Shown: piece by piece, positions 1 through 32,000 of the stretch
How positions within the stretch are numbered: the stretch's first letter is position 1
How the letters are laid out: each line of letters begins with the position of its first letter
Source of the DNA: Kineococcus radiotolerans SRS30216 = ATCC BAA-149
Lineage (GTDB): Bacteria; Actinomycetota; Actinomycetes; Actinomycetales; Kineococcaceae
Length of the DNA stretch: 32,000 nt
Assembly (NCBI RefSeq): GCF_000017305.1
Contig: NC_009664.2
Span: 3,570,001-3,602,000 of the forward strand
Direction: 5' to 3'
Notes under the pieces: model-generated
The model's database searches: none
What the model saw: only the letters and a program-made list of their open reading frames with translations
Told to the model about the DNA's origin: nothing
Position numbers and translations under genes: made by a program

Positions 1-1
1 C

Positions 2-202
2 GCCGAGCACCTGCGCGCCCAGGGCCGCGGCGACCTGCTCGTCACCCTGGAGGTCACCACCCCCCGCGACCTCGACGACGAGCAGGAGGAGCTCCTGCGC
101 CGCCTCGCGGAGCTGCGCGGGGAGGTCCGCCCCGCGGGCAAGCTCGCCCCCGCCCACCAGGGCGTGTTCTCCAAGCTGCGCGGGAAGTTCTCCGGCCGCT
201 GA
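2..202 (+). CDS. dnaJ: Molecular chaperone DnaJ, C-terminal end (partial; 5' part lies upstream of the window)
   Basis: Frame starting at nt 2 reads AEHLRAQGRGDLLVTLEVTTPRDLDDEQEELLRRLAELRGE...KFSGR and stops at TGA 200-202. The GDLxVxxxVxxPxxLxxxQxELLxxLA pattern is the typical DnaJ C-terminal tail. Confidence 0.8.
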   Translation, partial: AEHLRAQGRGDLLVTLEVTTPRDLDDEQEELLRRLAELRGEVRPAGKLAPAHQGVFSKLRGKFSGR

Positions 203-231
203 CGGGTCGGCCGCCCCGGCGGGTCCGGCGC

Positions 232-260
232 CCCCGGCGGGGTACCGGCCCCCGCCGGGG
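232..260. terminator. GC-rich stem-loop between convergent dnaJ and the MCP-like gene (candidate bidirectional intrinsic terminator)
   Basis: CCCCGGCGGGG (232-242) and CCCCGCCGGGG (250-260) are perfect reverse complements, giving an 11-bp stem and a 7-nt loop. The hairpin lies in the 66-bp gap between two convergent stop codons. There is no U-tract. Confidence 0.4.
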
Positions 261-268
261 CGGTGCCC

Positions 269-1222
269 TCAGCTGCGCATGCCCGCCAGGAAGGCGCTGA
301 TCTGGGTGCGCAGCTCCTCGGCGAGCTGGGACAGCCCGGTGGTGTCACCGGTCGGGCCCCACCCCGCGGAGCCGTCCACCGCGGTGCGCACGCCGTCGAC
401 GAGCCCGTTCATCTCCCCGATCGTGACGCCGACCCCGCTGATCGCGCTGACCGCGTCCTGGGCGTTCTGCCGGATGCTGTCGACCCGCTGGCTGACCTGC
501 TCGGTGGCCCGCGCGGACTGGTCGGCCAGCTCCTTGACCTCGGCCGCCACGACGGCGAAGCCCTTGCCGGCCTCCCCGGCGCGCGCGGCCTCGATGGTGG
601 CGTTGAGCGCCAGCAGCCGCGTCTGGTCGGCGATCGCGTTGATGACGGAGACGACCTGCTGGATCTCCCGGGAGGCCTCGGTCAGGGCCTGCATCGTGAG
701 CGTGGCCCGGTCGGCCTCGGCGCTCGCGGCGCCGGCGGCGGTGGCCAGGCCCTGCGCGGAGGCGCTGAGCTCGGTGGAGGCGGTGGCTAGCTGCTCGGAG
801 ACGCCGAGCACCCCGGCCTCGAAGTCGTCGGCCAGGGCGAGGCGGGCCGTGCGGGCCTCCTCCACGACGCTGGAGCCGGCTCGCATCGTGGTGCGCCCGG
901 CGTTGATCGCCGCGGCGGAGTGGCGGAACGCCCCGCCGAGACCACCGGTCAGCAGCCGGCGGTGGAAGCGCCCCTCGGCCGCCGCGGTGAGGACCTCCCC
1001 GGCCTCGCGCACGAAGGCGTCGGAGACGTCGAGGGAACGGTTCACGGAGTTCTCGAGCTGCACCAGCTCCGGGACCGCGGCGGCCCCGGCGATCCCGCCG
1101 ACGCGGGCTTCGAGGTCGCCGGCGGCGGCCCGGTCGCAGACCTCGGCGACCTGGCGGACGACGTCGCGGTACAGGGCCGCCTCGTCGGTGACCGACCTCG
1201 CCCCCCGGGTGAACAGCTTCAC
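269..1222 (-). CDS. Soluble methyl-accepting chemotaxis protein-like signalling protein (HAMP-like N-terminus plus MCP signalling hairpin, no TM segment seen)
   Basis: Contains the highly conserved MCP hairpin tip [37 protein letters not shown]. The N-terminus has a HAMP-like AAGDLEARV...[15 protein letters not shown]. The start is taken as GTG at 1222, which overlaps the upstream stop as GTGA; the longer ORF to 1555 would overlap the PAS gene. Confidence 0.85.
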
Positions 1223-1788
1223 GGTCGGACCTCCTCGGGGACGATGGACCAGATGAACTCCTCGTAGGACGTGCCGCGCTCGGCCAGCAGCCGCTCGAGC
1301 AGCGCGCTGGAGGCCTCCACCGCCGCCCGGCCGCCGCTGTGGCGGCGCTCCTCGGCCAGCAGCACGTCGTACAGGGCGCTCGCCGCGCGCACACCCTCCT
1401 GGGCGGGCTTGCGGCGGTTGGAGTGGTACCCCGAGATCCGCCCGGCGGGGTCCTTCGTGGGGGTGATGTGCGCCAGGACCCAGTAGTTCGCCCCGTCGGC
1501 GGCGAGGTTGTTGACGTAGGCGAACAGCTCGCGCCCGCTGGAGACGGTGTCCCACAGCAGCTTGAAGACGGCCTTGGGCATGTCGGGGTGGCGGATGACG
1601 TTGTGCGGGCGGCCGATGACCTCGTCGCGCTCGAAGGCGCCCACCCGCAGGAACACGTCGTTGGCGTAGGTGATGATCCCGCGCGGGTCGGTCTTGGAGA
1701 CGATCAGCTCGTCGGGCGAGAAGGTGCGCTCCTGCCCGGTGGGGCGCACGGGGACCCGTGGCTCGCGCTCCGCGGTGGTCGTGGTCAT
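1219..1788 (-). CDS. Aer-type PAS domain sensor protein (stand-alone)
   Basis: [52 protein letters not shown]...[11 protein letters not shown]...[11 protein letters not shown] closely resembles the N-terminal PAS of aerotaxis receptor Aer. ATG at 1788 (MTTTTAERE) is preceded by GGGAGA. The stop at 1219-1221 overlaps the next gene's GTG. Confidence 0.85.
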
Positions 1789-1939
1789 CGGTCTCCCTGG
1801 CTCGGACGGCTGCGTCCAGGCCCGGGTGGGCCGGCGGTTCGACGCTCTCCCGACCTCGGCACCCGGGGACGATCCCTTGAGCCGTCCGGGTGACCCCCTT
1901 CCGGGGGCGGCGAGCACCGCAGGGGCGGGTGGGGGCCCG

Positions 1940-2671
1940 TCAGGTCCCCGGGCGCAGGCTCAGCTGCTGCCCCAGCGAGCGGTACCCCAGGGCCCGGGCG
2001 ACGCGCACCGAGGCCGGCGGGCGGGCCCGCCACTGCGGCAGGAGCCCGGCGCGGTGGGCGTGGTCGGTGGCGACGGCGGCCACCGCCCGGGCCAGGCCGG
2101 TCCCGCGCGCGTCGGGACGGGTCAGCACGCTCAGGTGGGCGACGCCGCCGGGCCAGCGCTCGTAGCCGGCGACGGCCAGCGCCGCGCCGTCGCGCACGAC
2201 GGCGAAGACCGGGGAGGTGGTGGCCCCCACGGCCGCCTCCGCGACGTCGTCGGCGGGGCAGGCGGCCAGCAGCGCCGCGACGAGCGGGTCGGTGCCGGCG
2301 AGGGCGCGCACGGGGGCCGCGTCGTCGGCGGGGCGGCCCACCGGGGCGGGGGAGTAGGCGAGGTCGGCGGGGCCGAGGACGTCACCCGCCGGGAACGCCG
2401 TCGCCAGCGCCGTCGCCAGCGCCGTCACCGACGCGGCGGTGAGCCGGACCGGGCCGGGGGGCCGCGCGGTCAGGAGGTCGTCGAGGACGGGCTCCAGGGC
2501 CCGGGCCCGGGCGGGGTCGGGCGCGGTGGCCAGGACCGCCCCGGCGACGACCACGACACCGCACCAGCCCGGGGGGCACAGGCGGGAGGCGGGGGCCACC
2601 GCGACCCGGACGCCGGGCGCGGTGCCGAAGCGCGCCGGCGGGCCGGCCAGCTCCCGCCAGGCCCCGCGCAC
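1940..2671 (-). CDS. GNAT family N-acetyltransferase (start uncertain)
   Basis: The C-terminal half reads VFAVVRDGAALAVAGYERWPGGVAHLSVLTRPDARGTGLARAVAAVATDHAHRAGLLPQWRARPPASVRVARALGYR, a GNAT acetyl-CoA-binding-core look. The first in-frame canonical start not overlapping the upstream gene is GTG at 2671, and no good SD precedes it. Confidence 0.55.
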   Translation of the reverse strand: MRGAWRELAGPPARFGTAPGVRVAVAPASRLCPPGWCGVVVVAGAVLATAPDPARARALEPVLDDLLTARPPGPVRLTAASVTALATALATAFPAGDVLGPADLAYSPAPVGRPADDAAPVRALAGTDPLVAALLAACPADDVAEAAVGATTSPVFAVVRDGAALAVAGYERWPGGVAHLSVLTRPDARGTGLARAVAAVATDHAHRAGLLPQWRARPPASVRVARALGYRSLGQQLSLRPGT

Positions 2672-2742
2672 GGCGTCGACGAGCGGCCCGCCGTCCCCCG
2701 CCCCGGACCCCGCCCCGGACCCCGCCGCGTCCCGCCGCCCGG

Positions 2743-3906
2743 TCAGCGGACGGTGACCGTCTTGGTGTCGCCCACCGCCACCGGACCCTCGCCGCCGGAC
2801 TCGTCGGGCGCGAACACCGCCACGGTGTACGTCCCCGCCGGTGCCGCCACCGCGAGGGAGAACTCCCCGAAGGTCCCGTTCGCGCCCGCCTGCACGGGCT
2901 CGCGCGCCACCTCGACGCCCGCGGCGTCGGTCAGCGTGCAGAGCAGCGTCCCCTCGAACGCCGTCCCCACCCCCGCCACGGTCACCGAACCCGCGCCGGG
3001 GGTGACCTGCGTGATCCACGCCGGGGCCTGCACGTCGACCTGCGGGGCGCGCTCCACGGCGGCCGGGACCCGGTGGGACCCGAACACCGTCGCGCCCTCG
3101 CGCCCGTCGACGAGCAGGCGCACCGGGGCGCTGCCGCCGCCCGCGGCCGTCACCGTGTGCACGAGCTGCTGCACGGCCAGCTCGGCCTCCGGCGCGCTCA
3201 GGGGCGTGGACACCGCGGCCGCGGAGACGTCGACGACGTAGGCGCCGGACCCGTCCCGGGTCACCTCCGCCGCCGGGTCAACGCCCCACGACGTGCGGTA
3301 GTCCGCGTCGGCCGCCGTGCCGCCCAGCAGGACCTGCAGGGCGTTCGTGGCGTCGTCGCGCCCGCCGGGGACGGGGGTGAACTCCCGGAACAGCTTCCCG
3401 CCCCCGGTCCAGTACACCGGGACCCGCGCCGCGCCCGTGGGCAGCGCGGGCGCGGCGGCGCCCGTCGGGGTCGAGGTGGCCGGGGCGCTGGTGGCCGCGG
3501 TCGCCGGCCCGGTGGACCCGCTCGCCGTGGCGGGGGCCGGGGCCGCGGCCGGGGCGGTGGCCCCGGGCGTCCCCGCGCCCGCCGCCGTCGTCGTCGTGGA
3601 GGACGCGGGTGCCGCCGCCGGGGAGCCGGCGACGGTCCGGACGCTGCCGCCGTCGCGCTGGGCCAGGGCGTACCCGCCGCCGCCGACCACGACGACGGCG
3701 GCGACCCCGGCGGCCGCCACCACGGCGCGGGTGCGGGAACGACGGCGGTCGGCGCGGCTGGTCACGTGGATCTCCTCGAGGCGGTCGGTGGGGTGCACCC
3801 CGGCCGCACGCGCGGCCAGGGCCTCGCGCAGCCGTCGCGCGGTGGGGCTCAGCTCGCCGTCGCCGTCGGGGTCCGGCAGCGGACCCAGGGGTGTCCGGTC
3901 GCTCAC
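2743..3906 (-). CDS. Single-pass membrane protein with extracytoplasmic GerMN-like and Gmad2-like Ig domains; putative anti-sigma factor by context
   Basis: GTG at 3906 overlaps the sigma-factor stop as GTGA. The protein has a short N-terminal cytoplasmic part, then a TM segment AVVAAAGVAAVVVVGGGGYAL, then an Ala/Pro/Thr-rich linker. GerMN-like region: VPVYWTGGGKLFREFTPVPGG...ALQVLLGG. C-terminal Ig-like region: ITQVTPGAGSVTVAGVGTAFEGTLLCTLTD...GTYTVAVFA. Confidence 0.7.
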   Translation of the reverse strand: MSDRTPLGPLPDPDGDGELSPTARRLREALAARAAGVHPTDRLEEIHVTSRADRRRSRTRAVVAAAGVAAVVVVGGGGYALAQRDGGSVRTVAGSPAAAPASSTTTTAAGAGTPGATAPAAAPAPATASGSTGPATAATSAPATSTPTGAAAPALPTGAARVPVYWTGGGKLFREFTPVPGGRDDATNALQVLLGGTAADADYRTSWGVDPAAEVTRDGSGAYVVDVSAAAVSTPLSAPEAELAVQQLVHTVTAAGGGSAPVRLLVDGREGATVFGSHRVPAAVERAPQVDVQAPAWITQVTPGAGSVTVAGVGTAFEGTLLCTLTDAAGVEVAREPVQAGANGTFGEFSLAVAAPAGTYTVAVFAPDESGGEGPVAVGDTKTVTVR

Positions 3907-4439
3907 GGGGTCTCCTCCAGGCTCAGGGCCGTGCGCAGCGCGGACAGCCCGCGGTGCGCGTGGGTCTTGACCGCGCCCCGGCTGATGCCGAGGGCGGCGG
4001 CGATGTCCTCCTCGGACATCTCGCCCTGGTACCGCAGCACCAGGACCTCCCGCTGCCGGGTGGGCAGCGCGTCCAGGGCCCCCAGCACCATCCGGTGCTC
4101 GGCGGCCCGCACCGCGTGCTCCTCCGGCCCGTCGGGGGCCGGGTCCGGCAGCGGTCGCCTGCGGTCGGTGACGACGCGGTGCCGCAGCACGTCCCGGGCC
4201 CCGTTCACCACGCTGGTGCGCAGGTACGCGACGGCGGAGCCCTTGTCCGACAACCGGTTCCACCGACCGTGCAGGGTCACGAAGGCGTCGGCCACGACCT
4301 CCTCGGCGCTCGCGGACTCACCCATCAGCGAGCTCGCGAGCGCGACGAAGCGCCGCCAGTGCGCCGCGTAGAGCGCGCTGACCGCCTCGTCGGCGCTCCA
4401 CGAGCGCGGGTCGTCGGCCGGCTCAGCGGGCACGACCAC
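3903..4439 (-). CDS. ECF-type (group 4) sigma-70 family RNA polymerase sigma factor
   Basis: Region 2-like: LYAAHWRRFVALASSLMGESASAEEVVADAFVTLHGRWNRL...AYLRTSVVNGARD. Region 4-like: LPTRQREVLVLRYQGEMSEEDIAAALGISRGAVKTHAHRGLSALR. The ORF extends to GTG 4478, but GTG 4439/4433 follow a GGAGGAG Shine-Dalgarno, so the shorter start is preferred. Confidence 0.85.
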   Translation of the reverse strand: MVVPAEPADDPRSWSADEAVSALYAAHWRRFVALASSLMGESASAEEVVADAFVTLHGRWNRLSDKGSAVAYLRTSVVNGARDVLRHRVVTDRRRPLPDPAPDGPEEHAVRAAEHRMVLGALDALPTRQREVLVLRYQGEMSEEDIAAALGISRGAVKTHAHRGLSALRTALSLEETP

Positions 4440-4466
4440 GCGCTCCTCCGTTCCCCTCACGGGAGG

Positions 4467-4495
4467 TAGACGGGTCACGGGGGGTCACGGTTGAC
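4467..4495 (-). promoter_or_regulatory. Candidate ECF-type promoter upstream of the sigma factor gene (speculative)
   Basis: The minus strand reads GTCAAC-N16-CGTCTA, which resembles the AAC (-35) / CGTC (-10) cores of ECF promoters. It would place the transcription start just upstream of the GGAGGAG SD. It overlaps the GGGTCACGG direct repeats. Confidence 0.2.
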
Positions 4496-4551
4496 ATCCA
4501 ACCCGAGGCGATCCGGGGACCATCCGCGCCCGGCCCCGGCCGGCCGCCGGG

Positions 4552-4557
4552 TAGCGT
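4552..4557 (+). promoter_or_regulatory. -10-like hexamer TAGCGT 6 nt upstream of the HIT ATG (possible leaderless transcript)
   Basis: TAGCGTgcgggcATG matches the actinobacterial TANNNT -10 pattern. The spacing would put the TSS at or next to the A of the ATG, and there is no SD between them. Confidence 0.3.
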
Positions 4558-4563
4558 GCGGGC

Positions 4564-4929
4564 ATGAGCGAGGTCTCGCGCGTGCAGCGCGCTCCCGACG
4601 ACCTGTTCCTGCGGATCGTGGCCGGTGAGGTCCCCGCCACGATCGTCCACTCCGACGACCTCGTCGTCGCCTTCGAGGACGTGAACCCCCAGGCCCCCGT
4701 GCACGTGCTGGTGATCCCGCGCGAGCGCCACGAGAACGTCGCCCAGCTCGCCGCGGCCGCCCCGGCGACCCTGGCCCGGCTGGTGGAGGTGGCCCAGCGG
4801 ATCGCCGACGAGCGCTGCGGGGGGGAGTACCGCCTGGTCTTCAACACCGGCACCGCCGTGGGGCAGTCGGTCTTCCACGTGCACGGCCACGTCCTCGGGG
4901 GCCGGGGCTTCACCTGGCCGCCGGGCTGA
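4564..4929 (+). CDS. Histidine triad (HIT) family nucleotide hydrolase
   Basis: LFLRIVAGEVPATIVHSDDLVVAFEDVNPQAPVHVLVIPR... followed by the HIT signature SVFHVHGHVLGG (HxHxHxx). Confidence 0.9.
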   Translation: MSEVSRVQRAPDDLFLRIVAGEVPATIVHSDDLVVAFEDVNPQAPVHVLVIPRERHENVAQLAAAAPATLARLVEVAQRIADERCGGEYRLVFNTGTAVGQSVFHVHGHVLGGRGFTWPPG

Positions 4930-4951
4930 TCTCGCGGTTGGATGAGGCGCC

Positions 4952-6736
4952 ATGTGCGGTCTCTGCGGTGAAGTCAGGTTCGACGGGCGGGCGGCGGACG
5001 TCGCCGCCGTGCAGCGGATGTCCGAGACCATGGCGGCCCGCGGTCCGGACGGCGAGGGCGTCTGGGCGCAGGGGCGGGTGGCCTTCGGGCACCGGCGGCT
5101 GTCGGTCATCGACCTGTCGGCCTGCGGGGCGCAGCCCATGCAGGACCCCGAGCTGGGGCTGACCGCCGTCTTCAACGGCTGCATCTACAACTACCCCGAG
5201 CTGCGCGCGGAACTCGCCGGGCACGGCTACCGGTTCACCTCGACCTCCGACACCGAGGTCATCGTCAAGGGCTACCACCGGTGGGGCGTCGACGTCGTCG
5301 ACCACCTGGTCGGGATGTTCGCCGTCGTCCTCCACGAGCGCGACTCCGGGCGCGTGGTCCTCATGCGCGACCGGCTGGGGATCAAGCCGCTCTACCTGGC
5401 CGAGACCCCGGGCCGGCTGCGGTTCGCCTCGACGCTGCCCGCGCTGCTGGCCGGGGGCGACGTCGACACCACGATCGACCCGGTCGCCCTGCACCACTAC
5501 CTCTCCTGGCACGCCGTCGTCCCCGCGCCGCGCACGGTGCTGCAGGGGGTCCGGAAGCTGCCGCCGGCCACCGTGCGGGTCCTCGAGGCGGACGGGACCA
5601 GCCGCGAGCACCGCTACTGGGCGCCGGACCACGTGCGCCGCGAGGAGTTCGCGGGGTTCTCCGAACGGGACTGGGAGGACGCGGTCCTGGAGTCGCTGCG
5701 GACCGCGGTGCGCCGGCGGACGGTGTCCGACGTGCCCGTGGGGGTCCTGCTCTCCGGCGGGCTGGACTCCAGCCTCATCACCGCGCTGCTGGCCGAGCAG
5801 GGGCAGACCGACCTCGCGACCTACTCCATCGGGTTCGAGTCCGTGGGGGGCCGCGGCGGCGACGAGTTCGAGTACTCCGACGTCATCGCCGAGCGGTTCG
5901 CGACGGACCACCACCGCATCCGCGTCTCCGGCGACGAGCTCGTCGGGGCCCTCGGGCACGCGGTGGGGGCGATGAGCGAACCGATGGTGAGCCACGACGT
6001 GGCCGCCTTCGACCTCCTCTCCCAGCAGGTCTCGCAGAGCATCAAGGTCGTGCAGTCCGGGCAGGGCGCCGACGAGGTGTTCGGCGGGTACCACTGGTAC
6101 CCGCCGCTGGCCGGGCTCACCCCCCAGCAGGGCGTCGACGTCTACGCGCGGGCGTTCTTCGACCGCGACCACGCCGGGATGGCGCAGGTGCTGGACCCGC
6201 GCTGGCTCACCGCCACCGACGTCTCCCGGGAGTTCCTCGCCGAGCACTTCGCCCGGCCCGGCGCCGACACCGCCGTCGACGCGGCGCTGCGCCTGGACAC
6301 CGAGGTCATGCTCGTCGACGACCCGGTGAAGCGGGTCGACAACACGACGATGGCGTGGGGCCTGGAGGCGCGGGTCCCGTTCCTGGACCACGAGCTCGTC
6401 GAGCTCGCCGCGGCGGTCCCGCCGGAGCTGCAGCTGTCCGGGGGCGGCAAGGGGATCCTCAAGCGGGTCGGGTACCGGGTCATCCCGCGCGAGGTCATCG
6501 ACCGCCCCAAGGGCTACTTCCCGGTGCCGGCCATCACCCACCTGGAGGGGAAGGTGCTGGGGACGGTCAAGGACGCGCTGACCAGCCGGGCGGCGCAGGA
6601 CCGGGGGCTGTTCCGGCCGGAGTACGTCCAGGGCCTGCTGCGCGACCCCAACGGGGAACTGACCCCGTTGCGCGGCAACAAGCTCTGGCAGCTCGGTCTG
6701 CTCGAGATGTGGTTGCAGCAGCACGGCATCGGCTGA
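4952..6736 (+). CDS. asnO: Asparagine synthetase-family glutamine amidotransferase, N-acetylglutaminylglutamine amidotransferase-like
   Basis: MCGLCGE provides the class-II amidotransferase Cys2 nucleophile. The synthetase domain shows VGVLLSGGLDSSLITALL (PP-loop SGGLDS). It is followed 11 bp later by the GNAT+ATP-grasp Ngg-like gene, which is the asnO-ngg arrangement. Confidence 0.85.
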   Translation: MCGLCGEVRFDGRAADVAAVQRMSETMAARGPDGEGVWAQGRVAFGHRRLSVIDLSACGAQPMQDPELGLTAVFNGCIYNYPELRAELAGHGYRFTSTSDTEVIVKGYHRWGVDVVDHLVGMFAVVLHERDSGRVVLMRDRLGIKPLYLAETPGRLRFASTLPALLAGGDVDTTIDPVALHHYLSWHAVVPAPRTVLQGVRKLPPATVRVLEADGTSREHRYWAPDHVRREEFAGFSERDWEDAVLESLRTAVRRRTVSDVPVGVLLSGGLDSSLITALLAEQGQTDLATYSIGFESVGGRGGDEFEYSDVIAERFATDHHRIRVSGDELVGALGHAVGAMSEPMVSHDVAAFDLLSQQVSQSIKVVQSGQGADEVFGGYHWYPPLAGLTPQQGVDVYARAFFDRDHAGMAQVLDPRWLTATDVSREFLAEHFARPGADTAVDAALRLDTEVMLVDDPVKRVDNTTMAWGLEARVPFLDHELVELAAAVPPELQLSGGGKGILKRVGYRVIPREVIDRPKGYFPVPAITHLEGKVLGTVKDALTSRAAQDRGLFRPEYVQGLLRDPNGELTPLRGNKLWQLGLLEMWLQQHGIG

Positions 6737-6747
6737 GGGGGGTCCTC

Positions 6748-8538
6748 GTGAACACCACCAAGCGCCGCACGACCGTCGCGGGGTTGCGGCACCGGACGTT
6801 CGACGTCCCCGCGATCTCCAGCCGCAGCTGGCAGCGGCCGCCGACCTGGCTCACCTCCGGGATGGCCCGCGACGTCGTCCTCGACATGGGGTGGGGCCGC
6901 CTGGTCTTCGGCCAGACGTTCACCGACCAGCGCGACGTCGTCGACGCCCTGCGCGCGGAGGAGACCGGCGAGCGCGACATCGCCATGTACGTGCGCGACC
7001 CGCAGGTCCTCGTGGGCCTGGCCCCGCACGAGCTCTTCATGGACCCCTCCCTGACCTTCCGGCTGCCGCTGACCCGCTACCGCGCCCCGCGCGACCGCAA
7101 CCCGGACGTGTTCGTGCGGATGGTCCGCGACCGCGCGGAGCTGGAGGAGGTCAACCGCATCTACGCCACCTGCGGGATGGTGACCTCCGACGCCGACGTC
7201 ATGTGGGCCAACCACCGCACCCGCACGTTCACCTACCTGGTCGCCGAGGACACCCGCACCCGCGAGGTCGTGGGGACGGTGACGGGGGTCGACCACGTCC
7301 TGGCCTTCGGCGACCCCGACCAGGGCGCCAGCCTGTGGTGCCTGGCCGCGGACCCGCAGGCCGCCCCGCGGGGGGTGGGGGAGGCGCTGGTGCGCACCCT
7401 GGCGGAGCGCTACGTCGCCCGCGGGCGCGCGGTGCTGGACCTGTCGGTGCTGCACGACAACGCCGGGGCCATCGCGCTGTACCGCCGGCTGGGTTTCCGC
7501 CCCGCGCCGCCGGTCGTGGTCAAGCGCAAGAACCCCATCAACCGGCCGCTGTTCTCCCCGCAGCCGGCGGGGCTGGCCGCGCTGAACCCCTACGCGCGGA
7601 TCATCGCCGACGAGGCGCTGCGCCGGGGGGTGCGCGTGGAGGTGACCGACGCGCCCAGCGGGGAGATGCGCCTGACCCACGCGGGGCGCTCGCTGCTGAC
7701 CCGGGAGTCGCTCTCGGAGCTGACCAGCGCGGTCGCCATGTCGCGCTGCGACGACAAGCGCGTCACCCGGCGGCTGCTGGCCGCCCGGGGGGTGCGGGTC
7801 CCCGAGGCCGTGGAGCTCGGCGCGGACCCGCTGCACGACGAGGCGGGGCTCGCGGCCTGCGAGGAGCTCGCGGCCCGCACCGGTCCCGTCGTGGTGAAAC
7901 CCGCGCGGGGCGAGCAGGGCAAGGGCATCACCGTCGGGGTCGGCGGCGGGGAGGACCTGCGGCGCGCCGTCGCGGAGGCCGCCTCGCACTGCCCCGACGT
8001 GCTGGTCGAGGAGCTCGTCCGCGGGCAGGACCTGCGCATCGTCGTCATCGACCACGAGGTCGTCGCCGCGGCCGTGCGGCGCCCCGCGGCCGTCATCGGC
8101 ACCGGCGACGACGACATCGCGACCCTGGTGACCCGGCAGAGCCGGCGGCGCGAGGCCGCCACCCGCGGCGAGTCCAGCATCCCCCTGGACGACACGACGC
8201 GGGCCGTCGTTGCCGACGCCGGGTTCGCCCTGGACGACGTCCTGCCCCGGGGGCAGCGGCTGGAGGTGCGCCGCACGGCGAACCTGCACACCGGCGGCAC
8301 CATCGACGACGTCACCGACGACCTGCACCCGCAGCTGGTGGAGGCCGCCGTCGCGGCGAGCCGGGCCATCGGCATCCCCGTCACCGGGCTGGACCTCCTG
8401 GTGCCCGACGTCGCCGGTCCCGACCACGTGGTCATCGAGGCCAACGAGCGCCCCGGGCTGGCCAACCACGCCCCCCGCCCGACCGCGGAGCGGTTCCTGG
8501 ACCTGCTCTTCCCCGAGACCCGGCGGCAGGGGGCCTGA
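6748..8538 (+). CDS. ngg: N-acetylglutaminylglutamine synthetase-like bifunctional GNAT acetyltransferase / ATP-grasp peptide ligase
   Basis: GTG at 6748 (VNTTKRR) lies after GAGGGGGG. GNAT part: TFTYLVAEDTRTREVVGTVTGVDH...PRGVGEALVRTLAERYVARGRAVLDLSVLHDNAGAIALYRRLGF. ATP-grasp part: DDKRVTRRLLAARGVRVPE...VVVKPARGEQGKGITVGV...DLRIVVIDHEVVAAAVRRPA...NLHTGGT...GLDLLV...VVIEANERPGL. Confidence 0.85.
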   Translation: MNTTKRRTTVAGLRHRTFDVPAISSRSWQRPPTWLTSGMARDVVLDMGWGRLVFGQTFTDQRDVVDALRAEETGERDIAMYVRDPQVLVGLAPHELFMDPSLTFRLPLTRYRAPRDRNPDVFVRMVRDRAELEEVNRIYATCGMVTSDADVMWANHRTRTFTYLVAEDTRTREVVGTVTGVDHVLAFGDPDQGASLWCLAADPQAAPRGVGEALVRTLAERYVARGRAVLDLSVLHDNAGAIALYRRLGFRPAPPVVVKRKNPINRPLFSPQPAGLAALNPYARIIADEALRRGVRVEVTDAPSGEMRLTHAGRSLLTRESLSELTSAVAMSRCDDKRVTRRLLAARGVRVPEAVELGADPLHDEAGLAACEELAARTGPVVVKPARGEQGKGITVGVGGGEDLRRAVAEAASHCPDVLVEELVRGQDLRIVVIDHEVVAAAVRRPAAVIGTGDDDIATLVTRQSRRREAATRGESSIPLDDTTRAVVADAGFALDDVLPRGQRLEVRRTANLHTGGTIDDVTDDLHPQLVEAAVAASRAIGIPVTGLDLLVPDVAGPDHVVIEANERPGLANHAPRPTAERFLDLLFPETRRQGA

Positions 8539-8539
8539 G

Positions 8540-9283
8540 GTGCCCGAGGCGCACTCCCTGCACCGGCACGCCCGCGACCAGCGCGCGGCGCTGGCCGGGC
8601 AGGTGCTGTCGGTGAGCAGCCCGCAGGGCAGGTTCGACGCGACCCCCTTCGACGGGCACCGCCTGGTGGACGTGCAGGCCCACGGCAAGCACCTGCTGTA
8701 CTCCTTCGAGCAGGCGCCCGACGTCCACGTGCACCTGGGGATGAAGGGGATCTTCCTGCGCACCGAGGACCTGTCGCTGCCGCCGCGGGCGGGGACGCGG
8801 ATGCGCCTGGCGGGGGAGACGACGGCGTTCTCCCTCATCGCCCCCAGCCGGTGCGAGGCGTTGGACGCGGCCGCCCGCGCCGAGCTGCTCGCCTCCCTCG
8901 GCCCGGACCCGCTGCGCGAGGGCGCGGCGGCCCGGGAGGAGGCCGCGCGCCGCCTGGGCACCGCCCGCGGCGCGGTGGGCGCCGCGGTCCTGGACCAGTC
9001 GGTGTGGGCCGGGATCGGCAACGCCTGGCGCGCGGAGCTGCTCTTCCTCGCCGGGATCGACCCCGGCCGGCGCGTCGACGAGGCCGAGGCGGGCCGGGTG
9101 TGGGACCTCGCCGTGGAACTCCTGCCCCTGGGCGTGGACGCCGGTCAGGTCGTCTCCGACCCCACCGCCCCCGACGAGCGCTGGGTCTACAAGCGGGAGA
9201 CGTGCCGGCGCTGCGGGAGCCCGGTGGGGACCCGGACCGTGGGCGGGCGCACCGCCTACACCTGCCCCGTCGACCAGCGCTGA
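8540..9283 (+). CDS. nei: Fpg/Nei family DNA glycosylase / AP lyase (endonuclease VIII-like)
   Basis: The start VPEAHSLHRHA supplies the catalytic Pro2/Glu3 after Met removal. H2TH-like region: LDQSVWAGIGNAWRAELLFLAGIDP. The C-terminal finger is CRRCGSPVGTRTVGGRTAYTCPVDQR. GTG at 8540 is 1 nt after the ngg stop. Confidence 0.85.
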   Translation: MPEAHSLHRHARDQRAALAGQVLSVSSPQGRFDATPFDGHRLVDVQAHGKHLLYSFEQAPDVHVHLGMKGIFLRTEDLSLPPRAGTRMRLAGETTAFSLIAPSRCEALDAAARAELLASLGPDPLREGAAAREEAARRLGTARGAVGAAVLDQSVWAGIGNAWRAELLFLAGIDPGRRVDEAEAGRVWDLAVELLPLGVDAGQVVSDPTAPDERWVYKRETCRRCGSPVGTRTVGGRTAYTCPVDQR

Positions 9284-9304
9284 CCCGACCGGCGCTGAGC
9301 CGGC

Positions 9305-10219
9305 TCAGTCGGGCAGGCGGGCCCGCAGGCGCTCCAGCTCGCGCTCGGCGCGGGCCACGCGCTCGTCGGCGGCGCGGGCGGTGCGCTCGGCCGCCCGGCG
9401 GGTCCCCGCGGCCGCCTCCAGCTGCTCGGTGACGGCGTCGAGCTGGGCCCGCAGGTCCTCCTGCCGCCGGACCAGGTCGTCGCCGCGGCGCCGGGCGGAG
9501 GTCAGGTCGCCCGCGCTGGCCCCGGCCTCCTCGCGGGCCTCGGCCAGCTCCTCCCGGGCCGCCGCGACGGCCTCGCGCAGCTCCCGCAGCTCGAGCTCGC
9601 GGCGCCGGGCCTCGCGGGCGGCCTTCTCCTCCCGCCGGGCCTTCAGCTCGTCCGGGGGAACCACCCGGGGGGCGGGCCCCGCGGGGGTGGGTGCCGCGGA
9701 CCGCGCCGGCGCGTCGAGCGCCGTCGCGCCCTCCACGTCGGCCTCCACGTCGGTGAGACCCACCGCCTCCAGGGGCCGCACCAGCAGCCCCGAGCGGACC
9801 GCGTCGGCCGCGGCGGGGCCGGTCATCCCCGCCCGCAGCGTCTGGACGACCTTCTCCCCGGCCTCGGGGCTCAGCCGCACCCCCGCGGCGCGGGTCAGCC
9901 GCGCGGCCCGCGCCCGCAGGGCCGCCAGCACCCGGTGCTGCTGCACCGAGAGCTCACGCAGTTCCGGGCCGGCCAGCGCGGCCGTGGCCTCCCGCACGGC
10001 CGCCCCGAGCTCGAGCAGCCGCTCGACCTCCTCGCGGTGCTCGCGGACGAGCAGGTTCACCGCCCACGCGGGGACCGTCGGCCGGCGCAGCCCCGCGACG
10101 CGGGCGGCCAGGTCGCGGTCGCCCTCGGCGCGGGCCCGGCGCGCGCGGGCGTCGCGGGTGGCGGTGAACTCGGCCGGCGGGCCCGCGTAGAGCTCCTCCA
10201 GCACGGTGGGCAGGTCCAC
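9305..10219 (-). CDS. Hypothetical protein with a conserved-looking N-terminal domain and an Arg/Glu/Ala-rich coiled-coil C-terminus
   Basis: 304-codon ORF starting at GTG 10219 (VDLPTVLEELYAGPPAEFTATRDARARRA...RRPTVPAWAVNLLVRE). The C-terminus reads ELKARREEKAAREARRRELELRELREAVAAAREELAEAREE...RAERELERLRARL. No catalytic motif was recognised. Confidence 0.6.
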   Translation of the reverse strand: MDLPTVLEELYAGPPAEFTATRDARARRARAEGDRDLAARVAGLRRPTVPAWAVNLLVREHREEVERLLELGAAVREATAALAGPELRELSVQQHRVLAALRARAARLTRAAGVRLSPEAGEKVVQTLRAGMTGPAAADAVRSGLLVRPLEAVGLTDVEADVEGATALDAPARSAAPTPAGPAPRVVPPDELKARREEKAAREARRRELELRELREAVAAAREELAEAREEAGASAGDLTSARRRGDDLVRRQEDLRAQLDAVTEQLEAAAGTRRAAERTARAADERVARAERELERLRARLPD

Positions 10220-10352
10220 GTCGTCATCCTGGCACGGCCCCGGTGGGGTGACGGCGCGTGAGGATTCCGACCTCCAGCGTCACCGTCGGCGTCCGCCACG
10301 TAAACGTTCTGTTTCGCCCTCCGTTCTCGGCGGCACCGCGCCGGATCCGGTC

Positions 10353-10358
10353 TAGCGT
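10353..10358 (+). promoter_or_regulatory. -10-like hexamer TAGCGT 6 nt upstream of the ligase-fusion ATG (possible leaderless transcript)
   Basis: TAGCGTgacgggATG uses the same hexamer and spacing as at 4552-4566. It is preceded by the least GC-rich stretch of this spacer (GTAAACGTTCTGTTTCGCCCTCCGTTCTC, with CGTTCT twice). Confidence 0.3.
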
Positions 10359-10364
10359 GACGGG

Positions 10365-12929
10365 ATGGGTGCGGAGATGACGCTGGGCGCGGAAGAGGAA
10401 CTGCACCTCATCGACCTCGGGAGCGGGCAGTTGTCCGCCCGCGCCCCGCAGGTCCTGTCCCGGCTCGACCCCGCCTCCTACTCCGCGGAACTGCAGCGCA
10501 CGACGGTCGAGACCAACACCGACGTGGTGACGTCGCTGACGGAACTGCGCGAGGAACTCCTGCGCCTGCGCAAGGGCCTGGTGGAGGCCGCCGCCCGCGA
10601 CGGGCTCGGGGTCGCGGCCGTGGGCACGGCCCCCCGTTCGACGTTCACCGACTTCGAGCTCACCGCCACCGGGCGCTACGGGCGCATGCAGGAGCAGTAC
10701 CGGCTGCTGGTCGACGAGCAGCTCATCTGCGGGACCCAGGTCCACGTCGGCGTCTCCGACCGCGACCTCGCCGTCGAGATCATGCAGCGCGTCGCGCCGA
10801 GCCTGCCCGTGCTGCTGGCCCTCTCGGCCAGTTCCCCGTTCTGGAACGGCCAGGACACCGGCTACGCCAGCATCCGCACCACCGTCTGGCAGCGCTGGCC
10901 GACCGCGGGCAGCACCGGCCCGCTGGAGTCCGCCGCCCAGTACGACGAACTCCTCGCCGACCTCATCGCCTCCGGGGTGATCGGGGACGAGAAGATGGCG
11001 TACTTCGACGTCCGCCCCAGCTCCCACGCCCCCACCCTGGAACTGCGGGTGGCCGACGCCTGCCCGCTCGTCGACGACGCCGTGCTGATCGCCGGGTTGT
11101 TCCGCGCCGGGGTCCGGGCCGCGGAGCTCGACGTGCTCGCGGGCCGGCCCCGGCCGCAGGTGCCGAGCCCGCTGCACCGGGCCGGGATCTGGCAGGCGGC
11201 CCGCGGCGGCCTGTCGGGGAACCTGCTCGACGGGACCGAGCACCCCCGCCCCGTCCCCGCCCCCGAGGCGGTCCGGGCCCTGCTGACCCGGTTGCGCCCC
11301 CAGCTGGAGGAACTCGGCGACTGGGAGGAGGTGGCCGAGCTGACCGAGGCCACCCTCGCCCGCGGGAACTCCGCCGACCGCCAGCGCGCGGCGTTCGTCG
11401 AGCGCGGCGAGCTGGACGACGTGGTGCGCCTCGTCGTGGAGGAGACCCGCGGGTCCGCCGCCGGGGAGGCGCCCGCCACCGCCGCCCTGCGCCGCTACCG
11501 GACCCGGGCCGGCGACGAGGCCGTGGGGGGCAACGCCCGGCCCCGGCCGGTGTACCGGGAGGTCATCGAGCACGTCCGCCGGCGGGGCCCGGCCGGGATG
11601 GCCGCCGCCGAGGCCGAGCGCGACGCCTGGGCCCGCGAGCGGCAGCTGGCCTACGTCGTCACCGGCCCGGGGGGCCTGAGCCGGGAACCCTTCCACGTCG
11701 ACCTCGTCCCGCGCGTGGTCCTGCCCCACGAGTGGCGGCAGCTGCGCCGCGGGCTGGTGCAGCGCGCCCGCGCGATCGAGTGCTTCCTGCGCGACGTCTA
11801 CGGCGAGCAGCGCGTCCTGCGCGACGGGGTGCTGCCCCGCGACGCCGTCGTCGGCGCCCCGGGCTGGGACGAGCGGGCGACCCGGTTGCCGGCCGGCGCC
11901 GTGCGCGCGGCGGTGGCGGGTTTCGACCTCGTGCGCGACGAGCACGGCGGCTGGCGGGTGCTGGAGGACAACGTCCGCGACCCCAGCGGCATCGCCTACG
12001 CCGTGGCTGCGCGCGACGTGGTGGACGCCGTCCTGCCCGACCTGCCGCGGCCGGGGGCGGTGCTGGACCCGGCGACGGCGTTCGAGCAGCTGCGCTCCAC
12101 GCTGCTGGCCCGCGCCCGCCCGGGGACGCGCCCGGTGCTGCTGTCCAGCGGTCCCGCCAGCGCGGCCTGGTTCGAGCACCGCAAGCTCGCCGACGGGGCG
12201 GGGTTGCTGCTCGCCGGCGCCGACGACCTCGACGTGCAGCGCGGCCGCGTCCTGCACCGCCCGTCCGGCGACCCCGTCGGCGTGCTCTACCTGCGCCTGG
12301 ACGGCGCGCTCCCGGACCTGCGCGACGGCGCCGGGCGCGCGATCGGGCGGGAGGTCTTCGACGTGGCCGTCGAGGGCGGGGTGGTGCTCGCCAACGCCCC
12401 CGGCAACGGCGTCGCCGACGACAAGGCCATGTACCGCTCGGTGCCGGAACTCGTCAACTACTACCTCGGGGAACGACCGCTGCTGGAGTCGGTGCCGACC
12501 TACCGGCTCGGCGACGAGGGGGAGCGCCGCGCGGTCCTGGAACGGGTGGGGGAACTCGTGACGAAACCCGTCGACGGCTACGGCGGGCGGGGGGTCCTCA
12601 TCGGTCCCCACGCCACGGCCGCGGAGGTCGCCGCCCGGCGGCAGGAGATCGCGGCCGACCCCGCGCGCTGGGTGGCGCAGGAGGTCGTGCGGTTGTCCTC
12701 GGTGCCCAGCTGGAACTCCGGGGACCGCACGCTGCAACCGCGCCACGTGGACCTGCGGGCCTTCGTGCTCGTCCGGGGCACCGCCGAGGCCGACTGCACC
12801 CTCGCCGACGTCGCCCTCACCCGGGTCGCCCCCGAGGGCAGCCTCGTCGTGAACTCCTCCCGCGGCGGGGGCGCCAAGGACACCTGGATCCTGCGCGAGG
12901 AGGACGACCGCCCGGACGGGCGCCGCTGA
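10365..12929 (+). CDS. Fusion protein: GCS2/YbdK-type carboxylate-amine ligase (N-terminal, ~aa 1-365) plus circularly permuted type-2 ATP-grasp ligase (C-terminal, ~aa 395-854)
   Basis: N-terminal half: MTLGAEEELHLID, LICGTQVHVGV, SSPFWNGQDTGYASIRTTVWQRWPTAG, YFDVRPSSHAPTLELRVADACP. C-terminal half: PFHVDLVPRVVLPHEWRQLRRGLVQRARAIECFLRDVYGEQRVLRDGVLP, RVLEDNVRDPSGIAYA, NAPGNGVADDKAMYRSVPELVNYYLGERPLLESVPTY, LVTKPVDGYGGRGVLIGP. It is a single open frame with no internal stop. Confidence 0.8.
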   Translation: MGAEMTLGAEEELHLIDLGSGQLSARAPQVLSRLDPASYSAELQRTTVETNTDVVTSLTELREELLRLRKGLVEAAARDGLGVAAVGTAPRSTFTDFELTATGRYGRMQEQYRLLVDEQLICGTQVHVGVSDRDLAVEIMQRVAPSLPVLLALSASSPFWNGQDTGYASIRTTVWQRWPTAGSTGPLESAAQYDELLADLIASGVIGDEKMAYFDVRPSSHAPTLELRVADACPLVDDAVLIAGLFRAGVRAAELDVLAGRPRPQVPSPLHRAGIWQAARGGLSGNLLDGTEHPRPVPAPEAVRALLTRLRPQLEELGDWEEVAELTEATLARGNSADRQRAAFVERGELDDVVRLVVEETRGSAAGEAPATAALRRYRTRAGDEAVGGNARPRPVYREVIEHVRRRGPAGMAAAEAERDAWARERQLAYVVTGPGGLSREPFHVDLVPRVVLPHEWRQLRRGLVQRARAIECFLRDVYGEQRVLRDGVLPRDAVVGAPGWDERATRLPAGAVRAAVAGFDLVRDEHGGWRVLEDNVRDPSGIAYAVAARDVVDAVLPDLPRPGAVLDPATAFEQLRSTLLARARPGTRPVLLSSGPASAAWFEHRKLADGAGLLLAGADDLDVQRGRVLHRPSGDPVGVLYLRLDGALPDLRDGAGRAIGREVFDVAVEGGVVLANAPGNGVADDKAMYRSVPELVNYYLGERPLLESVPTYRLGDEGERRAVLERVGELVTKPVDGYGGRGVLIGPHATAAEVAARRQEIAADPARWVAQEVVRLSSVPSWNSGDRTLQPRHVDLRAFVLVRGTAEADCTLADVALTRVAPEGSLVVNSSRGGGAKDTWILREEDDRPDGRR

Positions 12930-12960
12930 GGACCCGCACCGCTGAGGCCCGGCACCGGCC

Positions 12961-14838
12961 GTGGGGCAGCATGGGCCCGTGAGCGACGAACCCCTGGACC
13001 CGACCCCCGGTCCCGCCCTGGCCCTGGCCGACGAGCTGGTCGGGGCGTGGGGGAGCTGGCGCCCCACGATGACCCCGGACGCGCGCCGGGTCGCCTTCGT
13101 CTCCGACCGCTCCGACCTGCCGCAGCTGTGGGTGCAGGACGTCGTCCTCGACGGCCCGGCCCCGCCCGCGCGGCGGATCCACCTCTCCGAGGACCCCGTG
13201 GTGTCGGTGTCGTGGGCGGCGGACAGCCGCTGGCTGGCGTGCGCGGTCGCCGCCGGCGGCGGGGTCCGGACCGAGGTGTGGGTGGTGCGCCCCGACGGCA
13301 CCGACGCCCGCCGCATCGCCGGCGAGGCCCACGAGCACGCCGAGCTCGGTCCCTGGACGCGCAGCGGGCACCGCGTCGTCGTCACCTTCCCCGCCACCGG
13401 GGGGAAACCCTCCCGGGCCTTCCTGGGCGACCCCGCCACCGGCCGGCTGGACCCGCTGGCCGAGGGCGGGCTCCTGCACGTCCTCGACGTGTCCCAGGAG
13501 GAGCGGTTCCTCGTCGTCGTCGACGGCGAGCGCGGCCAGCAGTTCGCCGTCGTCGTCGACCGCCTCATCGACGAGCACCAGCCGCTGCTGCCGCACGGCG
13601 CGACGGGTTCCACCGACGTCGCCCTGCTGCGCCCGGCCCCCGCCGGCGACACCGGCCCCGTCTACGTCTACCTCGCCTCCGACGTCGGCCTGCCCCGGCG
13701 CCAGCTGCTGGGGATGCCGTTCGGCCCCAACGGCTACCGCGGCGAGGCGCAGACCCTCGCCGCCCGCGACGACGCCGAGCTGGAGTTCGTCGACGGCGAC
13801 GACGCGGGAACCCTGCTGCTGCTGGTGTGGAACGTCGCCGGGGCGAGCGAGCTGGAGCTGTTCGACACCACCACCCGCGAGCGCACCCCGCTGCGGGGGA
13901 TGCCCGGGCTCGTCGCGACCGACCCGGTGCTCTCCCGCGACGGGCGCAGCGTCGTCCTCGGCGTCGAGGGCCCGCTGCGGCCGCGGGAGCTGTGGCACCT
14001 CGACACCGCCACGGGGGAGTGGACGCCCGTCACGCACTCCTCGGAACCCCCCGCGGGCGACCTCGTCGTCCCCGTCCTGGAGACCTACCCCGCCCACGAC
14101 GGGCTGACCCTCACCGGCTGGCTGTACCGGGCGGCGGGCGAGGGGGCGGGAGCGGCCGCGCTGTACCTGCACGGCGGCCCCGAGGCCCAGGAGCGGCCCA
14201 CGTTCAACCCCCTGGTCCAGGCCCTCGTCGCCGCGGGCGTCACCGTGCTCGCCCCCAACGTGCGCGGGTCCTCGGGCTTCGGGCGGGAGTTCGTGCACGC
14301 CGACGACGTCGAGAAGCGCCGCGACGCCTTCGCCGACGTGCTGACCAGCGCCGGGCACCTCGTGGCGCGGGGACTGGCCGACCCCGCGCGGATCGCGGTC
14401 ACCGGACGGTCCTACGGCGGGTACCTCGTCCTCGCCTCGCTCGCGTTCTCACCGGGGGTCTTCGCCGCCGGCGTCGACATCTGCGGCATGAGCGACCTCA
14501 CGACCTTCTACCGCGACACCGAACCCTGGATCGGGGCGGCCGCGGTCAGCAAGTACGGCCACCCCGAGCGCGACCGCGCCCTGCTGGAGGAGCTCTCCCC
14601 GCTGCGGCGGGTCGAGGCCGTCGACGTCCCCCTCCTCGTCGTCCACGGCGAGCTGGACACCAACGTCCCCCTCGGGGAGGCCCGCCAGGTCGTCGCCGCG
14701 CTGCGGGAGCTGGAGCGCGACGTCGACTACCTGGAGCTGGCCGGGGAGGGGCACGACTACCGGCGCGCGGAGTCGCGCCGGCAGCTGCTGCACCGCGTCG
14801 TCACCTTCCTCGGTGCGCACCTGGGCACGGCCGCCTGA
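12961..14838 (+). CDS. S9 family serine peptidase (prolyl oligopeptidase / acylaminoacyl-peptidase-like, beta-propeller plus alpha/beta hydrolase)
   Basis: Catalytic triad context: IAVTGRSYGGYLV (GxSxGG nucleophile), LLVVHGELDTNVP (Asp) and LAGEGHDY (His). The N-terminal propeller-like repeats include FVSDRSDLPQLWV. The start is GTG 12961, or alternatively GTG 12979. Confidence 0.85.
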   Translation: MGQHGPVSDEPLDPTPGPALALADELVGAWGSWRPTMTPDARRVAFVSDRSDLPQLWVQDVVLDGPAPPARRIHLSEDPVVSVSWAADSRWLACAVAAGGGVRTEVWVVRPDGTDARRIAGEAHEHAELGPWTRSGHRVVVTFPATGGKPSRAFLGDPATGRLDPLAEGGLLHVLDVSQEERFLVVVDGERGQQFAVVVDRLIDEHQPLLPHGATGSTDVALLRPAPAGDTGPVYVYLASDVGLPRRQLLGMPFGPNGYRGEAQTLAARDDAELEFVDGDDAGTLLLLVWNVAGASELELFDTTTRERTPLRGMPGLVATDPVLSRDGRSVVLGVEGPLRPRELWHLDTATGEWTPVTHSSEPPAGDLVVPVLETYPAHDGLTLTGWLYRAAGEGAGAAALYLHGGPEAQERPTFNPLVQALVAAGVTVLAPNVRGSSGFGREFVHADDVEKRRDAFADVLTSAGHLVARGLADPARIAVTGRSYGGYLVLASLAFSPGVFAAGVDICGMSDLTTFYRDTEPWIGAAAVSKYGHPERDRALLEELSPLRRVEAVDVPLLVVHGELDTNVPLGEARQVVAALRELERDVDYLELAGEGHDYRRAESRRQLLHRVVTFLGAHLGTAA

Positions 14839-14851
14839 GACGATCGGGGCG

Positions 14852-16060
14852 ATGAACGCGCGAACGAACGCCCAGCCCCCCGCGACGACGCCGCGGGAGG
14901 TCGACCTCCCCGTCGACGTCGAGTACCTGACGAGCACCCTCATGGAGCTGCTGCGCATCCCGAGCCCCTCGGGGCGCACCGACGCCGTCATGCAGGTCGT
15001 GGGCACCCACGTCGACGCCCTGGGCCTGTCCTTCGACCTGACCCGGCGCGGGATCCTGCGCGCCACCCTGCCCGGGGCCACCGACGCCGTGAAGCGGGCC
15101 GTGGTGGTGCACGCCGACACCATCGGGCTGATGGTCAAGCAGGTCAAGGACAGCGGCCGCCTGGAGGTCGTCCCCGTCGGCAGCCACAGCGCCCGCTTCG
15201 CCGAGGGCGCGCACGTGACGATCTTCACCGACGACTTCGACCGGGTGTACACCGGCACGGTCCTGCCGCTGAAGAGCAGCGGGCACACCTTCGGCGACGA
15301 GATCGACACCCAGGGCGTGGGCTGGGACCAGGTCGAGGTGCGCATCGACGAACCCGTCGAGTCCGCCCGCGACGTCGCCGCCCTCGGCGTCGAGGTCGGG
15401 GACTTCGTCGCCCTCGACGCCGCGCCGCAGCTCACCCGCGGCGGGTACGTGAAGTCGCGCCACCTGGACGACAAGGCCGGCCTGGCCGCGTGCCTGGCCG
15501 CGCTGAAGGCCCTGCACGACGCCGACGTCCCCCTCGCGGTGACCGCGCAGTTCCTCGTCACCATCGGCGAGGAGGTCGGTTTCGGCGCCACCCACGGGCT
15601 GGCCCCCGACGTCGCCGAGCTCGTCGCGGTGGACAACGCCGTCGTCGCGGCCGGGCAGAACTCCCGCGAGGAGCTGGTCAGCATCGGGATGCTCGACATG
15701 ACCGGCCCCTTCGACTACCACCTGTCCCGGCGGCTGCACTCCCTGGCCCGCGCCCACGGCATCCCCGCGGTGCGCGACGTGTACCGCCACTACCGCTCCG
15801 ACGCGGCCCCCGCGCTGGAGGCCGGCATCGAGGCCCGCCACGCCCTGCTCGGCTTCGGCCTGGACTCCAGCCACGGTCACGAGCGCGCCCACGTCGACGG
15901 CCTCGTCGCCCTGGCCCGCCTGCTCGTGGTGTACCTCCAGAGCGGGCTGACCTTCGACGACTGGGACCAGGCCGAGGCCGGGCCGCTGGCCGACTTCCCC
16001 AGCACCAGCGTCCAGCCGGCCGAGCCCGAACCGGTGGACCGCACGGTCCTCCCCGACTGA
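14852..16060 (+). CDS. M42 family metallopeptidase (glutamyl-aminopeptidase/FrvX-like), of the type that accompanies asnO-ngg
   Basis: LLRIPSPSGRTDAV, VVVHADTIGLMVKQVKDSGRLEVVPVGS, SRHLDDKAGLAACL, VTIGEEVGFGATHG and GFGLDSSHGHER are typical M42 metal-ligand and fold motifs. ATG at 14852 is 13 nt after the S9 stop. Confidence 0.85.
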   Translation: MNARTNAQPPATTPREVDLPVDVEYLTSTLMELLRIPSPSGRTDAVMQVVGTHVDALGLSFDLTRRGILRATLPGATDAVKRAVVVHADTIGLMVKQVKDSGRLEVVPVGSHSARFAEGAHVTIFTDDFDRVYTGTVLPLKSSGHTFGDEIDTQGVGWDQVEVRIDEPVESARDVAALGVEVGDFVALDAAPQLTRGGYVKSRHLDDKAGLAACLAALKALHDADVPLAVTAQFLVTIGEEVGFGATHGLAPDVAELVAVDNAVVAAGQNSREELVSIGMLDMTGPFDYHLSRRLHSLARAHGIPAVRDVYRHYRSDAAPALEAGIEARHALLGFGLDSSHGHERAHVDGLVALARLLVVYLQSGLTFDDWDQAEAGPLADFPSTSVQPAEPEPVDRTVLPD

Positions 16061-16082
16061 CGCGGTCTGGCACCCTGGGCGG

Positions 16083-18011
16083 GTGCGCTGGCTCGTCGTG
16101 GACAACCACGACTCCTACACCCACAACCTGGTCCAGCTGCTGGCCGTCGCCACCGGCACCGACCCGGTCGTGGTCAGCGACGACGACGTCGCCCCCGGGG
16201 AGCTCGACCTCGGCGGCTTCGCCGGTGTCGTCGTCTCGCCCGGGCCGGGGCACCCCGCCAACGCCCGCGACTTCGCCCTCTCCGCCGACGTCCTCGCCCG
16301 CGCCGAGGTGCCCGTGCTGGGCGTGTGCCTGGGGATGCAGGGGATCGCCCTGGCCGAGGGCGCGGTCGTGGACCCCGCCCCCCGGCCGCGGCACGGTTTC
16401 GTCGACCGGGTCCGGCACACCGGCACCTCGGTCCTCGCCGGCCTGCCCCAGGACTTCGCCGCGACCCGCTACCACTCCTTCCGCGTCGCCGAACCCCTGC
16501 CCGACAGCCTGGAACCGCTGGCGTGGGCCGGGGACGGGGTGCTCATGGCGCTGCGCCACCGGTCCCGCCCGCTGGTCGGGGTGCAATTCCACCCGGAATC
16601 GGTGGCCAGCACCACCGGGGCGCTGATCGTGGAGAACTTCGTGCGGTGGTGCCGGCGGTGGGGTTCGCGGCCCCACCGCCTGCACGCCCGCCGCTGCGGG
16701 CCGGCCGTCGACACCGAACGCGCGTTCGCGCACCTGTTCCCCGCCTCCGACGCGGCGTTCTGGCTGGACTCCGCCGCCCGCGGCGCGGGGTCGGGGCGGT
16801 TCTCGTTCCTGGGCGAGGGGACCGGGCCCGTCGTGGACTCCCTCGCCGGTCTCGCGGCCCGGCTGCGCGAGCGGGCGGTGGCCGGCGCGGACGCGGTGCC
16901 GTTCGAGTTCACCGGCGGTCTCGTCGGCTGGGCCGGGTACGAGGCCCGCGACGAGTGCGGGTTCCCGACGTCGCGGCGGGACGAGACCCCGCCCGCCGCG
17001 TGGGTGTTCTGCGACCGGTTCGTCGCCGTCGACCACGACGAGGACACCACGTGGGTCGTGGCCCTGTCCGAGGACGAGGCGGAACCGGCCTGGCTGGAGG
17101 AGGCCGCCGGTCTCCTCGCGGACCTCCCGCCGCTGCCGCCGCCCGCGCCCGCGCCGGAGGCCGCGGTGACCCTGGACACCCCGCCCGCGCGGTACCGGCA
17201 GGACGTCCTCACCGCGCAGCGGCAGCTGGTCGCGGGGGAGAGCTACGAGATCTGCCTCACCACCCGGGCCCGGGTCCCCGCCGCGGGCGACCCGTTCGAC
17301 GCCTACCGGCGGTTGCGGCGCGCCAACCCCGCCCCCTACGCCGCGTACCTGCGGATCGGCGGCGTCGTCGTGCTGAGCAGTTCCCCCGAGCGGTTCCTGC
17401 GGATCGGCACCTCGGGCGCGGTGGAGACCCGCCCCATCAAGGGGACCGCCGCCCTGGACTCCGATCCCGCTGCGCTGCAGGCGGACCCGAAGACCCGCGC
17501 GGAGAACCTCATGGTCGTCGACCTGCTGCGCAACGACCTCGGCCGCGTCTGCGTCCCCGGCAGCGTCACCGTGCCCGACCTCATGGCGGTGGAGACGCTG
17601 CCCACGGTGCACCAGCTCGTCACCACGGTGCGCGGCCGGCTGCGCCCGGAGGTCACGGCCGTGGACTGCCTGCTCAGCTGCTTCCCGCCCGGGTCGATGA
17701 CCGGGGCGCCGAAGCTGCGGACCACCGAGATCATCGACGCCCTGGAACAGCGCCCGCGCGGGATCTACTCCGGCACGATCGGGTGGTTCTCCACCACCGG
17801 CGCCGCGGACCTCGCCGTCGTCATCCGGACCGCGGTGCTCGTCGGGGACGAGTGGCGGGTCGGGGCCGGCGGCGCGGTCGTGCTCGACTCCGACCCCGAC
17901 GCCGAGGTGGCGGAGGTGCTGCTGAAGCTGCGGGCCCCGCTGGCCGCGCTCACGACCTCGCCGTGGCCGGGGCGGGTCACCCCCTCCGGCGGGCCTTCGC
18001 CGCGTACATGA
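16083..18011 (+). CDS. pabB: Fused aminodeoxychorismate synthase (PabA glutamine amidotransferase plus PabB component I)
   Basis: GATase-1 part: VLGVCLGMQG (Cys nucleophile) and VGVQFHPES. Chorismate-binding part: GESYEICLT, SSSPERFLRI, ETRPIKGT, ENLMVVDLLRNDLGRV, PPGSMTGAPK, RGIYSGTIGWF. GTG at 16083 is 22 nt after the M42 stop. Confidence 0.85.
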   Translation: MRWLVVDNHDSYTHNLVQLLAVATGTDPVVVSDDDVAPGELDLGGFAGVVVSPGPGHPANARDFALSADVLARAEVPVLGVCLGMQGIALAEGAVVDPAPRPRHGFVDRVRHTGTSVLAGLPQDFAATRYHSFRVAEPLPDSLEPLAWAGDGVLMALRHRSRPLVGVQFHPESVASTTGALIVENFVRWCRRWGSRPHRLHARRCGPAVDTERAFAHLFPASDAAFWLDSAARGAGSGRFSFLGEGTGPVVDSLAGLAARLRERAVAGADAVPFEFTGGLVGWAGYEARDECGFPTSRRDETPPAAWVFCDRFVAVDHDEDTTWVVALSEDEAEPAWLEEAAGLLADLPPLPPPAPAPEAAVTLDTPPARYRQDVLTAQRQLVAGESYEICLTTRARVPAAGDPFDAYRRLRRANPAPYAAYLRIGGVVVLSSSPERFLRIGTSGAVETRPIKGTAALDSDPAALQADPKTRAENLMVVDLLRNDLGRVCVPGSVTVPDLMAVETLPTVHQLVTTVRGRLRPEVTAVDCLLSCFPPGSMTGAPKLRTTEIIDALEQRPRGIYSGTIGWFSTTGAADLAVVIRTAVLVGDEWRVGAGGAVVLDSDPDAEVAEVLLKLRAPLAALTTSPWPGRVTPSGGPSPRT

Positions 18012-18900
18012 CGGCGTCGGCGGCGTGCATCAGCTCCTCCGGGTCCAGGTGGCGGCCGTCGGGGCCGGGGGACGTCGCCGCCCCCACCGTCACCCCGACC
18101 CGGGGCAGGTCGCCGTCGCCGGGGCCCCGGCCCCACGACCCGTCGGTCAGCCGCTCGACGACGAGCCCGGCGGCCCGCGCGGTGGTGCCCTCGCACAGGA
18201 CGGCGAACTCGTCCCCGCCGAGGCGGGCGGTGGTGTCCTCGGGGCGGACGGTGCCCCGGAGGTGGTCGGCGAAGGCGCGCAGGACCCGGTCGCCGGTGGC
18301 GTGGCCGCGGGTGTCGTTGACGGTCTTGAAGTCGTCGAGGTCCAGGTAGAGGACGGTGACGGGTTCCCCGTGGCGCTCCCCGCGGGGCAGGGCGCGCTGC
18401 AGCTCGTCGAGGAAGCGGGTCCGGTTGCCGAGGCCGGTGAGGGGGTCGTGGGTCGCCTCGTGCTGCAGCCGCCGCCGCAGGTCCTCGCGGTCGGTGGTGT
18501 CCTCCAGGTGCATGATCGCGTGGGGGTGCGCCGTCGTGCCCGCCCGGACGGCGGAGGTGGTGACGCGGACGTCGAGGAGACGCCCGTCGGCGGTGCGGAA
18601 GCGCGTCTCGTGCACCACGGCCGAGGTCGTCCCCTCGCGCAGGGAGCGGCAGGCCTCGACGGCGGCGGCCACCAGCGGCCCGTCGACGAGGCGGAAGAGG
18701 TCACGGCCGACCAGTTCGGCCGCGGGGTAGCCGAGGAGCCGGGTCACCGCGTCGTTGACGCGGGTCACGACGCCGTCCGGCTCGCACACCGCGACGGCGA
18801 TGGGGGCGTGGACGAAGGCGCTGATCGCGTCCTGGGCCAGGGACCGGACCGAGGGGTCGCCGTCGTCGACGGGGGCCGACCCGCCGCTGTCGTGTCGCAC
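17977..18900 (-). CDS. PAS-GGDEF diguanylate cyclase
   Basis: PAS-like part: FVHAPIAVAVCEPDGVVTRVNDAVTRLLGYPAAELVGRDLFRLV. GGDEF domain: HDPLTGLGNR, LYLDLDDFKTVNDTRGHATGD, ARLGGDEFAVL, ADAVMYAAKARRRG. The start is ambiguous (TTG 18936, GTG 18909 or GTG 18900); 18900 has a GAGG 9 nt upstream. The 3' end overlaps pabAB by 35 bp. Confidence 0.85.
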   Translation of the reverse strand: MRHDSGGSAPVDDGDPSVRSLAQDAISAFVHAPIAVAVCEPDGVVTRVNDAVTRLLGYPAAELVGRDLFRLVDGPLVAAAVEACRSLREGTTSAVVHETRFRTADGRLLDVRVTTSAVRAGTTAHPHAIMHLEDTTDREDLRRRLQHEATHDPLTGLGNRTRFLDELQRALPRGERHGEPVTVLYLDLDDFKTVNDTRGHATGDRVLRAFADHLRGTVRPEDTTARLGGDEFAVLCEGTTARAAGLVVERLTDGSWGRGPGDGDLPRVGVTVGAATSPGPDGRHLDPEELMHAADAVMYAAKARRRG

Positions 18901-18967
18901 CGTCCTCACCCTCGTCCCCGACGGTGGAACGCGCAACCTCTCCGGGGTCCCCCCTCCCCGGGGCCGC

Positions 18968-19837
18968 TCACCCGGGCCCGCTCCCGCCCTGGCGGGGGGC
19001 CGCCGACGTGCCCGGCGCGGGACGGTCCAGGGCGATCCCCTGCAGCCACCGGGTCAGCTCGGGGTCCCGGGGCACGGGCACGCCGTCGACGGCCAGGACG
19101 GGCGCGGCGCCGCGCAGGCTCGACAGCAGCCACGCCCCGTCGACCCCGGCGAGCCGGGACGGGCGCAGCGCGGTCTCGCGGTGCGGACCCACGGCGGCCA
19201 GCGTCGTGCCCGCCAGCACCCCGCGCCCGGCCACCGGCGGGGTGTGCCACTCCCCGTCCGCGCGCCACAGCAGGTTCGCCGTGGGCCCCTCCAGCGCGAG
19301 ACCCCCCGCGTCGACGAACAGCGCGTCGTCGGCGCCGCGGCGGGCGGCCTCGCGCAGCGCCGCCGAGTTCACCGCGTACGACGACGTCTTCACCGCCGCC
19401 AGCAGCCAGCGGGCGCCGGGCACGGCGACCGTCCCCCGGGGCAGGGTGACGACGCGGACCCCGCCGCGCCCGGCGAGCACCGCCGCGGGCACCGGGCGCA
19501 GGGTGGCGATCCCCAGCCCGCTGCGCGACAGCGACAACCGCAGCGCGGCCTCCGCCCCCGCGGGGACGTCGTCGGTGAGGGAGCGGGCCAGCGCCTCCCA
19601 CCCCGCCCGGTCGAAGGGGACCTCCAGCTCCTGCGCCCCGCGTGCGAACCGGTCCAGGTGCTCCGCCAGCCGCACCGCGCGCGCCGGCTCCCCGCCGTGC
19701 ACCAGCAGGGTCTCGAAGCAGCCGTCGCCGCGCAGGCCCGCGTCGTCGGCCGGGGCGACGGGGGAGTCCCAGGGCACCTCCCCGCCCCCGAGGACGGCGG
19801 TGCGCGGACACGGTGTCGTCACGCGGGGAGTGTCCAC
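18968..19837 (-). CDS. pabC: Class IV aminotransferase-fold protein, aminodeoxychorismate lyase-like
   Basis: DDAGLRGDGCFETLLV, AAVKTSSYAVN (PLP-lysine context xKTxxY), ADDALFVDAGGLALEGPTANLLW and GVLAGTT. GTG at 19837 is preceded by GGGAGGG; GTG 19822 is an alternative start. Confidence 0.7.
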   Translation of the reverse strand: MDTPRVTTPCPRTAVLGGGEVPWDSPVAPADDAGLRGDGCFETLLVHGGEPARAVRLAEHLDRFARGAQELEVPFDRAGWEALARSLTDDVPAGAEAALRLSLSRSGLGIATLRPVPAAVLAGRGGVRVVTLPRGTVAVPGARWLLAAVKTSSYAVNSAALREAARRGADDALFVDAGGLALEGPTANLLWRADGEWHTPPVAGRGVLAGTTLAAVGPHRETALRPSRLAGVDGAWLLSSLRGAAPVLAVDGVPVPRDPELTRWLQGIALDRPAPGTSAAPRQGGSGPG

Positions 19838-19870
19838 CAGCCCTCCCGGGGCCCGGGCGCCGCCCCGCCG

Positions 19871-19896
19871 GGGCTCGGCGGGCGGGCTCGGCGGGC
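19871..19896. repeat. Perfect 13-bp tandem duplication GGGCTCGGCGGGC x2 in the pabC / DUF72 divergent spacer
   Basis: Direct reading: 19871-19883 and 19884-19896 are identical. The repeat is embedded in a G-tract run (GGGCGGGCTCGGCGGGCGGGG, 19880-19900). Confidence 0.9.
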
Positions 19897-19953
19897 GGGG
19901 CGGCGGCCCCGCCCCCACCCTGTGACCTGACGCGGTGGACGGGAGGGGGAGCG

Positions 19954-20799
19954 GTGGGCGAGGTGCGGATCGGGATCTCCGGGTGGCGCTACCGCGCCTG
20001 GCGGGGCGACTTCTACCCGCAGGGGCTGCGGCAGCGCGACGAGCTCGCCTACGCCGCGGCCCGCTTCGACACCGTCGAGGTCAACGGGTCGTTCTACTCC
20101 CTGCAGCGGCCCACCTCCTACGCCTCCTGGCGCGAGCAGACCCCGGAGGGCTTCCTCTTCGCGGTCAAGGGCGGGCGCTTCATCACCCACCTCAAGAAGC
20201 TGCGGGACGTGGAGGCGCCGCTGGCGAACTTCTTCGCCTCCGGGGTGCTCGCCCTCGGCGACCGCCTCGGCCCGGTGCTGTGGCAGCTGCCCGAGCGGGT
20301 GCACTTCGACGCCGGGGTCCTCGACGCCTTCCTCGCCCAGCTGCCGCGGACGGTGGCGGAGGCGGCCGAGCTGGGCCGGCGCCACGACGCGAAGCTGGCC
20401 CCCGACCGGGTGCTCACCGAGGTCGAGCCGGGGCTGGAGGACCGGCGGGTCCGGCACACGCTGGAACCGCGCCACGAGTCCTTCGGCTCCGAGGAGGCCC
20501 TCGCCGTGCTGCGCGCCCACGACGTCGCCTGCGTCGTCGCGGAGTCGGCCGGGCGCTGGCCGACCTTCGAGGCGGTCACCACCGACCTCGTCCACGTCCG
20601 GCTGCACGGGGACGAGGAGCTCTACTCCAACCGCTACTCCGACGCCGCGCTGGACCGCTGGGCGGAGAAGGTCCGGGGGTGGTCCGAGCACGCCGACGTC
20701 CTCGTCCACTTCGACAACGACGCCCACGGCCACGCCCCCCACGACGCCCTGCGCCTGGCCGCCCGGCTGCCTCCCCCCGACCCCGCGCGGCGGCGCTGA
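19954..20799 (+). CDS. DUF72 (YecE-like) family protein
   Basis: VRIGISGWRYRAWRGDFYP...LAYAAARFDTVEVNGSFYSLQRP...W...TPEGFLFAVKGGRFITHLKKL is the characteristic DUF72 N-terminus. GTG at 19954 is preceded by GGGAGGGGGA. Confidence 0.8.
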   Translation: MGEVRIGISGWRYRAWRGDFYPQGLRQRDELAYAAARFDTVEVNGSFYSLQRPTSYASWREQTPEGFLFAVKGGRFITHLKKLRDVEAPLANFFASGVLALGDRLGPVLWQLPERVHFDAGVLDAFLAQLPRTVAEAAELGRRHDAKLAPDRVLTEVEPGLEDRRVRHTLEPRHESFGSEEALAVLRAHDVACVVAESAGRWPTFEAVTTDLVHVRLHGDEELYSNRYSDAALDRWAEKVRGWSEHADVLVHFDNDAHGHAPHDALRLAARLPPPDPARRR

Positions 20800-20894
20800 G
20801 GAGCGCGAGGGGCCGGGTGGGGCCGGGCTCGTTAGGATCGGGGACGACAGCGCGCACCCCTCAGCACGGAGGCGAACGGCCCCACGGGGCGATC

Positions 20895-21944
<1,050 letters not shown>

Positions 21945-21951
21945 GCCTCCG

Positions 21952-22473
21952 ATGAGCATCGAGGTCGTCGACGAGAGCTCCTTCGCGCAGGGACGGGGCG
22001 TCGACACCGTCGAGGTCTCGCACCTGGCCCGCTACGTGCTGGACGAGATGCGGGTGCACCCGCTGGCGGAGCTGTCGGTCCTCATGGTCGACGTCGAGGC
22101 CATGGCCCGCCTGCACGTGCAGTGGATGGACGAGCCGGGTCCCACCGACGTCATGTCCTTCCCGATGGACCAGCTGCGCCCGGGCCGCGAGGGCCGCACC
22201 TCCGAGCCGGGTCTGCTCGGCGACGTCGTGGTCTGCCCGCAGGTCGCCGCGGAGCAGGCGAAGGCGTCCGGGCACGCCACGGCCGACGAGGTCCTGCTGC
22301 TGGTCGCCCACGGCATCCTGCACCTGCTCGGCTACGACCACGCCGAGCCCGACGAGGAGCGCGAGATGTTCACGCTGCAGCGCCGCCTCGTCCTGGGGTT
22401 CCTGGCCCGCATCGGCCGCCCGGGGGACCCGACGCCCACCGTCGGGCACCGCGCCCTGCCCGCGGGGGACTGA
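21952..22473 (+). CDS. ybeY: rRNA maturation endoribonuclease YbeY
   Basis: TDVMSFPMD... followed by the zinc-binding motif [15 protein letters not shown]. It occupies the canonical position between phoH and the CorC-like gene. Confidence 0.9.
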
Positions 22474-22476
22474 GCG

Positions 22477-23793
22477 GTGGGTGCACCCGCCGTCCCGCTG
22501 CTGCTGCTGGCCCTCGTCCTGGTCGTGGCCGCCGGCCTGGTCGCCGCGGCCGAGTCCGCCATCGCGGGCACCTCCCGCCGCCGGGCCCGGGAGCTGGAGG
22601 CCGACGGCCGCCGCGGGGCCGCCGAGCTGGACCGCGTGCTGGGGTCGGCCACGTCGGTCCTCACCGTCGCCACCCTGCTGCGCGTCGTCTTCGAGACCCT
22701 CGCCGCCGTGTGCGTGGCCGTCGTGGTCGCCAGCTGGGTCGACTCCTGGTGGCTGGTCCTGCTGCTCGCCGGGCTGGGGATGTCCGCGCTGGACTTCGTC
22801 CTCGTCGGCGTGGGCCCCCGCACCCTGGGGCGCCTGCACGCCGAGACCGTCGCCCGGCGCGCGGCCCCCGTCCTCGGCCCGCTCACGACCGTCCTGGGTC
22901 CGCTGGCGCGCGCCCTGGTCGCCGTGGGCAACGCCGTCACCCCCGGTCGCGGGATGCGCCAGGGCCCCTTCGGCTCCGAGGCCGAGCTGCGCGAGATCGT
23001 GGAGCTGGCCGGGGAGACCTCGGTCATCGAGGCCGGCGAGCGCCGGATGATCAACTCCGTCTTCGAGCTGGGTGACACCCTGGTCCGCGAGGTCATGGTG
23101 CCGCGCACCGACGTCGTCTCCGCCCGCCGCGGGGCCGGGCTGCACGAGGTCGAGGCGCTGCTGCTGCGCTCGGGCTTCTCCCGGATGCCGGTCATCGGCG
23201 AGGACGCCGACGAGGTGCTGGGCATCGTCTACCTCAAGGACGTCGCGCGCCGCTTCCACACCGACCCCGTCGCCGCGCGCGCCGAGCGCGTCGAGACCGT
23301 GGCCCGCCAGACGGTCTTCGTCCCCGACAGCCTGCCGGTGGACGAGCTGCTGCGGCAGATGCAGCGCGACACCACCCACGTCGCGATCGTGGTCGACGAG
23401 TACGGCGGCACCGCCGGGCTGGTGACCATCGAGGACGTCATCGAGGAGATCGTCGGCGACATCGCCGACGAGTACGACCGCGCCGCACCCGACGTGGAAC
23501 CGCTGCCCGACGGCGGTTTCCGCGTCTCCAGCCGCCTGCACGTGGAGGACCTCGGGGAGCTGTTCGAGAAGGAGATCGAGGACGAGGACGTCGACACCGT
23601 CGGCGGCCTGCTCGCCAAGACCCTCGGGGAGGTCCTCGTCCCCGGCGCCGTGGCCGAGGTCCACGGGCTGCGGCTGGAGGCCGACGCCCGCGTCGGGCGG
23701 CGCAACCAGGTGCGCACGGTGCTCGTGCACCGGCTGCCCGAGCACGAACCCGAACTCGTCGACGACCACGCCGGAGGGCACCAGCATGACTGA
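22477..23793 (+). CDS. Hemolysin-family / CNNM-CorC membrane protein (DUF21 + CBS pair + CorC_HlyC)
   Basis: The N-terminus is a hydrophobic DUF21-like region. The CBS region reads VREVMVPRTDVV...SGFSRMPVIGEDADEVLGIVYLKDV, followed by HVAIVVDEYGGTAGLVTIEDVIEEIVGDIADEYD. Confidence 0.9.
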   Translation: MGAPAVPLLLLALVLVVAAGLVAAAESAIAGTSRRRARELEADGRRGAAELDRVLGSATSVLTVATLLRVVFETLAAVCVAVVVASWVDSWWLVLLLAGLGMSALDFVLVGVGPRTLGRLHAETVARRAAPVLGPLTTVLGPLARALVAVGNAVTPGRGMRQGPFGSEAELREIVELAGETSVIEAGERRMINSVFELGDTLVREVMVPRTDVVSARRGAGLHEVEALLLRSGFSRMPVIGEDADEVLGIVYLKDVARRFHTDPVAARAERVETVARQTVFVPDSLPVDELLRQMQRDTTHVAIVVDEYGGTAGLVTIEDVIEEIVGDIADEYDRAAPDVEPLPDGGFRVSSRLHVEDLGELFEKEIEDEDVDTVGGLLAKTLGEVLVPGAVAEVHGLRLEADARVGRRNQVRTVLVHRLPEHEPELVDDHAGGHQHD

Positions 23794-24712
23794 GACCACC
23801 CCCGGGACCCCCGCGCCCCACCGCTCCGGCTTCGCCTGCCTCGTGGGGCGCCCCAACGCGGGCAAGTCGACGCTGACCAACGCCCTCGTGGGGCAGAAGG
23901 TCGCCATCACCTCCTCCCGCCCGCAGACCACCCGCCACACCGTGCGCGGCGTCGTGCACCGCCCCGACGCCCAGCTCGTCCTCGTCGACACCCCCGGCCT
24001 GCACCGCCCCCGCACGCTGCTGGGCCAGCGGCTGAACGACCGGGTCCACGAGACCCTCGCCGAGGTCGACATCGTCGCCCTCTGCGTCCCCGCGGACGAG
24101 AAGATCGGCCCCGGCGACCGGTTCATCGCCGAGGCCCTCGGCAAGATCCCGCGCTCGACGAAGATCGGCCTGGTCACCAAGACCGACAAGGCCTCCAAGC
24201 AGCAGGTGGCCGAGCAGCTCCTGGCCCTGACCGCGCTCGGGGAGCAGGTCCTCGGCGGGTTCGCCGACGTCGTCCCCGCCTCGGCCAAGACCGGCGAGCA
24301 GGTCGACACCGTCGCCGACGTCCTGCTCTCGCACCTGCCGGTGGGCCCGCGGCTCTACCCCGACGGGGAGCTGACCGACGAGCCGGAGGCCGTGATGGTC
24401 GCCGAGCTGGTCCGCGAGGCGGCCCTGGAGGGGGTGCGCGACGAGCTGCCGCACTCCCTGGCCGTCGTCGTGGAGGAGATGACCGAGGGCGAGAACGGCG
24501 TCCTGCAGGTGTTCGTGTGGCTCTACGTCGAGCGCGACTCCCAGAAGGGCATCGTCATCGGCAAGGGCGGGGCCCGTTTGAAGGACGTCGGGACCCGCGC
24601 GCGCCGCTCCGTCGAGGCCCTGCTGGGCACCCGGGTGCACCTGGACCTGCGGGTCAAGGTGGCCAAGGACTGGCAGCGCGACCCCAAGCAGTTGCAGCGC
24701 CTCGGGTTCTGA
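23786..24712 (+). CDS. era: GTPase Era
   Basis: RSGFACLVGRPNAGKSTLTNALVGQKVAITSSRPQTTRH (G1 and G2), VDTPG (G3), TKTD (G4) and a KH domain with VERDSQKGIVIGKGG. The ATG overlaps the upstream stop (ATGACTGA). Confidence 0.95.
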   Translation: MTETTPGTPAPHRSGFACLVGRPNAGKSTLTNALVGQKVAITSSRPQTTRHTVRGVVHRPDAQLVLVDTPGLHRPRTLLGQRLNDRVHETLAEVDIVALCVPADEKIGPGDRFIAEALGKIPRSTKIGLVTKTDKASKQQVAEQLLALTALGEQVLGGFADVVPASAKTGEQVDTVADVLLSHLPVGPRLYPDGELTDEPEAVMVAELVREAALEGVRDELPHSLAVVVEEMTEGENGVLQVFVWLYVERDSQKGIVIGKGGARLKDVGTRARRSVEALLGTRVHLDLRVKVAKDWQRDPKQLQRLGF

Positions 24713-24721
24713 GCTCCGCCG

Positions 24722-26737
24722 GTGCGTTCCTGGTTCGCGTTCACCGCCCGCGACACCCGGGACCTGCTGGTCTCGCTGCTGCCGACGGCGTTCGCCCTGT
24801 GGATCAGCGCGCACCTGGTCACCGGGGTCCGGGTGGACTCCCCGTTCTGGCTGCTGGCCTCGGCCGCGGTGCTGGCGGTGGGGGACCTGCTGGTCCGGCT
24901 CGTGCTGGGCCCGCTGGTCGCCCTCATCGGGCCGCTGCCGACGGTCGTCGTCGGGGTGGCCGTGCAGCTGCTGCTGCTGCACACGGCGCTGACGGCGGTG
25001 CCCGGCCTGGACCTGAGGTCCCTCAACGCGCTGTGGCAGGTCTACCTCTGGACCGGTCTGGTCGCCGTCGTCGCCCGCTGGGTCGTGGGGTCCAACGACA
25101 GCCGGTGGGTGGTGCGCGAGCTGCTGCGCCACCGCCCGCGCCCGCCGGGGGCGGTGCGCGAACCGGGTCTGCTCGTCGTGCAGGTCGACGGGCTGTCCAT
25201 GCCGCTGCTGCAGTTCGGCCTGCACTCGGGGACGCTGACGACGATCGCGCGCTGGCTGCGCGAGGGCAGCCACCACGCCGAGGGGTGGCGGGTGCGGCTG
25301 CCCTCCACCACCCCCGCCAGCCAGGCCGGGTTCCTGCACGGCAGCACCGAGGACATCCCCGCCTTCCGCTGGTGGGACCCCGAGCTGCGGCGGGTGCTGG
25401 TGGCGAACCGGCCGGCCGACGCGGCCGTCATGGAGGAGCGGGTGCGCGCCGCCGCGCACGCCGCGGGGCGGACGGGCCTGCTGGCGCGGGACGGGGCCAG
25501 CATCGGCAACGTCTTCTCCGGGGAGGCCTCCCACGCCCACCTGGTGGTCTCCACCTCCCGGGTGGGCGGGTCGGGGCGCCCCTACCTGCGCTACGTCGCG
25601 CGCCCCTTCGTGCTGCTGCGCAGCGTCCTGCTCACCCTCGGGGAGGTCGTGAAGGAGGTCTACCAGGGCTGGCACCAGCGGGTCCGCCGCGTGGAGCCCC
25701 GCATCCCCCGGCGCGGCTGGTACGTGCTGCTGCGGGCGCTGACCAACGCCCTGCTGCGCGACCTCAACGTCGCGCTCGTGGCCCAGGAGCTCTCCCAGGG
25801 CCGCCCGGTCGTCTTCGTCGACTTCCTCGACTACGACGAGGTCGCCCACCACGCCGGGGTGGCCCGGGCGGAGTCGCTGGACGCGCTGGCGGGGGTGGAC
25901 CGGGTGCTGCAGACCCTGGCCGACGTGGCCGCGGCCTCCCCGCGCGACTACCGCGTCGTCGTGGTCTCCGACCACGGCCAGGCCCAGGGACCGACGTTCG
26001 AGCAGGTGGCGGGCCGGCCGCTGCAGGAGCTGGTCTTCGAGCTGCTGGACCGGGAGCTGCCCACCCACCCGGTCGTGACGACCGCCGCGGTGGGGGAGGT
26101 GCGCGGGCGCGTCGAGGTGCTGGCCCGCGACTTCGCGACCCCCACGCGGGCGGAGCGGGTCAGCGCCCGGCACGAGGAGGAGACCGCGAGCGGTGCGGAC
26201 TCCGTCGTCGTCGCCACCGCCGGCTGCACGGCCCTGCTGTCGGTGCCGGAGGCCCCCGGCGGGCGGATCGACCTCGCGGAGTTCGACCGCCGCTGGCCGG
26301 CCCTGGTCCCGGGGCTGGTGGGGACCCGCGGGATCGGCTTCGTCGTCGGGCGGCGCGGGGAGGAGGTCGTGGCCGTGGGCCCCGAGGGGGAGCACCACCT
26401 GGTGTCGGGGCGGGTCAGCGGGGTCGACCCGCTGACCCCGTTCGGGCCGCGGGCGGCCGGGGACCTGCTGCGCCTCATGCGGTTCCGCACCGCGCCGGCC
26501 CTGCTCGTGCACTCGACGCTGGACCCGGTGACGGGGGAGGTGCACGCCTTCGAGGAGCAGGTCGGCTCCCACGGCGGGCTGGGGGGCTGGCAGAACGAGG
26601 CGGTGCTGGTGCACCCGGCGGAGTGGAAGGTCGCCGAGGACCTGCGCGACCGGTCGGTGCCGGGGGAGGCCCCGCTGGTGGGGGCGACGACGATCCACGA
26701 GCAGCTGGTGCGGTGGATGGAGGAGGTGGGGCTGTGA
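24722..26737 (+). CDS. Membrane protein: N-terminal DUF360 / phage-holin-4-like domain fused to an alkaline phosphatase-superfamily (phosphodiesterase/pyrophosphatase-like) domain
   Basis: The N-terminal ~130 aa contain several hydrophobic helices (LLVSLLPTAFALWISAHLVTGVRV..., PTVVVGVAVQLLLLHTAL...). Then come GLLVVQVDGLSMPLL, LPSTTPASQAGFLHG (candidate nucleophile Thr/Ser), VFVDFLDYDEVAHHAG and RVVVVSDHGQ (metal-ligand motifs). Confidence 0.75.
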   Translation: MRSWFAFTARDTRDLLVSLLPTAFALWISAHLVTGVRVDSPFWLLASAAVLAVGDLLVRLVLGPLVALIGPLPTVVVGVAVQLLLLHTALTAVPGLDLRSLNALWQVYLWTGLVAVVARWVVGSNDSRWVVRELLRHRPRPPGAVREPGLLVVQVDGLSMPLLQFGLHSGTLTTIARWLREGSHHAEGWRVRLPSTTPASQAGFLHGSTEDIPAFRWWDPELRRVLVANRPADAAVMEERVRAAAHAAGRTGLLARDGASIGNVFSGEASHAHLVVSTSRVGGSGRPYLRYVARPFVLLRSVLLTLGEVVKEVYQGWHQRVRRVEPRIPRRGWYVLLRALTNALLRDLNVALVAQELSQGRPVVFVDFLDYDEVAHHAGVARAESLDALAGVDRVLQTLADVAAASPRDYRVVVVSDHGQAQGPTFEQVAGRPLQELVFELLDRELPTHPVVTTAAVGEVRGRVEVLARDFATPTRAERVSARHEEETASGADSVVVATAGCTALLSVPEAPGGRIDLAEFDRRWPALVPGLVGTRGIGFVVGRRGEEVVAVGPEGEHHLVSGRVSGVDPLTPFGPRAAGDLLRLMRFRTAPALLVHSTLDPVTGEVHAFEEQVGSHGGLGGWQNEAVLVHPAEWKVAEDLRDRSVPGEAPLVGATTIHEQLVRWMEEVGL

Positions 26738-27567
26738 GCGCGTCCGTGCGGTGGCTGGGTCACTCGACGGTCACGGTGGACGTCGTGCGGGCGGCGGGGG
26801 GTCTGCGGATCGTCACCGACCCGGTGCTGCGGCCGGGGCTGGCGCACCTGCGGCGCCGGACGCGGACCCCGGAACCGGCGGACACGGCCGGCTGCGACGT
26901 CGCGCTCGTCTCCCACCTGCACCACGACCACCTGGACCTGCCGTCGCTGCGGCGGCTGCGCCCGGCGGTGCTGGTCACCCCGCCCGGGGCCTCGGACTGG
27001 GTGCGGTGGAAGCTGCGGGTCCCCACCACCCGCGTGGTGGAGGTCGCCGTCGGGGAGACCTCCGAGCTCGCCACCGCCTCGGGGCCGGTGCGGGTGAGCG
27101 CGCTGCCCGCCCACCACACCGGCCGCCGCACCTTCGCCCGGCTCTCGCGGGCGCCGGAGGACTGCCCGGCCGTGGAGCACCTCGTCCGGGTGCCGGGGGC
27201 GTTCCCCGGGCGCGAGCCCGGCGACCTGCTGGTGTGGGCGGTCGGGGACACGGGTGAGTTCGCCGGCGCCGACGCGGTGCTCACCGCCGGGGGCCGCGCC
27301 CCCGACGTGGCCCTCGTCCCGGTGGGGGGCTGGGGGCACACCCTCGGCCCGCACCACCTCGATCCCCGGCAGGCCGCGGAACTCGTCGCGCGGGTCCGGC
27401 CGGGGACCTCGGTGCCGGTGCACTGGGGGACGCTGCACCCGATCGGGCTGTCCCGCACGATGGGCGACCGGTTCGTCGAACCCGGCCGCCGCTTCGTCGC
27501 CGAGGCCGCCCGCCTCGGGGTGCCCGGCGCGGTGCAGCTGCCGATCGGGGGATCGCTGACCCTGTGA
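26734..27567 (+). CDS. MBL-fold metallo-hydrolase
   Basis: VRWLGHSTVTV...IVTDPVL...DVALVSHLHHDHLD (HxHxDH motif) ...VPVHWGT. GTG at 26734 overlaps the upstream stop as GTGA and follows GGAGGAGG. Confidence 0.8.
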   Translation: MSASVRWLGHSTVTVDVVRAAGGLRIVTDPVLRPGLAHLRRRTRTPEPADTAGCDVALVSHLHHDHLDLPSLRRLRPAVLVTPPGASDWVRWKLRVPTTRVVEVAVGETSELATASGPVRVSALPAHHTGRRTFARLSRAPEDCPAVEHLVRVPGAFPGREPGDLLVWAVGDTGEFAGADAVLTAGGRAPDVALVPVGGWGHTLGPHHLDPRQAAELVARVRPGTSVPVHWGTLHPIGLSRTMGDRFVEPGRRFVAEAARLGVPGAVQLPIGGSLTL

Positions 27568-27628
27568 CGGCAGGGGCCCGCGCGGCGTCCCGCGACGGGG
27601 GCGGCGGGCCGGTCGTCCCGGGGGCGGC

Positions 27629-28609
27629 TCAGAAGAACGTCGGCTGCCGCGGCACGTAGTGCTCCTCCAGCGCGGCGACCTCCTCGGCGGTGAGTTCGAG
27701 GTCGAGGGCCGCGACGGCGTCGTGGAGGTGGTGCACCTTCGTCGCGCCCACGATGGGGGCGTCGACGACGGGGTTGCGCAGCACCCACGCGAGGGCGACC
27801 TGCGCCATCGACACGCCCCGCTCGCCGGCGATCCGCTCGATGGCGTCGACGATGCCCTTGTCGCTGTCGAGGCGGACGGGGTTGCCCTTGGGGTCGGTCT
27901 CCGGCTCGTCACCGGCGCGGGCGGTGTTCTGCTCGTTCCAGGGGCGGGCCATCTTCCCCGCCTGCAGCGGTCCCCAGGGGATGGACCCGACGCCCTGGTC
28001 GGCCAGGAGGGGGAACATCTCCCGCTCGTCCTCGCGCTGGGCGAGGCTGTACTGGTTCTGCATGGACACGAAGCGCGTCCACCCCCCGAGGTCGGCGGCG
28101 GTCTGCAGCTTCGCGAACTGCCAGGCCCACATGCTCGAGGCGCCGAGGTAGCGGACCTTGCCGGCCTTCACGACGTCGTGCAGGGCCTCCATCGTCTCCT
28201 CCACCGGGGTGGTGGGGTCGAAGCGGTGGATCTGGTAGAGGTCGATCCAGTCGGTCCCGAGGCGCTGGAGGGACGCGTCGACCTGCTCCAGGACCGCCCG
28301 GCGCGAGAGGCCGGACTGCCCGGGGCCGGGGCCCATCTCCCCGAACACCTTGGTGGCCAGGACGACGTCCTCGCGGCGGGTGTACTTCCGGATCGCCTCG
28401 CCGGTGACGCGCTCGGAGCTGCCGCGGCCGTAGACGTTGGCGGTGTCCCAGAACGTGACGCCCAGCTCGACGGCCGCGCGGAAGACCGGTTCGGCGCCCT
28501 CGGCGTCGAGGGTCCAGGTCTGCTGCTCGCTGCCGTCGCCGAAGCTCATGCAGCCGAGGACGATCCGGCTCACGGTGAGGCCGGTCGAGCCCAGGTGGGT
28601 GTGGTCCAC
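27629..28609 (-). CDS. Aldo/keto reductase (AKR-1 of three)
   Basis: LGSTGLTVSRIVLGCMSFG, FWDTANVYGRGSSE, VVLATKV, IDLYQIHRFD, KVRYLGASSMWAWQ, VSMQNQYSL and PIVGATK are classic AKR motifs (catalytic D/Y/K/H context). Confidence 0.9.
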   Translation of the reverse strand: MDHTHLGSTGLTVSRIVLGCMSFGDGSEQQTWTLDAEGAEPVFRAAVELGVTFWDTANVYGRGSSERVTGEAIRKYTRREDVVLATKVFGEMGPGPGQSGLSRRAVLEQVDASLQRLGTDWIDLYQIHRFDPTTPVEETMEALHDVVKAGKVRYLGASSMWAWQFAKLQTAADLGGWTRFVSMQNQYSLAQREDEREMFPLLADQGVGSIPWGPLQAGKMARPWNEQNTARAGDEPETDPKGNPVRLDSDKGIVDAIERIAGERGVSMAQVALAWVLRNPVVDAPIVGATKVHHLHDAVAALDLELTAEEVAALEEHYVPRQPTFF

Positions 28610-28730
28610 GGTGTCTCCTCGGGTGGTGGTCGGCGGGATCGGTGCGGCACCACCCGGGCACCCGCCCGCCGCCCCCCGGGGGGTCGGGGGCGGTGGGCGG
28701 GTGGACGGGGGCGCGGGAGGGGCGGTCGGG

Positions 28731-29663
28731 TCAGGGGACCCGGTAGCCCGCGGCGCGGAACAGCTCGTACCACTCCGCGCGAGTCAGCGGCAGGTCCGAA
28801 CCCCGGGCGGCGGCGCGCACCCGCTCGGGGTTGGTGGTGCCGAGGACGACCTGGATGTTCGCCGGGTGGCGGGTGATCCACGCGGTGGCGATCGCCAGCT
28901 TCGGCACGTCGTACTGCGCGGCGAGGCGGTCGAGGACGACGTTCAGCTCGGGGTAGCGGTCGTCGTCGAGGAACACCCCGTCGAAGAACCCGGCCTGGAA
29001 CGGCGACCAGGCCTGCACGGTGATGTCGTGCAGGCGGCAGTAGTCCAGCGTGCCGTAGTCGCGGGAGACCGACTGGTCCAGGCCCTGCATGTTCGCCGCG
29101 ACGCCCTGCGCGATGAGCGGGGCGTGGGTGATGGAGAGCTGGAGCTGGTTGGCGACCAGCGGCTGCCGCACGTGCTTGCGCAGCAGCTCCATCTGGCCCG
29201 GCGTCTGGTTGGAGACGCCGAAGTGGCGGACCTTGCCCGCCGCGTGCAGCTCGTCGAACGCCCGCGCGACCTCCTCGGGCTCCACGAGGGCGTCGGGGCG
29301 GTGCAGCAGCAGGACGTCGAGGTAGTCGGTGCCCAGCGCCTTCAGCGAACCCTCCACCGAGGAGGTGATGCGCTCGTGGGAGAAGTCGAAGTAGGGGCCG
29401 TCGGGGACGATGCCGGCCTTGGTCTGGATGATCGTGGCCTCGCGCTCGGAGGAGCTGAGGGTCACCGCCTGCGCGAAGCGCTCCTCGCAGCGGTGCATCG
29501 AGCCGCCGTAGACGTCGGCGTGGTCGAGCATCGTGATGCCCGCCTCGCGCCCGGCGGCGACGAGGGTGCGGATCGCCTCGTCCTCCATGTCGGCGATGCG
29601 CATGAGGCCGAGGACGACGTTGGGGACCTGGAGGTCGGATCCACCGAGGGGGAAGGTCTTCAC
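28731..29663 (-). CDS. Aldo/keto reductase, YdhF-like (AKR-2)
   Basis: VVLGLMRI, MLDHADVYGG, IIQTKAG, LDVLLLHRPD, KVRHFGVSNQTPGQ, ANQLQLS and VVLGTTNPERV. GTG at 29663 overlaps the upstream stop as GTGA. Confidence 0.9.
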   Translation of the reverse strand: MKTFPLGGSDLQVPNVVLGLMRIADMEDEAIRTLVAAGREAGITMLDHADVYGGSMHRCEERFAQAVTLSSSEREATIIQTKAGIVPDGPYFDFSHERITSSVEGSLKALGTDYLDVLLLHRPDALVEPEEVARAFDELHAAGKVRHFGVSNQTPGQMELLRKHVRQPLVANQLQLSITHAPLIAQGVAANMQGLDQSVSRDYGTLDYCRLHDITVQAWSPFQAGFFDGVFLDDDRYPELNVVLDRLAAQYDVPKLAIATAWITRHPANIQVVLGTTNPERVRAAARGSDLPLTRAEWYELFRAAGYRVP

Positions 29664-30547
29664 GGTCGGGCTCCTTCGGAGAGGCGGGCGATCTCGTCGG
29701 CGGTGAGCTCGAGCTCGGCGGCCGCGAGCGAGTCCTGGATGCTGGCGGGCCGGGAGGAGCCGGGGATGGGGACGACCACGTCGGCCAGCGCGAGCTCCCA
29801 GGCCAGGGTCACCTGCTGCGGGCTGACCCCGTGCGCGGCGGCCACCTCCGCGAACGCGGCGTGGTTCGACCCGAGGTCGGCGGCGTTGGAGATCCCGCCC
29901 AGCGGCGACCAGGGCAGGAAGGAGACCCCGAGCGAGGCGCAGTGCTCCAGCTCGCCCAGGCTGGAGCGGAAGGCGGGGGAGAACTGGTTCTGCACCGAGG
30001 TCAGGCGCCCGCCGAGGAGGCGGTCGGCCTCGTTGATCTGCGCGACGTCGGCGTTGGAGATGCCCGCGCGCACGATGACGCCCTCGTCGAGGAGCTCGAC
30101 GAGCGCGCCGATGGAGTCGGCGTAGGGGACGTCGGGGTCGGGGCGGTGGAACTGGTAGAGGCCGATGGCCTCCACGCCCAGGCGCCGCGCGGAGGCTTTC
30201 GCGGCCTCCTTGAGGTGCGCGGGGTCGCCGTTCTTGGTCCAGGACCCGTCGCCGGGGCGCAGGTGCCCGCCCTTGGTGGCGACGACGACGTCGTCGGTGG
30301 GGGAGCCGAACTCGCGCAGGGCGCGGGCGATGAGGGACTCGTTGTGGCCGACCTCGTCGGCGTCGCGGTGGTAGGCGTCGGCGGTGTCGATGAGGGTGAC
30401 GCCGGCCTCGAGCGCGGCGTGGATCGTGGCGATCGCGCGGTCGGTGTCGGGGCGGCCCTCGATGGACAGCGGCATGGCGCCGAGCCCGATCGCGGAGACC
30501 TGTCGGGTGGTGGGGGCGCCGGGGCGCCCGAGGCTGCGCTGCTTCAC
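29660..30547 (-). CDS. Aldo/keto reductase (AKR-3, first gene of the minus-strand array)
   Basis: VSAIGLGAMPLS, LIDTADAY, VVVATKGG, IGLYQFHRPD, IVRAGISNADVAQI, SVQNQFSP and VVPIPGSSRP. The start is taken as GTG 30547 (VKQRSLGRPG); the longer ORF to 31351 is antisense to the LysR gene. Confidence 0.8.
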   Translation of the reverse strand: MKQRSLGRPGAPTTRQVSAIGLGAMPLSIEGRPDTDRAIATIHAALEAGVTLIDTADAYHRDADEVGHNESLIARALREFGSPTDDVVVATKGGHLRPGDGSWTKNGDPAHLKEAAKASARRLGVEAIGLYQFHRPDPDVPYADSIGALVELLDEGVIVRAGISNADVAQINEADRLLGGRLTSVQNQFSPAFRSSLGELEHCASLGVSFLPWSPLGGISNAADLGSNHAAFAEVAAAHGVSPQQVTLAWELALADVVVPIPGSSRPASIQDSLAAAELELTADEIARLSEGARP

Positions 30548-30593
30548 GCGTCGGAGCCTAGGAACGGCCTCCGCAGAAGTCCAACACCTGATT

Positions 30594-30610
30594 CTTCTCG
30601 TCGGCAGAAG
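30594..30610. promoter_or_regulatory. Candidate LysR-type regulator binding site (dyad CTTCT-N7-AGAAG containing T-N11-A)
   Basis: A perfect 5-bp dyad lies in the 75-bp divergent spacer between AKR-3 and the LysR gene. T30596-N11-A30608 fits the LTTR box. The octamer GCAGAAGT also occurs twice, at 30573-30580 and 30604-30611. Confidence 0.4.
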
Positions 30611-30622
30611 TACAGTTTCTGG

Positions 30623-31543
30623 ATGGACCTCCGTCAGATGCAGTACGTCGTCGCCCTGGCCGACGAGCGGCAGTTCACCCGGGCCGCGGCGCTGAGCGGG
30701 GTGTCGCAGTCGGGGCTCTCGGCGGCGATCCGCACCCTGGAGGACGAGCTGGGCGCCACCCTGTTCGACCGCAGCCCCCGGCGGGTGGAGCCGACCGACG
30801 CCGGCCTGGCCCTGCTGCCCTTCGCCCGCACCCTGCTCGCCCAGGCCACCGCGGCGCGCGACGCCGTCGTGCAGGCCACCCGCCGGTTGTCCGGCACCCT
30901 GCGGGTGGGGGCCGAGCAGTGCCTGGGCGTCGTCGACGTCTCCACGCTGCTGGAGCGCTTCCACCGGCGCTTCCCGCAGGTCGAGATCCACTTCGAGCAG
31001 GCCGGGTCCCACGACCTGCTGGGCCGGTTGCGCGAGGGGGAGCTCGACCTGGTGTTCGTGGCGACCACCGAGCACCTCGGTGCCCTGCCCGCCAGCGAGC
31101 TCGGCCGCGAGCCGCTGGTCCTGCTGACCCCGCCCGAGCACCCGCTGGCCGGGCGCCCGCACGCGCCGTGGGCGGAGCTGGCGGCCCACCCGTTCATCGA
31201 CTTTGTGCCCTCCTGGGGCGTGCGGCCGATCACCGACGCGGCCTGCGCCGCCCACGGGGTGCACCGGCGGGTGCGGTTCAGCGTCGGCGACGTCCACGCC
31301 CTGCTCGACCTCGTGGGACGGGGCCTCGGGATCGCCATCGTGCCCCGCCACGTCGCCGCCAAGCCCCAGGCCGCCCGGCTCGCGGTCGTGCCGATGCCGC
31401 CCGGCACCCCGGAGTGGGTCGTCTCCGTCGTCACCTCCGCGGGCAGTTCCCCCGCCCCGCAGCTGCTGGAACTGCTGGAGGTCGAGCAGGCCGGGACGGT
31501 GGAGACGGCGACCGTCCGCCGGAACGGCAACGGCCTGCCGTAG
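30623..31543 (+). CDS. LysR family transcriptional regulator
   Basis: The N-terminal wHTH reads MDLRQMQYVVALADERQFTRAAALSGVSQSGLSAAIRTLEDELGATLFDRSPRRVEPTDAG. It is followed by a LysR substrate-binding-like domain (LRVGAEQ..., ELDLVFV) and is divergent from the AKR array. Confidence 0.9.
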   Translation: MDLRQMQYVVALADERQFTRAAALSGVSQSGLSAAIRTLEDELGATLFDRSPRRVEPTDAGLALLPFARTLLAQATAARDAVVQATRRLSGTLRVGAEQCLGVVDVSTLLERFHRRFPQVEIHFEQAGSHDLLGRLREGELDLVFVATTEHLGALPASELGREPLVLLTPPEHPLAGRPHAPWAELAAHPFIDFVPSWGVRPITDAACAAHGVHRRVRFSVGDVHALLDLVGRGLGIAIVPRHVAAKPQAARLAVVPMPPGTPEWVVSVVTSAGSSPAPQLLELLEVEQAGTVETATVRRNGNGLP

Positions 31544-31607
31544 TCCGGGGCGGGGAGGGAGGAGCCGCCGGGTGCCCGGGCCGGGGGGTTGGGGGTACGG
31601 TGGGGCC

Positions 31608-31658
31608 GTGGCCCGTCTGGAGAACCTCCTCCTTCGTCGCCGCGGCGGGGCCAGCTAG
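31608..31658 (+). CDS. Candidate 16-codon leucine-rich leader peptide upstream of leuA (VARLENLLLRRRGGAS)
   Basis: GTG 31608 through TAG 31656-31658. It has four Leu codons, three of them consecutive (CTC CTC CTT, 31626-31634). The Leu-codon run is complementary to the leuA SD region (see findings). Confidence 0.45.
   Translation: MARLENLLLRRRGGAS

Positions 31659-32000
<342 letters not shown>

Follow-up and report, generated by a model that had tools for sequence, protein, structure and literature searches.

The part of the Kineococcus radiotolerans chromosome that carries the genes for the osmoprotectant N-acetylglutaminylglutamine amide (NAGGN) is, in what we regard as the likely reading, a composite locus, made up of the NAGGN gene set and the remnant of an independent capped-peptide-amide module inserted between ngg and the gene for the M42 peptidase (the ngg|M42 junction). 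The stretch of DNA analysed, henceforth the window, comprises 32,000 nt from strain SRS30216 = ATCC BAA-149 (GCF_000017305.1 NC_009664.2:3570001-3602000). All genes named in the original prediction were found at their coordinates with actinobacterial coding signatures, and GC3, itself part of this signature, is 0.95-0.99 for every gene in 4952-16060. The features of the locus are as follows.

4564..4929, plus strand: HIT-family hydrolase (Pfam HIT, 84.5 bits; dN/dS 0.14)
4952..6736, plus strand: asnO of the AsnO1 type, the glutamine-dependent NAGGN amidotransferase (TIGR03104)
6748..8538, plus strand: ngg, bifunctional GNAT and ATP-grasp N-acetylglutaminylglutamine synthetase (TIGR03103; Pfam GNAT, ATP-grasp)
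8540..9283, plus strand: nei, Fpg/Nei-family DNA glycosylase (Pfam H2TH, Fapy_DNA_glyco)
9305..10219, minus strand: CC, Ala/Arg/Glu-rich coiled-coil-like hypothetical (GC3 0.98)
10290..10364, plus strand: leader and putative promoter of the ligase module (about 75 nt, conserved)
10365..12929, plus strand: double ligase, GCS2/YbdK and CP_ATPgrasp_2, 854 aa (Pfam GCS2, CP_ATPgrasp_2)
12910..12956, no strand: 47-nt spacer, AsnO2 deletion scar (alignment to Kineococcus sp. NBC_00420)
12961..14838, plus strand: S9 (prolyl-oligopeptidase-family) serine peptidase, acylaminoacyl-peptidase-like (Pfam Peptidase_S9, 149 bits)
14852..16060, plus strand: M42 peptidase of the NAGGN system (TIGR03106)
16083..18011, plus strand: PabA-PabB fusion, aminodeoxychorismate synthase-like (Pfam GATase, Chorismate_bind)

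The NAGGN genes are securely identified. Like the systems of Sinorhizobium meliloti (asnO-ngg) and Pseudomonas aeruginosa (PA3459-PA3460-PA3461), the locus passes all three NCBIfam equivalog models of the NAGGN "trio" at their curated cut-offs: AsnO (4952-6736) scores 968.5 bits over its full length against TIGR03104 (cut-off 570.1), Ngg (6748-8538) 790.6 bits against TIGR03103 (cut-off 569) and the M42 peptidase (14852-16060) 490.5 bits against TIGR03106 (cut-off 397.75). The asnO of the window is 88-91% identical to other Kineococcus AsnO1 proteins and 65% identical to the AsnO2 paralogues described below, and ngg has a dN/dS of 0.11. The chemistry of NAGGN and the P. aeruginosa PA3459-61 operon have been described (PMC8070244), and an actinomycete with asnO and ngg, Micromonospora provocatoris, produces the compound (PMC8146288). 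In K. radiotolerans, Ngg would acetylate and ligate two glutamines, AsnO1 would then amidate the C-terminal carboxylate, and the M42 peptidase, of the "deblocking" type, presumably recycles NAGGN.

The order asnO-ngg and its tight spacing (an 11-nt gap, with nei beginning 1 nt past the ngg stop) match the known systems. In place of the MarR regulator found 5' of asnO in those systems, there is here a HIT gene, separated from asnO by 22 nt and lying directly 5' of asnO in all Kineococcus loci examined, including that of K. xinjiangensis, where the trio is contiguous (HIT-AsnO-Ngg-M42). Judged from spacing, HIT-asnO-ngg-nei is likely to be one transcription unit with HIT as its first gene. Unlike in the known systems, the M42 gene is 6,313 nt from ngg, behind an opposite-strand gene (CC) and in another probable operon, which bears out the reported split of about 6.3 kb occupied by nei, CC, the ligase and the S9 gene; in K. 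radiotolerans, the three NAGGN genes are thus not contiguous. The M42 gene lies 13 nt behind the S9 gene and is therefore probably transcribed with the ligase module and not with asnO-ngg.

That the displaced peptidase belongs to the NAGGN system, the point on which the idea of a broken trio depended, is supported by synteny, sequence and its match to TIGR03106. It is 77-89% identical to Kineococcus M42 peptidases, one of which is encoded directly beside ngg (K. xinjiangensis), and 55-70% identical to trio-adjacent M42 peptidases of other Actinomycetota; its dN/dS is 0.29. Its nearest solved structure is 2GRE (246 bits), whose name, "deblocking aminopeptidase", is the depositors' label. The expectation that the trio is normally contiguous also held, as M42 lies at most 700 nt from ngg in 39 of 80 Ngg-anchored loci of other species; three of the remaining loci are split, 26 show no M42 over a distance of at least 5 kb, and 12 were too short. 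Contiguity is nevertheless not universal, and in S. medicae no M42 was found within 4.2 kb of the NAGGN genes.

To reconstruct how the split arose, we drew on about 180 related loci, with the stepwise history taken from seven Kineococcus loci; the polarity of events is that of parsimony over these seven, with Ngg identity standing in for phylogeny. The split is a lineage-specific rearrangement, and the original suggestion that an insertion broke the trio can be refined to two successive insertions at ngg|M42. By this reconstruction, the passenger pair nei and CC entered the junction first, giving the order Ngg-Nei-CC(-)-M42 that is seen, with no ligase module, in K. aurantiacus and K. endophyticus. 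The ligase module entered afterwards, between CC and M42; it sits between CC and M42/PabAB in K. radiotolerans and in Kineococcus sp. NBC_00420. Losses in these two sister genomes are reciprocal: K. radiotolerans has kept M42 and lacks AsnO2, whereas NBC_00420 has kept AsnO2 and lacks M42. The M42 gene of K. radiotolerans, its own upstream region lost, is now probably part of the ligase operon.

Both first-wave genes are passengers. The nei gene, missing in K. xinjiangensis, is found in five other Kineococcus and is reduced to a 51-aa remnant in NBC_00420; it has a dN/dS of 0.58 and reaches only 103 bits against the Nei2 model (cut-off 400). The CC protein (9305-10219) had no Pfam match, and the dN/dS of its gene is 0.37. 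In K. aurantiacus and K. endophyticus, where the ligase module is missing, a CC homologue (64-70%) already occupies the space from nei to M42, so that CC predates the module at this locus. The junction has received other genes elsewhere in Kineococcus (saccharopine-dehydrogenase-like, alpha/beta-hydrolase and OmpA genes), as well as M48, PucR, deaminase and permease genes in locus L038 and rhomboid and AAA genes in L054. The whole variable stretch is bounded by the backbone genes hrcA-dnaJ and phoH-ybeY. PabA-PabB, a backbone gene, delimits the variable region on the right; in K. indalonis, K. auxinigenes and NBC_00420, too, it comes after M42 or S9.

The intervening genes had been described as unrelated-looking. 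For the ligase and S9 this is wrong, because the module to which they belong includes a TIGR03104-family amidotransferase, a close paralogue of asnO. The two genes represent two of the three members of another NAGGN-like trio that had been overlooked, in the order double ligase (GCS2 and circularly permuted ATP-grasp), AsnO2 (TIGR03104 family), S9. The full triad is present in K. rhizosphaerae, K. rubinsiae, NBC_00420 and Microlunatus capsulatus, and G. sabuli has the ligase and AsnO2 pair. Of 44 metagenome loci, 36 have an AsnO-like gene immediately 3' of the ligase, as do five isolates, and S9 is present in 31 of the 35 metagenome loci with enough sequence. The AsnO-S9 pair also occurs with other ligases, namely a standalone CP-ATP-grasp (L162 and L165) or a standalone GCS2 protein (L174). 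K. radiotolerans itself has the ligase fusion and S9, with no AsnO2 downstream of the ligase. This module, widely conserved in Actinomycetota and apparently undescribed, is of more interest than the split itself.

Outside two Kineococcus lineages the module is free-standing and never adjoins ngg or M42. Neither ligase nor S9 was found in any of the 80 Ngg-anchored loci of other species (0/80), and no ligase locus outside Kineococcus contained ngg or M42; the only trio-side gene in 80 ligase loci was a nei homologue on one Kineococcus-like fragment (L152).

The AsnO2 copies score 936-947 bits against TIGR03104, are 58-68% identical to NAGGN AsnO and retain an intact N-terminal Cys2 glutaminase. 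In the tree, AsnO2 forms a sister clade of AsnO1: all 40 ligase-linked copies group to the exclusion of all 69 Ngg-linked copies with a bootstrap of 100 (97 once the L162/L165 variants are included), and the asnO of the window falls in the Ngg-linked clade. Comparison with NBC_00420 indicates that K. radiotolerans lost its AsnO2 by a clean deletion. The window aligns to that genome through 12909 and resumes at 12957, and the whole AsnO2 gene lies within the missing 1,848 nt of L081 (12546-14393), in place of which K. radiotolerans has 47 nt. Among the top 120 homologue clusters, judged by their named representatives, there was no AsnO2 from K. radiotolerans. The deletion followed insertion of the module and left a ligase and an S9 peptidase that are probably still functional.

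Both remaining genes are under purifying selection in K. radiotolerans, with dN/dS values (ligase 0.19, S9 0.17) comparable to that of PabAB (0.21). The ligase carries GCS2 at residues 7-252 and CP_ATPgrasp_2 at residues 449-822 (366 bits, Pfam), has 1R8G/1TT4 (YbdK) and 3N6X as PDB relatives, and shares 57-90% identity with its counterparts in other module loci; its top 120 homologue clusters are all full-length fusions. The PDB name "putative glutathionylspermidine synthase" is again a depositors' label. The S9 peptidase is 57-86% identical to those encoded after AsnO2 in other loci, and among solved structures it comes closest to 5L8S ("amino acyl peptidase") and to acylamino-acid-releasing enzymes. 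Read by eye, its translation contains a GRSYGG Ser motif, a candidate Asp in HGELDT and a candidate His in GEGHDY. While the presence of this gene was as predicted, its start probably was not: alignment of orthologues favours GTG at 12979 over 12961.

Upstream of the ligase, the leader of about 75 nt is shared with NBC_00420 and with K. rhizosphaerae, where it accompanies the module into otherwise unrelated flanks. It contains a TAGCGT element (-10-like, TANNNT) ending 6 nt 5' of the ligase ATG, which suggests a leaderless transcript with a putative promoter in 10290..10364. A TANNNT motif also lies 6-8 nt 5' of the conserved first ATG in Microlunatus, Geodermatophilus and metagenome loci. Promoter consensus scans gave no matches, such scans being uninformative at 75% GC; our operon and promoter assignments come from spacing and the conserved motif.

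What might such a module make? It shares the logic of the NAGGN system (two-domain ligase, TIGR03104-family amidotransferase, peptidase) but is built of non-homologous parts, with GCS2 and a circularly permuted ATP-grasp in place of GNAT and a classical ATP-grasp, and an S9 peptidase in place of M42. Going by domain families and the NAGGN analogy, the module would most likely make and turn over another N-capped amide of a dipeptide or tripeptide, which may be gamma-glutamyl. The enzyme with two catalytic domains would cap and ligate, in parallel to Ngg; AsnO2 would carry out glutamine-dependent carboxylate amidation, in parallel to AsnO1; and S9, of a type acting on N-blocked peptides, would parallel M42. 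The ligase also resembles GshF/GshAB, in which a glutamate-cysteine-ligase-superfamily N-domain and an ATP-grasp C-domain form one polypeptide, and this architecture suggests two successive ATP-dependent ligations giving a gamma-glutamyl peptide. It differs from GshF in its GCS2/YbdK N-domain and circularly permuted type-2 ATP-grasp C-domain (closest PDB entry 3N6X), and GshF has neither a partner amidotransferase nor an S9 peptidase; NF002688 and TIGR01435 were not among the NCBIfam matches of the fusion. The combination of an Asn-synthase-family enzyme with an Atxe2-type S9 isopeptidase recalls lasso-peptide clusters, and both models match weakly. We rejected both assignments (cyclase NF033535, 201-238 bits against a cut-off of 525; isopeptidase NF033523, 68 bits against a cut-off of 400). 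Unlike the lasso-peptide cyclase, AsnO2 has kept the Cys2 glutaminase at its N-terminus and fits TIGR03104 over its whole length, and the annotated surroundings of six ligase homologues contained neither a B-protein gene nor one for a precursor peptide.

The composite structure raises the possibility that the two systems have merged functionally, with AsnO1 amidating both NAGG and the ligase product and S9 and M42 jointly turning the products over, so that the insert extends the NAGGN pathway. We hold this extension of the pathway only tentatively; it is plausible that AsnO1 is shared by both pathways in K. radiotolerans and supplies the amidation that AsnO2 no longer can. In the two sister genomes that juxtapose the modules the losses are reciprocal, purifying selection still acts on the ligase and S9 despite the missing AsnO2, and M42 now follows S9. 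Moreover, AsnO1 and AsnO2 agree at 220 of the 221 columns for which conservation reaches 95% or more in each clade, and differ by clade at only 15 positions at the 80% level, near-identity that suggests very similar acceptors. However, nine of these 15 positions cluster within 487-577, which fits a genuine difference in specificity, and the reciprocal losses, known from two genomes only, may be coincidence. G. sabuli, with both systems at separate loci, retains an amidotransferase at each, which argues that AsnO1 and AsnO2 are not interchangeable. Nor would merger be a general rule, as the module is elsewhere self-contained with its own amidotransferase. Metagenome loci L108 and L109 have ligase-S9 and no AsnO2, on contigs with no ngg or asnO; ligase and S9 can apparently persist with no amidotransferase nearby.

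Somewhat less probable still, in our estimate, is that the ligase and S9 are unconnected with compatible solutes and with NAGGN and landed by chance in a recombination-prone junction; the module might then, for example, tag a protein with peptides or salvage gamma-glutamyl compounds. Such a chance landing would fit the unrelated insertions that mark ngg|M42 as a hot spot, the variable stretch around it and the mutual absence of the two gene sets outside Kineococcus. An earlier view of these enzyme families weighs against the proposed peptide-amide product: Iyer, Aravind and colleagues reportedly predicted in 2009, by comparative genomics, that circularly permuted ATP-grasp proteins (COG2308/DUF407) work with alpha-E and transglutaminase-like partners, and are said to have proposed that these and GCS2-superfamily enzymes modify proteins and do not make free metabolites. 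The C-domain of our fusion is in the same Pfam family, CP_ATPgrasp_2, but here it is accompanied by a fused GCS2 domain, AsnO2 and S9; alpha-E and transglutaminase Pfam families were absent from the window and from the annotated regions around six homologues of the ligase, which also lacked Anbu proteasome genes. Against a chance landing, too, the obligatory partner of the module is a TIGR03104-family enzyme with Cys2 intact, which links the chemistry of the module to amidating the carboxylate of a small acceptor, and chance hardly explains why its enzymes correspond one to one in role with those of the NAGGN trio. That the ligase and S9 are instead non-functional leftovers on the way to pseudogenes is very improbable: the middle gene of the module has been deleted and the neighbouring passenger nei does erode, but both reading frames are full length and intact with all Pfam domains, neither dN/dS exceeds that of the backbone PabAB, the Ser motif of S9 and its candidate Asp and His are readable and the conserved leader is still present.

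Returning to the composite locus, its broadest implication is that ligase, AsnO2 and S9 may constitute an undescribed system for making and turning over a second family of capped peptide amides in Actinomycetota, which in K. radiotolerans has merged with the NAGGN system, AsnO1 serving two ligases; taken as a whole, this is a proposal we consider possible but doubtful. If it is correct, AsnO2 genes are at present mislabelled "NAGGN amidotransferase", among them that of K. rhizosphaerae, in which no Ngg homologue was found, and conceivable products of the module include the amide of a gamma-glutamyl dipeptide or tripeptide, acting as a compatible solute, and a thiol resembling glutathione amide.

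Few compatible solutes come from a dedicated, non-ribosomal dipeptide pathway, and N-acetylglutaminylglutamine amide (NAGGN) is one of them. All three genes of the associated trio were found in the window, and their products scored above the NCBIfam equivalog cut-offs: 968.5 bits for AsnO against TIGR03104 (cut-off 570.1), 790.6 bits for Ngg against TIGR03103 (cut-off 569) and 490.5 bits for the M42 peptidase against TIGR03106 (cut-off 397.75). The split of this trio in K. radiotolerans, as described in the original prediction, is real, and the junction sequences match the coordinates given there. Since most long open reading frames are spurious at ~75% GC, we called genes by GC3 periodicity. 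The ligase shows 100% identity to a protein of strain SRS30216, and Ngg shows 100% identity to that strain's annotated N-acetylglutaminylglutamine synthetase.

Genes in and around the split trio (window positions)
4564-4929, plus strand, HIT gene
4952-6736, plus strand, asnO
6748-8538, plus strand, ngg
8540-9283, plus strand, Fpg/Nei-family gene (nei)
9305-10219, minus strand, Ala/Arg/Glu-rich, coiled-coil-like hypothetical gene (CC)
10365-12929, plus strand, GCS2(YbdK) + CP_ATPgrasp_2 fusion, 854 aa (the ligase)
12961-14838, plus strand, S9 peptidase
14852-16060, plus strand, M42 peptidase
16083-18011, plus strand, PabA-PabB fusion (PabAB)
17977-18936, minus strand, PAS-GGDEF gene

Successive genes from HIT to PabAB are separated by 22, 11, 1, 21, 145, 31, 13 and 22 nt. 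The first ATG of the ligase (10365) is the start conserved across genera, and the public K. radiotolerans annotation is four codons shorter (850 aa, from 10377); for the S9 peptidase, a GTG at 12979 fits the alignment better than the start at 12961. The PabA-PabB fusion and the convergent PAS-GGDEF gene share 35 nt (window 16083-19918). Next comes a minus-strand class-IV aminotransferase (PabC-like), which leaves the para-aminobenzoate genes scattered around a diguanylate cyclase.

To place the split in context, we mapped the window proteins onto 80 loci from other species, each anchored on Ngg and taken with 10-kb flanks. The view that the trio is normally contiguous holds: the M42 gene lies within 700 nt of ngg in 39 of the 80 loci (Micromonospora, Salinispora, Jiangella, Acidimicrobiales and Nitriliruptorales). 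The trio is split in three loci, 26 loci, all from Geodermatophilaceae, have no M42 gene within at least 5 kb, and the remaining 12 are too short to judge. The fillers of the other split trios are heterogeneous and mutually unrelated, comprising an alpha/beta hydrolase and a saccharopine-dehydrogenase-like gene in K. indalonis, M48, PucR, deaminase, permease and hydrolase genes in Phytoactinopolyspora, and rhomboid and AAA genes in Nitriliruptor. Neither the ligase fusion, the S9 gene nor the coiled-coil gene was found near ngg in any of the 80 loci, a result that would by itself favour chance insertion. In the literature, too, the M42 gene is frequent yet dispensable, and 17 genomes carry asnO-ngg only (PMC8070244); S. 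medicae likewise has asnO-ngg with no M42 gene within 4.2 kb. The trio of P. aeruginosa (PA3459-61) is a salt-induced operon (PMC8070244), and an actinomycete with asnO and ngg produces NAGGN (PMC8146288).

Several further features of NAGGN loci were apparent. In every Kineococcus locus examined, including the contiguous trio of K. xinjiangensis, a HIT gene lies ~22 nt 5' of asnO; it is not adjacent to asnO in other genera, and may be a lineage-specific fourth operon member. The AsnO reaction proceeds via an acyl-adenylate, a type of nucleotide adduct that HIT proteins hydrolyse. Geodermatophilaceae have crcB-crcB-otsA-otsB, the last two for trehalose synthesis, next after ngg, which makes an osmolyte supercluster (compared loci L004, 11820-14808, and L014, 11803-14688). 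Modestobacter loci and G. dictyosporus L045 carry ngg without an adjacent asnO (L007, L014, L018, L019, L033 and L045); an ABC transporter lies upstream in L014.

The history of the locus could be read from a nested series of seven Kineococcus loci.

Gene orders in Kineococcus
K. xinjiangensis (most distant; Ngg 78%): HIT-AsnO-Ngg-M42
K. aurantiacus and K. endophyticus: HIT-AsnO-Ngg-Nei-CC(minus strand)-M42
K. indalonis and K. auxinigenes: Nei plus other fillers
K. radiotolerans: ...Nei-CC(minus strand)-ligase-S9-M42-PabAB
Kineococcus sp. NBC_00420 (nearest; Ngg 90%): ...(51-aa nei remnant)-CC(minus strand)-ligase-AsnO2-S9-PabAB

These nested arrangements indicate that the 6.3-kb gap has two layers, an older one of ~1.7 kb comprising nei and CC and a younger one of ~4.6 kb formed by the ligase block, which spans from ~75 nt 5' of the ligase ATG to the S9 stop. 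Judged by the same series, the loss of AsnO2 (the ligase-linked TIGR03104-family paralogue of the window's AsnO, or AsnO1) in K. radiotolerans and the losses of M42 and most of nei in Kineococcus sp. NBC_00420 postdate the insertion. The earlier view that an insertion broke the trio was right, but the Kineococcus series shows two insertions. A repeat search of 8400-16300 returned only short, low-identity, high-GC matches, with no target-site duplication, IS element or integrase signature. The region lies within a variable stretch between the backbone genes hrcA-dnaJ and phoH-ybeY-corC, and the split is an ordinary lineage-specific rearrangement of modest interest. In the same stretch, between dnaJ and Germane/ECF-sigma genes, ~2.5 kb of minus-strand open reading frames (window 204-2740; MCP-signalling domain, PAS and GNAT-like) have no counterpart in Kineococcus sp. 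NBC_00420 and read as another lineage-specific insertion.

Of greater consequence is what was inserted. The ligase and S9 genes had been described as unrelated-looking, which proved wrong, as both belong to a conserved second trio with an AsnO-like amidotransferase. In the neighbourhoods of ligase homologues, the fusion almost always precedes an Asn-synthase-family gene of 594-596 aa, with an S9 peptidase gene next. The full ligase-AsnO2-S9 order is found in Kineococcus sp. NBC_00420, K. rhizosphaerae, K. rubinsiae and Microlunatus capsulatus, and Geodermatophilus sabuli has the ligase and amidotransferase without S9. Among 80 metagenome loci retrieved with the ligase fusion as query, the amidotransferase lies directly 3' of the ligase in 36 of the 44 with enough downstream sequence, and S9 is present in 31 of the 35 with enough sequence. 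Variants also occur. A standalone CP-ATP-grasp gene replaces the fusion alongside the amidotransferase-S9 pair in L162 and L165; on the L162 metagenome contig (2176-10261) the order is ANTAR/GAF regulator, AsnO, S9, standalone CP-ATP-grasp, carbamoyltransferase. A Streptomyces fungicidicus plasmid (L174, 4625-10004) carries a standalone GCS2 gene, AsnO and a 748-aa S9-like hydrolase, and Streptomyces sp. NBC_01276 (L175, 6001-10091) carries AsnO and S9 with no adjacent ligase. CP-ATP-grasp enzymes are usually accompanied by alpha-E or transglutaminase genes, which were absent from all ligase-homologue neighbourhoods examined. Altogether, the pairing of an AsnO paralogue with a two-domain ligase and a peptidase is systematic and extends over well over 100 actinobacterial protein clusters and metagenome contigs. 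The literature searched contained no description of this module, which may have been mentioned earlier in comparative-genomics surveys, and yielded nothing useful on K. radiotolerans expression. The module seems to be a sibling of the NAGGN system that has gone undescribed. In K. rubinsiae it lies ~4 kb from otsA-otsB (L084, 20550-22556). Some public records (P0004, P0126 and P0253) carry the labels 'MAG: Janthinobacterium lividum' or 'Paenibacillus sp. TRM 82003' although they match the Kineococcus ligase, AsnO2 and Ngg at 78-86% identity, probably through contamination or mislabelled source assemblies.

The amidotransferase of the module belongs to a sister clade of AsnO1. Among 111 full-length copies placed in a tree, the 40 linked to the ligase all fell in one clade that held none of the 69 Ngg-linked copies (bootstrap 100, or 97 with the L162/L165 variants included), and the window AsnO fell in the Ngg-linked group. 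Bootstrap for a single clade of all S9-linked amidotransferases was 34 after the Streptomyces variants were added, and the tree did not resolve the deeper branching, including that of these variants and of the Sinorhizobium reference. The two clades are nevertheless very similar: where both are at least 95% conserved (221 columns), AsnO1 and AsnO2 have the same residue in 220; only 15 positions are clade-specific at the 80% level, nine of them in residues 487-577. AsnO2 scores 936-947 bits against TIGR03104 and consequently receives the PGAP name "N-acetylglutaminylglutamine amidotransferase", even in K. rhizosphaerae. Neither this species nor K. rubinsiae was among the ~20 Kineococcus species with an Ngg in our homologue search. 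These observations flag an over-propagating annotation. The amidotransferases of the annotated Streptomyces records L174 and L175 are labelled 'NAGGN amidotransferase' as well.

In K. radiotolerans, the alignment with Kineococcus sp. NBC_00420 runs to 12909 and resumes at 12957, such that 1,848 nt holding the whole of AsnO2 correspond to a 47-nt spacer, in which we found no convincing remnant of the AsnO2 5' end. The 120 best AsnO2 homologue clusters included K. rhizosphaerae (85%) and no K. radiotolerans protein. A ligase-S9 order without AsnO2 occurs independently in metagenome loci L108 and L109, with no ngg nearby. Comparison with the NBC_00420 orthologues gave dN/dS values of 0.19 for the ligase and 0.17 for S9. 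The corresponding values for AsnO1, Ngg and PabAB were 0.12, 0.11 and 0.21, and the genes that looked relaxed were nei (0.58) and CC (0.37) alone. By this measure the ligase and S9 genes are not decaying, and the S9 translation shows a GRSYGG Ser motif together with candidate Asp and His residues. The fast-evolving Nei-like protein (8540-9283) keeps the catalytic N-terminal Pro-Glu. All five Kineococcus orthologues have Asp or Glu where the zinc finger would have its fourth Cys, giving the pattern CxxC-x16-CPx(D/E)Q.

Spacing suggests that HIT-asnO-ngg-nei form one transcription unit and ligase-S9-M42-pabAB another, which would place M42 in the ligase operon instead of its former NAGGN context. 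K. rhizosphaerae shares the conserved leader of the ligase gene, its flanks being otherwise unrelated; in K. radiotolerans (10290-10364) the leader contains 'CACGTAAACGT...GTTTCG' ~70 nt 5' of the ATG and a TAGCGT that stops 6 nt short of it. A TANNNT element 6-8 nt before the ATG also occurs in Microlunatus, Geodermatophilus and metagenome loci, and an element this close is typical of leaderless actinobacterial mRNAs. The leader is a candidate operator plus leaderless promoter. A scan of 4300-19000 for consensus sigma-70 promoters and intrinsic terminators, uninformative at 75% GC, returned no matches, and an Rfam scan of 4000-19000 found no riboswitch or leader RNA, only a chance miRNA match (E=0.67).

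In its most likely reading, the ligase module has a counterpart for every enzyme of the NAGGN trio. Both systems have a two-domain, acyl-phosphate-forming ligase, GCS2/YbdK plus CP-ATP-grasp (structural relatives 1R8G/1TT4 and 3N6X, respectively) in the module and GNAT plus ATP-grasp in the NAGGN system, and a TIGR03104 amidotransferase. Going by depositors' names, the nearest solved relatives of each peptidase act on N-blocked peptides: acylaminoacyl peptidases such as 5L8S and 1VE6 for S9, and the "deblocking aminopeptidase" 2GRE for M42. Our best guess from this analogy is that the product would be an N-capped, perhaps gamma-glutamyl, di- or tripeptide amide with an NAGG-like C-terminal moiety. 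In K. radiotolerans, the amidation step would have been either dropped or provided by AsnO1. As the original prediction allowed, the inserted genes may extend or modify the NAGGN pathway. The near-identical cores of AsnO1 and AsnO2 and the reciprocal losses in two sister genomes make it plausible that AsnO1 serves both pathways; distinct specificities are argued for by G. sabuli, which keeps an amidotransferase at both loci, and by the clustered C-terminal differences. A lasso-peptide reading (Asn-synthase-like cyclase plus S9 isopeptidase) was ruled out by model scores and the intact glutaminase Cys2, and membership of the ligase fusion in GshF was also ruled out, leaving an architectural analogy alone.

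Two points are worth pursuing. AsnO2 is systematically given the name of a NAGGN enzyme, and Kineococcus shows a natural gene-loss series: AsnO2 is missing from K. radiotolerans and M42 from Kineococcus sp. NBC_00420, K. rhizosphaerae carries just the module, and K. aurantiacus just the NAGGN genes. Through this series the genus offers natural experiments on enzyme interchangeability. An AsnO paralogue found with a different two-domain ligase and a peptidase of the N-blocked-peptide type points to an uncharacterised sibling metabolite, to be expected in actinomycetes of soils and deserts, among them Kineococcus, Geodermatophilaceae, Microlunatus and Amnibacterium, which are known for tolerating desiccation and radiation.

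Follow-up and report, generated by a model that had tools for sequence, protein, structure and literature searches.

Two ligase modules in one reading frame

The window analysed here, a 32,000-nucleotide stretch of the Kineococcus radiotolerans SRS30216 genome, holds a fusion ligase gene (FUS) followed by an S9 serine peptidase gene, and the two are located within a split NAGGN osmoprotectant cluster of the form asnO-ngg ... M42 (Table 1). The ORF listing gives an ATG-started FUS frame that runs without interruption through 854 codons, as a preliminary description of this DNA had stated, and its GC3 of 0.97 is like that of the neighbouring genes. The encoded protein is 100% identical to the K. 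radiotolerans entries ABS04858.1 and WP_041292175.1, the latter starting at the ATG chosen in the preliminary description and the former four codons later.

Table 1. Features of the fusion ligase locus and the neighbouring NAGGN genes, in window coordinates.
Feature	Position	Strand	Size	Basis and remarks
AsnO1, NAGGN-type glutamine amidotransferase, Ngg-linked paralogue	4952..6736	+		TIGR03104, 968 bits (cutoff 570)
Ngg, N-acetylglutaminylglutamine synthetase; neighbouring NAGGN system, outside the cassette	6862..8538	+		TIGR03103, 791 bits (cutoff 569)
FUS, fusion ligase gene	10365..12929	+	854 aa	ORF list, Pfam and NCBIfam domains; alternative annotated start ATG 10377 (850 aa)
N module, GCS2/YbdK-type carboxylate-amine ligase	10377..11456	+	residues ~5-364	PF04107, NF010041, YbdK structures
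Inter-module linker	11457..11513	+	residues ~365-383	Stretch separating the YbdK/NF010041 and 3N6X alignments
C module, circularly permuted ATP-grasp type 2	11514..12896	+	residues ~384-844	PF14403, 3N6X
Junction lacking the cassette asnO2	12930..12960	+	31 nt	An AsnO gene sits here in 64/72 orthologous loci
S9 serine peptidase, conserved FUS partner	12961..14838	+		PF00326, 1.4e-43
M42 peptidase of the NAGGN trio	14852..16060	+		TIGR03106, 490 bits (cutoff 398); 13 nt downstream of S9

The preliminary description had proposed two different ATP-dependent amide ligases in this single chain and had quoted motifs that all occur in the translation; Pfam and NCBIfam domains and alignments with solved structures agree with this proposal. 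As expected from it, Pfam finds GCS2 (PF04107) at residues 7-252 (1.8e-49, 169 bits against a cutoff of 21) in the N half, and CP_ATPgrasp_2 (PF14403) at residues 449-822 (2e-109, 366 bits, cutoff 32) together with CP_ATPgrasp_1 at residues 449-772 (4.4e-80) in the C half. In NCBIfam the N module stretches to residues 5-362 (NF010041, 370 bits, cutoff 332) and also exceeds the TIGR02050 cutoff (268 versus 176 bits). This is further supported by the YbdK structures 1R8G and 1TT4, which align to residues 5-355 (1e-28) with a Foldseek TM(target) of 0.81; plant GCL is also among the fold matches of this half. The circularly permuted (CP) ATP-grasp structure 3N6X aligns to residues 384-844 (7.7e-80, TM(target) 0.83), and the Foldseek neighbours of the C half that come after it are eukaryotic glutathione and homoglutathione synthetases and GspS, with YgiC/YjfC also matched.

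The AlphaFold2 (AF2) model of the whole protein has a pLDDT of 84.9 and a pTM of 0.86. Its linker is a coil of pLDDT ~83-86 and is shorter than the ~30 residues first estimated, about residues 365-383, because the alignments of the two modules reach closer together; within and just beyond this stretch, Y378 and R381-E385 are already invariant across the fusion family.

Every residue that is invariant among divergent stand-alone relatives is retained in both halves. In the N half these are 29 of 29 positions fixed in 22 stand-alone GCS2 relatives, including E10-E11-E12, E42, E49, R217, E226, R228 and D231. The C half, 36-47% identical to stand-alone PF14403/PF04174 members, keeps 44 of 44 positions fixed in 24 CP ATP-grasp relatives, among them E534-D535-N536, D685-D686-K687, K734, G740-G741-G743, D796, R798 and N830. 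Judged from these residues and from the model, both modules look catalytically competent. A search of the literature found no biochemical data on any member of the fusion family or on any CP ATP-grasp.

The N half remains below all substrate-defined equivalog cutoffs in NCBIfam (NF010040 for YbdK, 172 versus 425 bits; NF010039, 285 versus 371; TIGR02048, 35 versus 249; TIGR03444 for EgtA, 27 versus 371; TIGR01436, 24 versus 463); cyanobacterial and plant GshA are also among these models. At equivalog level it is thus not assigned as a bona fide glutamate-cysteine ligase or YbdK orthologue. It shares with E. coli YbdK (PDB 1R8G) the fold and the conserved acidic and basic residues, but identity is ~25%, the NF010040 equivalog is missed, and FUS is fused to a second ligase and part of a gene cassette. 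The substrates of either half cannot be deduced from sequence.

The fusion gene belongs to a conserved actinobacterial cassette

Database proteins matching FUS at E<1e-10 number 1692, and the best 120 of these 1692 are all 823-882 aa long and carry both domains. In a collection with one genome per species, relatives of FUS occur in no fewer than 506 species-level genomes, and those seen are all from Actinomycetota. The same fusion in so many genomes rules out a frameshift or sequencing artefact joining two genes. The preliminary suggestion of an undescribed system holds for the function and the cassette but not for the fusion itself, which is found in hundreds of actinobacterial species and already bears the NCBI name 'carboxylate--amine ligase/circularly permuted type 2 ATP-grasp protein'. 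What is new here is the cassette context of the fusion gene.

In 64 of the 72 orthologous loci with at least 4 kb of downstream sequence the gene order is FUS-AsnO-S9. Counted by position over 78 loci, AsnO is the first gene after FUS in 67 and S9 the second in 57, and no other gene is conserved on either side of FUS in these 78. In most loci AsnO begins between -20 and +13 nt from the FUS stop, and the two genes are translationally coupled. The cassette AsnOs score 893-969 bits on TIGR03104, the NAGGN AsnO model (cutoff 570), share 60-67% identity with NAGGN AsnOs and form a clade of their own (bootstrap 100). S9 lies downstream of FUS in 67/72 loci and is also found in Corynebacterium, Dietzia and Streptacidiphilus; in Streptacidiphilus the cassette is retained at 51% identity. 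FUS-S9 pairs lacking AsnO also occur in Quadrisphaera-like genomes, Corynebacterium qintianiae and Dietzia, and four other loci of the 72 hold the fusion gene alone. Amidation is therefore no inherent part of the system, since several lineages do without AsnO.

A variant cassette combines a stand-alone GCS2 with AsnO and S9 in Streptomyces, Nonomuraea and Embleya; it sits on a Nonomuraea replicon of 11.85 Mb, an Embleya replicon of 5.7 Mb and, in Streptomyces, on plasmids. No Ngg was detected on the replicons carrying this variant, nor within 10 kb of most fusion cassettes.

CP ATP-grasps are otherwise encoded with alpha-E and transglutaminase genes in COG2308-COG2307-COG1305 operons (for example in S. 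meliloti pSymB, Deinococcus deserti and M. tuberculosis Rv2411c-Rv2409c). The FUS C half belongs, over its full length, to the family of these ATP-grasps (PF14403/PF04174), but it is fused to GCS2 and accompanied by AsnO and S9 instead of these partners. Their absence, remarked on before for this locus, extends to the related ones: tblastn with S. meliloti and D. deserti queries matched no alpha-E (DUF403) or transglutaminase gene in the window or any of 88 related loci, while the positive control reached 1e-35 across phyla. The orthologue survey thus shows a recurrent fusion that keeps company with AsnO and S9, not with alpha-E and transglutaminase. In addition, no small ORF conserved beyond genus level was found within 1.2 kb on either side of the cassette, and no Rfam element was found.

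These results bear on the idea, raised as an alternative in the preliminary description, that a substrate is tagged. The ligases would then add amino acids to a protein carboxylate or amine, comparable to RimK, pupylation or the prediction for the CP ATP-grasp/alpha-E/transglutaminase operons, and S9 would remove the tag. Tagging systems typically pair a ligase with a peptidase, and stand-alone CP ATP-grasps that share 36-38% identity with the C half do adjoin alpha-E and transglutaminase genes. However, those two genes are missing from all loci searched, no conserved candidate target gene or small ORF adjoins the cassette, and the partner AsnO is of a family whose substrate is a free dipeptide. 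The beta-propeller of S9 enzymes that have one, moreover, admits short peptides only. We consider tagging improbable, and the survey lends it no support. For the operons themselves a peptide-synthesis system has been predicted (Iyer et al. 2009, as cited in PMC5666114), and they offer no chemistry transferable to FUS.

A ribosomal (RiPP-type) pathway, with the AsnO homologue as a lasso-type cyclase, S9 as an isopeptidase or macrocyclase and the fusion ligase decorating the peptide, is most improbable. It is suggested by a secondary match of AsnO to the lasso cyclase model NF033535 (~200 bits), by the Atxe2 lasso isopeptidase model NF033523 as top NCBIfam match of S9 (68 bits) and by peptide cyclases among the weaker PDB matches of S9. 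Yet both scores are far from their cutoffs (525 and 400, respectively), while AsnO scores more than 300 bits above the TIGR03104 cutoff, the intergenic gaps are too small for a precursor gene, and the flanks hold no conserved small ORF that could take its place.

K. radiotolerans carries a reduced cassette within its NAGGN cluster

The window departs from the common gene order. In a blastn comparison with the closest relative, Kineococcus sp. L088, positions 12546-14469 of the latter (asnO2) have no counterpart between window positions 12910 and 13013. This comparison indicates that the cassette's own AsnO is deleted in K. radiotolerans and that the window represents an atypical, reduced form. 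The sole AsnO of the window is the Ngg-linked AsnO1, 3.6 kb upstream of FUS, which groups with L088 asnO1 (91% identity, bootstrap 100) outside the cassette-AsnO clade. It is possible that AsnO1 stands in for the lost enzyme.

The two peptidase genes described downstream of FUS and the asnO and ngg genes upstream are all present. As partners of FUS, however, the peptidases fare differently: S9 is conserved across the loci, while M42 belongs to the NAGGN trio (TIGR03106). M42 is missing from L088 and from all other examined fusion loci except two (L043 and L052), where it is found upstream at a distance of 7-9 kb from FUS; in L052 it adjoins ngg. The nearest solved relatives of the window S9 are the acylaminoacyl peptidases 5L8S (1.6e-38), 1VE6 and 5YZM, and GxSxGG, Asp and His motifs can be seen in its translation. 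S9 enzymes may also act in biosynthesis; macrocyclases occur among the weaker PDB matches of this one.

The loss of AsnO relative to L088 raises the question of whether FUS in K. radiotolerans is a functionless remnant of a broken cassette, and the four loci with a solitary fusion gene would fit such decay. We regard this as quite unlikely, since the FUS frame is intact with every invariant residue kept, AsnO-less FUS-S9 pairs recur in the other lineages named above, and a NAGGN-type AsnO is encoded close by. Furthermore, dN/dS is 0.19 for FUS, measured against the orthologue of a Kineococcus sp., and 0.18 for S9. These ratios indicate that both genes are under purifying selection and still functional in the K. 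radiotolerans genome.

Adjacency of FUS to NAGGN genes was seen in Kineosporiales only. L088 has the full cassette with asnO-ngg next door; given this coexistence, the cassette and the NAGGN system do not simply replace each other, and what the cassette makes is probably something other than NAGGN.

Comparison with known peptide-forming systems

In the NAGGN system N-acetyl-Gln-Gln is produced by Ngg and amidated by AsnO, and a peptidase gene accompanies the two (PMC8070244, PMC5563000). The AsnO-Ngg-M42 trio of Sinorhizobium meliloti and Pseudomonas aeruginosa (PA3459-PA3461) follows the same logic as the cassette, namely a peptide ligase, a TIGR03104 AsnO and a peptidase, and in the window trio and FUS-S9 are physically interleaved. 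The ligases are nevertheless unrelated: Ngg joins a GNAT acetyltransferase to a classical ATP-grasp, whereas FUS joins GCS2 to a circularly permuted one, and neither TIGR03103 nor a GNAT domain matches the FUS protein in Pfam or NCBIfam. With this pairing, the N-terminal cap would be installed via ATP rather than acetyl-CoA. The peptidases differ as well (an M42 metalloenzyme versus an S9 serine enzyme), and AsnO is dispensable in some fusion-cassette lineages.

A parallel in layout is glutathione synthesis by GshA/GshB or the bifunctional GshF (gamma-GCS-GS), which like FUS has an N-terminal module of the glutamate-cysteine-ligase superfamily and a C-terminal ATP-grasp. Both ligase modules in one chain imply that two ATP-dependent ligations follow each other to yield a gamma-glutamyl tripeptide, and the FUS C half resembles eukaryotic glutathione synthetase by fold. 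However, the GshF models NF002688 and TIGR01435 are absent among the NCBIfam matches of FUS at E<=0.01, the N module is of GCS family 2 (YbdK-like) and not GshA, the C module is a COG2308-type permuted ATP-grasp and not D-Ala-D-Ala-ligase-like, and the partners are AsnO and S9. By analogy, the cassette would be a non-homologous counterpart of both the NAGGN trio and two-step glutathione synthesis.

This likeness raises the possibility of a glutathione-like low-molecular-weight thiol: gamma-Glu-Cys formed by GCS2 would be extended with a third residue by the ATP-grasp and then amidated by AsnO, giving a thiol of the glutathione-amide type. It would be a special case of the peptide synthesis favoured below, with a redox cofactor instead of an osmolyte as product. 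Beyond the GshF-like layout, the superfamily of the N half with its plant GCL match and the glutathione, homoglutathione and glutathionylspermidine synthetases around the C half are in line with it, and glutathione amide occurs in purple sulfur bacteria. Against it, the N half scores at most 35 bits on the true Glu-Cys ligase equivalogs, the Glu-Cys ligase activity of YbdK itself is weak, most actinomycetes rely on mycothiol and ergothioneine, no redox or thiol gene is conserved in the surroundings, and the NAGGN AsnOs to which the partner AsnO is so similar act on a C-terminal glutamine. A thiol product is unlikely.

Stepwise assembly of a pseudo-tripeptide by two ATP-dependent amide ligases, independent of NRPS, is also known for dapdiamide (DdaG/DdaF) and E-64 (Cp1B/Cp1D; PMC12568646). 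Cp1B is a distant structural neighbour of the FUS C half; otherwise these systems show no sequence relationship to FUS and use an unfused, stand-alone ATP-grasp and adenylating ligase to make protease or enzyme inhibitors.

Discussion

We think it fairly probable that FUS is a bifunctional, NRPS-independent synthetase of a small gamma-glutamyl or N-capped peptide that is usually C-terminally amidated and turned over by S9. As FUS normally shares its cassette with an amidotransferase of NAGGN type and a peptidase of family S9, it most likely makes a small peptide or peptide amide not yet discovered. Of the two outcomes considered in the preliminary description, the comparative context thus favours two consecutive ligations leading to a small gamma-glutamyl-type molecule.

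The data establish the architecture, the fold, the conservation of residues and cassette, the gene loss and the purifying selection; the whole chemistry, step order, product and physiological role proposed here are inferred. In a first step the GCS2 module would activate a carboxylate as acyl phosphate and couple it to an amino acid through the latter's amino group; glutamate, with its gamma-carboxyl, or some other small acid that caps the N-terminus is the most plausible donor. The CP ATP-grasp module would then activate the new C-terminal carboxylate and add a second amino acid or an amine. In the normal cassette the AsnO-type glutamine amidotransferase would turn a free carboxylate of the product into an amide, and the cytoplasmic, acylaminoacyl-peptidase-like S9 would hydrolyse the N-blocked peptide and so control its pool. 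In K. radiotolerans the product may be un-amidated, as it necessarily would be in Corynebacterium and Dietzia, or amidated by the adjacent NAGGN AsnO. The product is probably a small di- or tripeptide (amide) of the gamma-glutamyl or N-capped kind serving as a stress or compatible solute; the osmolyte role is proposed by analogy only.

The 'equivalog' TIGR03104 labels the cassette AsnOs as NAGGN amidotransferases although Ngg is undetected near most fusion cassettes (10 kb) and on the large replicons with the stand-alone-GCS2 variant. If the cassettes make a peptide-amide family of their own, as in the broader proposition given below, hundreds of genes automatically named 'N-acetylglutaminylglutamine amidotransferase' would act on a different substrate. 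At least one Frankia genomics paper appears to have taken such a cluster for a NAGGN cluster.

In FUS a CP ATP-grasp shares its chain with a carboxylate-amine ligase, and its gene is linked to those of a peptidase and of an amidotransferase whose reaction type is known. This linkage yields a concrete, testable hypothesis for the chemistry of the CP ATP-grasps, a very large family: 11846 representative clusters match the FUS protein or one of its halves. The cassette points to a small peptide (amide) in many stress-tolerant actinobacteria, among them Kineococcus, Geodermatophilaceae, Microbacteriaceae and Propionibacteriaceae, with a simpler form in Streptomyces and Nonomuraea. Somewhat short of an even chance, in our estimate, is the broader proposition, which if true would give the PF14403/PF04174 family its first defined reaction, that FUS-AsnO-S9 and the stand-alone-GCS2 variant make a family of small peptide amides, gamma-glutamyl or N-capped, that has escaped detection until now and would be widespread in Actinomycetota of soil, plant surfaces and deserts and may act there as stress solutes or cofactors.

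Two ligase modules in one chain

The fusion gene (FUS) forms an uninterrupted 854-aa frame in DNA of 72-82% GC, with a GC3 of 0.97, the same as in the adjoining genes, and its product is 100% identical to a protein of K. radiotolerans SRS30216 (ABS04858.1, WP_041292175.1). As expected in the preliminary description, a Pfam domain search finds a GCS2 domain N-terminally (residues 7-252) and matches to the circularly permuted (CP) ATP-grasp families CP_ATPgrasp_2 and CP_ATPgrasp_1 C-terminally (within residues 449-822). The N module reaches residues 5-362 by NCBIfam NF010041, with a score over the cutoff, and passes no NCBIfam equivalog with a defined substrate. Among solved structures, residues 5-355 align to YbdK (1R8G, 1TT4) and residues 384-844 to 3N6X, a structural-genomics CP ATP-grasp. 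Because the YbdK/NF010041 and 3N6X alignments bound the linker, it spans only approximately residues 365-383; a linker is thus present as anticipated, but is shorter than the ~30 amino acids first proposed.

An AF2 model resting on 52 homologues is confident (pLDDT 84.9, pTM 0.86), with floppy segments at residues 93-120 and 176-181, both in the GCS2 half. Foldseek searches with this model return 3N6X (TM 0.83) and YbdK (TM 0.81). The next matches of the C half are eukaryotic glutathione and homoglutathione synthetases, glutathionylspermidine synthetase, YgiC/YjfC and the E-64 ligase Cp1B, and the N half also yields plant glutamate-cysteine ligase. The assignment of both halves stood up to a residue check, in which every position invariant in divergent stand-alone relatives is retained (29/29 in the N half, 44/44 in the C half).

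In the database 1692 proteins match FUS at E<1e-10, and the best 120 of these are all 823-882 aa long with both domains present. Among representatives clustered at 50% identity, an exhaustive search gives ~10 full-length fusion clusters with identities to FUS down to 38%; the other matches are YbdK-like or CP ATP-grasp proteins that stand alone. As the divergent fusions all come from Streptacidiphilus, Corynebacterium qintianiae and Dietzia, the family appears to be confined to Actinomycetota. At least 506 FUS relatives are present in a one-genome-per-species scan. The recurrence of this fusion in hundreds of independent genomes rules out a frameshift or assembly artefact joining two genes, so that the fusion is genuine, as originally read. 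It had also been put forward as the best candidate in the window for an undescribed system. The architecture is already catalogued by NCBI, under the name 'carboxylate--amine ligase/circularly permuted type 2 ATP-grasp protein', but no paper in the searchable literature characterises the fusion or any CP ATP-grasp.

FUS and an S9 peptidase within a split NAGGN cluster

In the window FUS and the S9 peptidase gene sit within a split cluster for the osmoprotectant N-acetylglutaminylglutamine amide (NAGGN), which comprises asnO, ngg and an M42 peptidase gene. The gaps measure 31 nt from FUS to S9, 13 nt from S9 to M42 and 22 nt from M42 to PabAB. The asnO-ngg pair and M42 are ~6.3 kb apart, separated by nei, an uncharacterised ORF, FUS and S9.

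Genes surrounding the fusion gene in the window
Feature	Coordinates	Strand	Basis
HIT	4555-4929	+	Pfam
AsnO (asnO1)	4952-6736	+	TIGR03104, 968 vs 570 bits
Ngg	6862-8538	+	TIGR03103, 791 vs 569 bits
Fpg/Nei glycosylase	~8534-9283	+	Pfam
Ala/Arg/Glu-rich ORF, 304 aa	9305-10219	-	no family match
Fusion gene FUS	10365-12929	+	Pfam, NCBIfam, solved structures
S9 peptidase	12961-14838	+	Pfam PF00326
NAGGN-system M42 peptidase	14852-16060	+	TIGR03106, 490 vs 398 bits
PabAB (fused PabA-PabB aminodeoxychorismate synthase)	16083-18011	+	Pfam, NCBIfam
PAS-GGDEF gene	17977-18936	-	
PabC-like class IV aminotransferase	18968-19918	-	

The Ala/Arg/Glu-rich ORF has a coiled-coil-like sequence matching neither Pfam nor NCBIfam, and is kept upstream of FUS in locus L001 (57% identity) and in L088, the locus of the closest relative (Kineococcus sp.), not in other genera. 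Synteny with L088 extends to PabAB and the PabC-like gene, which there flank a PhoD gene rather than PAS-GGDEF; none of these genes is linked to FUS and its partners in other genera. A link to pABA-glutamate through PabAB/PabC was dropped, the adjacency being syntenic within Kineococcus only and PabAB-like matches elsewhere being weak, on the opposite strand and at variable distances. The highest GC of the window (81-82%) is found at 2001-4000 and 19001-20000, and an ORF in a high-GC stretch (1670-3241, +) has no Pfam match. A search for leader RNAs and riboswitches gave no Rfam match in the window at gathering thresholds, and promoter and terminator scans were empty, the sigma-70 and T-tract consensus patterns being uninformative in DNA of 76% GC.

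A conserved FUS-AsnO-S9 cassette

For comparison we assembled 80 orthologous loci with 10-kb flanks, called genes by GC3 bias and clustered the 1196 products. Conservation around FUS is limited to an AsnO-type amidotransferase at position +1 (67 of 78 loci) and an S9 peptidase at +2 (57 of 78); the genes upstream and farther downstream are variable. When only the 72 loci with 4 kb or more of downstream sequence are counted, the arrangement is FUS-AsnO-S9 in 64, FUS-S9 in three, FUS-AsnO in one and FUS alone in four. With the AsnO start set by its unambiguous Met-Cys-Gly N-terminus, the distance from the FUS stop is mostly -20 to +13 nt, which points to translational coupling of the two genes. 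The cassette AsnOs score 893-969 bits on TIGR03104, the NAGGN-amidotransferase equivalog (cutoff 570). Ngg and M42 were not found within 10 kb of FUS, except in two Quadrisphaera-like loci. Hence, of the two downstream peptidases noted in the preliminary description, S9 is the one associated with FUS, and the comparative loci reject M42 as a partner.

On S. meliloti pSymB and in D. deserti, the partner genes of the stand-alone CP ATP-grasp are alpha-E and transglutaminase. Both genes are absent from the window, as had been noted from its sequence, and from all 88 related loci, and an alpha-E/transglutaminase system was rejected for all of them. This absence also speaks against tagging of a protein by the ligases, as does the lack of a target gene conserved beside the cassette, and we consider such tagging unlikely. 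Still less credible is a RiPP pathway, whose models score far under their cutoffs. A search for a precursor, covering 1.2 kb upstream and downstream of 78 cassettes for stop-to-stop ORFs of 18-120 aa, yielded nothing kept beyond genus level, the sole large cluster being low-complexity noise of GC-rich frames.

Loss of the cassette AsnO from the K. radiotolerans locus

L088 is syntenic with the window and encodes a fusion protein 86% identical to FUS, in the order asnO1-ngg-(nei remnant)-hyp-FUS-asnO2-S9-pabAB, without M42. By blastn the differences are clean and gene-sized: asnO2, the cassette's own AsnO gene (L088 12546-14469), is missing from the window, while M42 (window 14877-16063) and an intact nei are missing from L088. 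The Fpg/Nei glycosylase, intact in the window, survives in L088 as a 51-aa remnant.

In a neighbour-joining tree (200 bootstraps) the fusion-cassette AsnOs form a single clade (bootstrap 100), with the AsnOs of stand-alone-GCS2 cassettes as sister group. The only AsnO of the window falls outside this clade and pairs with L088 asnO1 (91% identity, bootstrap 100). This placement identifies it as the Ngg-linked paralogue and rules out a cassette AsnO shifted upstream. Judged from these sequences, the cassette's own AsnO is lost at this locus, and a copy may exist elsewhere in the genome. Three Quadrisphaera-like loci likewise lack asnO2, two of them with NAGGN genes within 10 kb. In one Quadrisphaera-like MAG (L052, 12577-14479) the S9 gene matches as two pieces in different frames, owing either to a frameshift that has made it a pseudogene or to a fault in the assembly.

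The loss of asnO2 could mean that FUS is a dead remnant in K. radiotolerans. This is contradicted by dN/dS values of 0.19 for FUS (N half 0.11, C half 0.29) and 0.18 for S9, which point to both genes still being under purifying selection, and by natural FUS-S9 pairs in C. qintianiae and Dietzia.

Variants of the cassette

Another arrangement, seen in Streptomyces fungicidicus, S. viridifaciens, Nonomuraea gerenzanensis and Embleya, places a stand-alone GCS2 protein (48-53% identity to FUS residues 5-348) ahead of an AsnO of the same type and a related S9 hydrolase. A search for Ngg was negative for all of these replicons, among them the 11.85-Mb Nonomuraea and 5.7-Mb Embleya records, and for every other Streptomyces record of the collection. 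Streptacidiphilus has the canonical cassette (fusion 51% identical). In C. qintianiae (42%) FUS and S9 overlap by their stop and start codons and AsnO is missing. Dietzia sp. (L093, 4350-12654) encodes a stand-alone GCS2, a stand-alone CP ATP-grasp, the fusion (38%), S9 and an M20 peptidase, again without AsnO; with four consecutive ligase modules, it may represent a longer-peptide form of the system. Since C. qintianiae and Dietzia keep S9 without AsnO, S9 is the most constant partner of FUS, and AsnO is frequent yet dispensable.

Discussion

In the NAGGN route Ngg (GNAT and ATP-grasp) forms N-acetyl-Gln-Gln, AsnO amidates the C-terminus with glutamine, and a co-encoded peptidase has been suggested to balance the pool (PMC8070244, PMC5563000). 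The cassette has a counterpart for each of these roles, its ligase and peptidase being different ones. We propose that the GCS2 module would couple an amino acid to a carboxylate, for which the gamma-carboxyl of glutamate is the most plausible candidate, that the ATP-grasp module would lengthen the C-terminus by one residue or amine, that AsnO, where encoded, would amidate a free carboxylate and that S9 would break the product down. Stand-alone-GCS2 cassettes would make a one-ligation version. NAGGN itself is an improbable product, since Kineococcus has the two systems next to each other. The close resemblance of the AsnOs speaks for a cassette acceptor that would be chemically related to that of NAGGN.

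FUS shares its two-module logic with glutathione synthesis, a module of the Glu-Cys ligase superfamily coming before a permuted ATP-grasp that resembles glutathione synthetase. A glutathione-amide-like thiol is a possible sub-case of the proposed peptide amide, although equivalog models give it no support. Among solved structures S9 comes closest to acylaminoacyl peptidases and acyl-peptide hydrolases (5L8S, 1VE6, 5YZM), which take N-blocked residues off short peptides; by this likeness S9 would fit a gamma-glutamyl- or acyl-capped product. By analogy the product may be a stress solute, consistent with the desiccation-prone habitats of cassette carriers.

TIGR03104 labels AsnOs adjoining GCS2-type ligases 'N-acetylglutaminylglutamine amidotransferase' (L058, L008, L005, L079, L081, L084-L087; the AsnO genes of the first four at ~12.5-14.4 kb or 5.2-7.0 kb), also on the Ngg-free Nonomuraea and Embleya replicons. 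This naming is probably a systematic over-annotation. A salt-tolerance genomics study of Frankia reports a cluster whose AsnO is >60% identical to known AsnOs and whose putative 'Ngg' shares <15% identity with known Ngg proteins, the two being separated by a peptidase gene (PMC5563000). The low identity of this 'Ngg' suggests a non-Ngg AsnO cassette read as a NAGGN cluster, and such cassettes have therefore seemingly been mistaken for NAGGN clusters.

The FUS-AsnO-S9 cassette, its stand-alone-GCS2 variant and their relation to NAGGN appear to be new within the searchable literature, although the amidoligase-neighbourhood survey of Iyer et al. 2009 may already include this neighbourhood. As a proposed NRPS-independent peptide-amide pathway, the cassette would give the CP ATP-grasp family its first reaction context that can be put to the test.
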